Positions 1 through 64,000 of a stretch of DNA of 64,000 bases are shown one piece after another. The position numbers were made by a program, and so were the translations under genes. Source of the DNA: an uncultured Acidimicrobiia bacterium (GTDB lineage: Bacteria; Actinomycetota; Acidimicrobiia; Acidimicrobiales; AC-14); contig CAWIIV010000024.1 of NCBI GenBank assembly GCA_963836205.1, positions 32,001 through 96,000 of the forward strand, read 5' to 3'. Below the pieces are notes generated by a model. It ran no database searches. It was not told the origin of the DNA and saw only the letters and a program-made list of their open reading frames with translations. The number at the start of each line of letters is the position of its first letter. Position 1 is the first letter of the stretch.

Positions 1-1
1 C

Positions 2-349
2 ATGATCCAGCTGGCCAGGACCGTGCCCGGGCTGGGGGAGCCGGTGCGGCAGCTACAGGTCGGCTCCATGTTCCTCGACCAGTCCTGGCCCGAGATCGGG
101 CTCTTCATCGAGCTCGATGGCGAGCAGCACCTCGGTCAGCCGGCGTACGACGCCCGTCGGGAGACCGCCATCGTGGCCGCCACCGGCTGGCTGTGCGGGC
201 GCTTCACCTGGACGGAGGTGGTCCGGGTGCCGCTTTCCACCGCTCGCCGGCTGGGCGAGTTGGCCTACCAGGCCAAGCGCCGCCCGATCGAGCCGCGACC
301 CACGACGATTCCGGTGCACGAAACGATTCACGCGCCGATATCGCCGTGA
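2..349 (+). CDS. DUF559/Vsr-like PD-(D/E)XK endonuclease domain (C-terminal part, 5' truncated; typical of AbiEi-like antitoxin-DUF559 fusions)
   Basis: FLDQSWPEIGLFIELDGEQH...YDARRETAIVAATGWLCGRFTW matches the D-x-(W/Y)P...ELDG..H...D..R...GW..RFT pattern. Confidence 0.7.
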   Translation: MIQLARTVPGLGEPVRQLQVGSMFLDQSWPEIGLFIELDGEQHLGQPAYDARRETAIVAATGWLCGRFTWTEVVRVPLSTARRLGELAYQAKRRPIEPRPTTIPVHETIHAPISP

Positions 350-680
350 TTCGGCGCAAAATCGCCCGATTCATGACCATTTGGCCGAATCGAACGGCGA
401 ACGTCGTTTCGTGCGCCGAAATCGTCGTGGCCGAGGTCGGGCTCACGACGCTCAGGGCGCACGGAACACATCGTGCGCCGAAATTGTCGTGTTCGGGGCC
501 AGACACCACGACGCTCCGGGCGCACGGAATACTTCGTGCGCCGAAGCGTCGCGGCAGGGGCCGAGACCCCGATACTCGGCGCGTACGGAATACTTCAGGC
601 GCCGAAATCGTCGTGTTCGGGGCCAGACACCACGACGCTCTGGGCGCACGGAACACGTCGTGCGCCGAAATCGTCGTGGC
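301..680. repeat. BIME/REP-like array of alternating inverted ~21-bp palindromic units (period ~63 bp)
   Basis: TCGTGCGCCGAAATCGTCGTG-like units (~409, 471, 534, 595, 658) alternate with near reverse complements CACGACGCTCCGGGCGCACGGA (~301, 444, 507, 631). Confidence 0.85.
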
Positions 681-861
681 CGGGCGCGACGGCGTAACGC
701 TTGGGCCCAACCAACGATTGACGATCGCAGATTATGGTGATGCGGCCCAACTCGCCCCGTTCACGGCGATCTGGCGGATCGAACGGCTACCGGCGGCAAG
801 AGGCAGGCGGTCGTCGATGTACCGGCCGGGGGCGGCGGTATGGCCGCGATCCCCGCGTGGG

Positions 862-1410
862 TCAGGCGGCTCGGTAGAAGTAGTAGTCGGCGGTGTAGAA
901 GACGGCGGTCGACGCGCCGACGTGGGCCGCGTCGCAGCCGGTGGCGGGGGCGACTCCGCCGGTGGTGTTGATCCGCTGGAGGTACGTCGTGGCGCCGAGG
1001 GTCGGCCCGGGGACGGTCGGCGTGGCCTTGAGCAGGAGCCAGGGGATGGCGTTGGGGATCGGCGCGGGCACGCCGTCGACCCGGGCCCCGACCACCGTGC
1101 TCCCGTCGAGCGCCCGCCAGCTCGGCCCCGCGTAGTGCCAGACGATCAGACGTCCGGAGTCGTCCCTGAGGACGGCCGCCGGCGCCACGAGCGTCCACGC
1201 GTAGCTCTCACCGGCGGGCTGGCAGCGGTAGATCTGGGTGCCCTGGGCGTGGGCGACGAGGAACAGCACGTTGCCCTGCGGGACCGCGATGGCGGGCGGG
1301 ACGGACGGGGGCGTGAGTCCGTACGCCACCGAGCTCAGCACCGCAACCCACAGCATGGCCAGGCCGGCCATCACGCCCACTCGGCCCGGCCGACTCACCC
1401 GCTCGCCCAT
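862..1410 (-). CDS. secreted DUF3455 domain protein
   Basis: Signal peptide, AQGTQIYRC, WHYAGPSW..DGSTVVG, IPWLLLKA, YLQRINTTGGVAP, YTADYYFY. Confidence 0.8.
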   Translation of the reverse strand: MGERVSRPGRVGVMAGLAMLWVAVLSSVAYGLTPPSVPPAIAVPQGNVLFLVAHAQGTQIYRCQPAGESYAWTLVAPAAVLRDDSGRLIVWHYAGPSWRALDGSTVVGARVDGVPAPIPNAIPWLLLKATPTVPGPTLGATTYLQRINTTGGVAPATGCDAAHVGASTAVFYTADYYFYRAA

Positions 1411-1484
1411 CGCCAACCTCCTCGCCACTCGTCCGTCACGCCATCGGCCGTGATCGTAACGGCGCCGCCCGCCGTCCGCCCGCG

Positions 1485-2636
1485 TCAGGCGAACCGGACT
1501 TGTCGCGATCCGGCCACGATCTCGCCGATCACGACCGGCGACACGCCGTTGGCGGCGAGGATGGCCAGGGCGCCGGCCACGTCGGCGGGGGACACGATGG
1601 CCACCATCCCGATGCCCAGGTTGAAGACGGCGGCCATCTCCTCGGTGGAGATCGGCCCCAGCTGCCGGAGTTGGTTGAAGATCTCGGGGACGTCCCACCT
1701 GTCCCGGTCGAGCACGGCGTCGACGTGGTCGGGCAGGACGCGGGGGATGTTGCCCGGCAGGCCGCCGCCGGTGATGTGGGCCAGCGCCCGCACCGTCACC
1801 TGGCGGCACAGGTCGACCAGGGCGGGCGTGTAGATCACCGACGGGCGCAGCAGCTCGTCGGCCAGGGTGTGGCCGGCGCCGGGCCAGGCCGGGCCGTCGA
1901 GGGTGAGCCCCGCCTGGTCGAACAGCACCCGGCGGGCCAGCGAGTACCCGTTGCTGCGCAGCCCGGGTGAAGGCAACCCGATGATGCGGTCGCCCGGCTG
2001 GACGTCGTCGCCCGTGACCAGGCGCGACCGCTCGACGACCCCCACGCCGAAGCCCACCAGGTCGAACGCACCCTCCTCCAGCATCCCGGGCACCTCGGCC
2101 ATCTCGCCCCCGACGAGGGCGCATCCCGCCTGGCGGCACCCGTCGACGATGCCTCCGATCAGGATCTCGATCTCGTCCGGCTTCAACCGCCCGACGGAGA
2201 TGCAGTCGAGGAAGAACAGAGGCTCCGCGCCTTGGGCCGCGATGTCGTCGACGACCATGGCCACCAGGTCGATGCCGATGGTGTCGAGGCGGCCGGCCTG
2301 GCGGGCCACCAGCGCCTTGGTGCCGACGCCGTCGGTGGACGAGACCAGCACCGGGCTGCGGTATTTGGTCGGGTCGAAGGCGAACAGCCCTCCGAAGCCG
2401 CCGATGTCGCTGATGACCTCGGGCCGGAACGTGGATCGGACCAGGCGCTTGATGCGCTCCACGGCCGCTTCGCCGGCGGAGATGTCGACGCCCGCAGCGG
2501 CGTAGGTGGCGGAAGCGGCCGTCCCCGCCCCATCGGGCGACGGCACCCCCGGAGCGCCGCCGGGCGGATCGTCGAAGGGGCTCAGCTTGGCTGTTGGTGC
2601 TGGTGCCGGGTCCGGCGGGCGGGGCCCGTCAGCCAC
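1485..2636 (-). CDS. purM: phosphoribosylformylglycinamidine cyclo-ligase (AIR synthetase)
   Basis: TYAAAGVDI, IGGFGGLF, STDGVGTK, GGEMAE, SNGYSL, HITGGG; start may be further downstream. Confidence 0.95.
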   Translation of the reverse strand: MADGPRPPDPAPAPTAKLSPFDDPPGGAPGVPSPDGAGTAASATYAAAGVDISAGEAAVERIKRLVRSTFRPEVISDIGGFGGLFAFDPTKYRSPVLVSSTDGVGTKALVARQAGRLDTIGIDLVAMVVDDIAAQGAEPLFFLDCISVGRLKPDEIEILIGGIVDGCRQAGCALVGGEMAEVPGMLEEGAFDLVGFGVGVVERSRLVTGDDVQPGDRIIGLPSPGLRSNGYSLARRVLFDQAGLTLDGPAWPGAGHTLADELLRPSVIYTPALVDLCRQVTVRALAHITGGGLPGNIPRVLPDHVDAVLDRDRWDVPEIFNQLRQLGPISTEEMAAVFNLGIGMVAIVSPADVAGALAILAANGVSPVVIGEIVAGSRQVRFA

Positions 2637-4161
2637 GGGGACCGACGAGGTCGACGCCGGGCAGCTCCTCGCCGCGGGTCGTCGGCATCCCGGGCACCTC
2701 GACCGGGTAGACGCCGGTGAGGCAGGCGGTGCAGAAGCCCGACCGGGGCGAGCCGGTGGCCGTCATCAGGGCGTCGAGCTCGAGGTAGGCGAGGGTGTCG
2801 CAGCCCAGGTAGTCGCGGACCTCGTCGATGGTCCTGTCGGCGGCCAGCAGCTCGGAGCGCACGCCCGTGTCCATGCCGAAGTGGCACGGCCAGCGGTAGG
2901 GCGGCGACGAGATCCGCAGGTGGACCTCGGCTGCTCCCGCCTCCCGCAGCATGGCCACCAGTGCCCGCATGGTGGTGCCCCGGACGATGGAGTCCTCCAC
3001 CACCACCAGCCGCTTGCCCTCGATGTTCTCCCGGATGGGGTTGAGCTTGACCCGGACGTTGGCGCTGCGCTGGGCCTGGGCGGGGGCGATGAACGTGCGC
3101 CCCACGTAGCGGTTGCGCACCAGGCCGTGTCCGAAAGGGATGCCGCTCCGGCGGGCGTAGCCCTCGGCTGCGGGGATGCCCGACTCGGGCACCGGCATCA
3201 CCATCGCCTCCCGGGCCAGGATCTGGGTGTCGGGCGGGAGGGGGGCCTGGTCGGCCAGGTGCTCGCCCATGCGCTGGCGGGCGGTGTGCACCGTCTGGCC
3301 GTAGAGGCGGCTGTCGGGCCGGGCGAAGTAGACAAATTCGAACAGGCACAGCTTGGGGTCGATGCGCTCGGGGTCGAACGGCCACAGCGAACGGGTGCCG
3401 CTGGCGTCGATCACGACCATCTCGCCCGGGTCGAGCTCGCGGACGAACTGGGCGCCGACGATGTCGAGGGCGGGCGTCTCCGAGGCCAGCACCCACCCGG
3501 AGCCGAGCGAGCCCAGGCACAGGGGGCGGAAGCCGTTGGGGTCGCGCACGCCGATCACGTGGGAGTCGTCCATGAGGACGAGGGAGAAGGCGCCCTGGAG
3601 CTTGGGCAGCACCTCCTGGAGGGCCCGCTCGAGGTCGCGGCCGTCGCTGCGCCCGGGCCCGGCGGTGCACATGGCGACGTTGATGAGCTCGGCCACCAGG
3701 TCGCTGTCGTTGCCGACGGTGCCTGGGAGGACGCCGGCCTCGGCCGCCAGCTTGTCGGTGCCGACCAGGTTGCCGTTGTGGCCGAGGGCGATGCCGGCGT
3801 CGCCGACGTTGCGGTAGCAGGGCTGGGCGTTGCCCCACGTGCTCGACCCGGTGGTGGAGTAGCGGACGTGGCCGATGGCCAGGTGTCCCTGGAGGGGAGC
3901 CAGCTTGCGCTCGTCGAAGGCGTGGGCGACCAGGCCCATGTCCTTGACCACGGTGATGGTGTCGCCGTCGCTGACCGCCATGCCGGCCGACTCCTGGCCC
4001 CGGTGCTGGAGGGCGTAGAGGCCGAGGTACGTCAGCTGGGCGACGACGTGCCCGGGGGCGTAGATCCCGAAGACCCCGCACGCCTCCTTGGGATGCTCGA
4101 CCTCGACCTCGCCGGTCACGACGTCACAGCCGACGGCACCCGACAACCCGTCTTGCTGCAC
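2629..4161 (-). CDS. purF: amidophosphoribosyltransferase
   Basis: KEACGVFG, QHRGQESAG, GHVRYST, VEDSIVRGTT, CTACLTG; exact start uncertain. Confidence 0.97.
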   Translation of the reverse strand: MQQDGLSGAVGCDVVTGEVEVEHPKEACGVFGIYAPGHVVAQLTYLGLYALQHRGQESAGMAVSDGDTITVVKDMGLVAHAFDERKLAPLQGHLAIGHVRYSTTGSSTWGNAQPCYRNVGDAGIALGHNGNLVGTDKLAAEAGVLPGTVGNDSDLVAELINVAMCTAGPGRSDGRDLERALQEVLPKLQGAFSLVLMDDSHVIGVRDPNGFRPLCLGSLGSGWVLASETPALDIVGAQFVRELDPGEMVVIDASGTRSLWPFDPERIDPKLCLFEFVYFARPDSRLYGQTVHTARQRMGEHLADQAPLPPDTQILAREAMVMPVPESGIPAAEGYARRSGIPFGHGLVRNRYVGRTFIAPAQAQRSANVRVKLNPIRENIEGKRLVVVEDSIVRGTTMRALVAMLREAGAAEVHLRISSPPYRWPCHFGMDTGVRSELLAADRTIDEVRDYLGCDTLAYLELDALMTATGSPRSGFCTACLTGVYPVEVPGMPTTRGEELPGVDLVGPRG

Positions 4162-4187
4162 GCTCCATCTTCGCGCGGCGATCAGCC

Positions 4188-5356
4188 CTACTTTCCGAGG
4201 AGGTCGGTGACGGCACCGAGGGTGTCGTCGACCACGTCGGTGACGACGGGCACGGCCGCGTCGACCACCTCGGCGACCGGTTCGATCACCGGGGCGGCGA
4301 CGGAGTCGAGCGGGGCGGCGACGGCACCGGGGTCGGCGGTGACGGCGGCGGGCCCGGCGGCAGGCCCGGTGGTGGCGACGGGGGCTTGCGCGGGGCCGAC
4401 TGCGACCCTCCCGGCCGGTCCGCCAGCGGCGACCGTGCTGCCGGCCGGGGCCGCGGCGCCGGCGCCGATGCCGGTGCCGACGCCGGCCGGGCCGGGAGCG
4501 GCGGAGGGACCGGTCGGGGCGCCCGCCGGGACGGGCGTGGGGGCGGCGACGACCACGGCCGGTGGCCGGGCGGACGGGACGTGGGCCGGCTCCGGGGCCG
4601 TCGCGGGGCCGGCGCCGGAGATGGCCACGGCCACGCTCATGACCGCCCCGGCGACGCCACTGGCCACGGGGGCGACCAGGTCGCGGCCCGCTTCGGCGGC
4701 CGCCGACACCCCCCCGAGGAGGCGGGTGGAGCCGATGGACAGGACGGCCAGGATCGCGGCCGCGGCGCGGGCGCTGGTGGCGGTGGCGGTGGACCCGCCC
4801 TCACCCGCCACCCGTTGGTAGGCGAGGGCGAGCTTGCGCCGGCCCCGCAGGATGAGGGAGTCGACCGCGCCGACCGAGAGTCCGAGGTCGTCGGCGATCT
4901 CGCTCGGCCCCGTCCCCTGGGCCCGGGCGGTGACCGCCTGGCGCTGGCGGGGGGGAGGCTGTCGAGGGCCCGGCGGACCTGCATGGTGCGCTCACGGTCG
5001 AAGAGCGAGTCGTGGGGCTCGGTGCCGTCGGCGTGGTCCTCCGACATCGGCCGCTCCGTCGGCACCACCCGGGATCGGGCCCGGAGGGCGTCGACGCACA
5101 TGTGGCGGGCGATGATCTGCACCCATCCGCCGAACTGGCGCTCGCCCCGGCACTGCTCGATGCGCTCGAGGGCCCGCACGAAGGCGCCCTGGGCGATCTC
5201 CTCCGCCTCCAGGGAGCAGGCCAGGCGCCGGGCGCAGGCCCGCTGGACGGCGGGGTAGTGGCGGCGGAACAGCTCGCTGTAGGCCTGGAGGTCGCCCGCC
5301 TGGACAGCCCGCACGAGGGAGCTGTCGCTTTCCATCTCTCCTGCCGGAATGGCCAC
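4188..5356 (-). CDS. ECF sigma factor with hydrophobic segment and Ala/Pro-rich C-terminal extension (apparent frameshift at ~4950)
   Basis: Sigma2 (AYSELFRRH, AEEIAQGAF) in ORF 4637..5356; sigma4 (RQRQAV..EIADDLGLSVGAVDSLILRGRRKL) continues in the frame of 4188..4811 after a C-homopolymer. Confidence 0.75.
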
Positions 5357-5425
5357 AGAAGCTCCCCTGAGCAGAGACGCCGTCAGCCGGGAGGGCTACC
5401 CGGCCACCTGCCCACCGGTCGAACC

Positions 5426-7687
5426 TTAGCCCACCAGTCCCGCCAGCCGGCCCGGCAGGACGGCCCGCCAGGAAGCGTTCACCTGGTCGAGCGGGAGATC
5501 GACCAGGCCCTCGACCACCAACCGATCGCCGCCCGCCCGGCCCAGGCGGCCGACGGAGAGCCGGGCCTCGGCCGTGCGCTCGACGAGGGCGGCGACGTCG
5601 CCGTCGGCCACGCACAGGACGACCCGGGAGGGGGCTTCGGAGAACAACGCGCCGTGGGTCCCGACCCCGGTCACCTGGAAGCCGACGCCCGAGGCGATCG
5701 CCATCTCGGCCAGGGTCACCCCCAACCCGCCGTCGGAGACATCGTGGACACCCGCCACCAGACCTGCGCCCACCAGCTCCCGGACGAGCGTGCACAGGCG
5801 GGCGTGGGCCTCGAGGTCGAGGTCGGGCAGCCGTCCCCCGAGATGGCCCCGGATGGCGGCCCACCGCGAACCGCCCAGGCCGGTGGCGGCGGACGGGTGA
5901 CCTGCGCTCAGGAGGAAGACGTCGTGGCCGTCGACCAGCCCCACACCCGGCGGGCGGCGGTCGAGGACGTCGATCAGCCCCACCGTGCCCACCACCGGCG
6001 TGGGGTGGATGTCGCGGCCGCCCGACTCGTTGTAGAGGCTGACGTTGCCCCCGACGACCGGGAGCGAGAGGGCCAGGCACGCCTCGGCCATCCCGTCGAT
6101 GGCCTCCGACAGCTGCCACATGACCTCGGGGTGCTCGGGGTTGCCGAAGTTGAGGTTGTCGACCAGGGCCAGGGGTCGGGCTCCCACGCAGGCCAGGTTG
6201 AGGGCGGCCTCGGCCACCACCAGGGCCGTCCCCCGGCGGGGGTCGAGGTCGCACCAGCGGCTGTTGCTGTCGGCGCTGACCGCGATCCCCTTGCCGGTGA
6301 CCGGGAGCCCGGGGGCCTTGAGCCGCAGGACGGTGGCATCGCCGCCCGGCCCCTCGACCGTGTTGAGGAACAGCTGGTGGTCGTACTGCGACCACACGGC
6401 CGACGTGTCGGCCAGCATGGCCAGCAGGTCGGGGCCGCAGTCGTTGCCCGCGGGCGCCGGCAGGCGGGACGGGTCGTCGGCCTGGCGGGCGGCCCGGTCG
6501 GCCGGCTCCCGCAGGGGGCGGTGGTACTTGGGGGCGCCCTGTTCGAGGGAGTGGGCGGGCACGTCGGCCAGGACCTCGGCGTCCGGGCCCGGCCCGTCGA
6601 GGATGCGCAGCTTGCCGGTGTCGGTGACGGTGCCGATCACCGTGGCCCGCACCTCCCACCGCCGGCACAGGCGCAGGACGGCGTCGAGGTCGCCGGGGGC
6701 GACGATGGCAAGCATCCGCTCCTGGGACTCGCTGGTCATGATCTCGGCCGGCACCATCCCGGTCATGCGCAGGGGGATGGTGCGCAGGTCGACGTCCATC
6801 CCCATGCCCCCCCGGGCCGCGATCTCGCTGGTGGCGCACGTGATCCCGGCCCCGCCCAGGTCCTGGATGCCGGCCACCAGCCCGGCCTCGTACAGGGCCA
6901 GGCACGCCTCGATCAGCCGTTTCTCCTCGAAGGGGTCGCCGACCTGGACGCTGGGCCGCTTGGCCTCCTCACCCTCCCCGTCACCGCTGGCATCGAAGCC
7001 GGCGGAGGCGAGCACGCTGACCCCGCCGATGCCGTCGCGCCCGGTGGTGGACCCGATGAGCACGGCGTGGTTGCCGACTCCGGTGGCCCGGGCCAGGACG
7101 AGGTGCTCGTGGCGCAGCACGCCGACGGCCATGACGTTGACCAGGGGGTTGTCGGCGAAGCAGTCGGCGAAGGCCAGCTCGCCGCCGACGGTGGGCACGC
7201 CGACCGAGTTGCCATAGCCGGAGATCCCGCTGACCACGCCCTCGGCGACCCACCGGCTGTGGGCGTTCTCCAGGGGGCCGAAGTGGAGGGAGTCGAGCAG
7301 GGCGATGGGCCGGGCGCCCATGGTGAAGATGTCGCGCAGGATGCCGCCCACACCCGTGGCCGCCCCCTGGTAGGGCTCGATGGCGGACGGATGGTTGTGG
7401 CTCTCGATGCGCACCGCCACCGCCACCCCGTCGCCGCAGTCGACGACGCCGGCGTTCTCGCCGGGGCCGACCATCACCCACGGGGCCTCCGACGGCAGCC
7501 GGCCGAGGTGGGCGCGGGACGACTTGTAGGAACAATGCTCCGACCACATCACCGCGTACATGGCCAGCTCGAGCTCATTGGGAGCGCGGCCGAGAATCTC
7601 CTCGATACGGTTCGCTTCGTCGTCGGTGAGGCCCAGGGCGCGGTGCAATGGGGCGGTCGGCGGGGCGGCGGAGGGGTCCTGAGCCAT
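5426..7687 (-). CDS. purL: FGAM synthase subunit PurL
   Basis: MWSEHCSYKSS, ESHNHPS, QDLGGAG, SESQERM, GGNVSLYN. Confidence 0.97.
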   Translation of the reverse strand: MAQDPSAAPPTAPLHRALGLTDDEANRIEEILGRAPNELELAMYAVMWSEHCSYKSSRAHLGRLPSEAPWVMVGPGENAGVVDCGDGVAVAVRIESHNHPSAIEPYQGAATGVGGILRDIFTMGARPIALLDSLHFGPLENAHSRWVAEGVVSGISGYGNSVGVPTVGGELAFADCFADNPLVNVMAVGVLRHEHLVLARATGVGNHAVLIGSTTGRDGIGGVSVLASAGFDASGDGEGEEAKRPSVQVGDPFEEKRLIEACLALYEAGLVAGIQDLGGAGITCATSEIAARGGMGMDVDLRTIPLRMTGMVPAEIMTSESQERMLAIVAPGDLDAVLRLCRRWEVRATVIGTVTDTGKLRILDGPGPDAEVLADVPAHSLEQGAPKYHRPLREPADRAARQADDPSRLPAPAGNDCGPDLLAMLADTSAVWSQYDHQLFLNTVEGPGGDATVLRLKAPGLPVTGKGIAVSADSNSRWCDLDPRRGTALVVAEAALNLACVGARPLALVDNLNFGNPEHPEVMWQLSEAIDGMAEACLALSLPVVGGNVSLYNESGGRDIHPTPVVGTVGLIDVLDRRPPGVGLVDGHDVFLLSAGHPSAATGLGGSRWAAIRGHLGGRLPDLDLEAHARLCTLVRELVGAGLVAGVHDVSDGGLGVTLAEMAIASGVGFQVTGVGTHGALFSEAPSRVVLCVADGDVAALVERTAEARLSVGRLGRAGGDRLVVEGLVDLPLDQVNASWRAVLPGRLAGLVG

Positions 7688-7738
7688 GGTCGTACGCTAT
7701 CGACTGGCCGGAACAGCGAAATAGCTTGCCAACAGAAG

Positions 7739-7767
7739 TTGAAATCCGGTTGCGAACGCGCCACAAT
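7739..7767 (+). promoter_or_regulatory. sigma70-type promoter, probably leaderless
   Basis: TTGAAA-N17-CACAAT, ATG 7 nt downstream at 7775. Confidence 0.6.
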
Positions 7768-7774
7768 GGGACAA

Positions 7775-8197
7775 ATGGCTACCGAAGCGAAACGATCCAG
7801 AGCTCCGATGTCCGACAGCCACAAGGCGGCGTTGGCCGAGGGACGTGAGCAAGGTAGAGCGGTGCGGCGTTATCTCGAAGCGCTGGAGGCTCATCGGCCG
7901 AAGCGTGGGCGCAAGCGCACGCAGGAGTCGGTGGAGCGGCGGCTCGCAGCCATCGACGAGAAGCTCAACGACGCTGATCCCCTCACCCGGCTCCACCTCT
8001 CCCAGGAGCGAATGAACCTCCAGGCCGAGCTGTCCTCCACCGACAATGCCGTCGATCTCGGGGCGTTGGAAGAGGAGTTTGTGGTGGCCGCGTCCGAGTA
8101 CGGGAAGCGCAAGGGCATCACGTACGCGGCCTGGCGGCAGGCGGGGGTCGACCCCGGTGTCCTGCGGCGGGCCGGCATCAAGCGGGGCGCCGAGTAG
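7775..8197 (+). CDS. basic helical hypothetical protein (possible DNA-binding protein)
   Basis: Clean 140-aa ORF MATEAKRSRAPMSDSHKAALAEGREQGRAVRRYLEAL...PKRGRKRT...GITYAAWRQAGV with its own promoter. Confidence 0.8.
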   Translation: MATEAKRSRAPMSDSHKAALAEGREQGRAVRRYLEALEAHRPKRGRKRTQESVERRLAAIDEKLNDADPLTRLHLSQERMNLQAELSSTDNAVDLGALEEEFVVAASEYGKRKGITYAAWRQAGVDPGVLRRAGIKRGAE

Positions 8198-8876
8198 CCA
8201 CGGGGGACGCAGCCAGCCGTTCCCCGTACCCCAGAACACTGTCGAGGAGCGGCCGTCCGTCGGCGGACCCGAGCAGGATGTCGCACGCCCTTTCTGGGTG
8301 CGGCATCAAGCCGCATACATTCCGTCCCTCGGAACAGATGCCCGCGATGTCGTCGACCGACCCGTTGGGGTTGTCGAGATAGCGCAGGATGACCCGGTCG
8401 TCGGCCTGCAATTGGGCCAGCACGTCGGGGGGACAGGTGTAATTGCCCTCAAAGTGGTTGATCGGCAGGCGGAGGACGGCGCCCACTGTGGCGCGCCCGG
8501 TAAGGGCTGATTCGGTGCTCTCGACCCGGACCCCCACGGTTGTGCACAAGAACTTCAGTCCCCGGTTCTTCTGGAGGGCACCTGGAAGCAGTCCTGCTTC
8601 CGTGAGCACTTGGAAGCCGTTGCAGATGCCCACCACCGGGCCTCCGGCGTTGGCGAATTCCACCACCGCCTCCATGATCGGACTGAAGCGGGCGATCGCT
8701 CCCGGTCGGAGGTAGTCGCCGTGGGCGAACCCCCCCGGCAACACCACCGCATCCACGTCGCCGAGCGTGTGATCGCCGTGCCACACCAGCTCGGCCCCAC
8801 CCCCCAGGAGGGTGACGGCCTCGACCACGTCGTGCTCGCAGTTCGAGCCCGGGAACACGACGACCCCAACCTTCAT
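8178..8876 (-). CDS. purQ: FGAM synthase glutaminase subunit PurQ
   Basis: VFPGSNC, LPGGFAHGDYLR, GICNGFQ, MPHPER. Confidence 0.97.
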   Translation of the reverse strand: MKVGVVVFPGSNCEHDVVEAVTLLGGGAELVWHGDHTLGDVDAVVLPGGFAHGDYLRPGAIARFSPIMEAVVEFANAGGPVVGICNGFQVLTEAGLLPGALQKNRGLKFLCTTVGVRVESTESALTGRATVGAVLRLPINHFEGNYTCPPDVLAQLQADDRVILRYLDNPNGSVDDIAGICSEGRNVCGLMPHPERACDILLGSADGRPLLDSVLGYGERLAASPVATRRPA

Positions 8877-8886
8877 GGCCCGACCC

Positions 8887-9147
8887 TCATCCGGCTCCCG
8901 ATCCGATGGTGATGGCGGCGTCCTCGATGACGGGGTTGGTGAGGAAGCGCCGGCACAGGTCCTCCACCCGGGCCCGGGCCGCGGGCTCGTCGGACGCCTC
9001 CACCGTGAGCCGTATGGCCTTTCCCACCCGCACGCCGGCCACCTCGCCGAATCCGAGGGCGGGCAGGGCTCGTTCGATGGTGGCGCCCTGAGGGTCGGCC
9101 ACATCGGGTCGGAGGGTCACTTCGATGAGCACGGGAAACGAGGTCAT
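8887..9147 (-). CDS. purS: FGAM synthase subunit PurS
   Basis: DPQGATIERAL, VRVGK, LTNPVIE; lies between purC and purQ. Confidence 0.93.
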   Translation of the reverse strand: MTSFPVLIEVTLRPDVADPQGATIERALPALGFGEVAGVRVGKAIRLTVEASDEPAARARVEDLCRRFLTNPVIEDAAITIGSGAG

Positions 9148-9152
9148 TGCCG

Positions 9153-10004
9153 TCACCTTTGCACGCCGGGCCAGTCGGCCAGCGACCTCCCGGAGAGACG
9201 CTCGTAGGCGGCCACGTAACGGGCGGACGTGGTGGCGACCACCTCCGGGGGGAGCGTCGGCGGCGGCGGGTTCTTGTCCCAACCGGTGGCCTCCAGCCAG
9301 TCGCGCACCGGCTGTTTGTCGAACGACGGGGGGATGGTGCCGGGCTTCCAGTCGGCCGCCTCCCAGAACCGGGACGAGTCGGGTGTGAGGACCTCGTCGC
9401 AGATCGAAAGCTTCCCGTCGATCCAGCCCAGCTCGAACTTGGTGTCGGCGATCACGATCCCGGTGGCCGCGGCGTCGTCGGCGGCCCGGGAGTAGGCGGC
9501 CAGGCTGATGGCGGCGGCCTCGTCCGCCGTCCGCTTGCCGACGATCACGACCGCCTGCTCCACCGAGATGTTCTCGTCGTGGAGACCGACGTCGGCCTTG
9601 GTCGACGGGGTGAAGACGGGCTCGGGCAGGCGGTCGCTCTGTTGCAGGCCGGAGAGCATGGGCTGGCCGTGGACGGTGCCGAAGCGCTGGTACTCCTTCC
9701 ACGCCGAGCCGGACAGGTAGCCCCGGACGATGCACTCGATGGGGAGCATCTTGGCCCGTTTCACGAGCATGGCCCGACCCGCGTGCTCGCCCTCGTCCTC
9801 GATGCGCACGAGGTGGCTGGGAGCGATGTCGGCCAGCCGGTCGAGCCAGAAGGCGGTGAGGGCGGTGAGTACCCGTCCCTTGTCGGGGATGGGCTCGTCG
9901 AGGACCACGTCGAAGGCGGAGATGCGGTCGGACGTGACCATGAGCAGGAGGTCGTCGCCCGCGTCGTAGACGTCGCGGACCTTGCCCGAGTGGACGAGGT
10001 TCAT
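9153..10004 (-). CDS. purC: SAICAR synthase
   Basis: SGKVRDVY, SDRISAFD, DTKFELG, DEVLTPDSSRFW, FDKQ. Confidence 0.97.
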   Translation of the reverse strand: MNLVHSGKVRDVYDAGDDLLLMVTSDRISAFDVVLDEPIPDKGRVLTALTAFWLDRLADIAPSHLVRIEDEGEHAGRAMLVKRAKMLPIECIVRGYLSGSAWKEYQRFGTVHGQPMLSGLQQSDRLPEPVFTPSTKADVGLHDENISVEQAVVIVGKRTADEAAAISLAAYSRAADDAAATGIVIADTKFELGWIDGKLSICDEVLTPDSSRFWEAADWKPGTIPPSFDKQPVRDWLEATGWDKNPPPPTLPPEVVATTSARYVAAYERLSGRSLADWPGVQR

Positions 10005-11308
10005 GCGTCGATTGCCTCCAGGGCGTCGAAGATGGGGCCGGTGCCGGCCAGGGCCCGTTCGAGGCTGAACGCCTCGTCGAGCTGGGCTTTGGTCAGGTCG
10101 ACCCGGGGGTCGGACTCGAGGACCTTGCGGAACGGTTGGCGCTGGGTGTGGGCGGTGCGGGCGGTGTCCTGGACGGTGCGGTAGGCGTCGTCGCGGGTGA
10201 GGCCGGACGCCACCAGGGCGAGAAGGACGGGCTGGCTGAACACCAGTCCGTAGGACGCGTCGAGGTTCTCGATCATCCGGTCGGCGTTGACGCTGAGGCC
10301 GTCGATCACCCTCGCCATGCGCACGAGGAGGTAGTGGGCGAGGAGGGACGAGTCGGGGAGGATGACCCGCTCCACGCTGGAGTGGGAGATGTCACGTTCG
10401 TGCCACAGGGCGACGTCCTCCAGGCCCGCGCCCAGGTTCCCCCGGAGGACGCGGGCCAGACCGGCCAGGCGCTCGCAGGTGATGGGGTTGCGCTTGTGGG
10501 GCATGGCCGAGCTGCCCTTCTGCCCGGCCCGGAAGGGCTCGGCCGCCTCGCCCACCTCGGTGCGCTGGAGGTGGCGGATCTCGGTGGCCATCATCTCGAT
10601 CGACGCCCCGACCGCGGCGCACGCGTAGAGGTACTCGGCGTGGCGGTCGCGGGGGACGACCTGGGTGGCGGGGACGGGCGTGAGGCCGAGGGCGGCGCAG
10701 ACCTGGGCCTCCACCCGGGGGTCGATGTTGGAGTAGGTGCCGACCGCGCCGGAGAGCTTGCCCACCGCGATGGCGTGGCGGGCTCGCCGGAGGCGGTCGC
10801 GGTCGCGGTCGGCCTGGAGGGCCCAATGGGCGAGCTTGACGCCGAAGGTGGTGGGCTCGGCGTGCATCCCGTGGGTACGTCCGGCCATGGGGGTGTGGCG
10901 GAACTCCTCGGCCCTCGTCTTGAGAACGGCGATGAGCGTGGTCGAGGCCTGGACGAGGAGGTCGGCGGCCTGGGTGAGGGTGGCGCAGAGTGCGGTGTCG
11001 ACCACGTCGCTCGACGTGAGGCCGTAGTGGACCCAATTGCCGGCGGGGGGGCCGATCGCGTCCTGGACGACGTCGACGAAGGCGGCCAGGTCGTGGTCGG
11101 TGACGGCCTCCCGCTCGTCGACCGCATGGACGAAGGCGTGGTCGACGTGGGGGGCGCGCTCGCGGACGGCCTTGGCGTCGTCCTCGGGGACCACGCCGAT
11201 GGTGGCCCACGCCTCGGTGGCCAGGATCTCGACGTCGAGCCACAGGCCGAAGCGGGCCTCGTCGGAGAAGAGGGCCGCCATCTCGGGGAGGGAGTAGCGG
11301 GGGATCAT
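10001..11308 (-). CDS. purB: adenylosuccinate lyase
   Basis: [35 protein letters not shown]. Confidence 0.97.
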
Positions 11309-11769
11309 CGGTCGGGCCGGCGCCGGGCGTCGAGCTGGCGGGCGAGGTCGGCGTCGGTGATGGCGAGCATCTGGACGACGAGGAGGGCGGCGTTCATGGC
11401 CCCGTCGATGGCCACGGTGGCTACGGGGACGCCCCGGGGCATCTGGACGGTCGCGTACAGGGCGTCGACCCCGTTGAGGGCGCCGCCGCTGAGGGGGACG
11501 CCCACCACGGGGAGGGTGGTGTTGGCCGCCACCGCGCCGGCCAGGTGGGCCGCCATCCCCGCCCCGCAGATGAAGGCGACGTACCCCGCGTCCCGGGCGC
11601 CGCGGGCGAGGGCGGCGACGTCGTCGGGCGTGCGATGGGCCGAGAGGACCCTCTCGTCGACCTCGATGCCGAACTCGGCCAAGGTCGCGGCCGCCGGCGC
11701 CATCTTCCCCTTGTCCGACTCCGACCCCATCAGCACCGCGACCTTCACCGGCCGTCCCCCTTGTCGCAT
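11305..11769 (-). CDS. purE: N5-CAIR mutase
   Basis: [33 protein letters not shown]; likely GTG start at 11748. Confidence 0.95.
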
Positions 11770-11850
11770 CGCCCTGTCGATCGATCACGCGTGGTTCCTG
11801 GGAGGCCCCATCTGGGCCACGTTGTCCGAGTCGCCACCGCCGCCTCCCCC

Positions 11851-12196
11851 GACCGATCGCCACGAGTGCCCCGTCCACGGGGGTGTTCGCGCCAATCGCT
11901 CCCGGTCGCCGGCACGCCCGCCGAGCGATCGCCACGAGTGCCCCGTCCACGGGGGTGTTCGCGCCAATCGCTCTGGGCTGGCCTCGCCGGCTCGCCGGGG
12001 GGGCGGATGCCACTCGGGGTCGCCTGGGGGACCCGCCCTTGGCACTTGGTCGGCTGCCCGGATTCGCCGGAGGAGCGGATGCCGTTTGGGGTCCCGCGGA
12101 GGGTCCACTGGTGCCACCTGCTCCCGACTCCCGGCGTCGGCGGGCGAGCGGATGCCACTTGTGGTCCCATCAGCGGACCACGACTGCCATTTGCTC
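11851..12196. repeat. array of five 51-bp imperfect hairpin repeats (two subfamilies)
   Basis: Units at 11851-11901 and 11923-11973 (nearly identical) and 12001-12051, 12073-12123, 12146-12196 (G.GCGGATGCC...TG.TC); spacers 21-27 bp. Confidence 0.85.
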
Positions 12197-13406
12197 GGGA
12201 CCGGCGGGAGATCGGGCGATGTCGGTGCGGAACTGCATGCCGGGCCAGGAGATCTCGGCCACAGCGGCGTAGGCTCGGTCGCGGGCGGCGGCGATGTCGG
12301 GGCCGATGCCGGTGACGGCCAGCACCCGGCCGCCGGCGGTGGAGAAGTCGGGGCCGACCCCGGCGCAGAAGATCTCGACGTCGGGCAGGGCCGAGGCCAC
12401 CTCGAACCCCTCGATCGGATCACCCGTACGGGGGGCCGTGGGGTAGCCCTCGGCGACCAGGACCACCGTGACGGCGGCGTTGTCGACGAAGGACGGCTCC
12501 GACTCCAGGCGGCCGGCGGCGGCTTCGGCCAGCAGGGTGGCGAGGTCGCAGTCGAGGCGGGGAAGGACCACCTGGGCCTCGGGATCGCCGAAGCGGACGT
12601 TGTACTCCAGCACCTTGAACCCGTCGGCGGTGAGCATCAGTCCCGCGTACAGCACGCCCCGGTAGTCGATGCCCCGGAGGTGGAGGGCGTTCAGCGTGGG
12701 TTCCACCGCCCGCTCCACGATCTCCTCGATCAGATCCTTCCCGACGCCCGGCACGGGGGAGAAGGCGCCCATCCCGCCCGTGTTCGGCCCGGTGTCGCCG
12801 TCGCCCAGGCGCTTGTGGTCCTGGGCCGGCGCCAGCGGCACCGCTCGCCGCCCGTCGCAGAGGCACAGCAGCGAGACCTCGGCACCGACCAGCCCCTCCT
12901 CGATCACCACCCGCCGACCGGCGGCCCCGAAGGCGGCGCCCGACAGCTTGGCGGCCACGTCGGCGATGGCATCCTCCAGCGACTCGGTGACGAGGACGCC
13001 CTTGCCCGCGGCCAGGCCGTCGGTCTTGACCACGTAGGGCGGCGCCAGCGAGCGGAGGAAGACGGCTGCGGCCGACACCTCGGAGAACACCCCGTGGCGG
13101 GCCGTCGGCACCCTGCGCGTCGGCCAGGATCGACTTCATCCACGCCTTGGAGCCCTCCAGGCGGGCGCCGCCGGCCCCCGGTCCGAACACCAGCCGGCCC
13201 GATGCCCGCAGCCGGTCGGCCAACCCGTCCACCAAGGGCACCTCGGGCCCGATCACGAAAAGGTCGGCGTCGATCTCCTCGGGGGGCGTCGCCACCGACC
13301 CGGGAATGCCCGGGTTGCCGGGCGTCACGACGACCGACGCCGTCCGTCCCAGCACCGACGCCAAGGCGTGCTCCCGCCCCCCCGCTCCGACAACGCAGAC
13401 CTTCAC
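12170..13406 (-). CDS. purD: phosphoribosylamine-glycine ligase (apparent +1 frameshift at ~13112)
   Basis: GAGGREHAL, GPEVPL, LEGSK in 12420..13406; KTDGLAAGKGV, QDHKR..GPNTGGMG, EYNVRFGDPE in 12170..13111. Confidence 0.93.
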
Positions 13407-13416
13407 CCGGAACCCG

Positions 13417-14832
<1,416 letters not shown>

Positions 14833-14923
14833 CTAGAGAAAATCCTTGCAGCGGTCCGAACAGTGTACCCCTGCTGCCGGATGGCGGTTCGTGCGATGCT
14901 CAAGAGTGATGGGCCGCATCCCT

Positions 14924-16360
14924 ATGGACGACGCCACCCTCGTGGCGAGGGCCGTTGGTGGCGACCGGGACGCGTTCGCCGCCATCTACGACCGCTACTC
15001 GGGGGCGGTGTTCGACCTGTGCACCGCCATCCTCCGCAACCACGACGAGGCGGCCGACGCCACCCTCGACAGCTTCCTGCGGGCGGCGCGGGAGCTGGTG
15101 AACCTCCAGGACCGGTCACGACTGCGGCTGTGGCTGCTGGCCGTCGCCCGCCACGAGGCCACGTCCCGGGCTGAGCGCCGGCGGGAGGAGGGCGTGCCCG
15201 ACTCCAACGGGGCGGCCGCCGACTGGGACCCGGCGGAGACACTGTCGGAAGGCGACCGGGCCGTCCTCCACCTCCACCTGCGCCACCAGCTGGAGGGTGA
15301 GGCGCTGGGCACGGTGGTCGGCGCCCGGCCGGCGGTGGCCCAGGCCAAGGCGGCCAAGCTGCGGGAGATGGCGGAGACGTCGGTTGGAGCCCGTTTGCTC
15401 ACCGGGGCCGACGGAGGCGCCGACCGGTCGCCGTGCAAGGAGTTGGCCGAGGTGCTCGACGGGTGGGACGGGCGGTTCACGCCCGCCATCGGCGTCCGGG
15501 TCAACCGCCACGCCCGGCGGTGCGAGACCTGTCAGGCGCGGCGGACGATGCTGCTGGAGCGGCTGCGGGCCATGGCCTCGCTGCCCTTCGCCGCCCCGCC
15601 GGCGTGGCTGCGGCCGGAGGTGCTGCTGCGCATGGAGCTGGCGGTGTCGTCGCGCATCCTGCCCGGCTGGGACGAGGACGGCTTCCCGCCGGGGGTGGCG
15701 GGGGCCGCGACCGCCGGGCACGTCGGGCGCAGCGGGCGCCCCGGGGTCAGCGGGAAGCGGACGGCACTGGTGGCGGCGGCGGTGCTCGTGCTGGCGGTGG
15801 CCGGGGTGTTCCTCGTCACCCGCGACTGGGGGGGTGGGTCGACGGTGAGCGCCTCGGGCGGGTCGACGTCGACCCGACCTCCGGTGACGACGACCCTTCC
15901 GACCGCCACCACCGCGGTCGCCGCGACCACGCCCACCACCCCGACCACGGCGGTGACCGCCACCACCTCGCCCCTCCCGTCGACCACGGTGGAGGCCGTG
16001 TCGCCACCGCCAACTCCCGCGCCCGGGCCGGTCCCGGTCGACCCCGACCGGGACCCGCCCGGGATCTCGTTCGGCGCCGACGCCGCCTCGGCCTACGTCT
16101 ACCCGTGCCCGTACAGCCGCACCGAGGTGACGGCCGACGTGAGCGACCGGTCGCCGGTGGTGTCGGTGGCCCTGCTCGTGCGCCGCCCGGACGGGGTGGA
16201 CGAGTCGATGGACATGCTCTTCGACGGGGCCCGGTGGCGGGCGTCCTTCGGCGACTTCGACACCGCCGGCCAGGCCTACTTCTGGGTGGAGGCGATCGAC
16301 GCCGAGGGCAACCGGTCCCAGGCCCCGTACCAGGTGCTCGACGTCGTCCCCTGCCCCTAG
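14924..16360 (+). CDS. ECF sigma factor fused to zinc-finger anti-sigma-like motif, TM helix, Thr/Pro linker and extracellular beta domain
   Basis: GDRDAFAAIYDRY, EAADATLDSFL sigma2; C...HARRCETC; TM LVAAAVLVLAVAGVFLV; Thr-rich stalk. Confidence 0.75.
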   Translation: MDDATLVARAVGGDRDAFAAIYDRYSGAVFDLCTAILRNHDEAADATLDSFLRAARELVNLQDRSRLRLWLLAVARHEATSRAERRREEGVPDSNGAAADWDPAETLSEGDRAVLHLHLRHQLEGEALGTVVGARPAVAQAKAAKLREMAETSVGARLLTGADGGADRSPCKELAEVLDGWDGRFTPAIGVRVNRHARRCETCQARRTMLLERLRAMASLPFAAPPAWLRPEVLLRMELAVSSRILPGWDEDGFPPGVAGAATAGHVGRSGRPGVSGKRTALVAAAVLVLAVAGVFLVTRDWGGGSTVSASGGSTSTRPPVTTTLPTATTAVAATTPTTPTTAVTATTSPLPSTTVEAVSPPPTPAPGPVPVDPDRDPPGISFGADAASAYVYPCPYSRTEVTADVSDRSPVVSVALLVRRPDGVDESMDMLFDGARWRASFGDFDTAGQAYFWVEAIDAEGNRSQAPYQVLDVVPCP

Positions 16361-16526
16361 ATACTGCTCAAGGCCCGTCCGGATCAGGCCGACATCTGGG
16401 GTGCGGCTTCCTCGCCTAGGCCGCTCAAAGGTGGGGCCGGGCAGTGCGCACCCCCTCCCGCCGGGGGGACGCCACCCGGCTCCACCTCTTTGACATCCGC
16501 CCCGACCGGCCTGCTAGGACGGGACT

Positions 16527-17171
16527 GTGCCCGACGTCCGCCCGCCCGGCTCGCCCGCCACCCGCCTCGCCCTCGTGCGCCACGGGCAGTCGACGTGGAA
16601 CGCCGTCGGCCGGTGGCAGGGCCAGGCCAACCCCCCGCTGTCGCCGCTCGGCGAGGAGCAGGCGGCGGAGGCGGCCGAGCAGTTGCGGGACACCGGCGTG
16701 ACCGGCGTGGTCACGTCCGACCTGGTCCGGGCCCGGCGAACGGGCGAGATCGTGGTCGACGCCCTCGGCCTGGGCCCGGTGACGGTCTGCCCCGACCTGG
16801 GGGAGTACGACGTGGGCGACTGGAGCGGTCTCACCAAGCCCGAGATCGAGAAGCGGTGGCCGGGGCAGCAGGCGGAGTGGTTCGGCGGCCGGCTGCCGAC
16901 GACGCCCGGGGGCGAAGGCCGGGTGCCGTTCGACCGGCGGGTGATGGGGGCGGTCTTGCGGGTGGCGGCCGAGGCCGACCCCGGTTCGGTGCTGGTCGTC
17001 GTCACCCACGGCGGCGTGATCCGGGCCCTGGAGCGGGCCGCGGGGGCGTCACCGGTGCCCATCGCCAACCTCTCCGGCCGCTGGTTCACGGTGGACGACG
17101 GGCGCCTGCAGGCGGGCGAGCCCCTGACCCTGGTCGGTACCGGCCACCGGACGGCCTCCCCATCGGCCTGA
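16527..17171 (+). CDS. histidine phosphatase family protein
   Basis: LVRHGQSTWN, TSDLVRARRT, VTHGGVIR. Confidence 0.9.
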   Translation: MPDVRPPGSPATRLALVRHGQSTWNAVGRWQGQANPPLSPLGEEQAAEAAEQLRDTGVTGVVTSDLVRARRTGEIVVDALGLGPVTVCPDLGEYDVGDWSGLTKPEIEKRWPGQQAEWFGGRLPTTPGGEGRVPFDRRVMGAVLRVAAEADPGSVLVVVTHGGVIRALERAAGASPVPIANLSGRWFTVDDGRLQAGEPLTLVGTGHRTASPSA

Positions 17172-17183
17172 CCCCCGCCCCGC

Positions 17184-17300
17184 CGAACCGGTGACGTATT
17201 CGGTGGCCCCAGCCCCCAAAAGTGTCACCAGTTGGACGCGCCGATCGAACCGGTGACGTATTCGGTGGCCCCAGCCCCCAAAAGTGTCACCAGTTGGACG
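17184..17300. repeat. two identical 55-bp hairpin repeats between convergent genes (REP-like/terminator)
   Basis: CGAACCGGTGACGTATTCGG...AAAAGTGTCACCAGTTGGACG at 17184 and 17246. Confidence 0.85.
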
Positions 17301-17311
17301 GAGACGGCGGT

Positions 17312-17773
17312 TCAGTGGGCTTGTTCGACGAGGGCGGCCAGCTTGTCGAGCGATATGGTCCAGCCCAGTTCGTTGTCGGCCGGTGACACGCCCGGGGGCA
17401 GGTTCTCGTGGAGCCCGACGAGGTCGGTGCCGTTGCCGGACCCCGCGAGCGTGTAGGTGATGGTCATCTCGCCCTGCATGGCCGGGTCGTCCGTCTCGAA
17501 CTCGACCGTCTGGACGACCTCGCGGTCGGGAACGAGTCGCACGAACCGCCCGTGGAAGGAGTCGGTCTGCGGGGTCGACTTGCCGGCGGCGGTGGGCTGG
17601 TCGTAGGTCAAGGAGATCCGGAACATGCCCCCCTCACGGCCCTCGAACGAGTGGACGCGGCTCGTCATGTGGTCGGGCACCATCCATTGCCGCACCGAGT
17701 CGGGGTCGAGGAGGGCCCGGTAGACGCGGGCGGGGGGAGCGTCGATGTGGCGGGAGACACGGGTCACGCTCAC
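17312..17773 (-). CDS. SRPBCC/AHSA1-like domain protein
   Basis: HIDAPPARVYRALLDP, GRFVRLVPD, DNELGW..SLDKLAAL. Confidence 0.88.
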   Translation of the reverse strand: MSVTRVSRHIDAPPARVYRALLDPDSVRQWMVPDHMTSRVHSFEGREGGMFRISLTYDQPTAAGKSTPQTDSFHGRFVRLVPDREVVQTVEFETDDPAMQGEMTITYTLAGSGNGTDLVGLHENLPPGVSPADNELGWTISLDKLAALVEQAH

Positions 17774-18080
17774 GGACCGAGACTCTAGAAGCGGCGGGCA
17801 CCTGTCGGAATGGTTTCCTTCGACGATCGCGGGGCAAGAAAACGGCGCACGGGAGCCGCAGTCGGAAGGAGCGAACGTGGGCAGGAACGAGACCGCCGCC
17901 GCCGTCGTCGCCCGAAATGGGGACGCACGGGGCCGGGACTGAACGCCGATGCCGGCTGAGCAGGGTCGACGCCCGGAGGCGCCCTCGTCAGCGGAGACCC
18001 CGAACACCCCCGAGATCTGGGTCGACTGGCAGCTGTGCCCGTCACCCCCGACCGAGCGCCCCGGAGGTCGCGCCTGACGC

Positions 18081-18809
18081 ATGGCGGGCCCCGATCCGGA
18101 GGACGACGTCGCGTGGCCGGCCACGTGTCAGCAGTGGCGGACGATGAGCTTCTTCCACTGGCCGTTCGACATCGAGCACGTTCGGCCTCTCGTCCCGCCC
18201 GATTTCGAGCTCGACACCTGGGACGGGGCGGCGTGGGTGAGCCTCACCGCCTTCCGGATGGTGGACGTCCGCCTCGGCTCCCTACCGCCTGCGGGCCGGT
18301 TGTCGACGTTCCCCGAGACCAATGTGCGCACCTATGCCCGCGGCCCCGACGGGCGGGACGGCCTGTGGTTCCTGACCCTCGAGGCCGCCAGCCTGCCCTT
18401 GGTGGTGGCCGCATCGACCCTGTACGGCGTTCCCTACCGGTGGGCGGACATGTCGGTGGAGAGCACGACCGTCGACGGCGACGAGACCATCCGTTACCGC
18501 AGCCGCCGGCGGGGCGATCCTGGTGTCGGCCACGACATCGTCGTCCGACCCGGCCGGCCGTGCCCGTCGCCGACGGCCCTCGACCACTGGCTCACCGGCA
18601 GGTGGCGGGGGTACTCCACGGTGGCCGGGCGGCGGGTGTCGACGTCGGTGCACCACGAGCCCTGGCCCCTGTGGGACGCCGAGGTCGTCCGCCTGGAGGA
18701 GTCCCTGCTGGCCGACGCCGGGCTGCCCCCGCCGGGATCACCGCCCCGGGTGCAGTACTCGCCGGGCGTCCACGCCCGGCTGAGTCCGCCCCGGTCGGTC
18801 GGTCGCTAG
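18081..18809 (+). CDS. YqjF/DUF2071 family protein
   Basis: QQWRTMSFFHW, ELDTWDGAAWVSL, FPETNVRTY, HEPWPL. Confidence 0.85.
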   Translation: MAGPDPEDDVAWPATCQQWRTMSFFHWPFDIEHVRPLVPPDFELDTWDGAAWVSLTAFRMVDVRLGSLPPAGRLSTFPETNVRTYARGPDGRDGLWFLTLEAASLPLVVAASTLYGVPYRWADMSVESTTVDGDETIRYRSRRRGDPGVGHDIVVRPGRPCPSPTALDHWLTGRWRGYSTVAGRRVSTSVHHEPWPLWDAEVVRLEESLLADAGLPPPGSPPRVQYSPGVHARLSPPRSVGR

Positions 18810-18824
18810 CCCCCGCCTGGAGCC

Positions 18825-19148
18825 CTACTTCTGGCGGATGATCGTGGGCGTGTGGTCGGCCTGCTCCATGCCCTCGCGGAGGTTCTTCAGCTCGCCCAGG
18901 GCTTCCTCGAGGGCTGAGATGTCGACCTCGGTGAGGGGGGCATCGCTGGAGCCGATCTGTGGCCCGCCCGGTCCGTAGCCCTTCTGGCCCGGTCCCGACT
19001 TCTGGTTGCGGGGGTCGGGAATGCCCTCGGCGCCGGTGGCGTCGCCACTCCCTGCGGGCAGGCGGCCGGACGTCGGCCCGGCCAACACCTCAGGACGCGT
19101 CGCTGGCTCGTCGGTCCCTGGTGCATCGGTCCCTTGCTCGTCGGTCAT
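18825..19148 (-). CDS. hypothetical protein
   Basis: GAGGAGG SD before ATG 19148; disordered N-terminus plus short helical C-terminus. Confidence 0.5.
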   Translation of the reverse strand: MTDEQGTDAPGTDEPATRPEVLAGPTSGRLPAGSGDATGAEGIPDPRNQKSGPGQKGYGPGGPQIGSSDAPLTEVDISALEEALGELKNLREGMEQADHTPTIIRQK

Positions 19149-19284
19149 CGACAGTTCCTCCTCGGCAAAACTTGACCCGTCAACTATGGCCTGTTTGCAA
19201 CCTCTAACGGAACCAGCATCCCCGCCGAGCAGTTGAAGCATGTCCGGGTCGGAGAATCGGGCCGGCTCGCACCCCCGCGGGTTG

Positions 19285-21780
<2,496 letters not shown>

Positions 21781-21805
21781 GGGGCCTACCTCACGGGGAA
21801 GGAAA

Positions 21806-21826
21806 CTTGAGTGTACCCGTATCAAC
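21806..21826. promoter_or_regulatory. HAIR (HspR operator) upstream of clpB
   Basis: CTTGAGT-N7-TATCAAC vs consensus CTTGAGT-N7-ACTCAAG. Confidence 0.8.
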
Positions 21827-21867
21827 CCTGAGGGGAGGCCCGGGGATTCCCGGTTTCCGGCCCGAAA

Positions 21868-24800
21868 TCAGCCGCCGAGGGTGCCGGTCCCCCCGCTCCC
21901 CGGGTTGCCGCCGCCGCCGCCGCCGCCGCCGCTCCCGCCCGCGCCACCGCCACCGCCCCCGCCCCCGCCCCCGCCCCCGCCCCCGCCGCCCCCGCCGCCG
22001 GACGGTCCGCCCGAGCCCCCGCCCGGCTTCGGCCGCCGCTTGCCGCCCCGCTTCGACCTCGGCTTGCGGGTGCCCGACCCCGACCCGGCCTTCGACCCCG
22101 ACCCGGCCTGGCCCGCTCCCGGTGCGGGACGGGTGACGTCGTCGTCGCCTTCGTCGTCGTCGTCCTGGTCCTCGTCATCGCGGCCGGCGCCGACGTCGCC
22201 ACCCCCGGCGTCGATGAGGTTGCCGTAGTGGGCCGCGTTGGCAGCCTGGGTGGCCGCGGGCGACAGGTCGAGCAGCTCGGTGAGCAAGACATTGTCGTCC
22301 GGGCCACCGGCGGCCGGCGTCACCGGGGGCGGTGGGGTCGGGGCCGGGGAGGGCATGGGGTCGACCAGGTCGGCCCACCGGTCGGGGGTGGGCGGTGCCG
22401 GAGTGGTCGGCGGCGGCTCGCTGTCGGGACCGACCATCACGTCCCGGTCCTCCAGCGCCCAGTCGGCGTCGTCGACTGCGCCCGGCCGCCGGGAAGGGGG
22501 AAGGTCCTCGGGGAACAGGTCCCAGAACGACAGCTCCTCCAGGGGGACACGAGGTGCCGGGCGGAGCGGGGGCGCGGCGGGCACCTGGGCCGCCCAGCCC
22601 TCCTCCCCCAGCAGGTCGGGGACGGCGACCTCGGAGCGAGAGTCCGCCGGCGCCTGCGCCGACCGGTCGCCGTCGATGACGCCGGCGAAGGCGGTGTCGT
22701 CGCCGTCGTCCTCCTCGATGACGCGGACGCCTCCCCCCCAGGTCTGCACCGGTGGCGGGGGGACCAGGGGCGCAGGTTGTTCCGGCCCCCATTGGTCGGA
22801 CTCGGCGTTGGCCTTGCGCCGCAGGTAGGCGGTCTGGAGGACTGCGACGAGGAAGAGGGCGGCGGTGGTGGCCACCAGCAGCCGCACCCGCTTGTCGTGG
22901 GTGCCCGACTCGGCGGGGACGGTGGTGACGGCGCCTCCGGTGCCGATCGACGTGGCCGGCGACGCGTCGTCGGCGGCCGAGACGCGGGTGACGAAGCCGT
23001 CGGCGGTGGCGCCCGCCCGGGCCGCCTGGAGCGGCTTGGCCGTCGGGAAGTCGGCCGAGCTGGTGGTGCCGACCACCACTGGCGTGGCCGCCCCCGGCCC
23101 CACGGCGACGCCCGCGGCCTGGTCGTCCTCCCGCCCGCCGAGGTAGGTGGACGACACCAGGGTCGCCCCCGCCGGGGCCAGGGTGGACATGAAGGCGTCG
23201 GTGGCGCCTCCGCCCTTCACCCCCTGGAGGGGCTTGGCCGTCGGGAAGTTGGTCGACCCGGTGACGCCCACCACGGTGACGCCGCCCCCGCCGTCGACCA
23301 GGATGCCCGTGCCCGCGTCGGCACCGCCCCCGCCCAGGTAGGTGGAGAAGACGAGGTCGGACCCCGCCGGGTTCACCTTGGTGACGAAGGCGTCGGTGTC
23401 GCTGTCCTTGCGCTCCTGGAGGGCGCCCTTGATGGGGAAGTTGGGGGAGTTGGTGGTGCCGGTGACGTAGGCCGCGCCCTCGATGTCGACCGCGATCCCG
23501 GCGCCCTGGTCGGTGTCGCTGCCGCCCAGGAACGTGGAGTAGACGAGGTTGTTGCCTGCCGGTCCGAACTTCGACACGAAGGCGTCGGAGAAGCTCCCGG
23601 ACACCCCGCTGGCCGAGCCACCGGCGCCCGCCTGGAGGGGCCGGGCGGTGGGGAAGCCGGGCGACCGGGTGTCGCCGGTGACGTAGGCGTTGCCGGTGGC
23701 GTCGACGGCCACGTCGAGGCCGCGGTCGTCGTTGTCGCCCCCCAGGCGGGTGGAGAAGACGAAGGCGTTGCCCTCCACCGACAGCTTGGTGACGAAGGCG
23801 TCGACGTCGTCGACCCGGGGGGTGGTCTGCTGGAGCGGGTTGGCGGTGGGGAACTCCACCGAGTTGGTCGAGCCGGTGACGAACGCCTCGCCGGCCGCGT
23901 TCACCGCCACCGCCCGGGCGGCCTCGGTCTGCGTCCCCCCCACGAAGGTCGACCAGGCCAGGCCCGACCCGGCGGGGTTGAGCTTGGTGACGAAGGCGTC
24001 GCTGGGCCCGCCGCCGAAGTTCTCCTGGGCCACCCCCGCCGTTTTGGGGAAGTTGTCGGACTCGGTGACCCCGGTGACGTAGACGGTGCCGTCGGCGGCG
24101 ACCGCCACCCCTCCGGCCGCGTCCCGGTTGGTGCCGCCCAGGTAGGTGGCGTAGATGAGGGTCGTGCCCTCGGCGTTGAGCTTGGCCACGAAGGCGTCGG
24201 ACCGGCCCGCCGAGCCGTCGCCGTTGAGGGCGCTCTGGAAGGGGTTGGTGGCCCGGAAGTCGGCCGACTCGGTGGACCCGGCGATGTAGACGTTGCCCCC
24301 GCCGTCGACGTCGACCGAGGCCGCGTTGTCGATCCCGCTGCCGCCGAGGTAGCTCGACGTCACCAGGGTGGGGTCGATCACCAGCGGCCGGGAGCGGTCG
24401 TAGTCGCCCACGGTGAAGCCGACGTGGCCGCCGCCGAGGAGGCGGAAGGCGCCGTCCACCGACCGCCGGTCGCCGTCGACGTCCTGGAAGAGCACGGGGC
24501 GCGACAGGCGGGCGCCGCCCACGACGAGGTCGCCGGTCGGAGGGGTCGACGGTGGGCTCGGCCCCGAACTCGACGGCGATGGCGGACGGGTCGGCGCCGG
24601 GGGCGACCACGAAGTCGTGGCGCAGGCGGCGCTGGTCGCCGAGGAAGACGATGTCGACGCCCGGCCACACGTCGGCGTACGACACCCGGGCGAAGGTGGG
24701 GACGCCCGTCTGCCAGGCGGACGGAGTCGGCGCCCGTGAGGTAGTTGGTGCGGCCCGGGAGGGGATCGACGGTGGTGCCGACCGCGGCCGGGTTCGACCC

Positions 24801-25097
24801 CACCAGGCGGAGGCGGAGGATGTCGTCGGTCTCGGGCAGGGTGACGTCGGCTCCGGTGGCGGAGAGGGCGAGCCGGTAGCCGGGGCCGCGGGCCACGTAG
24901 TCGACCCCTGCCTCGGCCTGGCCCACGTTGGGCTCGAACCCGAGGGGAAGCGACGCCAGGGCGTCGAGAACGGCGGCCGCGGCGGGAGCCTCGGCCGGTT
25001 CGGAGGGTCGTGGCCCCGTGAGCCACCCGGGCACTCCCGCGGAAAGGACCAGGAGGACGAGTGACGCGACGAGGACGGCGGCGGGACGCCTGCGCAT
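21868..25097 (-). CDS. SBBP-repeat beta-propeller surface protein with TM helix and long acidic/Pro/Gly cytoplasmic tail (two apparent frameshifts ~24725 and ~24545)
   Basis: Signal peptide MRRRPAAVLV; LPLGFEPNVGQ, VSYADVWPGVD, YDRSRPLVIDP; repeated YSTYLGG/DAFVTKL; TM LLVATTAALFLVAVL. Confidence 0.85.
21907..21999. repeat. GCC/GCCCCC microsatellite encoding poly-Gly
   Basis: gccgccgccg...gcccccgcccccgccccc; GGGGGGGGG in the minus-strand ORF. Confidence 0.8.
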
Positions 25098-25179
25098 CCC
25101 TTCATCCTTGTTCATCGACGGAGTCGAGTGTAGGGGGGCCGTCCGAGCCGGTGTCACCGCGTCGCGCCGGGGCGGCGGC

Positions 25180-25691
25180 TCAGCGAGGCGGGTGCTGCTT
25201 GACGATGACGTCGATCCCCGGAATCGGCTCGCTCCCGGCCGTCGCCTCACCGCCACCCGCCGGTTCGCCGCCAGGCGGGGACGGGTCGCCCGGGTCGCCC
25301 GGGTCGCCCGGCATCGGCTCGACCGCCGCCGCCCCGCCGGAGTTCTTTCCGAGGCCGGGGACGGGGTCACCGTCGGCGACCGCCCCCGCCGCCGCGGGAG
25401 CCTCCGGGAGATCGCCACCGGAAGCGTCACCTTCCGGCGGGTCGTCGCCGGTCACCATCGAAATTGCATGCTCGATGTTCGACCGGGTGGTGTCTCCCTC
25501 GTCGGCCACGTCGCCTTCGACGGCCTCGCCACCCGTGACTTCCGGGTCACCGCCCCCGAGGGCCGTCCCGACGCTCTCGATGTTCGACCAGGCGGAGCTG
25601 ACGCGCCGTCGGCGGCATCCGCCCCCTCCGGGGCTTCTTCGTCGCTGGGCAGGGGTTTCTCGCCGATGGGGTGAGAGTACGCCCGTCCCAC
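25180..25691 (-). CDS. acidic, Gly/Pro-rich disordered hypothetical protein (possible frameshift ~25602)
   Basis: 25452..25691 frame (GEKPLPSDEEAPEGADAADG) joins the 25180 frame (SSAWSNIE...TRSNIE...EPIPGIDVIVKQHPPR). Confidence 0.45.
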
Positions 25692-25695
25692 CCGA

Positions 25696-28129
25696 ATGGA
25701 CAGGGGATCGGCGGCGTACCCTCAGGACATCGGCGAGCCCTCGATCGGCTTCGATGACGGCGGTCCGGCGTCGCCCGGGGAGGCTGACCCTTCCGGCGGG
25801 GACAGGTCCGCCGGCACGCTCCGAGCGCCGGCGACGACACGTCCCCGCATCCCTCCGTCGGGCCTGGCCACCGCCCTCGGCTCCCGACCCGCCGCCCCCG
25901 GGCCGGCGTCGCTCGTCGGACTGGAGCACGAGTACGCCCTGACGAGCGGTGGCGAGCGGCTCGATTTCCGGCAGGTGATCCGGGGGCTGGACCTTCCCGG
26001 ACGGCGCCTCGACCCAGGCGACGCCAACGCCTACCGCTGCCGGTCGGGCCTGGTCATCACCTGCGACGACGAGGAGGCCGAGGTCGTCTCCCCCCCGGTG
26101 CCGGTGCGCCCCGGCTTCACCGCCGACATCGCCGACTGGGCCGTGCGAGGGGCCGACGAGCTCCGTCGCGTCCTCCCGGCCGGCGTTGCGGCGCGGGGCT
26201 TCTCCACCCACCTGAGCGCGTCCATGCCTCCTCGACTGGTCGGACCGTTGTGCGCCCTGTTCGCGGAGACGTTCGCACCGGCCCTGATGCTCGTCCTCGA
26301 CCGGGCCGACTCGCACGGCCTGTTCCTGCGGCCCCGACCGGGCCGGGTGGAGCTCTGCGGCGAGTTCGCCACGGGCCCCGGCTGGGCGCGGCCGCCGCCC
26401 TCGTCGCCGGTGGGACCAGGGCGTGCGCCGAGGCCCTGGTGACGCGGGACGGGCATGCGGCCACGACCTGCCGCCCTCGTTGGCGGTCGACGTCCGGCCG
26501 GCCACGGGACGCTTCGGCCTGTTCGTCGGGCGCCGGCTCGCGTTCGGGTTCGATCTCTACGCCGCCGGCCGCCGGGCCCGGCTGCCATTGGAAGGGGGCG
26601 GGGTCATCACCGCTCAGGCCCATCTCGAACGGGCGTGGGAGGCGGCCCGCGCCGCTTTGGGCCCGGCCGCGAGCCCGGACGACCTTGACGCCGGCGATCG
26701 GATGGTGGCGGGGTCCAGCCCCCTCGGGATCGAGACGAGGGGCGACGACGACCGTCACCCCGCACCACCGCCACCCACCTGGTCGCCATTCGGCGAGATC
26801 CTCCGGGATCGCGGCCAGGCGGGCGTCGGGGTCGCGGCCGTGGCCGCCACCTGGGACTTCACCGTCTTCCGACTCGACCACGCCCGGCGAACGGCCTACG
26901 CGTGTGTCCCCACGCCCTGGCTGGAGCGGTTCTTGCACGGCCTGGACGGCGGCGCCCTCGACGGACTTCTCGCCGACTTCCTCGGTGGCGGATCGTCGGG
27001 AAGGGTGCTGCGCGTGCACGACCAGACCCGGGAGCCCGGTCTGTGGGACGACGCCGTCATCGGCCCCGACCTCCTCCCCGACGAGCGGACGGCGGACGAA
27101 GGCGTGCCTCGGGGTTCGTCGCCACTGCACGCCCGTCCGGGGAAGCTCGGGCGCGTTCCCGGCCCACCCGCGCCGCTCTTCGCCGAGCCGGCCTCGCGGC
27201 CGCCGCTCGTCCCCGCCGAGTCGGCCTCGGCGGCGCTCGTCGCCGCCGAACCTAAACCGAGGCCTGAGTCACCGCCTGTCGCCGAACCGGCCGGAGCACC
27301 GAAGGCCGGCGAACCCGCCGAGGACTCGATCGTACGCAAAGCGGACACGGTTCCTACGGCTCGTAACGCCCTCCAGGTCCCTTCCGCGGTCGAACGGGCG
27401 CCGTCCCCGGCGGCGCCGGTCCCCGCCGGCGTCCCACCGGTCGAACCCACGCTTCGCCCACGACCCCGAGCCGCACAGGCACGGCCGCGGCGACGGGTCC
27501 GCGTCCTCGTCGCCCTGCTCAGCCTGCTGTTGGGCGGGACTGCGGCCGCGGTTGCGGTGGTGATCGCCGGTGGAGGGGACTCCGGGGTCGACGTCCGCAC
27601 CAGCCCGTCGGTCCCGCCGCCGACCGTGGTCCGGCGGACAACGACCCCTCCCGCCTCGACGACAAGCGCCGATCCGACCTCTACCGCCGCGCCCACGACG
27701 CCGGTGGCCACGGCCGCGCCCACGCTCGTCCCCCGCTCGACGGCGGGCGCCACCGCCGTCCCCGCCACCGACCCCGCCACCACCATCCCGCCGGAGACGA
27801 CCGTACCGCCGACGTCGGAGCCGCCCACGACGGTGTCGACGGTCGTCGTCGACCCCCCGACCGACGTGGTGGTGGCGGTGGTGAAGGGACCGCGCGGGTG
27901 CGCGTTCCAACCGGCCTCGATCACGGTGGTCGTGGGCTCGACCGTGGCCTTCCGGAACGCAACCGACGTCGGCCTGACGATCGTCATCGGCGGGACCACG
28001 ATCTCGCTTGACTCCGGAGGCTCGTCCGGCCCCTATCCGCTCGCGACCGCGGGCACCTCTGAGCCCACCTGCACCCCCGACGACGGCACCTCCCCGGGCG
28101 ACATGACCATCACCGTCACCGGCGGCTGA
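25696..28129 (+). CDS. PafA/Dop-like (glutamate-cysteine ligase fold) domain + Pro-rich linker + TM + Thr-rich stalk + cupredoxin-like domain (apparent frameshifts ~26380 and ~26460)
   Basis: VGLEHEY, NAYRCRSG..TCDDEEAEVVSPP, GFSTHLS, RVELCGE, GRRARLPLEGGGVITAQ; TM VLVALLSLLLGGTAAAVAVVI; FQPASITVVVGSTVAFRN. Confidence 0.55.
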
Positions 28130-28223
28130 CCGCCGAGCCCGGGGGCCGACGCCTGTACCCTGGACGGGTGCCCGGCAGTGGAGTCGTCCGAGTGGGCTGT
28201 CCTCCGGTCGGCCCGTTTTCCTC

Positions 28224-29570
28224 GTGAGCAGCGCCCTCGCCGTCGTCCCGCCGGCCCGGGGCGGCGTGTTCGTGCTCGGCGAGCGCACCATCGACGTGGA
28301 GCGGGGCCACGCCTCGTTCTCCTACGACCTCGACGGGGAGACGTTTCGGGAGGATCTGCGCCTGCCGCCGGGTGGCGGGGTGGCCGATCCCGGCGCCCTC
28401 GACCTCCTCCTCGACCTCTGCCACGTCGTCATCGGCACCAGCTACTACAAGCTCTCGGCCCCGACCCGCCTCACCAGCCGCCATCCCCTGTCGGCCGACC
28501 TCCTCGAGCTGTGCCGGCGGACCTACGACGACGGCCTGCGCGAGCTGGCCTACACCAACGGGCTGCCGCTGCCCCTCGTCACCGACGTCGACGACGGTGC
28601 GTTCTCCGCCCGCCGCGGCCCGGCGGCGACGACACCGACGACGCCGACGACCTGCGTCCGGCCCCTCGTCCCCGTCGGTGGGGGCAAGGACTCGGCAGCC
28701 GTGCTCGGGCTGCTTCCCGACGCCACCGGGATCTCGGTGTCGGCCACCGGGGTCCACCGGCGGCTGGCCGCAGCCGCCGGCGTCGAGCTGCTCGAAGTCG
28801 TCCGGACGATCGACGAGAAGCTCTCCCGGCTCACGCCGACGGGCTTCAACGGCCACATCCCGATCACGGCCGTCAACTCGGCCGTCAGCAGCCTGGTGGC
28901 CTACCTGTTCGACTTCGACGGCGTCGTCATGGGCAACGAGCGCTCCGCTAGCGAGCCCACCCGCATGGTCGGGACGACTGCCGTCAACCACCAGTACTCC
29001 AAGTCGTTCGAGTTCGAGAAGCTCCTGCACGACGCCATCGCCCCCACCGGCATCACCTACTTCTCCCTCCTGCGCCAGCTCTCCGAGCTGACGATCGCCG
29101 GGCTCGTCGCCCGCGACCTGCGCCTGCGGGGCAGCTTCCTGTCGTGCAACCGGGCCTTCGTGCGGTCCCGCGATCCCGGTGCGCCCCAGGTGTGGTGCCT
29201 CGAATGCCCGAAGTGCCTGTTCACGTTCCTCTGCTTCGCCCCCTTCCTCACCGTGGCCGAGGCGGAGGAGATCTTCGGGGGAAACCCCCTCGGCCGGCTG
29301 GAGCTGCGGGAGTCCTTCCGCGACCTCTGGCGGCCGGAATCCAAGCCGTTCGACTGCGTCGGCGAGCGCACGGAGTCGGCGGTGGCTATGGCCTGGCTCA
29401 GCACGTTCCCCGACTGGAAGGAGATGCCCGTGGTCGCGTCGTTGGCGGTCGACGCCGAGTCGATGGCGGAGGGACTGGGGGCCGACCTGGCCCGCGTCCT
29501 GGCCGTCGGCGGGCCCCATCTGATCCCGCCGGATCTCTTGGCGGTCGTGACCGGGGCGGCGAGCCGATGA
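28224..29570 (+). CDS. murL: UDP-MurNAc-L-Ala-L-Glu epimerase (MurL-like)
   Basis: SYYK, VGGGKDS, NGHIPITA, GNERSA, NHQYSKS, SCN, WCLECPKCLF, KPFDCVG. Confidence 0.85.
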   Translation: MSSALAVVPPARGGVFVLGERTIDVERGHASFSYDLDGETFREDLRLPPGGGVADPGALDLLLDLCHVVIGTSYYKLSAPTRLTSRHPLSADLLELCRRTYDDGLRELAYTNGLPLPLVTDVDDGAFSARRGPAATTPTTPTTCVRPLVPVGGGKDSAAVLGLLPDATGISVSATGVHRRLAAAAGVELLEVVRTIDEKLSRLTPTGFNGHIPITAVNSAVSSLVAYLFDFDGVVMGNERSASEPTRMVGTTAVNHQYSKSFEFEKLLHDAIAPTGITYFSLLRQLSELTIAGLVARDLRLRGSFLSCNRAFVRSRDPGAPQVWCLECPKCLFTFLCFAPFLTVAEAEEIFGGNPLGRLELRESFRDLWRPESKPFDCVGERTESAVAMAWLSTFPDWKEMPVVASLAVDAESMAEGLGADLARVLAVGGPHLIPPDLLAVVTGAASR

Positions 29571-30856
29571 TCCGGGCGGATCTCACCGGCAAGGTCGTTG
29601 CCCTGCTGGGGATGGGCATCGACATGGAGGCGGCGCTGCCCGCGATCGTGGAGGTGGAACCGAGCCTGATCTACGTGGTGGACGCCGACCGGAGCCGGGC
29701 CCGCCAGATCCTGGCCGACGCCGACCTCGTCACCGTCCCCATCCTGGACACGGTGGCCGACCTGCCCGCGGCCGACGTCGCCATCCGGAGCCCGGGCTTC
29801 CCGCTCTACTCGCCCGAGCTCCAGGACCGGGTCAAGGCGGGTCTGGTCACGGTCACCCCCCTCGGCCTGTGGCTGGCGGAACGGGGCCACCGACCGACGG
29901 CGTCCGTCACCGGCACCAAGGGCAAGAGCAGTGCCTCTGTCCTGACGACCCTGGCCCTCGAGCACCTCGGCCGGCCGGCCCTCACCCTCGGCAACATCGG
30001 TGTGCCGCCCTGGACGCACTCCCCGGACGTCGCCCAGACGGTGGTCATCGAGATCTCGAGCTACCAGGCGGCCGACCTCGGCGTGGCGCCGTCGATCGCG
30101 TCCCTCACGTCGATCGGCGAGGATCACGTCGACTGGCACGGCTCCTTCGACCAGTACCTCCGCGACAAGGCCCGGGTCTTCACCGCGCCGGTGCTCGGCG
30201 ACCGGCGCTGGGCGGGGGTGCTCGCCGACGTGATGTTGCCGGAGCCCTTCGCTTCGATCGACTTCCATCGGGTGCCGGCGCCCGAGGGTGGTGGGGTCCG
30301 GGCGAGGAACGCCCATCTGGCGGCGGCGACCGCCCTCGCCCTCGCCCTCAACGCCGACGACGTGGATGTGGCCCAGATCGAGCACGTGGCCGCCTACCTG
30401 CTGAGCGAGTATCCCGAGTTGCCCGGTCGCTTCCGCCCGGTGGAGACGGTCAATTCGGTGGTGTACATCGACGACGCCCTGGCCAGCAACCCCCTCGGGC
30501 TGGCGATCAGCATCGGCGAGGTCGGCTCGGAGCCCCTGACGCTCATCGTCGGCGGCGCCAGCCGGGGCGCGAGCTTCGACCCCGTCTTCTTGTCCATCCA
30601 GGCGCGCACGGGACCCACCAACGTCATCTGCATCGACGACGCCGTCCCCCTCGAACCGGATCTGGCCCGGGCCGGGGCCACGACCTACCGCGCTCCCGAC
30701 CTGGAGAATGCCGTAGGGATGGCGGGCGAGATCACCCCCGCCGGCGGCACGGTCCTCTTCTCGCCGGGGATGCCGACCCCATCCGCCGAGGGCAACTGGG
30801 AGAACCGTTCCACTCGGTTCCACCTCGAAGTCGAATACCTGCGCCAGCGGAGCTGA
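29567..30856 (+). CDS. murD2: MurD-family ligase (MurD2-like, coupled to murL)
   Basis: IRSPG, VTGTKGKSS, GNIG, EISSYQ, DHVDWHGS, YIDDALASNP; ATGA overlap with murL. Confidence 0.8.
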   Translation: MIRADLTGKVVALLGMGIDMEAALPAIVEVEPSLIYVVDADRSRARQILADADLVTVPILDTVADLPAADVAIRSPGFPLYSPELQDRVKAGLVTVTPLGLWLAERGHRPTASVTGTKGKSSASVLTTLALEHLGRPALTLGNIGVPPWTHSPDVAQTVVIEISSYQAADLGVAPSIASLTSIGEDHVDWHGSFDQYLRDKARVFTAPVLGDRRWAGVLADVMLPEPFASIDFHRVPAPEGGGVRARNAHLAAATALALALNADDVDVAQIEHVAAYLLSEYPELPGRFRPVETVNSVVYIDDALASNPLGLAISIGEVGSEPLTLIVGGASRGASFDPVFLSIQARTGPTNVICIDDAVPLEPDLARAGATTYRAPDLENAVGMAGEITPAGGTVLFSPGMPTPSAEGNWENRSTRFHLEVEYLRQRS

Positions 30857-30893
30857 GCCTCGCCCCGGCGGGGCGGGCGGCCCGGCGGGGCCG

Positions 30894-31310
30894 TCAGGGC
30901 GGCGTGCGGCCCAGGAAGGCGGCGACCCGGTCGGCGGCGGGGGCGGTGTCGGGAACCTCGACGATGTCGCCGAACGGCATCCCGTCACCCCGGACCTCCG
31001 GAGGAAGGGTCTGCTCGGCCCGGGCCAGGACGTCGGCCGCCTGCTCCTCCGACCACGGCGTGGGCTGGCCAGTGGCGGTGGCCAGGTCCCAGCTGTGGGT
31101 GAGGGACTCCATCACCGTCATGTTGAAGGCCATCGCCCCCGGCGACTCCCCGCCGCCGAGGCTCACCTGGCGGTCGAAACCGTGCTCCTCCCAGCCGGCC
31201 ACGATGCGCTCGGGGCAGGGCGTCGGCAACTCCCACTGATCGTCCTTGACGCCTGCCATGAGGTCCTCGCTACCGGCCAGGAAGCCGCGCAGCAAATCGA
31301 TCTCTTCCAT
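30894..31310 (-). pseudogene. TIGR03086/MDMPI-family metal-binding protein with internal deletion
   Basis: QWELPTPCPE joins RIVAGW directly, lacking the usual W-T-V-R...H segment; C-terminal ESLTHSWDLATATG and VAAFLGR intact. Confidence 0.65.
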
Positions 31311-31357
31311 GCCGTAAGTGTCCCCCCGTCGGGAGGGGAGCCCGAAATGGCGGCGCG

Positions 31358-31706
31358 TCAGTCCCCGGAGATGGGGTCGATGCCCCTCACCGGGGGCGGG
31401 ACGGTGGCGCTCGGGTCGTCGGGGACCACCTGGAACGGCGGCGTGACCCGCGGCGGCAGGGTGGTGGTGGGCGTTGGCGTCGGGATCGTCGTCGGCAGCG
31501 GCGGTCACGGAGGTCGTCTGCGACCCGGTCGCCGAGGCCTGCCGGGGGGCGACGATCGACGTCGGGGGGGCGGGCCCCGGCCCGGTCCGTTCCCCGGGCT
31601 TGAGGCCGGCCGACACCAGCCCCGCGGCCAGGACGACGGCGATGCAGGCGGCCGACCCCCAGCGGGCGATCGCCGAGCCTTCCAGGGTGTGGGCCAGGGT
31701 GCTCAT
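31358..31706 (-). CDS. small membrane-anchored Pro/Thr-rich protein (apparent frameshift ~31495)
   Basis: ATG overlaps the copCD stop; TM SAACIAVVLAAGLV; C-terminal TTIPTPTPTTTLPP...GIDPISGD in a shifted frame. Confidence 0.45.
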
Positions 31707-33136
31707 GCCGGCGTCGGCTGGGCGGTCAACAGGGCGGAGATCCCGACGACGGCCACCATGCCGGCGACCTCCAGCACGATCCAGGTGGCCACGGGTGAAC
31801 GGGTCGCCACGGGGGTGCGGGCGGCGGTGGCCAACCCGCCCGGGCGAGCATGACCGCCGCCGCTGAGCGCCGGCACCATCCGCTCCCGCACGACCGCCCG
31901 GCTCCGCTGGGCGACGACGAGCACGGCGGCGACGACGGCCGCCTTGAGGACCAGGGTCCGCCCGTACGGGGTCGTCATCAGGTTGACGGGCGAACCGACG
32001 AGATCGAGCGCCATGGCCAGTCCCGAGCTGACCAGGGTGACGACGGCCCCGCCGGCAACGGTGGAGAACCGGGGCAGCAGTTCGTCGAGGGGCCGGGCCC
32101 CCTTCCGGGGCGCCACCACCGCCACCAGCAGGAACAGGCCTCCCAGCCACACGCTCACCGATGCCATGTGGACGAGGCGGGCGGACATCCCGAGCGGCCC
32201 GGCACCCGCGCTGTGGCCCACCGCGCCCAGCGTTTGCAGCACCCCGAGCCCGATGCCGACCCCCGCCATCCGCCAGGCCCACGAGGCCGCCACCCGGGCG
32301 CCGCCGGCCAGCAGTCCCCAGACCAGGGCGCCGGCCACGCCGAGCAGGAGGAGGCGGGTGGCCGCGACCCGGCCGAACCGGAACTTGAGCAGGTCACCGA
32401 CTCCCGCCGGCACGATGCCATCGGTGACGGGCGCCCCGTTCGCCACCGCCAGCTGGGTCACGGCCAGGAGGAGGCCGGCGGTGGCCGCGGCCGCGAGCGC
32501 GACCCAGACGAACGTGCGGGCCCAACGGTCGGAGGTGCCCGCCGGCCACACGACCACCAGGAAGACGACTGCACCCACCGCGGCCGCCACTCCGAGGTCG
32601 AGGGCCATGCGGGCGACGACCTGGGCCACACCGAGCCGGGTGTCGAGGTGCGACTCGGCGATGGGGCCGGAGGCAGTGGCGCCGTCGGCCCGGTGGAGTC
32701 CGGCCTCCCCGAAGTCGAACACGAAGGTCCCGAAGATCACCGACGCGTCCTCGCCTACTGCCCGCCAGCCGACCGAGTACGTCCCCCGACCAACGGCCGG
32801 CACCGGCGCGGCCAAGACCCGCCGGTCACCGCCGGGATGGGTCGGCCGGGGCAGCCCGAACGCCCCGCCGTCGTCGGCCAGCCAGATGGCGCTGCCCTCC
32901 AGCTCCACCGGCTCGCCGAACCGCAGCACGATCCGGTCGAGGACCTCGACCACCTGCCCCGGGCGGGGCTCGCTGGCCACGTCGGTTGTGTGGGCCGAGG
33001 CGGGGGGCGCAACCCCGAGCGACGCCAGCGTCGCCAGCCCCGTGGCCGCGCCGAGGCGGAGCCACGTGCCGGCGGCACGCCTGCACGAGCGTGGGGTCAC
33101 GTGCAGGCGTGCCGCTCGAAGCGACGGCAACCTCAT
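31703..33136 (-). CDS. CopC/CopD copper resistance fusion
   Basis: ASA-HT signal cleavage, IVLRFGEPV, YSVGWRAVGED; multiple TMs with GHS, HMASVSVWLGGL, YGRTLVLK. Confidence 0.85.
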   Translation of the reverse strand: MRLPSLRAARLHVTPRSCRRAAGTWLRLGAATGLATLASLGVAPPASAHTTDVASEPRPGQVVEVLDRIVLRFGEPVELEGSAIWLADDGGAFGLPRPTHPGGDRRVLAAPVPAVGRGTYSVGWRAVGEDASVIFGTFVFDFGEAGLHRADGATASGPIAESHLDTRLGVAQVVARMALDLGVAAAVGAVVFLVVVWPAGTSDRWARTFVWVALAAAATAGLLLAVTQLAVANGAPVTDGIVPAGVGDLLKFRFGRVAATRLLLLGVAGALVWGLLAGGARVAASWAWRMAGVGIGLGVLQTLGAVGHSAGAGPLGMSARLVHMASVSVWLGGLFLLVAVVAPRKGARPLDELLPRFSTVAGGAVVTLVSSGLAMALDLVGSPVNLMTTPYGRTLVLKAAVVAAVLVVAQRSRAVVRERMVPALSGGGHARPGGLATAARTPVATRSPVATWIVLEVAGMVAVVGISALLTAQPTPA

Positions 33137-35253
33137 CAGCAGGGGGGACCGATCGGGTTGCGCTGCTTGCACGTGAGACGGGCCGACCAGGCGGGCGGGA
33201 GCTTCTGGACCCAGCCGTTGTAGACGAGAGGGATGGCGAGCACGCCCTGGCCGCCCATGCCCGCGTACTGCACGACGGCGTCGTCGGCCCGGGTCGCGGG
33301 GGCGGGGTCGAGGACCATCTTGCCGACGATGGCGGCGTCGGAGGCGTCGCCGTCGCCGTTGGGGTCACCGTCGAGCACCATCAGGGTGTTCGAGAACTTG
33401 TTCGACAGGTAGCCGTAGTACCCGCCACCCGCCTTGGCCCCGAAGTTGATGCCGTGGCAGCCGGGGTCGCACGGCAGGCTCTTGATGACCGTGTCGGTGC
33501 CGACATCGACCACCGCGACCGTGCCCGACATGGTGTTGGCGCTCAGCAGGTACTTCCCGTCCGGGCTCACCGGCAGCTGGATGGGGAGCAGCCCGATGTC
33601 GCCGTGGGCGCCGGTGACCAGGTCGTAGTTGGTGTCGAGGCGGATCGTCTTGCGGATCACGGGCACCCCGCCTTCGACGCAGGCGGGCTTGGTCACGTCG
33701 ATCGACACGCACGAGATGCTGTTGGCCAGCAGGTTGGCCACGTAGTACTTCGACGAGTTCGGTGTCATCGAGGACGCGATCGGCAGCCTCGCCAGCCGCG
33801 GTTTCTGGATGATCCGCCCCGAAGGGACGTCCCAGAGGGTGGCCTCGTCGGTGTTGGGGTCGGGCGCCACCATGAGCTGGCCGTCGGCGCTCATCCAGTG
33901 GGCGTGGGGATGGGCCACCGGCTCACCTTCCCGCTGGGCGAGCAGGCGGCGGTCGATCTTGGCCGCGTAGGGGGCGAGCTCGACCACCGCGTTCGCTCCG
34001 TTCAAGGCCACGTGGAGCTGGTCGGTGTCGGTTCGGGTCATCACGTGCGACGGGGCGTTGCCGACCTGCACCCGCCGCAACAGTTGCAGCGTCTCCCGGT
34101 CGAACACGTCGAGGTGATCGCTGAACCACTCCGTCTGGTAGATGAAGCGCTGGTCCTTGTCGGTCCACATGTTGTGGGGGTTGTTCATGTTGATCCCGGG
34201 CAGGGCCACCTTCTTCGACACCGTCCAGTTCTCGACGTCCACCGCCGTCGCCGTGCCCGGCTTGGTCTTGCCCGCCGTCTTCTCGAACTGGGTGTCGATC
34301 CACACCTCGCCCACGCCGGGGATCGCCGGCTTCTGGTTGGCGGGGGGCAGGACCTTGGGCTCCTTGAAGTACTTCTGGAAGAAGCCGTCGAGGGTCGGGA
34401 GCAGCGACGGCGTGCCGTTGGCCTTGTAGGTGAGGATCGGGGCCGCCGGGTACGACGGGTCCCACGTGACCGGGGCGGTGGCGCTGAACGTCTGCCAGTT
34501 GGACGGGACGGTGGCAGTGAAGAAGGTCCGCACCAGCCGGAAGATGATGTCGGAGAACGTCGGGACGACGGTGGCCCCGTCGTACATGTTGATGATCGAC
34601 TGCTTCCCGAAGTCGAGCCCGACGGAGAGGGGGTCGTCGACCACGGCCGCCCCCAGCATGTAGGGGTGGATCTTGCAGGTGAAGGCGTAGAGGCCGGGCT
34701 CGGTGAACTCGTACTCCCTCGTCCCGACGAAGCCCGCCGTCTGGTCCATGATCGGCGCCCCCACCGGCCGGATCAGCGACGTGACCGAGTGGTTGGTGTC
34801 CGCCCCCGTCTCGGGGCCGACGATGAACGTGGCCTTGGTCTGGATGCCCGGCAGCTTGAGGACGGGGGCCAGCGACTTCCCGCCGAACAGGGTGAGGCCG
34901 GTGTCGAACCACGAGCCGGGTTCGTCGGTGATCTTGAACGTGGGGCTGAACAGGTTGATCGGCAGCGTGCCGAGCAGCTGGCTCAGCCCGTTCGTCCCGC
35001 CCTGGCCCTTGAGCAGGTCGAGCTTGTTCAGGTCGAGGCCGACCGGGAGAAGGCCGAGCAGGCTGGCCAGGTCGGCGGAGGTCGGCAGCTTGGGCAGGTC
35101 GATCTCGCCCAGCGGCACCCCCGGGATGACGCTCTGCTGGGCCCGGGCCTCCTTCGCCGTCGGGAGCAGCAGCAGGACTGAGGCCATGGCGAGCAGGACG
35201 ATGCCGGCCTTGCGCCCGGCCGTCAGGGGTCGGTGGGTTCGCGTCAGGTTCAT
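33136..35253 (-). CDS. secreted cupredoxin + His-rich YVTN-like beta-propeller protein
   Basis: Signal peptide; NHSV...FTCKIHPYM type-1 Cu motif; propeller with NNPHNMW, APSHV, HPHAHW, CHG. Confidence 0.75.
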   Translation of the reverse strand: MNLTRTHRPLTAGRKAGIVLLAMASVLLLLPTAKEARAQQSVIPGVPLGEIDLPKLPTSADLASLLGLLPVGLDLNKLDLLKGQGGTNGLSQLLGTLPINLFSPTFKITDEPGSWFDTGLTLFGGKSLAPVLKLPGIQTKATFIVGPETGADTNHSVTSLIRPVGAPIMDQTAGFVGTREYEFTEPGLYAFTCKIHPYMLGAAVVDDPLSVGLDFGKQSIINMYDGATVVPTFSDIIFRLVRTFFTATVPSNWQTFSATAPVTWDPSYPAAPILTYKANGTPSLLPTLDGFFQKYFKEPKVLPPANQKPAIPGVGEVWIDTQFEKTAGKTKPGTATAVDVENWTVSKKVALPGINMNNPHNMWTDKDQRFIYQTEWFSDHLDVFDRETLQLLRRVQVGNAPSHVMTRTDTDQLHVALNGANAVVELAPYAAKIDRRLLAQREGEPVAHPHAHWMSADGQLMVAPDPNTDEATLWDVPSGRIIQKPRLARLPIASSMTPNSSKYYVANLLANSISCVSIDVTKPACVEGGVPVIRKTIRLDTNYDLVTGAHGDIGLLPIQLPVSPDGKYLLSANTMSGTVAVVDVGTDTVIKSLPCDPGCHGINFGAKAGGGYYGYLSNKFSNTLMVLDGDPNGDGDASDAAIVGKMVLDPAPATRADDAVVQYAGMGGQGVLAIPLVYNGWVQKLPPAWSARLTCKQRNPIGPPC

Positions 35254-35294
35254 GAGTGTGTGTGCCAGTCCCTTTCGGTCAGAGCTTGAAGACT

Positions 35295-36989
35295 TCAAAA
35301 CTTGAAGACGACGAAGAACCCAACTGCGCCGGCCACCAGCACCAGCCCGGCGATGATCCCCACCACCAACCACCACGTGGATGCCGCGCTCCCGCCCGAG
35401 CCGCCGCCCAGCCCGAGGGCCGACTCGCCGTGGCCCGACGCCGAGACGTCGACGATCGTGACCATGCCGGTCATGCCAGTGGAGTCCGCCCCCGCGGCGG
35501 CGCCGCTCATGCTGTGGGTGTCGCCGTCCTTGTGGGAGTGCCCGAAGATGTGGCAGTGGAGCAGCCACTTTCCCGGGTTGGTGAAGGTGGCGATCAGGTC
35601 GAGGGTCTGGCCCGGCGAGATCGTCACCGTGTCCATCCGATCCGGCTCCTTGATGGGGATGCCGTCCTGCGCCACCACCTCGAACGGCGTTCCGTGCAGG
35701 TGGACGGCATGCACCTGGTCGCCGGTGTCGACCACCCGGATACGGATCTTCTGGCCCACCTCCGCCTTCAGCGTCGTCGTCGCGGGGTAGGACTTGCCGT
35801 TGAACGTGAAGCCGAGGTCGGTGTCGCCGATCATCACCCGGTAGTCGTGGTCGGCCTTGAAGTCGCCCTTCTTCGGCACCACCTCGAACATCCCGTAGAG
35901 GCCCTTGCCGATGTGCCGGCCCGACGAGTGGGTGTGGTACCAGTGGGTCCCGGTGGCGACGGCGGTGAACTCGTAGGTGTAGGTCTCCCCGGGCATGATC
36001 GCGGGCTGGGTGATGCCCGGCACCCCGTCCTGGGAGTTGGGTAGCACCATCCCGTGCCAGTGGACCCCGGTGTCGAAGGGCAGGTCGTTCTTGACGACCA
36101 TCCGCACCTTGTCGCCCTCGTCCACCCGGAGGACGGGTCCCGGGATCACCCCGTTGAAGGCGTAGGCCGGCTTCACCACCCCCGGCTCGACCTCCTGCAT
36201 CACCTCCACCATGGCGAGGTCGAAGACTTTGACGTCGCCGACGGTCTGGAACGGGGCGAGGGTCGTCCCGTCGCCGAGGGGTTTGCCGGCCGACTCGAGC
36301 GACGACGACGTCGGGGCCGCGGTGGGGGCCGCGACCGTCGTGGGGGGCACCGACGAGGGGGCCGTGGTGGTCGCGGTCTGGCGGGTGGTGGTGGCAGCCG
36401 GCCGGGGGGCCGAGGGGACGGTCGTGGGCACCACCACCACCTGGGGGAGCGGTTCGCCGTCGAGGCCGAGGGCGAGCACGAGGGGGACTCCCCCGGAGGC
36501 GGCCGCCGGTGCCGCCGGTGCCGGGCTGGCGGCCACGGCTGCGGGGGTGACCGGCGCCGCGGGGGCGGCCGGGGCCGGCGCCGGGCTGGCCGGGAGGAGG
36601 GGGTCGGGCGCGGCCGCCGCCGGCGCCGCGGGGGCGGGTGCGCCGCCTCCGCCGTCCACCACCACCGAGCCGGTCATGAACGTGTGAAGGCGGCAGATGT
36701 AGTTGAACACCCCGGCCTCGCCGAAGGTGAAGGAGTAGGAACCGCCCTGGGAGAACTCGGGCGACGCCATCGGGCCGCCGTGGACGGTGTGGCGGTCGGC
36801 GTCGAAGTTCGTCCACGTGACCGAGTCGCCCACGCCGACGTGGACCTCGGACGGAAGGAACGCCGACCCCCGGATGTCGACGCTCGCCGACGCCGCCGCC
36901 GCCCGACCCACGAACGGCGCCATGCTGGCGATGACCGCGACTGCCGCGGCTGCCGCTGCCGCCCGCCTGCCCCCGATGACCCCGACCAT
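35295..36989 (-). CDS. membrane-anchored two-domain multicopper oxidase with N-terminal cupredoxin
   Basis: HTV..YICRLHTFM; HWHG, WYHTH, HAVHLHG, HCHIFGH; C-terminal TM. Confidence 0.88.
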   Translation of the reverse strand: MVGVIGGRRAAAAAAAVAVIASMAPFVGRAAAASASVDIRGSAFLPSEVHVGVGDSVTWTNFDADRHTVHGGPMASPEFSQGGSYSFTFGEAGVFNYICRLHTFMTGSVVVDGGGGAPAPAAPAAAAPDPLLPASPAPAPAAPAAPVTPAAVAASPAPAAPAAASGGVPLVLALGLDGEPLPQVVVVPTTVPSAPRPAATTTRQTATTTAPSSVPPTTVAAPTAAPTSSSLESAGKPLGDGTTLAPFQTVGDVKVFDLAMVEVMQEVEPGVVKPAYAFNGVIPGPVLRVDEGDKVRMVVKNDLPFDTGVHWHGMVLPNSQDGVPGITQPAIMPGETYTYEFTAVATGTHWYHTHSSGRHIGKGLYGMFEVVPKKGDFKADHDYRVMIGDTDLGFTFNGKSYPATTTLKAEVGQKIRIRVVDTGDQVHAVHLHGTPFEVVAQDGIPIKEPDRMDTVTISPGQTLDLIATFTNPGKWLLHCHIFGHSHKDGDTHSMSGAAAGADSTGMTGMVTIVDVSASGHGESALGLGGGSGGSAASTWWLVVGIIAGLVLVAGAVGFFVVFKF

Positions 36990-37124
36990 GACCCGACCTC
37001 CGTTGGAGTGCCGCCGTGGGCCCGATCTGAACAGAGGCCAATTTCGGACGTTACTTCGGGTGGGTGAAGGACTCGTTAGCAGCCCCGCACCCCGGTCGGC
37101 GGCGGGCTGTGAGCGCCTGTTCTC

Positions 37125-37212
37125 CCTGGTTAACGCAACGTGAACCCCGAATGAGACCCCAAATGACAGTCGAAGAAAGCTCTCATTCAGGTCAAATACA
37201 GGTTCAGGTCAC
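37125..37212. promoter_or_regulatory. AT-richer regulatory region of the copper cluster
   Basis: GAATGAGA/TCTCATTC inverted pair and TTCAGGTCA direct repeat (37186, 37203). Confidence 0.4.
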
Positions 37213-37283
37213 GCAGACGAAAGCTGACAGGGAGATGATCTGATCCGTCCCGGGAGGGCGGACTCGGGGCCGGAGCCCCGGCG

Positions 37284-37661
37284 TCAGCGGGGGCCGCGGA
37301 ACGGCGCCGGCACCTGGCGCACCGGCACCAGGTCGCGCCGGTACTGGCGGTGGACCCGCTCGGCGGTCTCCCGGCTCTCCTGCACCGCCTTGGCCAGCTC
37401 TCGCCGCAGGCGGACGACCTCCTCCTCCAGCTCCATGACCGCCTTGACGCCGGCCAGGTTGAGCCCGGCCTCGGTGAGCTCGTGGATGCGGCGGAGGCGG
37501 GCGATGTCGTACTCGGAGTAGCGGCGGCTGCCCCCTCCGGTGCGGGCCGGATCCAGCAGGCCCCGCCGCTCGTAGATGCGCAGGGTCTGGGGGTGCATCC
37601 CGGCCAGCTCGGCCGCGACCGAGATCACGTAGACGCCCCGTGCCGACCCTGGCTCAGCCAT
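37284..37661 (-). CDS. hspR: heat-shock repressor HspR (MerR family)
   Basis: YVISVAAELAGMHPQTLRIYER, GLNLAGV; last gene of the dnaK operon. Confidence 0.95.
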   Translation of the reverse strand: MAEPGSARGVYVISVAAELAGMHPQTLRIYERRGLLDPARTGGGSRRYSEYDIARLRRIHELTEAGLNLAGVKAVMELEEEVVRLRRELAKAVQESRETAERVHRQYRRDLVPVRQVPAPFRGPR

Positions 37662-37688
37662 GCGTCATCCTCCCGTCGGACGAGGTTG

Positions 37689-38888
37689 TCATACCCCGAG
37701 GTGCGAACGGGGGGATTCCTTGGACGCCAGGGCCAGCGCCTCGATCGCGTCCCGCTCGGCGGTGGACAGGTGGGTGGGGACGGCGACCTCGACGGTGACC
37801 AGCAGGTCGCCCACGCCCTTGGAAACGGGCACGCCCTTGCCCTTGACCCGGAACGTCCGCCCCGACTTGGTGCCGGCCGGGATGCGCACGACCACGGTGC
37901 CGTCGAGGGTGGGGACGGTGACGTCGGCCCCCAGCACCGCCTCGGTGAAGGTGATGGGCACGGTGAGGGTGAGGTCGCGGCCCTTCCGGCCGTACAGGGG
38001 GTGGGGCGCCACGTGGACGGTGACGAACAGGTCGCCGGGCGTGCTGCTGATGCCCCCTGAGCCTCCCTTGCCCTTGAGCCGGATGCGCTGGCCCTCGTCG
38101 ACACCGGCCGGGATGCGGACCTTCACCTGGCGGGGCCGCACCTCCGACCCCGTTCCCCGGCAGGTGGGGCACGGAGTCTCCACCTTCATCCCCCGCCCCC
38201 CGCACTCGGGGCAGGCCCGGCTGAAGGAGAACAGGCCCTGGTTGTCGTCGAGCACGCCCCGTCCCGCGCACCGGGGACACACCACCGGGCTGGTGCCGGG
38301 GGCGGCACCGGTGCCGTGGCAGGTGGAGCAGGTGGCCTCCGACGTGAGGTTGACGGTGGTGGTGACCCCGTTGACAGCGTCGAGGAACGACAGGTGGAGC
38401 TCGGTCTCGTAGTCGTCGCCCCGCCGGGCGCCGGAGGCGGCACCGGACCGGCCCGCGCCCGGGCCCCCCGCGCCCCCGAACGGGCTGCCGCCGGCCCGGC
38501 CCCGTCCGAAGAGGCCCCCGAGCAGGTCGCCGAGGTCGCCGATGTTGTCGCTGTTGAAGCTGAAGCCGCCGGGGGCGCCGGCCCCGCCCGGTCGCCCGGC
38601 GCCGCCGTTGGCCCCGAAGCCGGCACCGGTCATGGGCCCCAACCGGCGCACCTCGTCGTACGACGTGCGCTTCTCGGGGTCGGACAGCACGTCGTAGGCG
38701 GCCGAGATCTCCTTGAACCGCTCGTCCTTGCCGGAGCTCGGGCCGCCGGGATTGGCGTCGGGGTGGAACTGCTTGGCCAGCTTGCGGTAGGCGCGCCGGA
38801 TCTCGGCCTCGGTGGCCGCCTGCGGCACACCCAGGGCCTTGTAATAGTCCTTCTCGAACCATTCGCGCTGCGGCGGGGTGGCGGCCAC
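37689..38888 (-). CDS. dnaJ: chaperone DnaJ
   Basis: J domain HPD, G/F region, four CxxCxGxG. Confidence 0.97.
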   Translation of the reverse strand: MAATPPQREWFEKDYYKALGVPQAATEAEIRRAYRKLAKQFHPDANPGGPSSGKDERFKEISAAYDVLSDPEKRTSYDEVRRLGPMTGAGFGANGGAGRPGGAGAPGGFSFNSDNIGDLGDLLGGLFGRGRAGGSPFGGAGGPGAGRSGAASGARRGDDYETELHLSFLDAVNGVTTTVNLTSEATCSTCHGTGAAPGTSPVVCPRCAGRGVLDDNQGLFSFSRACPECGGRGMKVETPCPTCRGTGSEVRPRQVKVRIPAGVDEGQRIRLKGKGGSGGISSTPGDLFVTVHVAPHPLYGRKGRDLTLTVPITFTEAVLGADVTVPTLDGTVVVRIPAGTKSGRTFRVKGKGVPVSKGVGDLLVTVEVAVPTHLSTAERDAIEALALASKESPRSHLGV

Positions 38889-38901
38889 GGCGGACCTCGG
38901 C

Positions 38902-39456
38902 CTAGCCCTTGACCTTCACCATGGCGGGGCGCACGACGCGGCCCTTCCAGCGGTAGCCGGGGCGGAGGACCGCCGACACCACCTGAGTGCCGTCGCCGTC
39001 TTCGTGGGCCACCGCGTCGGCCTCGTTGGGGTCGAACGCCCGCCCCATGGGGTCGATGCGCTCGAGCCCCTCCTTGGAGAGGACGCCGACCAGGCGGGCG
39101 CCGACCTGCTCGAAGCCCTCGCCGTGGGCCTGGGCCCCGTCGAGGACGTCGAGCACCTCGAGCAGCTTGACGATCAGGCCCTCGTTGGCCCGCTCCAGGT
39201 GCTCGGTCTGCTGCTTGATCATCCGCTTGCGGAAGTTGTCGAAGTCGGCCCGGGTGCGGAGGAGCTGGTCGTAGTAGTCGTCGCGCTCGGCGGCGAGGGT
39301 GTCGAGGTCGCTCATCACCGCCTCGGCCAGCTCGTCACCGAGCTGGTTGTCGGTGGGCGCGGCGCCCCCCGCGTCGGGCGCCGCCGCCGCCGGGGCGGCC
39401 GCCGCCGGCGCGGCCTGGGCCTGATCGACCTGGGGGTCGTCACGCACGTCGCTCAC
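38902..39456 (-). CDS. grpE: nucleotide exchange factor GrpE
   Basis: RADFDNFRKR, FDPNEADAV, PGY..KGRVVRPAMVKV. Confidence 0.95.
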   Translation of the reverse strand: MSDVRDDPQVDQAQAAPAAAAPAAAAPDAGGAAPTDNQLGDELAEAVMSDLDTLAAERDDYYDQLLRTRADFDNFRKRMIKQQTEHLERANEGLIVKLLEVLDVLDGAQAHGEGFEQVGARLVGVLSKEGLERIDPMGRAFDPNEADAVAHEDGDGTQVVSAVLRPGYRWKGRVVRPAMVKVKG

Positions 39457-39481
39457 CTCGTCGCCGTCGTCGGGCCCCAAC

Positions 39482-41350
39482 TCATCGGGCCTCGTCGACG
39501 ATCTCCGCGTCCACAACCTCGTCGTCGTTGGACGCTCCGGCACCGCTGCCGCCGTTGGGCCCGCCGGCACCGGCACCGGCACCGGCACCGTCGGCCGACG
39601 CCGCGGTGGCCTCCGAGTACAGGCGGGCGGACACGGTCTGGGTGACGAGGGCCAGGGCCTCGGTGTCGGCCCGGACCTTGGCCAGGTCGAAGCCCTTGAG
39701 GGAGTCCTTGAGGTGCTTGATGGCCTCCTCCAGGCGCTCCTTCTCGTCGGCCGTGAGGCGCTTGGCCTCGGACTCGTCCTCCCGGATCATGCGCTCCGTT
39801 TGGTACACCATCGTGTCGGCCTGGTTGCGGGCCTCGGCCTCTTCCTTGCGGACCCGGTCCTCCTCGGCGTGGGCCTCGGCGTCGCGGACCATCTGCTGGA
39901 TGTCGTCCTTGCTCAGCGCCGACTGACCGGTGATGGTCATCGACTGCTCCTTGCCCGTGGCCCGGTCCTTGGCCGACACGTGGACGATGCCGTTGGCGTC
40001 GATGTCGAACGTGACCTCGATCTGAGGAATGCCCCGGAGGGCCGGCGGCAGGCCGACGAGCTGGAACTTGCCCAGCGTCTTGTTGTAGCTGGCCATCTCC
40101 CGCTCGCCCTGGAGCACGTGGATCTCCACCGACGGCTGCATGTCCTCGGCGGTGGTGAACACCTCGGTGCGGCGGGTGGGGATCGTGGTGTTGCGCTCGA
40201 TGAGCTTGGTCATGATGCTGCCCCGGGTCTCGATGCCCAGGGACAGGGGGGTGACGTCGAGCAGGAGGACGTCCTTGACGTCGCCCTTGAGCACGCCGGC
40301 CTGGATGGCGGCGCCGACGGCGACGACCTCGTCCGGGTTCACGCCCTTGTGGGCGTCCTTGTTGGTGATCTTGTAGACCAGTTCCTGCACCGCGGGCATG
40401 CGGGTGGAGCCGCCCACGAGGATCACGTGCTCGAGGTCGGCGGCGGTGAGGCCGGCGTCCTTGATGGCCTGCTCGAACGGTCCCCGGCACTGGTCGAGGA
40501 GGTCCTTGGTCATCTCCTGGAACTTGGCCCGGGTGAGCTTGGTGTCGAGGTGGAGCGGCCCCGCGTCGGTGGCGGTGATGAAGGGCAGGTTGATGGTGGT
40601 CTCCTGCACCGTCGACAACTCGATCTTGGCCTTCTCACCCGCCTCCTTGAGGCGCTGGACGGCCATCTTGTCCTTGGACAGGTCGACGCCGTGCTCGTTC
40701 TTGAACGTCTCGACCAGCCAGTCGATCACCCGCTGGTCCCAGTCGTCGCCGCCCAGGTGGGTGTTGCCGCTGGTGGACTTGACCTCGAACACCCCGTCGC
40801 CGATCTCGAGGATCGAGACGTCGAACGTGCCGCCGCCGAGGTCGAAGACGACGATGGTCTGCTCCGCGCCCTCCTTGTCGAGGCCGTAGGCGAGGGCGGC
40901 GGCGGTGGGCTCGTTGATGATGCGCAGGACCTCGAGGCCGGCGATGGCGCCCGCCTCCTTGGTGGCCTGGCGCTGCGAGTCGTCGAAGTAGGCGGGGACG
41001 GTGATGACGGCCTGGGTGACCGACTCGCCCAGGTAGGACTCGGCGTCGCGCTTGAGCTTCTGGAGGATGCGGGCGCTGATCTCCTGGGGGTTGTACTTCT
41101 TGCCGTCGATGTTGACGGACCAGTTGGTGCCCATGTGGCGCTTGACGGAGCGGATGGTGCGGTCGGGGTTGGTGATGGCCTGGCGCTTGGCCACCTCGCC
41201 CACCAGCACCTCGCCGGTCTTGGAGAACCCGACGACGGACGGGGTGGTGCGGCCGCCCTCGGCGTTGGCGATGACGGTGGGCTCGCCCGCCTCCAGCACG
41301 GAGACGACCGAGTTGGTGGTACCGAGGTCGATACCGACGGCCTTGGGCAT
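39482..41350 (-). CDS. dnaK: chaperone DnaK
   Basis: [30 protein letters not shown]. Confidence 0.98.
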
Positions 41351-41403
41351 GAGATCTTTCCTCCCGGAACGTACGGAGTCTGTAAACACCTGACAGTAAC
41401 AAA

Positions 41404-41424
41404 CTTGAGTCAATCCTTATCAAG
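41404..41424. promoter_or_regulatory. HAIR (HspR operator) upstream of dnaK
   Basis: CTTGAGT-N7-TATCAAG. Confidence 0.85.
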
Positions 41425-41506
41425 GGCTGACGGTCGCAGGCTATTCCGGGTGCGGGGCCTAGTTGGGCGCGGCACGCTCGGCCGCGGGATGTCATGCTTC
41501 CCGCTC

Positions 41507-41746
41507 ATGGCCAACATCCGGGTCAAGCTCACCTTCCCCGAGCAGCTCATCAAGCAGCCGCTCCTGGGCCGGCTGGAGCGGATGTTCGAGGTGCTGCCCA
41601 ACATCCGACGGGCCAACATCGAGGACGACTTCGGCTGGATCGTCTGCGAGCTCACCGGCGAGCCCGACTCCGTCGACAAGGCCCTGGCCTGGTTGGAGGA
41701 AGAGGGCGTCGAGGTCAGCCACCTGGGCGACGTGGTCGAGTCCTAG
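41507..41746 (+). CDS. NIL domain protein
   Basis: KLTFP..IKQP, PNIRRANI, GWIVCELTG. Confidence 0.8.
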   Translation: MANIRVKLTFPEQLIKQPLLGRLERMFEVLPNIRRANIEDDFGWIVCELTGEPDSVDKALAWLEEEGVEVSHLGDVVES

Positions 41747-41766
41747 TTTCGGGCTAGACCAACACC

Positions 41767-42426
41767 GTTCTCCGCAAGCTCTTCCTCCTCTTCGTCGTCG
41801 GCGTCGTCGGCCTGCTGGTGGTCGCCGACTTCGCGGCGCGGGGCGTGGCCGAGGACCAGCTGCGGGCGCGGGTGCTCGACCGGATCCGTCCCGCCGATCA
41901 GGAATTTGGCGGGGCGGTGTCGGCGTCGATCTCGTCGTTCCCCTTCCTCGGCCGGCTGCTGGCGTCGGGGACCATCTCCCAGGTCGACGTGTCGGTGCGC
42001 GACCTCACCGTGAGAGGGGTGACGTTCGCGTCGGTCGGCGTGCGCCTGCGGTCGGTGCGCATCGACCGCGACTCGCTGCTGGACGATCGGCGGGTGGCGC
42101 TGGCCAGCATCGGCCGGGGGACGGCGGTGGTCGAGATCACCGGCGCCGAGATCTCCCGGCTGGTGGGCGTGCCGGTGGTGCTGGAGGAGGGCCGGGCCCG
42201 GGCTCGGGTGGGAGGCGTGCTGGTCGACGTGTCGGCCCGGGTGGAGGGCTCGTCGCTGCTCGTGGAGGCGGGGGGCGTGACGCTGCCGGCGATCGAGATC
42301 CCGCCGCTGCCATTGGTGTCGTGCCTCACGGGGACCGAGATCCTTGCCGGCCGAGTCCGCCTCACGTGCGACGTCGACCAGGTGCCGGTGGAGCTGGCCG
42401 GCCGCTCGCTGCAGGTGCAGCTGTAA
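41767..42426 (+). CDS. DUF2993/LmeA-family protein (start uncertain)
   Basis: N-terminal TM, ADFAARGVAEDQL, ISSFPFLGRLL..G.I. Confidence 0.7.
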   Translation, partial: VLRKLFLLFVVGVVGLLVVADFAARGVAEDQLRARVLDRIRPADQEFGGAVSASISSFPFLGRLLASGTISQVDVSVRDLTVRGVTFASVGVRLRSVRIDRDSLLDDRRVALASIGRGTAVVEITGAEISRLVGVPVVLEEGRARARVGGVLVDVSARVEGSSLLVEAGGVTLPAIEIPPLPLVSCLTGTEILAGRVRLTCDVDQVPVELAGRSLQVQL

Positions 42427-42435
42427 GGGGTTCGT

Positions 42436-42930
42436 CTACCAGTCGGCGGTGCCGGTGAGTCCCTTGAACGGGCCGACGACCGCCGTGGTGATCCAGCCGC
42501 CGTAGAAGTTGCCCGGCTGGGCCTGCACCGCCTCGCCGTCGAGGAGGGCGGACTCCACCCGGCCCGGGTAGAAGCCGATGTAGCCGGCCATCGCCTCGTA
42601 GCCGGGCGACGGCTTGTCGTAGGCCCAAGCCGCGTCCTTCGAGCGCTTGGCGCCGACGACGAGGTCGAAGTACCGGGCCTCGCCCTTGTACTCGCAGAAC
42701 GACGTGTTGCCGTTGGGCTCGAGGACGCCCTCGTCGACGCTGTCCGGGGGGACGTAGTAGACGGGCGGGTGGCTGGTCTCCAGGACGCGGAGGGGGGCGT
42801 CGGTGTAGGCGATGGAGCGACCGGCGAAGTAGACCTCCACGTCCTCTTCCACCGCTTCCAGGCGGGGCGGCCGGGGGTAGTCCCAGACGGACTCCTGGCC
42901 GGGGCCGGGGGGGACGGGGTTCGGTTTCAT
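42436..42930 (-). CDS. DUF427 domain protein
   Basis: ESVWDYPRPP, VLETSHPPVYY, CEYKG, FYGGWIT. Confidence 0.9.
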   Translation of the reverse strand: MKPNPVPPGPGQESVWDYPRPPRLEAVEEDVEVYFAGRSIAYTDAPLRVLETSHPPVYYVPPDSVDEGVLEPNGNTSFCEYKGEARYFDLVVGAKRSKDAAWAYDKPSPGYEAMAGYIGFYPGRVESALLDGEAVQAQPGNFYGGWITTAVVGPFKGLTGTADW

Positions 42931-42959
42931 CGGCCACCAGTATCCGGCACGATGGCGGG

Positions 42960-43412
42960 GTGGACGAACACGCGGCGGCGCTGGCCGACGCCATCGAGCA
43001 GGTCCTGCCCGGCTGGGTCGTGCGGTCTGTCGCCACGGTGTTGGCTGCCGCCGGAATGGAGGACGACCAGGCGCTGTCCCACGCCGAGGTGCTGGGCACG
43101 CGAGCCGCGGACGACATCGGCTCGGCCGTGCGTCGGCTCCTGTCCCTCGATATCGACGAGCAGCCGACCACGCCCCTCACGCTGCTGCGCGGAGCCGTGC
43201 TCTACCCGACAGAGATTCTCCGCAACGCGGGCGTTCCGCCGGTGAGGCGCGACGATGTGAAGGTGCGACTCTTCCCGGACGACGTGTACGACCTGTCTCC
43301 GGCCGCCTTCGCCGACGTCGACCCCCGCCTCACCGAGCCGGGCCTGGTGTGGGGCGCGTCGAAGGCGTATGAGCACCTCCGCCGCCACAAGCCCGACAAG
43401 GACGTGAACTGA
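42960..43412 (+). CDS. hypothetical protein
   Basis: Clean ORF (DIDEQPTTPL, VRRDD...FPDDVYDL, WGASKA). Confidence 0.75.
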   Translation: MDEHAAALADAIEQVLPGWVVRSVATVLAAAGMEDDQALSHAEVLGTRAADDIGSAVRRLLSLDIDEQPTTPLTLLRGAVLYPTEILRNAGVPPVRRDDVKVRLFPDDVYDLSPAAFADVDPRLTEPGLVWGASKAYEHLRRHKPDKDVN

Positions 43413-43414
43413 CC

Positions 43415-43711
43415 ATGCGCATCGCCGCCTACGTGCCCGACCTGATGGACCGGTCCAAGGTGGCCGCGGCCGGCGACGTCACCTTCGTCAGCCGGCCGGA
43501 GGGCCTGGCCGGTGTCGAGGCCGACCTGGTGGTCGTCGACCTCATGCGTCCGGGCGTCCTGGAGGCGCTGGCCGGCCTGTCCACCCGCGTGATCGGCTTC
43601 GCCCGCCACACCGAGCCCGCCCTCATGGCCGCGGCCCAGGCCGCCGGCTGCGACGTCGTCCTCTCCCGATCGTCGTTCTTCGCCCAACTCGACGCCCTTC
43701 TGGCCGGCTGA
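43415..43711 (+). CDS. small receiver-like (CheY-like) hypothetical protein
   Basis: DLMDRSK, DLVVVDL, VIGFARH, AGCDVVLSRS. Confidence 0.65.
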   Translation: MRIAAYVPDLMDRSKVAAAGDVTFVSRPEGLAGVEADLVVVDLMRPGVLEALAGLSTRVIGFARHTEPALMAAAQAAGCDVVLSRSSFFAQLDALLAG

Positions 43712-43935
43712 CCTCTCGGCGCCCGGCCCGGCCGCCGACGAGTGTGCAGAAAAGGGTGATTAGTCACCTGGCGCCACCACATGGAAGAGGAACTTCGGTG
43801 AATTCCCCACAAACCCGCAGGTCAGAAGGGGTACGGCGCAAGCATCCTGTCAACATCCCTGGGCGTAAACCGGCTACCATGTAGGGCACTACGACGCCTA
43901 GCAGCACCCTTCCCCCGATCACAAGGGGTCACCGC

Positions 43936-44106
43936 ATGACCGAGCACCGCAGACGGCGAACCGCCGCCCTGACCCCCGAGCAGACCGAGGAACGCTTCGA
44001 CACTGGCGGCCGGTCGTTTATGGACTCGCTTCGGCTGGTGCTCGCTGGTGGGCGTTCTGAGGGACACGAGAGCAAGTCTGACGACGAACCGGAGGCAGAA
44101 AAGTGA
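43936..44106 (+). CDS. 56-aa IS passenger protein
   Basis: MTEHRRRRTAALTPEQTEERF...; SD-like AAGGGG; GTGA overlap with the next ORF. Confidence 0.5.
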   Translation: MTEHRRRRTAALTPEQTEERFDTGGRSFMDSLRLVLAGGRSEGHESKSDDEPEAEK

Positions 44107-44294
44107 GCGACACTGCCACGAAGTGGCTACCTGAGACTGTCAGGGTTACCAGCCGCGAGGAGTCCGAAACATTGCTCGCTAACCCACGGATTCAAGCCGG
44201 ACTAGCTGCCTACTTTGAGAGGTACGAACGGTACGAAGGAAATATCCCGACGATCTCGGGTGAGGAAGTTGACCGTCGCCTCTTTGGCGATTGA
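44103..44294 (+). CDS. putative type II antitoxin
   Basis: 63 aa; ETLLANPRIQAGL...TISGEEV resembles YefM/RelB-type C-terminal region; precedes toxin-like ORF. Confidence 0.5.
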   Translation: MSDTATKWLPETVRVTSREESETLLANPRIQAGLAAYFERYERYEGNIPTISGEEVDRRLFGD

Positions 44295-44303
44295 CCGCTT
44301 CGA

Positions 44304-44597
44304 TTGGCGGAGTTCCTAGAGTTTGACGAGGAGTCACTAGGCGGCTTTGACGAGTGGGTTCGCTCCCTACCGTCTGAACTCCAAGTTGAGGTCCGACGTT
44401 GGCGCCAGTGGGTAACCCTCGAATACAACCGCCACCCCGCTAAACGGTTCGCCTTGTACTGGCGCGGCAATGAACATTTAGAAGCATTAGTCGTTGAACT
44501 TCGAGCAGGGTTCCTACGGACGACCATCGTTTATGCCGTCAACCTCACGCGTGCGACGATCTCCGTTGTGGCGTATGGCTCTGATATCGAACTTTAG
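44304..44597 (+). CDS. putative RelE/ParE-like toxin
   Basis: 97 aa; FDEWVRSL, VELRAG..RTTIVYAV..TISVVAYG layout. Confidence 0.45.
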   Translation: MAEFLEFDEESLGGFDEWVRSLPSELQVEVRRWRQWVTLEYNRHPAKRFALYWRGNEHLEALVVELRAGFLRTTIVYAVNLTRATISVVAYGSDIEL

Positions 44598-45564
44598 CGA
44601 GTCGCCCGGTAGGTCAATCGCCGTCCACCAGCCTGGCTAACCATCTTCTCCATGCGAGCCGTGTCACTGATCTTCCGGGTCGTGTAGCGGAATCGAACTC
44701 TGCGAGGTAGCGGGGCAAGTGTTCGACCGAAACGTGGTGGTGAGTGCCGTCAAGGGACCGCTTCAACTGCGAGAAGTACCCCTCCGCGTGGTTCGTGGTG
44801 ACCGTGCCCCGGACGTACTCCCCGGCGTTGTGGTTGACGCTCTCGTGGGCCGCGAACTCCTGGCCGATCTGGGGATACCAGGCGCCGGAGTCCGTGTGAA
44901 GGGTGGAGGCGGCCATATCGACCTGCTGAGCGATCACCTTGCGGAGCACGGCGCCCGTGACGTTGGGGACCACCGCAGACCGGGCCTCGCCCGTCGTGGT
45001 GTTGATGAGCGAGAGGACGGGCGTCTTGTCCGTGTTCATGTTGCCAGTCACCTTGTCGACCCGAACGGGCGTACTGCTGGCCGATGCGTGGCGGTTGGAG
45101 GGCTTGCCGCCGATCCACGTCTCGTCGGCCACGATCGTTCCGGTCATCGTCTCGGACAACTCGCCCCGCTTCATCGCTTCGCGAATTCGGTGGAGCATGA
45201 ACCATGCCGTCTTGTTGGTGACGCCGAGCGTGCGGTGCAACTCGAAAGCGGCAACGCCGTTCTTACTGGACGCCATCATGTAGAGAGCCATGAGCCACTT
45301 GGACAAAGGAACCTGCGAACGCTCAAAGATGGTTCCGACGAGAACCGAGAATTGCTTGCGGCATTCGGCGCACTTCCACAAACGGCGGTTCGACACCTTG
45401 CCGGTTGACGTACGGCGGGCGCTGGAAAGGAAGTAGGCGTTATCGACCGAGCCACAGTGCGGGCACTCGGGACCGCTGGGCCAACGCATTTCTTCGAGCA
45501 GTTCATAGGCGGCTGACTCATCCGAGAACTTCTTTGAAAGTACCGAGATGTTCAGCTTCTCCAT
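44594..45564 (-). CDS. IS1595 (ISXO2-like) DDE transposase (apparent frameshift ~44692)
   Basis: CPHCGS..CAECRKQFS zinc ribbon, HTH, ADET, HTD, TNHAEGYFSQLKR, YLAEFD/FRY...RRLTY. Confidence 0.93.
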
Positions 45565-45872
45565 GCCTCCAATTATACGAGGGGGATGAGACAGTCATTC
45601 CGAACGGTGGTGGCGCCAGGTGACTAATCACCCAGAAAAGGACATATCTCGTACCTTTCTGCACACTCGACCGGGCGGAGAGATGGGGCACGAAACTCTT
45701 GCCGCGGGGAAGGCAGCGGCTCGCCGCGCCACGTCCTCACTACGCAACGAAAGCGTTCGACCGCGCTCTGTGGTTTGCGCATTTCGATTGGTGGCTCTGC
45801 TCGTGCCGTGGCCCTGCGGTTAGTACCCACAGCAGGACTCGAGTTGCGACCCCCGGCCTCGAAGACTGCGAG

Positions 45873-46055
45873 TCAGCGGCGGTCGCCCGGGCGCTGCCAG
45901 CCGGTGTCGCTGATGGGCCGGGGCTCGAAGAAGAGGCAGTCGTCGGGGCAGGCGAAGGGGGCCTGTTCGGCCACGTCGAGGCGGCAGCGTTCGACCGAGT
46001 CGCCGGTGGGGAGCGACCGGCGGGAGTAGTGGCGGCAGTCCGCCCTGACGCTCAC
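45873..46055 (-). CDS. small Cys-rich hypothetical protein
   Basis: VRADCRHY...ERCRLD...FACPDDCLFFEPR (four Cys). Confidence 0.7.
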   Translation of the reverse strand: MSVRADCRHYSRRSLPTGDSVERCRLDVAEQAPFACPDDCLFFEPRPISDTGWQRPGDRR

Positions 46056-46103
46056 GGCCCGCCATCTTCGCAGATCGAGAGCCGGACGGTAGGGTCGGCT
46101 GCG

Positions 46104-46826
46104 GTGAGTGATCCGGATGCCGGCCGCGGGGTTTCGGGTCACGACCTGCTGCGATGGAGCGAGGCGTTGGCCGCCATCGCCCGCACCGGCCTCGGGTTCA
46201 CGGACAGCCTCTACGAGCGGGAGCGGTTCGAGGAGGTGCTGCGGGTAGCTGCCGACATCGGGGTCGCGGCCGGCCACCGGTCGGACCCGGTGGCCCGGGT
46301 GGAGGAGTGGCTGGCCCACGTCGGCCAGGGCGTGGCCGGCTACGTGACGCCCAAGGTGGCGATCGGCGCCGTCGTCGGCAACGACGCGGGCGAGATCCTC
46401 CTCGTCCAGCGGTCGGACTCGGGGATGTGGCTGTACCCGACGGGATGGGCCGACGTGGGCTACTCGCCGGCCGAGGTGGCGGTGAAGGAGGTGCTGGAGG
46501 AGACGGGGATGATGGTCGAGCCGGTGCGCCTCATCGCGGTCCTCGATGGGATGCGGCTCGGCTTCACCCGCATCCCCTTGTACTCCCTGGTGTTCCACTG
46601 CCGGCTGGTGGGCGGTGAGCTCCAGGCCCACCCGCTCGAGTGCCGCGATGTGGGCTTTTTCGCGGAGGACGCCCTGCCGACCCCTCTTGCCGGAGCCGGC
46701 CGGTGGCAGGTGCCGGCCTTCGAGGCCATCCGGGGGGAGCCGGTGGAAGTGCTCTTCGACCAGCCCCGGCAACCCCTCTGGCGCACCGCCGCTACCGGCG
46801 GCGCCGGGAACGACGAACTACCGTAA
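46104..46826 (+). CDS. NUDIX hydrolase with N-terminal Nudix_N domain
   Basis: IARTGLGF..YERER, GYVTPKV, GWADVGYSPAEVAVKEVLEETG. Confidence 0.9.
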   Translation: MSDPDAGRGVSGHDLLRWSEALAAIARTGLGFTDSLYERERFEEVLRVAADIGVAAGHRSDPVARVEEWLAHVGQGVAGYVTPKVAIGAVVGNDAGEILLVQRSDSGMWLYPTGWADVGYSPAEVAVKEVLEETGMMVEPVRLIAVLDGMRLGFTRIPLYSLVFHCRLVGGELQAHPLECRDVGFFAEDALPTPLAGAGRWQVPAFEAIRGEPVEVLFDQPRQPLWRTAATGGAGNDELP

Positions 46827-46851
46827 CCCCGGTCCTCAGGAGGTCGTCTTC

Positions 46852-48196
46852 TTGCTGCTGCGCCGTTTTCGTCGTCGAAAGGTCGTGTCCGATCCGGTCA
46901 CCGTGGTCAGCCGCTTCGTCGACGCGGCCAATCGCCACGACGCCGACGCCATCGCCAAGTGCCTCCACCCCGACTTCGAGAGCATCCAGCCCATCTATCC
47001 GAGCCGGAACTTCCGGGGATCGATGCAGGTCAAGCGCAACTGGCAGGCGATCTTCGAGAGCGAGCCCGGCTTCCGTCTGAGCCTGGTGCGCTCGGCGTCC
47101 AACGAGGGCACGGTGTGGGTCGAGCTCCACGGCGCCGGGCGCGACGTCGAGGTGGCGGGCGTGTTCATCATGGGCGTCGAGGACGAACTCGTGCGCTGGG
47201 CCCGCGTGTACAGCGCCGTCGTCGAGCAGCCGGCCCCCAAGATGGCCGCGCAAGGACCGGAGACCGCTACCGGCGACCAGGAGTCAGCGAGCGTCCGGGA
47301 AGAGGCCGAGGCCCTCCGCAGGCTCATCGACGCCGGCCGGAAGTCCGACGCCGCGGCCGCCGCCGCTGCGGCTGCTGCCGACGAGCCCTCGCCCGCCGAG
47401 CCGGCCGTACCCGCCGCCGAGCCCGCCGCCGAGCCCGCCGAGGCTGTCGACGACTCCGAGCCCGCCGAGGCTGTCGACGACTCCGAGTACGACGACGACG
47501 AGTACGACGACGATGAGTACGACGACTCGGACGACGACGACTCGGACGACGACGACTCGGACGACGACGACTCGGACGACGACGACTCGGACGACGACGA
47601 CTCGGACGACGACGACTCGGACGACGACGACTCAGGCGACGACGAGGACGAGGACTCGGAGGAGAACGACTCCGACGAGCAAGGCGACTCGAAGGACCCC
47701 GCCACCAGTGAGTCCGACGGCGACTCCGGGGACGTCACCGCCGTCGCACATGCCTCCTCCGGTGGCGACTCCGGCGCGTCCCTTGGCGACGCCGCCGCGG
47801 ACGACGTCGTCGGCGACTCCGGAGCTGGCGTCTCCGAGGGCGACTCCGGGGCCGGCGATCCCGGTGTCTCAGGGGCTGGCGACATCGGCGCCCCTGGAGC
47901 CGGCGGGCTCGGGGACGACGAGTCCGTCGGGGACGCGGCCATCATGCAGGACGCGGTGGGCGGCCGAAGCGGAGGCGCCCAATCCTTACAGCGACTCCGA
48001 CCTGTTCTGGCAGGAGGGGGAGGTCCACGACATCGGCGGCCGGCAGCGTCGGCGCCGCTCGGGTCGCGACGCCGCTCCCACCGGTGACGAGGACGCGCTG
48101 GTGGTCGACCTCGGCGGGCGGACCGACGACCACGACGGCGACGACCCGTCCCACGGGCGTTCGGGCCGGCGTCGAGGCGGCCGCCGCCGCCGCTGA
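46852..48196 (+). CDS. SnoaL/NTF2-like domain with very long acidic tail (apparent frameshift ~47960)
   Basis: AGGAGG SD + TTG; FVDAANRHDADA, QPIYPSRNFRG..NW; (DDDDS)n; tail ends RRRGGRRRR. Confidence 0.75.
47477..47640 (+). repeat. 15-bp tandem repeat GACGACTCGGACGAC (about 8 near-perfect copies plus variants)
   Basis: Directly visible; encodes DDDDS/DDDEY. Confidence 0.9.
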
Positions 48197-48232
48197 TCCC
48201 GGGGTTCGCCCGAACGGCGCGGATTCATCGCC

Positions 48233-48733
48233 CTACCGACGGTCCGAATTGGCGGGGTCGGGACCGGGCGAGAGTTGCTCGAGGAGGGCGGAAACGATCG
48301 ACACCTGGCCTCCCGAGTGCTCCCACGCGTCGCCGATCCCCTGGTGGTCGGCCAGGCCGGCGGCGTCGGGCGGGCGGCCCAGGGCGTCGGTGCAGGCTGC
48401 GGCCAGGGTGGCCGGCTCCACCTCGTCGCCGTAGGCGGGGAACGCCTCCAACCCGTCCCACAGCGTGTCGACGGAGGCGACCGGCGCCGACCCCGCGCCG
48501 AGAGCGGCCGAGATCTCGTCGAAGACCTCGTAGGTGCCCATACCCGCCGGCCGCTGGTACCCGGCCACCGGGTGGAGGCGCCACTCGACCGTGATCCCGC
48601 CCGGCCCGTCGTCGCGCAGCCACACCTGCGACCCGTTGACGTAGGCGTCGACCGGCGGACCGAAGCGGGTGTCGAGGGCCACCACCAATTCTTCCGACAC
48701 ACTCCACACACACGTTGGTGTGCGGGAGGCCAT
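48233..48733 (-). CDS. hypothetical protein
   Basis: MASRTPTCVW..PVDAYVNGSQVWL..EWRLHPV..WDGLEAFPAY; clean ORF. Confidence 0.75.
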   Translation of the reverse strand: MASRTPTCVWSVSEELVVALDTRFGPPVDAYVNGSQVWLRDDGPGGITVEWRLHPVAGYQRPAGMGTYEVFDEISAALGAGSAPVASVDTLWDGLEAFPAYGDEVEPATLAAACTDALGRPPDAAGLADHQGIGDAWEHSGGQVSIVSALLEQLSPGPDPANSDRR

Positions 48734-48772
48734 GCCCCCAGTTTGCCCGCGAGCGCCTGTCACTATGGGACG

Positions 48773-50215
48773 GTGAGCCGGCGCCCCTCCCGCCTGGTGG
48801 TGGGCGTCGTCCTCGCCCTGGTCCTCGCCGCCTGCCGTGGCGACGGCGACGACGGCGGCGACCGAGGCGGTGGCAGCGGGCGAGCCACCCCGTCCACCGC
48901 CCCGGACACCAGCGCCCCTCAGTCGTCCCTGCCGGTCGCCACCGACCCGTCGTGCCCCGCCATCCCCGCCCGGGCCGAACCCCGCGCCGACCGCTCCCGG
49001 TACGTCCTCCACGTCGACATCCGGCCGGCGGAGGGCGCGGTCGACGGCGACCTGCGGGTGGCGTTCACGCCCGACCTGCCCACCAACGAGATCGTCTTCC
49101 GGCTGTGGCCCAACGGCCCCCGCCCAGCGGACGCCGGCATCCGCCTCGACCCCGGGCCGGTGACGGTCGACGGCCAGCCCGCGCCCGCCACCCAGCCGGA
49201 CGACACCACCCTCGTCGTCGATCCCGGCCGCACCATCGCCGCCGGCACCACCGTCGAGATCGCCATGCCATGGACGCTCGCCGTTCCCGGCCCCGCCAAC
49301 GACCGCCTCGCCCTCGAAGCCGACTCGATGCGCCTGGGCTCGTTCTTCCCGATCCTGCCGTGGGAGACGGGCGTGGGCTGGGCCCGGGAGGCGGCGGTGG
49401 GCGACTTCGCGGAGGCGTCGACCGCGCCCACCGCCGACTTCGACCTCACCGTCACCGTCCCCGCCGGCTACGACGTCCTGGCCAGCGGCGCGCCCACGGC
49501 CGACAACCCCAACCGGTTCCTGGCCACCGCGGTGCGGGACGTGGCCCTGTCCGTCGGCCATTTCACCGACCTCGTCACCGCCGTGGCCCTGGCGCCCGAC
49601 CCGGTGACCGTCACCGTCGGCCGCCATCCCGGGATGCCGGGCAACGCCCAGTTCTTCCTCGACCAGACCGTCGACGTCCTCGAAGCCTTCGCCGGGCGCT
49701 ACGGCCCCTATCCGTGGAGCACCCTCACCGTCGCGCTCACACCTGGGCTGGGCGGAGGGATCGAGTACCCGTCCCACATCATGTTGGGGCCCTTCACCGA
49801 GGGCGAGATCACCACCCACGAGGTCGGTCACCAATGGTTCTACGGGTTGGTGGGCAACGACCAGGGCCGCGACCCGTGGCTCGACGAGGGCCTCGCCACG
49901 TACGTCGAGGCGCGCTACGACCACATCCTTGCCTTCTATGAGGGGCTACAGGTCCCCCGGGTCGCCCAGGGCCGGCTGGGCGAGCCCATGTCGTTCTGGA
50001 CCCAAGAGCCCGACGCCTATCAGGACGGGGTCTACACCCAGGGAGCCCAGGCCCTGGGCGCCCTGGGCACCCCCGATCTGGTCGACTGCGCCCTGCGGGT
50101 CTTCGTCGCCCAGAACGCCTACGACATCGCCACGCCGGCCGACTTCGTCGCGGCCGCGTCGGCGGTCTTCCCCGACGCAGCCAAGAAACTGGCCGTCTTC
50201 GGCATCGAGCCGTAA
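48773..50215 (+). CDS. M1 family metallopeptidase lipoprotein
   Basis: LAAC lipobox; GGIEYP, HEVGHQWF...WLDEG. Confidence 0.88.
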   Translation: MSRRPSRLVVGVVLALVLAACRGDGDDGGDRGGGSGRATPSTAPDTSAPQSSLPVATDPSCPAIPARAEPRADRSRYVLHVDIRPAEGAVDGDLRVAFTPDLPTNEIVFRLWPNGPRPADAGIRLDPGPVTVDGQPAPATQPDDTTLVVDPGRTIAAGTTVEIAMPWTLAVPGPANDRLALEADSMRLGSFFPILPWETGVGWAREAAVGDFAEASTAPTADFDLTVTVPAGYDVLASGAPTADNPNRFLATAVRDVALSVGHFTDLVTAVALAPDPVTVTVGRHPGMPGNAQFFLDQTVDVLEAFAGRYGPYPWSTLTVALTPGLGGGIEYPSHIMLGPFTEGEITTHEVGHQWFYGLVGNDQGRDPWLDEGLATYVEARYDHILAFYEGLQVPRVAQGRLGEPMSFWTQEPDAYQDGVYTQGAQALGALGTPDLVDCALRVFVAQNAYDIATPADFVAAASAVFPDAAKKLAVFGIEP

Positions 50216-50247
50216 CCGGCCCGCACGGCCCGGCGCCGGCCGGCGGG

Positions 50248-51108
50248 TTAGTCCTGCTCCCGCAGGAAGCGTTCGAGCTCGTCGGCGAGGGCGTCGCCCG
50301 ACATCAGCTCCAGGCGGCCGCTCTCATCGGGGTCGTCGGCGTTGTCCTCCAGGCGGCGGACGTAGGCGGCCACGTCGTCGTCGCTGTCGACGACCTCGCT
50401 CACCTGGCGCTCGTAGTCGGCGGCCATCACCTGGAGGTCGGCGGTGAACAGCGACGTCGACAGCAGGCGGGCGGCCCGTTCGACCAGGGCCAGCGACGCC
50501 TTGGGGGACGGGGTGGCGGCCACGTAGTGGGGCACCGCCGCCCACAGCGACGCCGACGGGATCTCGGCCCGGCTGAAGGCCTCGTGCAGGACGCCCACGA
50601 TGCCGGTGGGGCCCTCGTACGTCGACCGGGTCAGGCCCAGGCGCTGCACCAGCTCGTTGTCGGCGGCGGTGCCCGTCACCCGGACGGGACGGGTGTGGGC
50701 CACGTCGGCCAGCAGCGCGCCCAGGGTGACCACCAGCTCCACGCCCATGGAGGTGGCCACGCCCACCAGCTCCTCGGTGAACGTCCGCCACTTGAGCTGG
50801 GGCTCCGTGCCCAACAGCACGATCACGTCGCGTGACGTGCCTGGCAGCGACGCCGCCGACAGCTCGTTCGACGGCCACGCGATCTCCCGGGCCATGTCGT
50901 CGTTGAGGCGGACGTGGGGCCGGGTCGACGAGAAGTCGAAGAAGTCCTCGGGGTCGATGGTGGCGAACCGCTTGGCCTGCCAGCGGTCGCGCAGGTAGCG
51001 GACGGCGGACGAGGCCGCGTCGCCGGCATCGTTCCATCCCTCGAAGGCGGCCAGCAGCACCGGGCGCCGCAGCTTCGGACGGGACTCCCACAGCAGGTGG
51101 TCCATCAC
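50248..51108 (-). CDS. PAC2 family (proteasome assembly chaperone-like) protein
   Basis: AFEGWNDAGDAA, EPQLKW, LGALLAD..HTRP, YEGPTGI, WAAVPHY. Confidence 0.9.
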   Translation of the reverse strand: MMDHLLWESRPKLRRPVLLAAFEGWNDAGDAASSAVRYLRDRWQAKRFATIDPEDFFDFSSTRPHVRLNDDMAREIAWPSNELSAASLPGTSRDVIVLLGTEPQLKWRTFTEELVGVATSMGVELVVTLGALLADVAHTRPVRVTGTAADNELVQRLGLTRSTYEGPTGIVGVLHEAFSRAEIPSASLWAAVPHYVAATPSPKASLALVERAARLLSTSLFTADLQVMAADYERQVSEVVDSDDDVAAYVRRLEDNADDPDESGRLELMSGDALADELERFLREQD

Positions 51109-51151
51109 GTCGAGGGTACCCGGGTGGGGGTCGTCGCCGGCCCCACGGACC

Positions 51152-51538
51152 TCAGCCGGCGAGCAGGGCCTGGATGCCGCCGTCGAGGTCGGTCGCCCGG
51201 TGGAACCCGAGCTGCTGGAGGCTGAGGGCGGCCAGGCTGGAGGCGTAGCCCTCGTTGCAGACGACGACCACCTCCTGGTCGAGGTCGGTGACCTCGGGGA
51301 TGCGGTGGGGCGACGTCGGGTCGAGACGCCACTCGAGGACGTTGCGGTCGACGACGACGGCGCCCTCGATCTCGCCGTCGCGGGATCGTTGCTCGACCGG
51401 TCGGATGTCGACCAGGAGGGCGCCCCGCCGGCGAAGTGCGGGCACCTCGGCGGCCGTCGGCCGGTGGGGCAGCTGCCGGCGGACTTCGGCCAACAGCTCG
51501 TCGATGCGGGCGGTCACGCCGTCATACCGCGAGATCAC
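51152..51538 (-). CDS. rhodanese-like domain protein
   Basis: LVDIRP, RNVLEWRLDP, CNEGYASS, TDLDGG. Confidence 0.88.
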   Translation of the reverse strand: MISRYDGVTARIDELLAEVRRQLPHRPTAAEVPALRRRGALLVDIRPVEQRSRDGEIEGAVVVDRNVLEWRLDPTSPHRIPEVTDLDQEVVVVCNEGYASSLAALSLQQLGFHRATDLDGGIQALLAG

Positions 51539-51989
51539 TCCGCTCGGTGCGGACGGGGGTGAGCAGCCGGGGGTCGTAGAAGGTCATCGTCGACAGCGGC
51601 GGTGAGTACACGTGGACGGAGAGGGCGTTCGTCGGACCAGGGTTCCACATGCCGTGGACCCGTGTGGGCCCGACGGTGAGCGTCTCGCGGGCCCGGACCC
51701 GGTTGGTCCGCAGGGGGAGCGGGCGTAGCCGGTCGGTGTAGCGCTCGAGCAGTTCGCCGTCCACCACCGCCACCGCCCCCGCCGAGCCGCCGTGGTCGTG
51801 GAGGTCGAGGGACCCACCCGGGGCCCAGGCGATCAGCCAGGCCTCGTAGGCGTCGGTCGTCAGCAGCCGGAGGTAGGCCCGGTCGTCGTCGAGGTCGAGG
51901 TCGGCCGGTGTCACCACCGCGGCCAGGCCGGTGGCGATGGACGTGAGCATGGCGGACGGGACGCGCACCGGCAGGGCGGTGAGGGACAA
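51522..51989 (-). CDS. cysteine dioxygenase family protein
   Basis: WLIAW, LHDHGGS, VHG, SVHVYSPP; SD GGAGG before TTG 51989. Confidence 0.85.
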   Translation of the reverse strand: MSLTALPVRVPSAMLTSIATGLAAVVTPADLDLDDDRAYLRLLTTDAYEAWLIAWAPGGSLDLHDHGGSAGAVAVVDGELLERYTDRLRPLPLRTNRVRARETLTVGPTRVHGMWNPGPTNALSVHVYSPPLSTMTFYDPRLLTPVRTERSDLAV

Positions 51990-52033
51990 CGGACGACCTC
52001 CAGGGACGAGCGGGGGATGGGCGGGAGGTCCGG

Positions 52034-52108
52034 TCAGCGACAGCACTCGTCGAACGTCAGCCGGGGCGCCTCGCCCCAGGTGTCGTTCGACGTGGCCGGT
52101 GACCGCAT
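52034..52108 (-). CDS. putative leaderless Cys-sensing leader peptide (24 aa, ends ECCR)
   Basis: TAGTCT -10 seven nt upstream of ATG; followed by anti-SD GACCTCC able to pair with the cdo SD. Confidence 0.6.
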   Translation of the reverse strand: MRSPATSNDTWGEAPRLTFDECCR

Positions 52109-52110
52109 GT

Positions 52111-52149
52111 CCGACAGACTATGTCGATAAAGCCGACCAAACAAGTCGT
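52111..52149. promoter_or_regulatory. tandem CCGAC-N7-GTCG inverted repeats overlapping the cdo promoter
   Basis: CCGAC-AGACTAT-GTCGA and CCGAC-CAAACAA-GTCGT. Confidence 0.55.
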
Positions 52150-52196
52150 ATTTGCCGGGCCTGTCGGTGGCGGGGCGCGCGGGACAGGATGGCGGG

Positions 52197-53375
52197 ATGC
52201 AATTGCACGTGCGCATGTCGTCCCGGGACCCCCTCGAGGAACACCGGGCGGCGACCCCGCTGGAGCTGTTCTTCGACCTCACCTTCGTGGTGGCCGTCGC
52301 CCAGGCCGCGGCCAGCCTCCACCACGGCCTGGTCGACGGCCACGCCGGCGACGCCCTGGTCGGATTCCCCCTGGTGTTCTTCGCCATCTGGTGGGCGTGG
52401 ATGAACCTCACCTGGTTCGCGTCCGCCTACGACACCGACGACGCCACCTACCGGTTGGCGGTGCTGGTGATGATGACGGGGGTGCTCATCCTGGCCGCCG
52501 GCGTCCCCCGGGCGTTCGACGGCGGCCACTTCGAGGTCATCGTGGCCGGCTACGTGGTGATGCGGGCGGCGATGGTGGGGCTGTGGCTGCGGGCCGCCGC
52601 CTCCCACCCGGAGGGACGGGCGTGCGCCCTCAGATACGCGGCAGGCATCGCCGTCCTCCAGGTCGCGTGGTTGGCCCGCCTGGCGCTGCCCGACGGGTTC
52701 GCCGTCCCGTCCTTCCTCGTGCTGGTGGCGGCCGAGCTGGCCGTGCCGATGTGGGCCGAGACGGTCGGGCGGACGTCGTGGCACCCCCGCCACATCGCCG
52801 AGCGCTACCAGCTGTTCACGATCATCGTGCTGGGGGAGACGCTGCTGGCGGCCACCGTCGGGGTGCAGGCCGCCCTCGACGACGAGGCCGTCTTCGGCGA
52901 CCTGGCCGCGGTCGTCGTCGGTGGGCTGCTCGTGGTCTTCTCCATGTGGTGGATCTACTTCGACCTGCCCGCCGAGCACGTGGTGGAGCGGGCCCGCTCC
53001 GCCTTCGCCGAGAAGCTCGGTGGCCCCTTCCTGTGGGGGTACGGGCACTACGTGGTGTTCGCGGCGGCGGCTGCCGCAGGGGCGGGCCTGGCGGTGGCGG
53101 TCGACCAGGCCACCCACCACTCCGAGCTCACCGACCTGGAGGCGGGATTCGCGGCCACCGTGCCGGTGGCGGTCTACGTGACGATGGTGTGGGCCCTCCA
53201 CTACCGGGACAAGCAGCCCGGCTGGCACCGCACCTTCGCCGTCCCCGTGGCCGCCGTCCTCATCGTGGCCTCCGCCGCGTCGCCGGAGCCGGTGCTGGTC
53301 ACGGGCCTCTTGTTGGCGGGCCTGGTCGCGGTCAGCGTGGGTGTCAACCGCGCGCCCGAGCGGGCGGTGGAGTAG
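52197..53375 (+). CDS. ltrA: low temperature requirement protein A family membrane protein
   Basis: ATPLELFFDL, WWAWMN, HIAERY.LFTIIVLGE, WWIYF. Confidence 0.88.
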   Translation: MQLHVRMSSRDPLEEHRAATPLELFFDLTFVVAVAQAAASLHHGLVDGHAGDALVGFPLVFFAIWWAWMNLTWFASAYDTDDATYRLAVLVMMTGVLILAAGVPRAFDGGHFEVIVAGYVVMRAAMVGLWLRAAASHPEGRACALRYAAGIAVLQVAWLARLALPDGFAVPSFLVLVAAELAVPMWAETVGRTSWHPRHIAERYQLFTIIVLGETLLAATVGVQAALDDEAVFGDLAAVVVGGLLVVFSMWWIYFDLPAEHVVERARSAFAEKLGGPFLWGYGHYVVFAAAAAAGAGLAVAVDQATHHSELTDLEAGFAATVPVAVYVTMVWALHYRDKQPGWHRTFAVPVAAVLIVASAASPEPVLVTGLLLAGLVAVSVGVNRAPERAVE

Positions 53376-53403
53376 GGGTCGGGGACGCGCCCCGGTCGCG
53401 GCG

Positions 53404-54225
53404 TCAGGCCGCCGGCTTCGTCCCGACCACCATGCGGACCCGCTGCATCATCGGGATCCCCTCCGGCGTCCGGCGGGTGGCCAGCTCGGCGAAGGCGGCG
53501 GCCTTGAGTCCTTCGAGCTCGTCGGGAGCCAGGATCTCGTAGAGGGCGCGCACCCCGTTGCCCCAGCCCCAGTCCCACCACCCCTGCTCGTCAGGGAAGT
53601 GGAACTCGACCTCCACCTCCTGGTCGTTCGCGATCTCGAAGCCGGCACCCGACACTGTGGCCCGGAGGTCGAAGTCGGGGCGGAACGGCACGGTCATGGG
53701 CCGCACCGCCCGGGACCCGAACGCCTCGAACAGCGAGCCCATGAACTCCCACCCGCGAGCTCCGGCCGGGACGGACGTCACGCACCGGCCGCCTGGGACC
53801 AGGACCCGGAAGAACTCGGCCGCGGCCGCGGGCGGGTCGGGGAGCAGGTGGAGCACCATCTGCGACAGGACGACGTCGAAGGTGGCGCCCTCCATGTCGA
53901 GGGCCTGGGCGTTGCCCAGCCGGACCGTGGCGTTGTCGACGCCGGCGGCCTCCAGGTCGGCGGCGAGCAGGGCCACCATCTCCTCGGACAGGTCGATGCC
54001 CACCACCCGGCCCGTGGGTCCCACCGCCACCGACGCCGGCAGGAGGGTGGCTCCCCGCCCGCAGCCCACGTCGAGCACCCGCTCGCCGAGGGCCGGGGCT
54101 GCCGTGGCCACCAGGCGGGCGCCGAAGGTGGTGAAGAAGGGGATGACGGTGTCGTAGGTGGCGGCCGCCCGCCCGAAGACGGCGGCCACCTCCCCGGTGT
54201 CGAACTCCTCGGCCTCCGCGTCCAT
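53404..54225 (-). CDS. class I SAM-dependent methyltransferase
   Basis: VLDVGCGRG, VVGIDLSEEM, FDVVLS, RVLVPGG. Confidence 0.9.
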   Translation of the reverse strand: MDAEAEEFDTGEVAAVFGRAAATYDTVIPFFTTFGARLVATAAPALGERVLDVGCGRGATLLPASVAVGPTGRVVGIDLSEEMVALLAADLEAAGVDNATVRLGNAQALDMEGATFDVVLSQMVLHLLPDPPAAAAEFFRVLVPGGRCVTSVPAGARGWEFMGSLFEAFGSRAVRPMTVPFRPDFDLRATVSGAGFEIANDQEVEVEFHFPDEQGWWDWGWGNGVRALYEILAPDELEGLKAAAFAELATRRTPEGIPMMQRVRMVVGTKPAA

Positions 54226-54270
54226 CGGACCAGTGAAGCCGATGGCGACGCCGGACCGCCCGCCCCCGGC

Positions 54271-54322
54271 CGAACCGGTGACGTTTTCGGTGACCCAGAC
54301 ACCCATTTTTGTCACCAGTTGG
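54271..54322. repeat. REP-like hairpin, same family as 17184-17300
   Basis: CGAACCGGTGACGTTTTCGG...TTTTGTCACCAGTTGG. Confidence 0.75.
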
Positions 54323-54338
54323 CCTGGTCGCGGGCGCG

Positions 54339-55484
54339 TCAGGTCTCCGCGGGCAGGGTGAAGGTGACCGATGCGCCGTGGCCGGGCTCGCTCGACGCGT
54401 GGATGGCGCCGCCGTGGGCGACGACGAGGTCGCGGGCGATGGACAGGCCCAGGCCGCTTCCACTGGAGTCGGACGAACGGGTGAAGCGCTCGAAGATCGT
54501 CGCCACCTGGTCGGGCGCGAAGCCAGGTCCCGAGTCGGTCACCGTGAAGCAGACCGACGCATTGTCCCTGGTCACGGCCACGCCCACCGTCCCTTCCTCC
54601 GGGGTGTGGCGCACCGCGTTCGACAGGAGGTTGGCCAGGACCTGGCGGATGCGGGTGGGGTCGACGTCGATCTCGGGCAGGCCATCGGCCACGGTCGACT
54701 CCAGTCGCACGCCCTGGCGGGTGGCGAGGGCGGCGTGGCCCTCGACCGCGTCGGCCACCAGCGCCGCCGGATGGGTGAGCTCGCGATGCAGCGCCAGCCG
54801 GCCGGCGTCGGCCAGGGCGAGGGTGTGGAGGTCGTCGACCAGCCGGCCCAACACCTGCGTCTCCTCCAGCAGCGAGGCCAGGTGGCGGTCGTCGCGGGGG
54901 TGGATGCCGTCGACCTGGGCCTCGATGCCGCTCTGGAGGACGGCCAGGGGCGTGCGCAGCTCGTGGGTGACGTCGGCCAGGAACCGCCGTCGCTGCTCCT
55001 CGGTCGCAGCCAAACGGCCGGCGACGTCGTTGATCGTCTCCGCCAGCGACCGCAGCTCCCGGGGCCCGGCGGGCGTCACCCGCACGTCGTAGTCGCCCCG
55101 GCCCAGGCGCTCGGCCGCACCCAGCAGGTCGGCCACCGGACCGCCCAGCCGGTGGTACGCCCGCCGGGTGGCGATCCCGCCGACGAGGAGGACGAAGGCG
55201 ATCATCCCGAGCGGCCACCACGGTCCGCCGCTGCGACCCGACCCCGGACCTGTCCCCGGCCCCGGCCCCGGCCCGGGACGGCCCCCGCCGGCCCAGTGCC
55301 ACCCGTCCACCGCCGTCCCGACCGCGAACCCGAGACCCACCAGCACCGCCACCACCACGAGGGCCACCACCAGGAAACGGCGGCGGAACTGGGGAGGCCC
55401 CCCGTGCCCAGCCCACGGCGGCCCGCCCGCGGGTGGCCACGACTCCCCCTCCGGCCACCACGGGGGACGGCCGCGGCCTCGCAT
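54339..55484 (-). CDS. HAMP sensor histidine kinase
   Basis: Two TMs, HAMP, HELRTPL, NLLSNAVRH, DSGPG, GSGLGL. Confidence 0.93.
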   Translation of the reverse strand: MRGRGRPPWWPEGESWPPAGGPPWAGHGGPPQFRRRFLVVALVVVAVLVGLGFAVGTAVDGWHWAGGGRPGPGPGPGTGPGSGRSGGPWWPLGMIAFVLLVGGIATRRAYHRLGGPVADLLGAAERLGRGDYDVRVTPAGPRELRSLAETINDVAGRLAATEEQRRRFLADVTHELRTPLAVLQSGIEAQVDGIHPRDDRHLASLLEETQVLGRLVDDLHTLALADAGRLALHRELTHPAALVADAVEGHAALATRQGVRLESTVADGLPEIDVDPTRIRQVLANLLSNAVRHTPEEGTVGVAVTRDNASVCFTVTDSGPGFAPDQVATIFERFTRSSDSSGSGLGLSIARDLVVAHGGAIHASSEPGHGASVTFTLPAET

Positions 55485-56182
55485 CAGGCCTCGGCGAACC
55501 GGTAGCCGACGCCGTGGACGGTGAGCAGGTACCGGGGCCGGTGGGGATCGGGTTCGAGCTTGCGCCGGATGTTCTTGACGTGGGCGTCGATGGCCCGCTC
55601 GTAGGACTCCACCGCCAGCCCGTGGATCACGTCGAGCAGCTGGGAGCGGGTGAAGACCCGTCCCGGCTGGCGGGCCAGGTGCTCGACCAGCTCGAACTCG
55701 GTGGCGGTGAGCGCGACCACCCGCCCGGCCACCGTCACCCGCCGTCGCTCGGGGTCGACGGCCACGTCGCCCACCGCGAACGGGCCCACCCCGGCGCCAT
55801 CCGCCCCGGTGGCCGCCCGCTCGGTGCGGCGCAGCACGGCCCGCACCCGCGCCACCAGCTCCCGGGGGCTGAACGGCTTCACCAGATAGTCGTCGGCCCC
55901 CAGCTCCAGGCCGAGCACCCGGTCGACCTCGTCGCTGCGGGCGGTGAGCATGATGATGGGGACGGGCCCCCGCCGCTGGAGCTCCCGGGCCACGTCGAGC
56001 CCGTCGATGCCGGGCAGGCCCAGGTCGAGGACGACCAGGTCGGGCGGGACGGCCCTGGCCTGGGCCAGGGCCGTCGTCCCGTCACTGGCGGTGGTGACCG
56101 TGAACCCGGCGTCGGCCAGGTAGTCCCGCACCACCTGGAGGATCTTGGGCTCGTCGTCGACGACGAGCACGGTCCTGGTCAC
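55484..56182 (-). CDS. OmpR-family response regulator
   Basis: VVDDE, LDLGLP, GADDYLVKPF, TVHGVGY. Confidence 0.95.
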   Translation of the reverse strand: MTRTVLVVDDEPKILQVVRDYLADAGFTVTTASDGTTALAQARAVPPDLVVLDLGLPGIDGLDVARELQRRGPVPIIMLTARSDEVDRVLGLELGADDYLVKPFSPRELVARVRAVLRRTERAATGADGAGVGPFAVGDVAVDPERRRVTVAGRVVALTATEFELVEHLARQPGRVFTRSQLLDVIHGLAVESYERAIDAHVKNIRRKLEPDPHRPRYLLTVHGVGYRFAEA

Positions 56183-56191
56183 CCCACCATC

Positions 56192-56587
56192 TCAGCTTGT
56201 CGGCGGCGCCGGCGCGGCCGGCGCGGCCGGCGCCTGTTCGTGGGCCCGCCGGTGCCAGTCCTCCATCCTCGACTCGGGACCGTCGCCGGGCCCGGGCCCG
56301 CACCACCCGCCCCCGCCGTACCCGCGCCGGCCGCGGCCGACGAGCAGGACGACCAGGCCGATGCCGAGCAGGGGGAAGAGGAAGAAGCCCGGTCCCGGTC
56401 CGTAGCCCCAGTGGCCGCCCCCCCGATGAGTGTCGTCGATGACCCGCACGACCTCGCCGTCGCCCGCCACCCGGGTGACGACCTCCCGGCGCTCGCCCGC
56501 CCGGAAGGCCCCGAAGGCCACGCTGATCAGCAGTCCGGCGGCCAGCACCCCGGCCAGCACGCCCGTCCACACCTTCCGGTTGTTCAT
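56192..56587 (-). CDS. small membrane protein co-oriented with the TCS
   Basis: Two hydrophobic segments, C-terminal MEDWHRRAH. Confidence 0.7.
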   Translation of the reverse strand: MNNRKVWTGVLAGVLAAGLLISVAFGAFRAGERREVVTRVAGDGEVVRVIDDTHRGGGHWGYGPGPGFFLFPLLGIGLVVLLVGRGRRGYGGGGWCGPGPGDGPESRMEDWHRRAHEQAPAAPAAPAPPTS

Positions 56588-56880
56588 GTCTCGCTCCTTG
56601 GTCAGGTTCGTGACCTCAGGATCGGCCCCAATTGTGAACGGACGATGGAGACGATGCGGAAGTTAGGGGCGCCGTCACGGCCGTATTCGAGCCGAGCGTG
56701 AGCGGCGGCGATCGCTTCTCAGAAACGGCCGTCGAAGTTGGCGCAACATCGAAACCAACGGCGCAGAAGACAGGTGCCCGGTTGGTCCGCCTTCTGTTGG
56801 GCGTGCCTAGCCTGTGGGAATGACCGACGAACGTCCGCTCCCGATCCGGGCGAGACGGACGACCTGCAGGAAGCCTAGCG

Positions 56881-57531
56881 ATGGCGTCTGAACGCCGGGG
56901 ACGCGCCGCTTCAGGAGGAGGAGCCGACAATGGAATCCGCCTGACCGACAACGACGCGGGCAGCCTGCGCAAATACGGGTCATCGATACTTGTTCAGGCC
57001 GTCGCTGCCCACGACGCTGTCCAGGTCCTGCTAGGTCTAGTTGCGTTATTGGGCTCCGTTCTGACCGGCTGGCGGTTTGGCGTTTCATGGGGAATAGCGG
57101 CGCTGCTCATGAGCCTGCTCGTAGTTTCTACCTTGACCGGGGTTGACTTACAGAGGCGGCTAGACAAGCTAGCGGAACATCATCAACGAATCGACTAATT
57201 GGCCCAACTCATGGCGCAGGCGGAGCTTCGACTAATGATGGCCAACTTTGCAGGACTGACTGTCGCGAACAATATTCAGCACACAGACGCCGAGAGGGTT
57301 GTTCAAGGAAACAAGACGGGGTTTTACAAAATGGAACACTGAGGCTCAAGAGACGATCGCCCGCCTATTCGGGAAGGCGGAGGCTGAGAGATTCGGGAGC
57401 GACATCGGCTACCATCGGATAGGCTACCAGGGCTTAGGTTCGATGAGACCCGGGCTCCCGCGGAGGCCCGAATATTTCGCGACCTCCAGCGGCGCATCTA
57501 TCGACTCTATGACCTACTCGACGGCCAGTAG
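56881..57531 (+). pseudogene. decayed hypothetical membrane protein in lower-GC islet
   Basis: Two-TM ORF stops at TAA 57196 but the frame continues (LAQLMAQAEL..); further fragments in shifted frames. Confidence 0.4.
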
Positions 57532-57746
57532 CGTGGGCATACTTCATGGCCAAATCTTTGATACGGTTTCGGGGCGACCGCTAGCGCGAGTAACGACAGT
57601 GCTTGTTTGGGAAGCGATGGAGAGCCGGCGTTAGCCAGGTATGGTCAAACGATGGCTCTGGTCCAGCACTCCGGGAAGATCGCCGGGAGCCGCTCGACTG
57701 CCGATCATCAGACAAATCTCATGACGCTTCAGCGTGGAGATGTCAG

Positions 57747-58701
57747 TTACCTCAGCGCAGTTCTGCGGGCCACGAGAGCAGACTGGACGGTTGCCTCTGT
57801 TGGGCCGGCGATCCATTCGTGTGCCCAGCAGGCAAGTACTGCATTGATCTTTCCGGGACTCACCTGCCATTTCTTATCCGAGTGCTTCCCCACAAGTGTC
57901 AGCCCCCGCGAGAGCGGAGCAAGGACATACGCCGACGGGTCGCGGAGACAACTTGGGGGCGCATTTATGTATCCGTCTGCGGCCCAGCCGACCGCGCGAT
58001 CGGCAATCACGAAGTACTCGTTCTTCGGAGCATATAGGCAGGACCACTTGAGGCGCGGAAAGAACCGTTCCTGAAAATAGTATGCCTGGACGTGCACACC
58101 TTCAAGGAAGTTCGCCCGGTCGCGCATGTCCGGAAACCATCCCTCGACTTGAGCCCGGACGAAGTCGCTTTCTGCTCGGAAGAGTCTGCTACCAAGAACC
58201 GAGTGGCACATCAAGATGTCGCGGCTATAATACGCTGGCCTTAAGCAATCCTTCTGGCGGTGGCTCGACGACGTCGCTTTCCTGGCCAGACCTCATTTCG
58301 GCCCAGGACTGAGCCAGGGACTGCATCGGGAGGGATCGTGCTGCTGCCCACGCCAGGTAGCGCGTTAGCGGCGGTGGTAAATCGCCGCCGGAACCGGGAG
58401 GCCACCCGGACACCTCTCTCAACGCCCGTGATGCAGGTCCCTCGACCTCATTTGCCAGGTAGGTCTCAAGTGTCGAATCACGATCGGCAAGCCCGCCCGG
58501 CCCAGCGAACAGAAGGTGCGATGTGCCCACATTCTTCGGGGCGCGTCGCTTTACTGGACCGTTGGGAACAAATCCCTGCCATAGCCACGGATCTCTTGAC
58601 TCAACTGAGCTGAGATCTATGAATTGCGAGAGATGAAATTTCGAGACGTAATGGTGTTTGGCACTCAATATCTGCAAGTGTAGATCGCGGCGCAGCTTCA
58701 C
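57747..58701 (-). pseudogene. DUF4238 domain protein, frameshifted near 58228
   Basis: N-terminal KHHYVSKFHL..F; C-terminal FVIADRAV, APLSR; lower GC. Confidence 0.65.
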
Positions 58702-58819
58702 AATGATGAATCAGGACCTCACGTCCTGCCGTCAGAGCGGTGCCGACGAACTCGTTTTCACCGGCCCGGTTCAGAAGCCTGAAAGCAGGGCGTACCCGTG
58801 CACGGCTCCAAATGCCGAT

Positions 58820-60073
58820 TCAAGGCGCCGGCGAGACCTCGGCCAGCCGGCGGGTGAGGTACCGGCGCTCGGCCTCGCTGGTCGTCAGCGCCAGGGCCTC
58901 GCGGTAGGCGGCGGCGGCGTCGGCGAACCGGTCGAGGCGGCGGAGCAGGTCGGCCCGGGTCGCGGGCAGGTGGTGGTAGCCGGCCAGGGCGCCCGACGCG
59001 TCCAGCCGTTCGACCAGGGCCAGGCCGGCGGCGGGACCGTCGGCCATCGCCACCGCCACCGCCCGGTTGAGCTCGACGACGGCCGACGGCAGGAACCTCG
59101 CCAACTGGCGGTAGAGCCCGGCGATCTCGGCCCAGTCGGTGTCGGCCGCCCGGGCGGCGGTGGCGTGGCAGGCGGCGATGGCGGCTTGCACCTGGTACGG
59201 CCCCGGCTCCCCCCGCCGGAGGGCGCCTTCGAGGATGGCGACGCCCTCGTCGATGACAACCCGGTCCCAGCCCGTCCGGTCCTGGTCCTCGAGGGGCACC
59301 ATGTCGCCGGCGGCGTCGACCCGGGTCGGGCGGCGGGCGTCGTGGAGGAGCATGAGGGCGAGCAGGCCCAGCGCCTCGGGCTCGTCGGGCATGAGTTGGG
59401 CCAGGGTGCGAGCCAGGCGGATCGCCTCCGCACACAGCCCGCCCCGCACCAGTTCGGCCCCGGCCGTGGCTGCGTAGCCCTCGTTGAAGAGCAGGTAGAG
59501 CACGGCCAGCACCGACGCCGTCCGCTCCGGCAGGAGGTGGGCGGGCGGCACCCGGTACGGGATGGCGGCGTGGCGGATCTTGCGCTTGGCCCGCACCAGG
59601 CGCTGGGCCATGGTGGCCTCGGGGACGAGGAACGCCCGGGCGATCTCGGCCGTGGTCAGCCCGCCGAGCGTGCGCAGGGTGAGGGCGACCCGGGCGTCGA
59701 GGGCGAGGGCGGGGTGGCAGCAGGTGAAGATCAGCCGCAGCCGGTCGTCGCCGATCCCGCTGTCCCCATGATCTGGCTCGTCGGGGCCACCGTCGTCGGA
59801 CGACGCCGCCATCACTGCCTCCTGGACCTTGGCCGCGCCCACCGCGTCCCGGCGCAGCCGGTCGAAAGCCCGGTTCCTGGCGGTCGTGGTGAGCCAGGCG
59901 CCGGGATTGCGGGGGACGCCGTCGGCCGGCCACCGTTCGAGGGCGCGGGCGAACGCGTCCTGGACGCATTCCTCGGCCAGGTCCCAGTCGCCCGTCGTCC
60001 GGATGAGCGTGGCCAGGACACGACCCCACTCCTCACGGAACGCCCGGGCGACTGCGGACTCGACCTCGTCCAA
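58820..60073 (-). CDS. ECF42-like sigma factor with DUF6596/TPR C-terminus
   Basis: [41 protein letters not shown]. Confidence 0.92.
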
Positions 60074-60421
60074 CTACATCTCCCAGATGGGCCGGACCTC
60101 GACGGTGCCGTTGGCCGCCGCGGGGACCTTCGACGCCACCTCGATGGCCTCGTCGAGGTCGGCGCAGTCGATCACGTAGTAGCCGCCGATCTGCTCCTTG
60201 GTCTCGGCGAAGGGACCGTCGGAGGCGAGGACCTCGCCGTTGCGGACCTGGACGGTGGTGGCGTCGGTGGTCGGCCGCAGGCGGTTGCCGTCCTTGAGGA
60301 CGCCACGGCCCACCATCTCCTCGGCGAACTTCCCGTAGTCGGCCATCATCTCCTGGCCTTCCTCCGGGCTCAGGGCGGCCAGGACGGACTCGTCATTGGC
60401 GATCAGCAGCAGGTAACGCAT
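60074..60421 (-). CDS. YciI/DGPF family protein
   Basis: SDGPFAETKEQIGGYY, VEVRP; adjacent to ECF42. Confidence 0.93.
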   Translation of the reverse strand: MRYLLLIANDESVLAALSPEEGQEMMADYGKFAEEMVGRGVLKDGNRLRPTTDATTVQVRNGEVLASDGPFAETKEQIGGYYVIDCADLDEAIEVASKVPAAANGTVEVRPIWEM

Positions 60422-60597
60422 CAGGTGTCTCCTCCTCGTGGGGTTCTCTGCCCTTACGACGGACGGGTTGGCGCCGAATCGACAGCATGACGCGGAAGGC
60501 GGCCGCCGTCCGGTGCGTCTGAAAGCCGGCCTCGGGCGTTGATCGGACTTGGTGGAAGCGTTACCTTGCTCCACTGGGAAAGGAGGCTGGTGCGCCC

Positions 60598-61542
60598 ATG
60601 GGATCTGTGCTTCGCAGGTATCGATCCGGCATCGTGGTCCTCCTCGTCGCTGTCCTCGTCTTCGCCTACACGCAAAAGGCCTTGGCCGCACTCGCGGTGA
60701 GCCCCAGCACCAACCTGCCCGCCTCCGCGAACGTGAACGTCAGCGGCAACGGCTTCGCCGCCAACCAGCCGGGCACGCTGCAGCAGTGCAGGTTCAATGC
60801 CGGCCTCGGGTCCGACGAGTGCAAGGACATCGGCTCCTTCACGACGAACTCGTCCGGGACATTCGGACCGGTACCGGTCACCGTCACCAGCACCTATGTC
60901 TCCTCCGACATCACCAACGTGAACTGCCAGACGGACCCGGGGAATCCGTGCCGCGTCGTCGCGGTCCTCAACAACGTCTTCGGCCAGCAGGAGAGTCCGG
61001 TCTCGTTCGCGGGCGGGGGCACGACGACCTCGTCGACCTCGTCGACCTCCACGTCGACGACCACCTCGTCCACCACGACCTCGTCCACCACGACCTCGTC
61101 CACCACGACCTCGTCCACCACGACCTCGTCCACCACGACCTCGTCCACCACGACCTCGTCCACCACGACCTCGTCCACCACGACCTCGTCCACCACCTCG
61201 ACCACGGTCGGCCCGCCGACGTGTGACGGCCTGGTGGCGACCATCGTCGGCACCCCGGGGAGCGACACGATCGTCGGCACGGCGGGCGACGACGTGATCG
61301 TGGGCCTGGCCGGCAACGACTCGATCCAGGGCCGTGGTGGCAATGACCGGATCTGTGGCGGCGATGGCACCGATCAGATCGACGGCGGCGTCGGCAACGA
61401 TCGCCTCTTCGGAGGTAACGGGAACGACCGGCTGCTCGGTGGGACCGGGAACAACGCCCTGTTCGGCGAGGGCGGTGCGGATCAGTGCTTCGTGACCCCG
61501 ACCTCCACCGCGTCCTGCGAGCAGGTCCTCCCGCAGCCCTGA
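60598..61542 (+). CDS. secreted protein: neocarzinostatin-apoprotein-like domain, Ser/Thr linker, RTX-type Ca-binding repeats
   Basis: Signal peptide, VSPSTNL..VSGNGF..QQC, (SSTTT)n, GGxGND repeats. Confidence 0.75.
   Translation: MGSVLRRYRSGIVVLLVAVLVFAYTQKALAALAVSPSTNLPASANVNVSGNGFAANQPGTLQQCRFNAGLGSDECKDIGSFTTNSSGTFGPVPVTVTSTYVSSDITNVNCQTDPGNPCRVVAVLNNVFGQQESPVSFAGGGTTTSSTSSTSTSTTTSSTTTSSTTTSSTTTSSTTTSSTTTSSTTTSSTTTSSTTTSSTTSTTVGPPTCDGLVATIVGTPGSDTIVGTAGDDVIVGLAGNDSIQGRGGNDRICGGDGTDQIDGGVGNDRLFGGNGNDRLLGGTGNNALFGEGGADQCFVTPTSTASCEQVLPQP
61051..61205 (+). repeat. 15-bp tandem repeat TCGTCCACCACGACC (about 9 copies)
   Basis: Directly visible; encodes SSTTT. Confidence 0.9.
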
Positions 61543-61593
61543 CGAAGCCCTGGCCGGGCCTCTCCGGTGCCGGCCCGCCATGCCCCGCGTCGG

Positions 61594-62139
61594 CTACGTG
61601 CGGAGCATTCGGCGGAAGGTGGCCGGCGGGGGAGGCGGGACGGCCGCCCGCTCCTCGTCCGACGTCGCCCGCCGCCGGCGCATCTCCAGCTCCAGGCTCT
61701 CCTGGCCCTTGGCCATGGCCCACTTGTGGTTGGCCGCGAAGGCGGGCTTCAGGACGAAGGCCAGCCGCCGGAGCAGGGGCTTGGTGGCCTCGATCCGCCA
61801 GTCGTAGGTGATGACGACCTCAGGTCCCTCCTGCACGAACGTCCAGATGCCGAGGCCCTTGAGGTCGCCGATGGCCTCGATGGTGAAGCCGGTGTCGGTG
61901 ATGGGCTCGGTGAGCTTCAGGTCCCACGAGAGGGTGTACGGCAGCCAGCCCTTGGTGTGGAGCCGGTTGACGCTGCCGACCCAGTCCGGCGGGCCGCTGC
62001 CGTCGTCGAGGCGGGTGACCTTCAGGTACACCGACGGCCACCACTCGGGCAGGGTGTCGGCGTTGCCGAGCACGTCCTTGACCTCGGCGATCGTCCCCGG
62101 CACCCGCCAGACGGTCACGAAGTGGTAGTCGCTGGCCAC
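61594..62139 (-). CDS. SRPBCC/polyketide cyclase family protein
   Basis: YHFVTVWRV, PEWWPSVY, KGWLPYTL, GDLKGLGIW, ANHKWAM. Confidence 0.85.
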   Translation of the reverse strand: MASDYHFVTVWRVPGTIAEVKDVLGNADTLPEWWPSVYLKVTRLDDGSGPPDWVGSVNRLHTKGWLPYTLSWDLKLTEPITDTGFTIEAIGDLKGLGIWTFVQEGPEVVITYDWRIEATKPLLRRLAFVLKPAFAANHKWAMAKGQESLELEMRRRRATSDEERAAVPPPPPATFRRMLRT

Positions 62140-62194
62140 GCCTGCCTCCCAAACGCCGACGTCATTGTCCCTGGCAGTCTCTACCCTGGATCGA

Positions 62195-64000
62195 ATGGCT
62201 GCGCTCGACCGATTCTCGCCCGTGGCGCGGGCCTGGTTCGAGTCCGCCTTCGAGGCGCCCACCGACGCCCAGGCCCAGGGCTGGGAGGCCATCAGCCGGG
62301 GCGACCACACGCTCATCCTCGCCCCCACCGGCTCCGGCAAGACCCTGGCCGCCTTCCTGTGGGCGCTCGACCGGCTGGCGAGCGAGCCGCCGGTGGCCGA
62401 CGAGAAGCGCCGCCTCCGGGTCCTCTACGTCTCCCCCCTGAAGGCGCTCACCTACGACGTCGAGCGCAACCTGCGGGCGCCCCTCGCGGGCATGGCCATG
62501 GAGGCGGGTCGGCGGGGGATGCCGGCGCCCGACGTGAGGGTGGGCATCCGCACCGGCGACACGTCGCAGTCCGACCGGCGCGACATCGTCCGCCACCCGC
62601 CCGACGTGCTGGTCACCACGCCCGAGTCGCTCTACCTCATGCTCACGTCGGGGGCGCGCGAGGTGTTGCGGTCGGTCGAGTACGCGATCGTCGACGAGAT
62701 CCACTCGGTGGCGGCCACCAAGCGGGGGGCCCACCTGGCCCTGTCGTTGGAACGGCTGGAGCGCTTGACGGATCGGCCGCCGCAACGGATCGGGCTGTCG
62801 GCCACCCAACGGCCGTTGGACGAGGTGGCCCGGTTCCTGGGCGGTCGGCACCGCGATCCGGAGAGCGGCGAGTGGGCGGCCCGGCCGGTGAGCGTGGTCG
62901 ACGCCGGGGTGCGCAAGCAGCTGGTGTTGGAGGTGATCGTCCCCGTCGACGACATGGGCGAGCTGGGCAAGGTCATCCCCGACGTCCTGTCGGGGCCGGC
63001 CGCGGGCGATCCCGAGGTCCGCCACTCGATCTGGCCGGCCATGCACCCCGTCCTCCTCGACCTCATCCGCTCGCACACCTCCACCCTGATCTTCGTCAAC
63101 TCCCGCCGCCTGGCCGAGCGGCTGGCGGCCCGGTTGAACGACCTCGCGGGCGAGGAGCTGGTGCGGGCCCACCACGGGTCGATCGCCCGGGAGCAGCGCC
63201 TCGACATCGAGGACCAGCTGAAGGCGGGCAAGCTGCCGGCGCTGGTGGCCACGTCGAGCCTGGAGCTGGGTATCGACATGGGCGCCATCGACTTGGTCAT
63301 CCAGGTGGAGGCGCCGCCCTCGGTGGCCAGCGGGTTACAGCGCATCGGACGGGCCGGGCATCAGGTGGGCCAGCCGTCGGAGGGCAAGATCTTCCCCAAG
63401 TTCCGGGGCGACCTGGTGGTGGCGGCGGTGACCGCGGGGCGGATGGAGCGGGGGCTGATCGAGGAGACCAAGGTCCCCCGCAACCCGCTCGACGTGCTCG
63501 CTCAGCAGATCGTGGCCATGTGCGCGGTCGACGACGTGACGGTCGACGAGGTGGCCGACATGGCCGCCGGCGCCTACCCGTTCAGTGATCTTTCGAGGCC
63601 GCTGCTGGAGAACGTGCTCGACATGCTGGCCGGGCGCTACCCGTCCGACGCCTTCGCCGAGCTCCGACCCCGGATCGTGTGGGACCGGGTGGAGGGTCGG
63701 CTGCGGGCCCGGCCGGGGGCCCGGATGCTGTCGGTGGTGAGCGGGGGGACGATCCCCGACCGGGGCCTGTACGGCGTCTTCACCCCCGAGGGGTCGAGGG
63801 TGGGCGAGCTCGACGAGGAGTTCGTCTACGAGAGCCGGCCGGGGGAGACGATGGTGCTGGGCGCCTCCACGTGGCGCATCGAGGACATCACCCGCGACCG
63901 GGTGGTGGTTACGCCCGCCCCGGGCGAGCCGGGGAAGATGCCGTTCTGGCACGGCGACAACGTCGGCCGGCCGGTCGAGCTGGGCCGGGCCATCGGGGCG
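62195..64000 (+). CDS. lhr: Lhr-like DEAD/H helicase (3' truncated by window)
   Basis: APTGSGKT, SPLKAL, TTPESL, VDEIH, HHGS, ATSSLELGID, QRIGRAGH. Confidence 0.93.
   Translation, partial: MAALDRFSPVARAWFESAFEAPTDAQAQGWEAISRGDHTLILAPTGSGKTLAAFLWALDRLASEPPVADEKRRLRVLYVSPLKALTYDVERNLRAPLAGMAMEAGRRGMPAPDVRVGIRTGDTSQSDRRDIVRHPPDVLVTTPESLYLMLTSGAREVLRSVEYAIVDEIHSVAATKRGAHLALSLERLERLTDRPPQRIGLSATQRPLDEVARFLGGRHRDPESGEWAARPVSVVDAGVRKQLVLEVIVPVDDMGELGKVIPDVLSGPAAGDPEVRHSIWPAMHPVLLDLIRSHTSTLIFVNSRRLAERLAARLNDLAGEELVRAHHGSIAREQRLDIEDQLKAGKLPALVATSSLELGIDMGAIDLVIQVEAPPSVASGLQRIGRAGHQVGQPSEGKIFPKFRGDLVVAAVTAGRMERGLIEETKVPRNPLDVLAQQIVAMCAVDDVTVDEVADMAAGAYPFSDLSRPLLENVLDMLAGRYPSDAFAELRPRIVWDRVEGRLRARPGARMLSVVSGGTIPDRGLYGVFTPEGSRVGELDEEFVYESRPGETMVLGASTWRIEDITRDRVVVTPAPGEPGKMPFWHGDNVGRPVELGRAIGA

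Follow-up and report, generated by a model that had tools for sequence, protein, structure and literature searches.

A proposed membrane-anchored glutamine-synthetase-fold ligase family encoded beside a small disordered M-G-E-K protein: a candidate protein-tagging module in uncultured bacteria

The window analysed here, a 64,000-nucleotide stretch of DNA from an uncultured Acidimicrobiia bacterium, carries two neighbouring genes that we read, with a probability of roughly 55%, as a two-gene module made up of a membrane glutamine-synthetase-fold ligase and a disordered protein with an M-G-E-K N-terminus that serves as its substrate or tag. The pairing of enzyme and partner hints at a system for tagging proteins or modifying peptides that has not been described before; a pupylation-like module of this make-up was not found in print, in a comparison from which the 2009 amidoligase survey stood apart. 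As part of the same reading, structural models suggest that the ~420 amino acid N-terminal domain of the enzyme forms a family of its own, so far unrecognised, within the carboxylate-amine ligase superfamily (glutamine-synthetase fold), its closest solved relatives being PafA, which ligates Pup, and Dop, a depupylase and deamidase. The features of the two genes, in window positions, are as follows.

25180–25667, minus strand: small partner gene, frameshifted, with an acidic, disordered, repeat-rich product
25696–26376, plus strand: first segment of the enzyme gene, frame 1, holding GLEHE, T-C-D...E, H and RPRPGRVE
25918–25932, plus strand: GLEHE, invariant or nearly so across the family
26059–26082, plus strand: TCD...E (T-C-D at 26059–26067, E at 26080–26082), invariant or nearly so in the family
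26209–26211, plus strand: the H of STH, a motif invariant or nearly so in the family
26329–26352, plus strand: RPRPGRVE, invariant or nearly so in the family
26372–26380, plus strand: frameshift 1, a single base absent from the G/C run ACGGGCCCCGG, taking frame 1 to frame 3 (DNA alignment with related loci L001–L003)
26376–26453, plus strand: middle segment of the enzyme gene, frame 3, PRLGAAAALVAGGTRACAEALVTRDG
26441–26467, plus strand: frameshift 2, net −1, taking frame 3 to frame 2 in a length-variable stretch where the base cannot be pinned down (tblastn; DNA alignment with L001–L003)
26468–27130, plus strand: remainder of the predicted cytoplasmic enzyme domain, frame 2, from LPPSLAVDVRPATGR via ATWDFTVF to LLPDERT
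27131–27487, plus strand: Pro/Ala-rich linker (29 P and 26 A in 119 residues), modelled as disordered and ending RPRRRVR
27503–27571, plus strand: single predicted transmembrane (TM) helix, VLVALLSLLLGGTAAAVAVVIAG, preceded by RPRRRVR
27572–27841, plus strand: Thr/Pro-rich stalk (24 T and 19 P in 90 residues), predicted extracytoplasmic
27842–28129, plus strand, stop codon included: C-terminal beta-sandwich with two conserved Cys, cupredoxin-like but without the copper ligands

As assembled, the enzyme gene is split between two overlapping plus-strand ORFs, 25696–26442 (frame 1, 248 amino acids) and 26423–28129 (frame 2, 568 amino acids). Tblastn searches of the window with the intact homologues P0002 (672 amino acids) and P0003 (724 amino acids) aligned the enzyme in three pieces: one in frame 1 ending at 26376 (...CGEFATG), one in frame 3 at 26376–26453 (PRLGAAAALVAGGTRACAEAL...) and one in frame 2 running from 26468 (LPPSLAVDVRPATGRFG...) to 28126. 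The gene therefore contains two −1 shifts and, once it is read through both, the whole of 25696–28129 on the plus strand matches intact homologues of 670–805 amino acids. Both frameshifts lie where the preliminary description had placed them (near ~26380 and ~26460), and its figure of about 800 amino acids for the repaired product agrees with the ~806–810 obtained on read-through from the ATG at 25696. The true start codon is uncertain because the GTG start of relatives aligns with GGG at 25798–25800. The reading frame of the partner gene is interrupted near 25601 by a 1-nt deletion, outside any homopolymer, which appears in the DNA alignment with L001–L003 as GCG-TCAGC versus TCGATCAGC; its N-terminal piece lies in the minus-strand ORF 25452–25691 and the remainder in the frame of the minus-strand ORF 25180–26505.

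The three 1-nt frame errors in this pair of genes stem either from the assembly or from recent joint inactivation. In the latter case the genes would be genuine recent pseudogenes, the module having been lost here with both partners decaying together, and to this serious alternative we give somewhat less than an even chance. It is favoured by the crowding of all three errors (~25601, 26372–26380 and 26441–26467) into ~0.9 kb, by the GGG found in place of the relatives' GTG, by the position of the 25601 deletion outside a homopolymer and by the state of the rest of the window, where 35 of the 44 other ORFs scanned have Pfam matches and only purD has a split domain architecture. The purD case also cuts the other way, however: a G run in this housekeeping gene, whose pur cluster is intact apart from it, holds a frameshift, and frameshift 1 falls in a G/C run, both of which fit assembly indel errors. 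Inactivation is further weakened by the in-frame stops seen in the matched stretch of three of 41 related loci (L040, L054 and L055) and by the retention in the window of a GC3 coding signal, third-position GC being high in the expected frame on either side of both breaks in the enzyme gene, and of ~73–80% identity to intact homologues. An automated scan of the window for frameshift candidates was undiscriminating, flagging normal gene junctions and missing known cases.

The fold of the enzyme domain was assessed on AlphaFold2 models of the intact homologue P0003 (pLDDT ~97 across residues 20–440) and of the domain alone (pLDDT 92, pTM 0.91). In a Foldseek comparison of the domain-only model with the PDB, Dop and PafA chains took ranks 1–9 (for example 5lrt, E 9.2e-7; 7oyh, E 1.0e-6, TMq 0.49, TMt 0.46; 4bjr, E 1.5e-6), followed by YbdK (1r8g, E 3.2e-4) and then by GS and GmaS chains (E about 3e-3 to 4e-2), and this order was unchanged with the full-length model. 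The Foldseek probability was 1.00 for 11 ligase-superfamily chains (Dop, PafA, YbdK and 1tt4; E 9e-7 to 3e-4), a structural match to the carboxylate-amine ligase superfamily that bears out the GCS/glutamine-synthetase-like fold originally proposed; no solved structures match better than Dop and PafA. TM-scores are all below 0.5 (0.45–0.49 for Dop chains, 0.30–0.35 for the PafA chains of 4bjr, TMt 0.40–0.44 for YbdK and the related chain 1tt4), rmsd values are 7.5–10 Å and identity in the structural alignments is ~15%. The alignments span 496–530 columns against Dop chains of 456–501 residues, and the domain model contains a beta/alpha subdomain at 346–424.

Searches at the level of sequence placed the domain in no named family. 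Pfam gave no match to the three window ORF pieces at E ≤ 1, PF03136 included, and no ligase-family match to 24 family members at E ≤ 10 (0/24 to Pup_ligase, PF03136); NCBIfam gave no match to the enzyme, and PDB sequence profiles searched at E ≤ 10 with full-length and domain-only alignments returned no Dop, PafA or YbdK. When the domain was compared by hhalign with 18 close YbdK relatives, the GhExE strand alone was aligned (probability 0.16%, E 0.36), a weak negative in view of the shallow YbdK alignment (Neff about 2). The closest named clusters in the Atlas, taken as leads only, were GCS2, Pup_ligase and COOH-NH2_lig at 0.84–0.85. A search by motif for a pafA or dop gene within the related loci found none. 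The family, nameless in Pfam and NCBIfam, comprises 596 clusters at 50% identity (E ≤ 1e-3), with all members from uncultured genomes. Of the initial assignment to PafA/Dop, then, the likeness of fold stands whereas membership of the family proper is not established, there being no Pup_ligase or PDB profile match, TM-scores under 0.5 and an H-x-S motif on the modelled His-bearing strand.

Across 126 relatives, 12 residues (P0003 numbering) are kept without exception, namely E45, G84, D90, A94, E95, S136, H138, G174, R178, R180, R183 and E185, and G41 and E43 are kept in at least 90%. The PafA/Dop-like motifs picked out earlier in the ORF are present and invariant or nearly so, with the conserved Glu, Asp, His and Arg in the right order. 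[quoted passage not shown] Residue equivalences to Dop and PafA were drawn from motif order and spacing and not from superposition; matched in this way, T88-C-D90-x4-E95 has spacing identical to that of Dop Tyr92, Asp94 and Glu99. In the model, the hairpin joining strands 86–90 and 93–97 holds D90, and in PafA and Dop the catalytic Asp occupies the loop between two cradle strands, with Mg ligands on either side (PMC8599861, PMC3511204). The invariant D90 and E95 fall within these modelled strands or at their ends, and the strands correspond to strands 2 and 3 by order only. H138, on strand 130–142, begins H-L-S, placing S140 where the superfamily strand-4 motif [HD]-x-[NH] has N or H. Superfamily enzymes have one Arg on core strand 5, another in the loop ahead of it and a polar strand-6 residue close to the metal and ATP; the candidates here are R178 and R180, within strand 174–180, and R183 and E185, within strand 183–189, with strand 5 and 6 roles assigned by order only.

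The C-terminal half of the protein points to a membrane location. Exactly one TM segment follows the enzyme domain in 97 of the 126 relatives, and the median K+R count in 15 residues falls from 3 before the segment to 0 after it (126 relatives), a bias that agrees with the layout first described, in which an N-in enzyme leads through a TM helix and a stalk to a beta domain. This last domain is weakly plastocyanin-like: one of 24 members matches Copper-bind (PF00127), scoring 13.3 bits where the cut-off is 21.2 (E 0.12), and in the alignment to plastocyanin 1iuz the Cys column is the only one kept of the four copper ligands (His-Cys-His-Met). With neither a match to the PF00127 model at its cut-off nor the four ligands, the domain does not classify as a cupredoxin or plastocyanin, and the earlier wording, cupredoxin-like without a full Cu motif, remains apt. 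Relatives replace it by TIG, fn3, PKD or Ig-like domains. For the ectodomain, a part in localising or regulating the enzyme is probable; that it might sense a ligand is pure inference by analogy.

Further clues to function come from the neighbouring gene. From its ATC start the window partner reads G-E-K-P-L-P-S-D-E-E, and it goes on to two ..SNIE.. motifs and a C-terminus ..EPIPGIDVIVKQHPPR. Partners in general have a median length of 114 amino acids (range 51–504, plus one form of 804) and carry motif arrays such as ..TTRSNIK.., ..IAIKEQGV.. and ..PIPGIDVKLGKN.., many of the repeats holding an invariant Asn (..SNI..). Hydrophobic segments occur in 0/51 partner proteins. Pfam gave nothing significant for the partner protein, and an Atlas search with it no usable match. 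Neither this gene nor the third frameshift figured in the preliminary description.

The link between the two genes was examined in 56 related loci, collected with a 24-sequence alignment of the enzyme. Partners were defined as ORFs of at least 50 amino acids, starting (ATG/GTG/TTG/ATC)-GGN-GAR-AAR and lying upstream of the enzyme gene by at most 1 kb. This pattern occurs 48 times in 45 of the 56 loci (105.8 kb searched) and elsewhere in only five ORFs in 1256 kb, four of which are further family members and one of which is unrelated; since the invariance of G-E-K among 51 partners is imposed by the search pattern, it is this enrichment control that provides independent evidence. With L015 and L031 counted, the partner adjoins the enzyme gene in 47 of the 54 loci that have upstream sequence; six or seven of the 54 have no detectable partner, and L004 carries an M-G-E-R variant. 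The enzyme family occurs in metagenome-assembled genomes of Acidimicrobiia, Chloroflexota and Dormibacterota, and the pairing in Acidimicrobiia/Actinomycetota (18 loci), Chloroflexota (33) and others. In the databases, copies of the partner are found on contigs that also carry the enzyme, and P0005 and P0290 have the consecutive tags 923 and 924 in their ncbi names.

In this survey of homologue neighbourhoods the M-G-E-K gene is the conserved neighbour: when 570 neighbour ORFs were clustered, no other of at least 90 amino acids was common to more than eight of the 56 loci. Those neighbours that do recur have housekeeping functions (PanD/PanB/PanC, UvrB, PPK2, CoA-transferase and enoyl-CoA hydratase), and synteny with ClpB and an SBBP propeller protein is confined to L001–L003. 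A link to peptidoglycan was considered and rejected because the adjacency of MurL and MurD2 is limited to L002 and L003, with another order in L002, and no family of clustered neighbours recurs in more than eight loci. Canonical Pup was likewise rejected as the partner, none of 51 adjacent small ORFs ending in G[EQ]. A Pfam scan of 44 window ORFs turned up neither pup nor arc nor prc, and the recurrent neighbours in the 56 loci include no proteasome or ARC gene. The earlier remark that no such genes adjoin the enzyme is thus literally correct for those 44 ORFs, but it passed over the conserved small disordered partner next door. The conservation of that partner across phyla changes the functional reading of the enzyme.

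Structure prediction for the enzyme–partner complex lends weak support, with a score of 0.42 (runs 0.01, 0.47 and 0.42) against 0.00 for the best of three controls, partner pLDDT of at least 31 and contact agreement of at least 13%. The mark for this score is reached by 58 of 80 solved complexes versus 2 of 110 mismatched pairs; at scores of 0.60 or below it is reached by just seven of those 80 solved complexes and by both mismatches.

These data bear on what the enzyme might do if not tag proteins. It could be a small-molecule gamma-glutamyl-type ligase (GCS2/YbdK-like) at the membrane, the M-G-E-K protein being a regulator or otherwise linked to it, and we regard this as unlikely. YbdK and 1tt4 are significant fold matches, the Atlas places GCS2 level with Pup_ligase and small molecules are the substrates of most families of the superfamily (PMC2588565). 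Dop and PafA nevertheless outrank YbdK in both fold searches, and the T-x-D-x4-E spacing is Dop-like. A conserved small disordered ORF beside the ligase, named in passages of the same source as the feature that separates protein-conjugating from metabolite ligases (PMC2588565), is moreover present here.

Distinctly unlikely, in our estimate, is a Dop-like ATP/phosphate-assisted amidase or isopeptidase that would deamidate or de-conjugate the partner instead of ligating it. Dop chains give the top matches and the highest TM-scores, above those of the 4bjr PafA chains, and the invariant Asn of many partner repeats would be a candidate for deamidation. Set against this, E45 and D90 are only 45 residues apart, versus 84 between Glu10 and Asp94 of Dop, and so leave no room for the Dop-loop, which passages of PMC8599861 describe as a conserved element of 40–65 residues ahead of strand beta-2 in Dop that PafA does without; ligase and hydrolase activity are, in addition, indistinguishable by sequence alone. 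It is highly improbable that the likeness of fold is misleading and the protein a non-enzymatic scaffold or sensor whose association with the small ORF is functionally meaningless: this would suit the missing sequence-profile match to any ligase family and the low TM-scores, but not the 12 invariant, mostly charged or polar residues at signature positions in 126 diverse relatives, the Foldseek probability of 1.00 for 11 superfamily chains or an adjacency above background (48 in 105.8 kb versus one unrelated in 1256 kb).

If the two genes do encode a ligase and its protein substrate, the product of gene 1 would be a bitopic membrane protein with a cytoplasmic enzyme domain and an extracytoplasmic beta-sandwich, and that of gene 2 a small, acidic, disordered cytoplasmic protein with an M-G-E-K N-terminus. 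On the inner side of the membrane, ATP and Mg would be bound through the GhExE glutamates, H138 and E185 (P0003 numbering) and the enzyme would phosphorylate a carboxylate; with D90 as general base, the activated carboxylate would then be joined to an amine in an amide or isopeptide bond. The M-G-E-K protein may act here as substrate or as transferable tag, attached via its N-terminal Gly amine, Glu or Lys and/or via Lys-bearing repeat motifs, such that the net reaction would be a pupylation-like conjugation or cross-linking.

To our knowledge, pupylation is the sole bacterial protein-tagging system on the glutamine-synthetase fold. It is held to be an actinobacterial speciality, tied to the proteasome. 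The shared fold and catalytic signature, the membrane anchor and the dedicated small partner suggest at least one further use of this chemistry, in other phyla and for another purpose. More tentatively, there may be a second pupylation-type system in uncultured Acidimicrobiia, Chloroflexota and Dormibacterota, in which a membrane-bound relative of PafA/Dop would ligate the disordered protein through its invariant N-terminal Gly-Glu-Lys, rather than a C-terminal Glu, to lysines of its own or other proteins at the membrane face, independently of the proteasome. The enzyme domain and the M-G-E-K protein form a directly testable pair, and offer a defined motif for studying the action of carboxylate-amine ligases on proteins at membranes.

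Among known systems, PafA/Dop (PF03136) comes closest, providing the best solved structural matches and sharing the GhExE strand, the x-D-x4-E catalytic-loop spacing with an aromatic residue or Thr two positions earlier, a conserved His, an Arg cluster and a gene that adjoins one for a small, acidic, intrinsically disordered protein. Unlike PafA/Dop, the enzyme has no Pfam/HMM match to that family, only ~15% identity in structural alignments with TM-scores below 0.5, H-x-S rather than [HQ]-x-[NH] as its strand-4 motif, and at E185 (strand 6, placed by order) a Glu as in GS/GCS instead of His or Gln; it lacks the Dop-loop of Dop, has a C-terminal TM anchor and ectodomain, pairs with a partner conserved at an N-terminal M-G-E-K and not a C-terminal G[EQ], and has no proteasome, arc or pup genes nearby. 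With YbdK/GCS2 (PF04107; 1r8g, 1tt4) it has in common the fold (E 3.2e-4), a similar catalytic domain size and GhExE, but hhalign gave no significant match, and YbdK proteins are soluble small-molecule ligases without a conserved small-protein partner. The PknB-type bitopic Ser/Thr kinases of Actinobacteria consist of a cytoplasmic enzyme, a linker, a single TM segment and variable extracytoplasmic beta-rich domains. By analogy, the layout of our enzyme would parallel that of these receptor kinases, whilst fold and chemistry are unrelated.

Membrane-inserted Pup ligases have been predicted in Plesiocystis and Rhodopirellula (Iyer, Burroughs and Aravind 2008, PMC2588565) and, as outlined there, offer an earlier case of a PafA-type enzyme placed on the cytoplasmic side of the membrane, with its gene away from those of the proteasome. 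Unlike ours, they are, in that outline, true PafA members with canonical Pup genes and have four TM segments inserted after core strand 4, whereas our enzyme has a single C-terminal anchor and an ectodomain. The partner shares with Pup its small size, acidic character, disorder and a gene that adjoins that of the ligase, here a predicted one; Pup, at 50–90 amino acids, is conserved at its C-terminal G[EQ] (PMC2588565), whereas the partner, with its median of 114, is conserved at the N-terminus and built from motif arrays.

The protein encoded at 25696-28129 (+ strand) is best described as belonging to a new family of membrane-anchored PafA/Dop-like ligases with its own conserved disordered partner, a small M-G-E-K protein, and its mechanism is inferred. 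Our literature searches, whose scope excluded the 2009 amidoligase survey and bioRxiv supplements, returned no description of either the enzyme family or the partner.

The enzyme gene in the window is real. Searched against the window with tblastn, two intact relatives identify one gene spread over three frames, and an alignment to the DNA of L001-L003, the closest three loci, places the first frameshift at one absent base in ACGGGCCCCGG and the second, of net -1, inside a length-variable stretch; in this DNA of ~74% G+C, the GC3 coding signal is unbroken over both. The tblastn pieces, the alignment and the continuous GC3 confirm the preliminary description, in which two frameshifts interrupted an ORF that, once repaired, encodes a product of ~800 aa. 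The Pro-rich linker, single TM helix, Thr-rich stalk and beta domain proposed there were all located:

25696-26442, + strand: ORF in frame 1, overlapping the next
26423-28129, + strand: ORF in frame 2
up to 26376, + strand: frame 1 piece of the enzyme gene (tblastn)
26376-26453, + strand: frame 3 piece (tblastn)
26468 to the stop at 28127-28129, + strand: frame 2 piece (tblastn)
27131-27487, + strand: Pro/Ala-rich linker following the enzyme domain
27503-27571, + strand: TM helix, preceded by RPRRRVR, after the linker
27572-27841, + strand: Thr/Pro stalk
after the stalk, + strand: C-terminal beta domain of 95 aa

The true start codon is uncertain. The GTG start of the closest relatives aligns to GGG at 25798-25800, and the ORF is open upstream of 25798 as far as the ATG at 25696, only 28 nt from the ATC start of the divergent partner gene at 25667.

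For the fold, we modelled an intact homologue, P0003, whose identity to the window is 65% across the searched region. AlphaFold2 gives a confident domain at residues 20-440 (pLDDT about 97), beyond which lie a disordered linker, a helix (516-536) and a beta domain (637-722); the domain-only model has pLDDT 92 and pTM 0.91. When the latter was compared with the PDB using Foldseek, Dop and PafA chains ranked first (5lrt, E 9.2e-7; 7oyh, E 1.0e-6, TMq 0.49, TMt 0.46; 4bjr, E 1.5e-6), followed by YbdK (1r8g and 1tt4 at 3.2e-4) and then GmaS and glutamine synthetases, a ranking unchanged with the full-length model as query. The PafA/Dop fold proposed earlier stands at superfamily level but not as family membership: with TM-scores under 0.5 and an rmsd of 7.5-10 A, the enzyme is a distant relative.

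Pfam, NCBIfam and PDB sequence searches do not recognise the enzyme domain. Apart from the window's own ORF, searching a word index with the second ORF turned up 30 relatives, 374-805 aa long, unnamed or 'hypothetical' save for the JGI name 'plastocyanin' on three. The first ORF, run with HMMER against all 1.84 billion representatives, matched 596 clusters at E<=1e-3, of which 260 reach E<=1e-30; the matches listed are ~150-1040 aa long. Twelve positions are invariant in an alignment of 126 relatives (E45, G84, D90, A94, E95, S136, H138, G174, R178, R180, R183 and E185; P0003 numbering), and G41, E43, D72, D75, R80 and T88 are among those at least 90% conserved. After the enzyme domain, exactly one hydrophobic segment is present in 97 of these relatives, more in two and none in five, with 22 being too short. 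Median K+R is 3 in the 15 residues before the segment and 0 in the 15 after, which places the enzyme domain in the cytoplasm.

The ectodomain is variable, with Pfam matches (E<=1e-3) in this region of nine of 34 long members, to TIG, fn3, PKD, Big_1, He_PIG, Flg_new_2 and VHL-beta. That of the window's clade bears a weak likeness to plastocyanin and keeps only Cys of the copper ligands, in line with the earlier view of a cupredoxin-like domain without a full Cu motif. A copper cluster lies nearby (31703-33172 and 35295-36989, both - strand), comprising a CopC/CopD fusion and a multicopper oxidase whose cupredoxin domain is genuine. Nothing conserved ties this cluster to the enzyme gene, and the cupredoxin-like domain encoded there is without the other copper ligands.

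A small partner gene recurs beside the enzyme gene. Across 56 related loci, nearly all from MAGs and taken from one genome per species (by record title, 18 Acidimicrobiia or other Actinomycetota, 33 Chloroflexota, two Dormibacterota, three other or unassigned), no neighbour of at least 90 aa is common to more than eight. Directly upstream of the enzyme gene, however, lies a small ORF in which G-E-K comes right after the start codon: MGEKET in Chloroflexota (same strand, 20-130 nt apart, GGAGG-like site upstream), MGEKGN in other Actinomycetota and MGEKPL, divergently oriented, in Acidimicrobiia. ATC is the apparent start in L001-L003 and the window:

25667 down to 25180, - strand: partner gene, lacking one base near 25601 that L001-L003 have

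As a control, we counted ORFs of 50 aa or more that carry the pattern of start codon plus G-E-K: the 1 kb upstream of the enzyme gene (105.8 kb in all) holds 48, spread over 45 of the 56 loci, and the other 1256 kb hold five. Of these five, four are further partner-family members: two more tandem copies in L009, a long form in L015 whose end immediately precedes the enzyme gene, and one copy lying downstream in L031. The partner was detected at 47 of the 54 loci having upstream sequence; that of L004 is an M-G-E-R variant. The G-E-K pattern used to collect 51 partner ORFs itself imposes G-E-K invariance; independently of it, the BLAST-defined neighbour clusters c5, c23 and c31 all have this start, as does c24 when read from its ATC codon. 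ATC is the apparent start in five of the 51 (the window, its three closest relatives and one L020 copy), and the other 46 use ATG, GTG or TTG.

The 51 proteins have a median length of 114 aa, with 16% D+E and 50% G/A/S/P/T; none has a hydrophobic segment, and none of ten sampled has a significant Pfam match. They are built of short repeated motifs (e.g. ..TTRSNIK.., ..NLNLSKSNIDR.., ..IAIKEQGV.., ..PIPGIDVKLGKN..), and their clear relatives in the databases, each of them unnamed or 'hypothetical', lie on contigs shared with the enzyme. Two or three M-G-E-K genes stand in tandem in L008, L009, L011 and L020. Very long partners are found in L015 (1661-4073, 804 aa) and L007 (7814-6250, - strand, 521 aa), with many repeats such as ..SPRDAASGLATGRR.., ..GDLDGDG.. 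and ..IAIDEPGV...

One complex prediction, of the enzyme domain (126-row alignment) with the L001 partner (5-row alignment), lends weak support to binding: it scored 0.42 (runs 0.01, 0.47, 0.42) against 0.00 for the best of three controls, with partner pLDDT of at least 31 and at least 13% of contacts common to runs. Of 80 solved complexes, 58 reach the mark applied, as do two of 110 mismatched pairs; at scores up to 0.60 only seven of the 80 reach it, along with both mismatches.

Three frame errors in the enzyme and partner genes, all inside a stretch of about 0.9 kb, could reflect mis-assembly. Among 44 other window ORFs scanned, 35 have Pfam matches and one gene alone is visibly split:

12170-13421, - strand: purD, split by a frameshift, break at 13110-13135

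GARS_N is read in the frame of ORF 12420-13421 and GARS_A/GARS_C in ORF 12170-13135; the frame is broken within a G run (CAGGGTGCCG), which suggests indel errors in the assembly. That the window's genes are instead pseudogenes is a serious possibility, if somewhat short of an even chance. In-frame stops occur in the enzyme gene of three of 41 related loci (in the matched stretch, one in L040, four in L054, five in L055), so copies elsewhere are likewise broken or mis-assembled.

Directly downstream of the enzyme gene is a MurL-like gene (28224-29570, + strand; NF041275, E 1.6e-79, 267 bits against a cut-off of 700), followed by one matching MurD (29567-30856, + strand; TIGR01087, E 3e-51, below cut-off). 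From these matches they look like a MurD2/MurL-type pair for D-Glu of peptidoglycan precursors; of the related loci, just L002 and L003 have the pair next to this gene for the enzyme. The upstream divergent neighbour encodes an SBBP beta-propeller repeat protein (21868-25026, - strand, 1052 aa) with a long, Gly-rich, low-complexity C-terminus, and its synteny with ClpB and the enzyme gene is seen only in L001-L003. None of the scanned window ORFs was recognised as a proteasome or Pup ligase gene. The gene at 50248-51108 (- strand) encodes a member of the PAC2 family (PF09754, E 1e-60), which Iyer et al. (2008, PMC2588565) regard as proteasome chaperones that often lie close to Pup-proteasome genes in actinobacteria.

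By order and spacing rather than superposition, the conserved residues of the new family may be equated with those of known enzymes. The superfamily, as defined by Iyer et al. (2008, PMC2588565), has a GhExE motif in strand 1, acidic residues in both strand 2 and strand 3, an [HD]x[NH] motif in strand 4, arginines both in strand 5 and ahead of it, and a polar residue in strand 6. G41-x-E43-x-E45 would correspond to the first of these and H138 to the [HD]x[NH] position, but here the motif is H-x-S; the R178/R180/R183/E185 cluster comes after H138. In Dop, according to Cui et al. (2021, PMC8599861), the Mg ligands are Glu8, Glu10, Tyr92, Glu99, His155 and His241, and Asp94 occupies the reaction centre. 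T88-x-D90-x4-E95 matches the Tyr92/Asp94/Glu99 spacing exactly, and D90 sits in a beta-hairpin loop. With only 45 residues from E45 to D90, the family lacks the Dop-loop. Membrane-inserted Pup ligases were themselves predicted by Iyer et al. (2008, PMC2588565), with a design different from that of the present enzyme.
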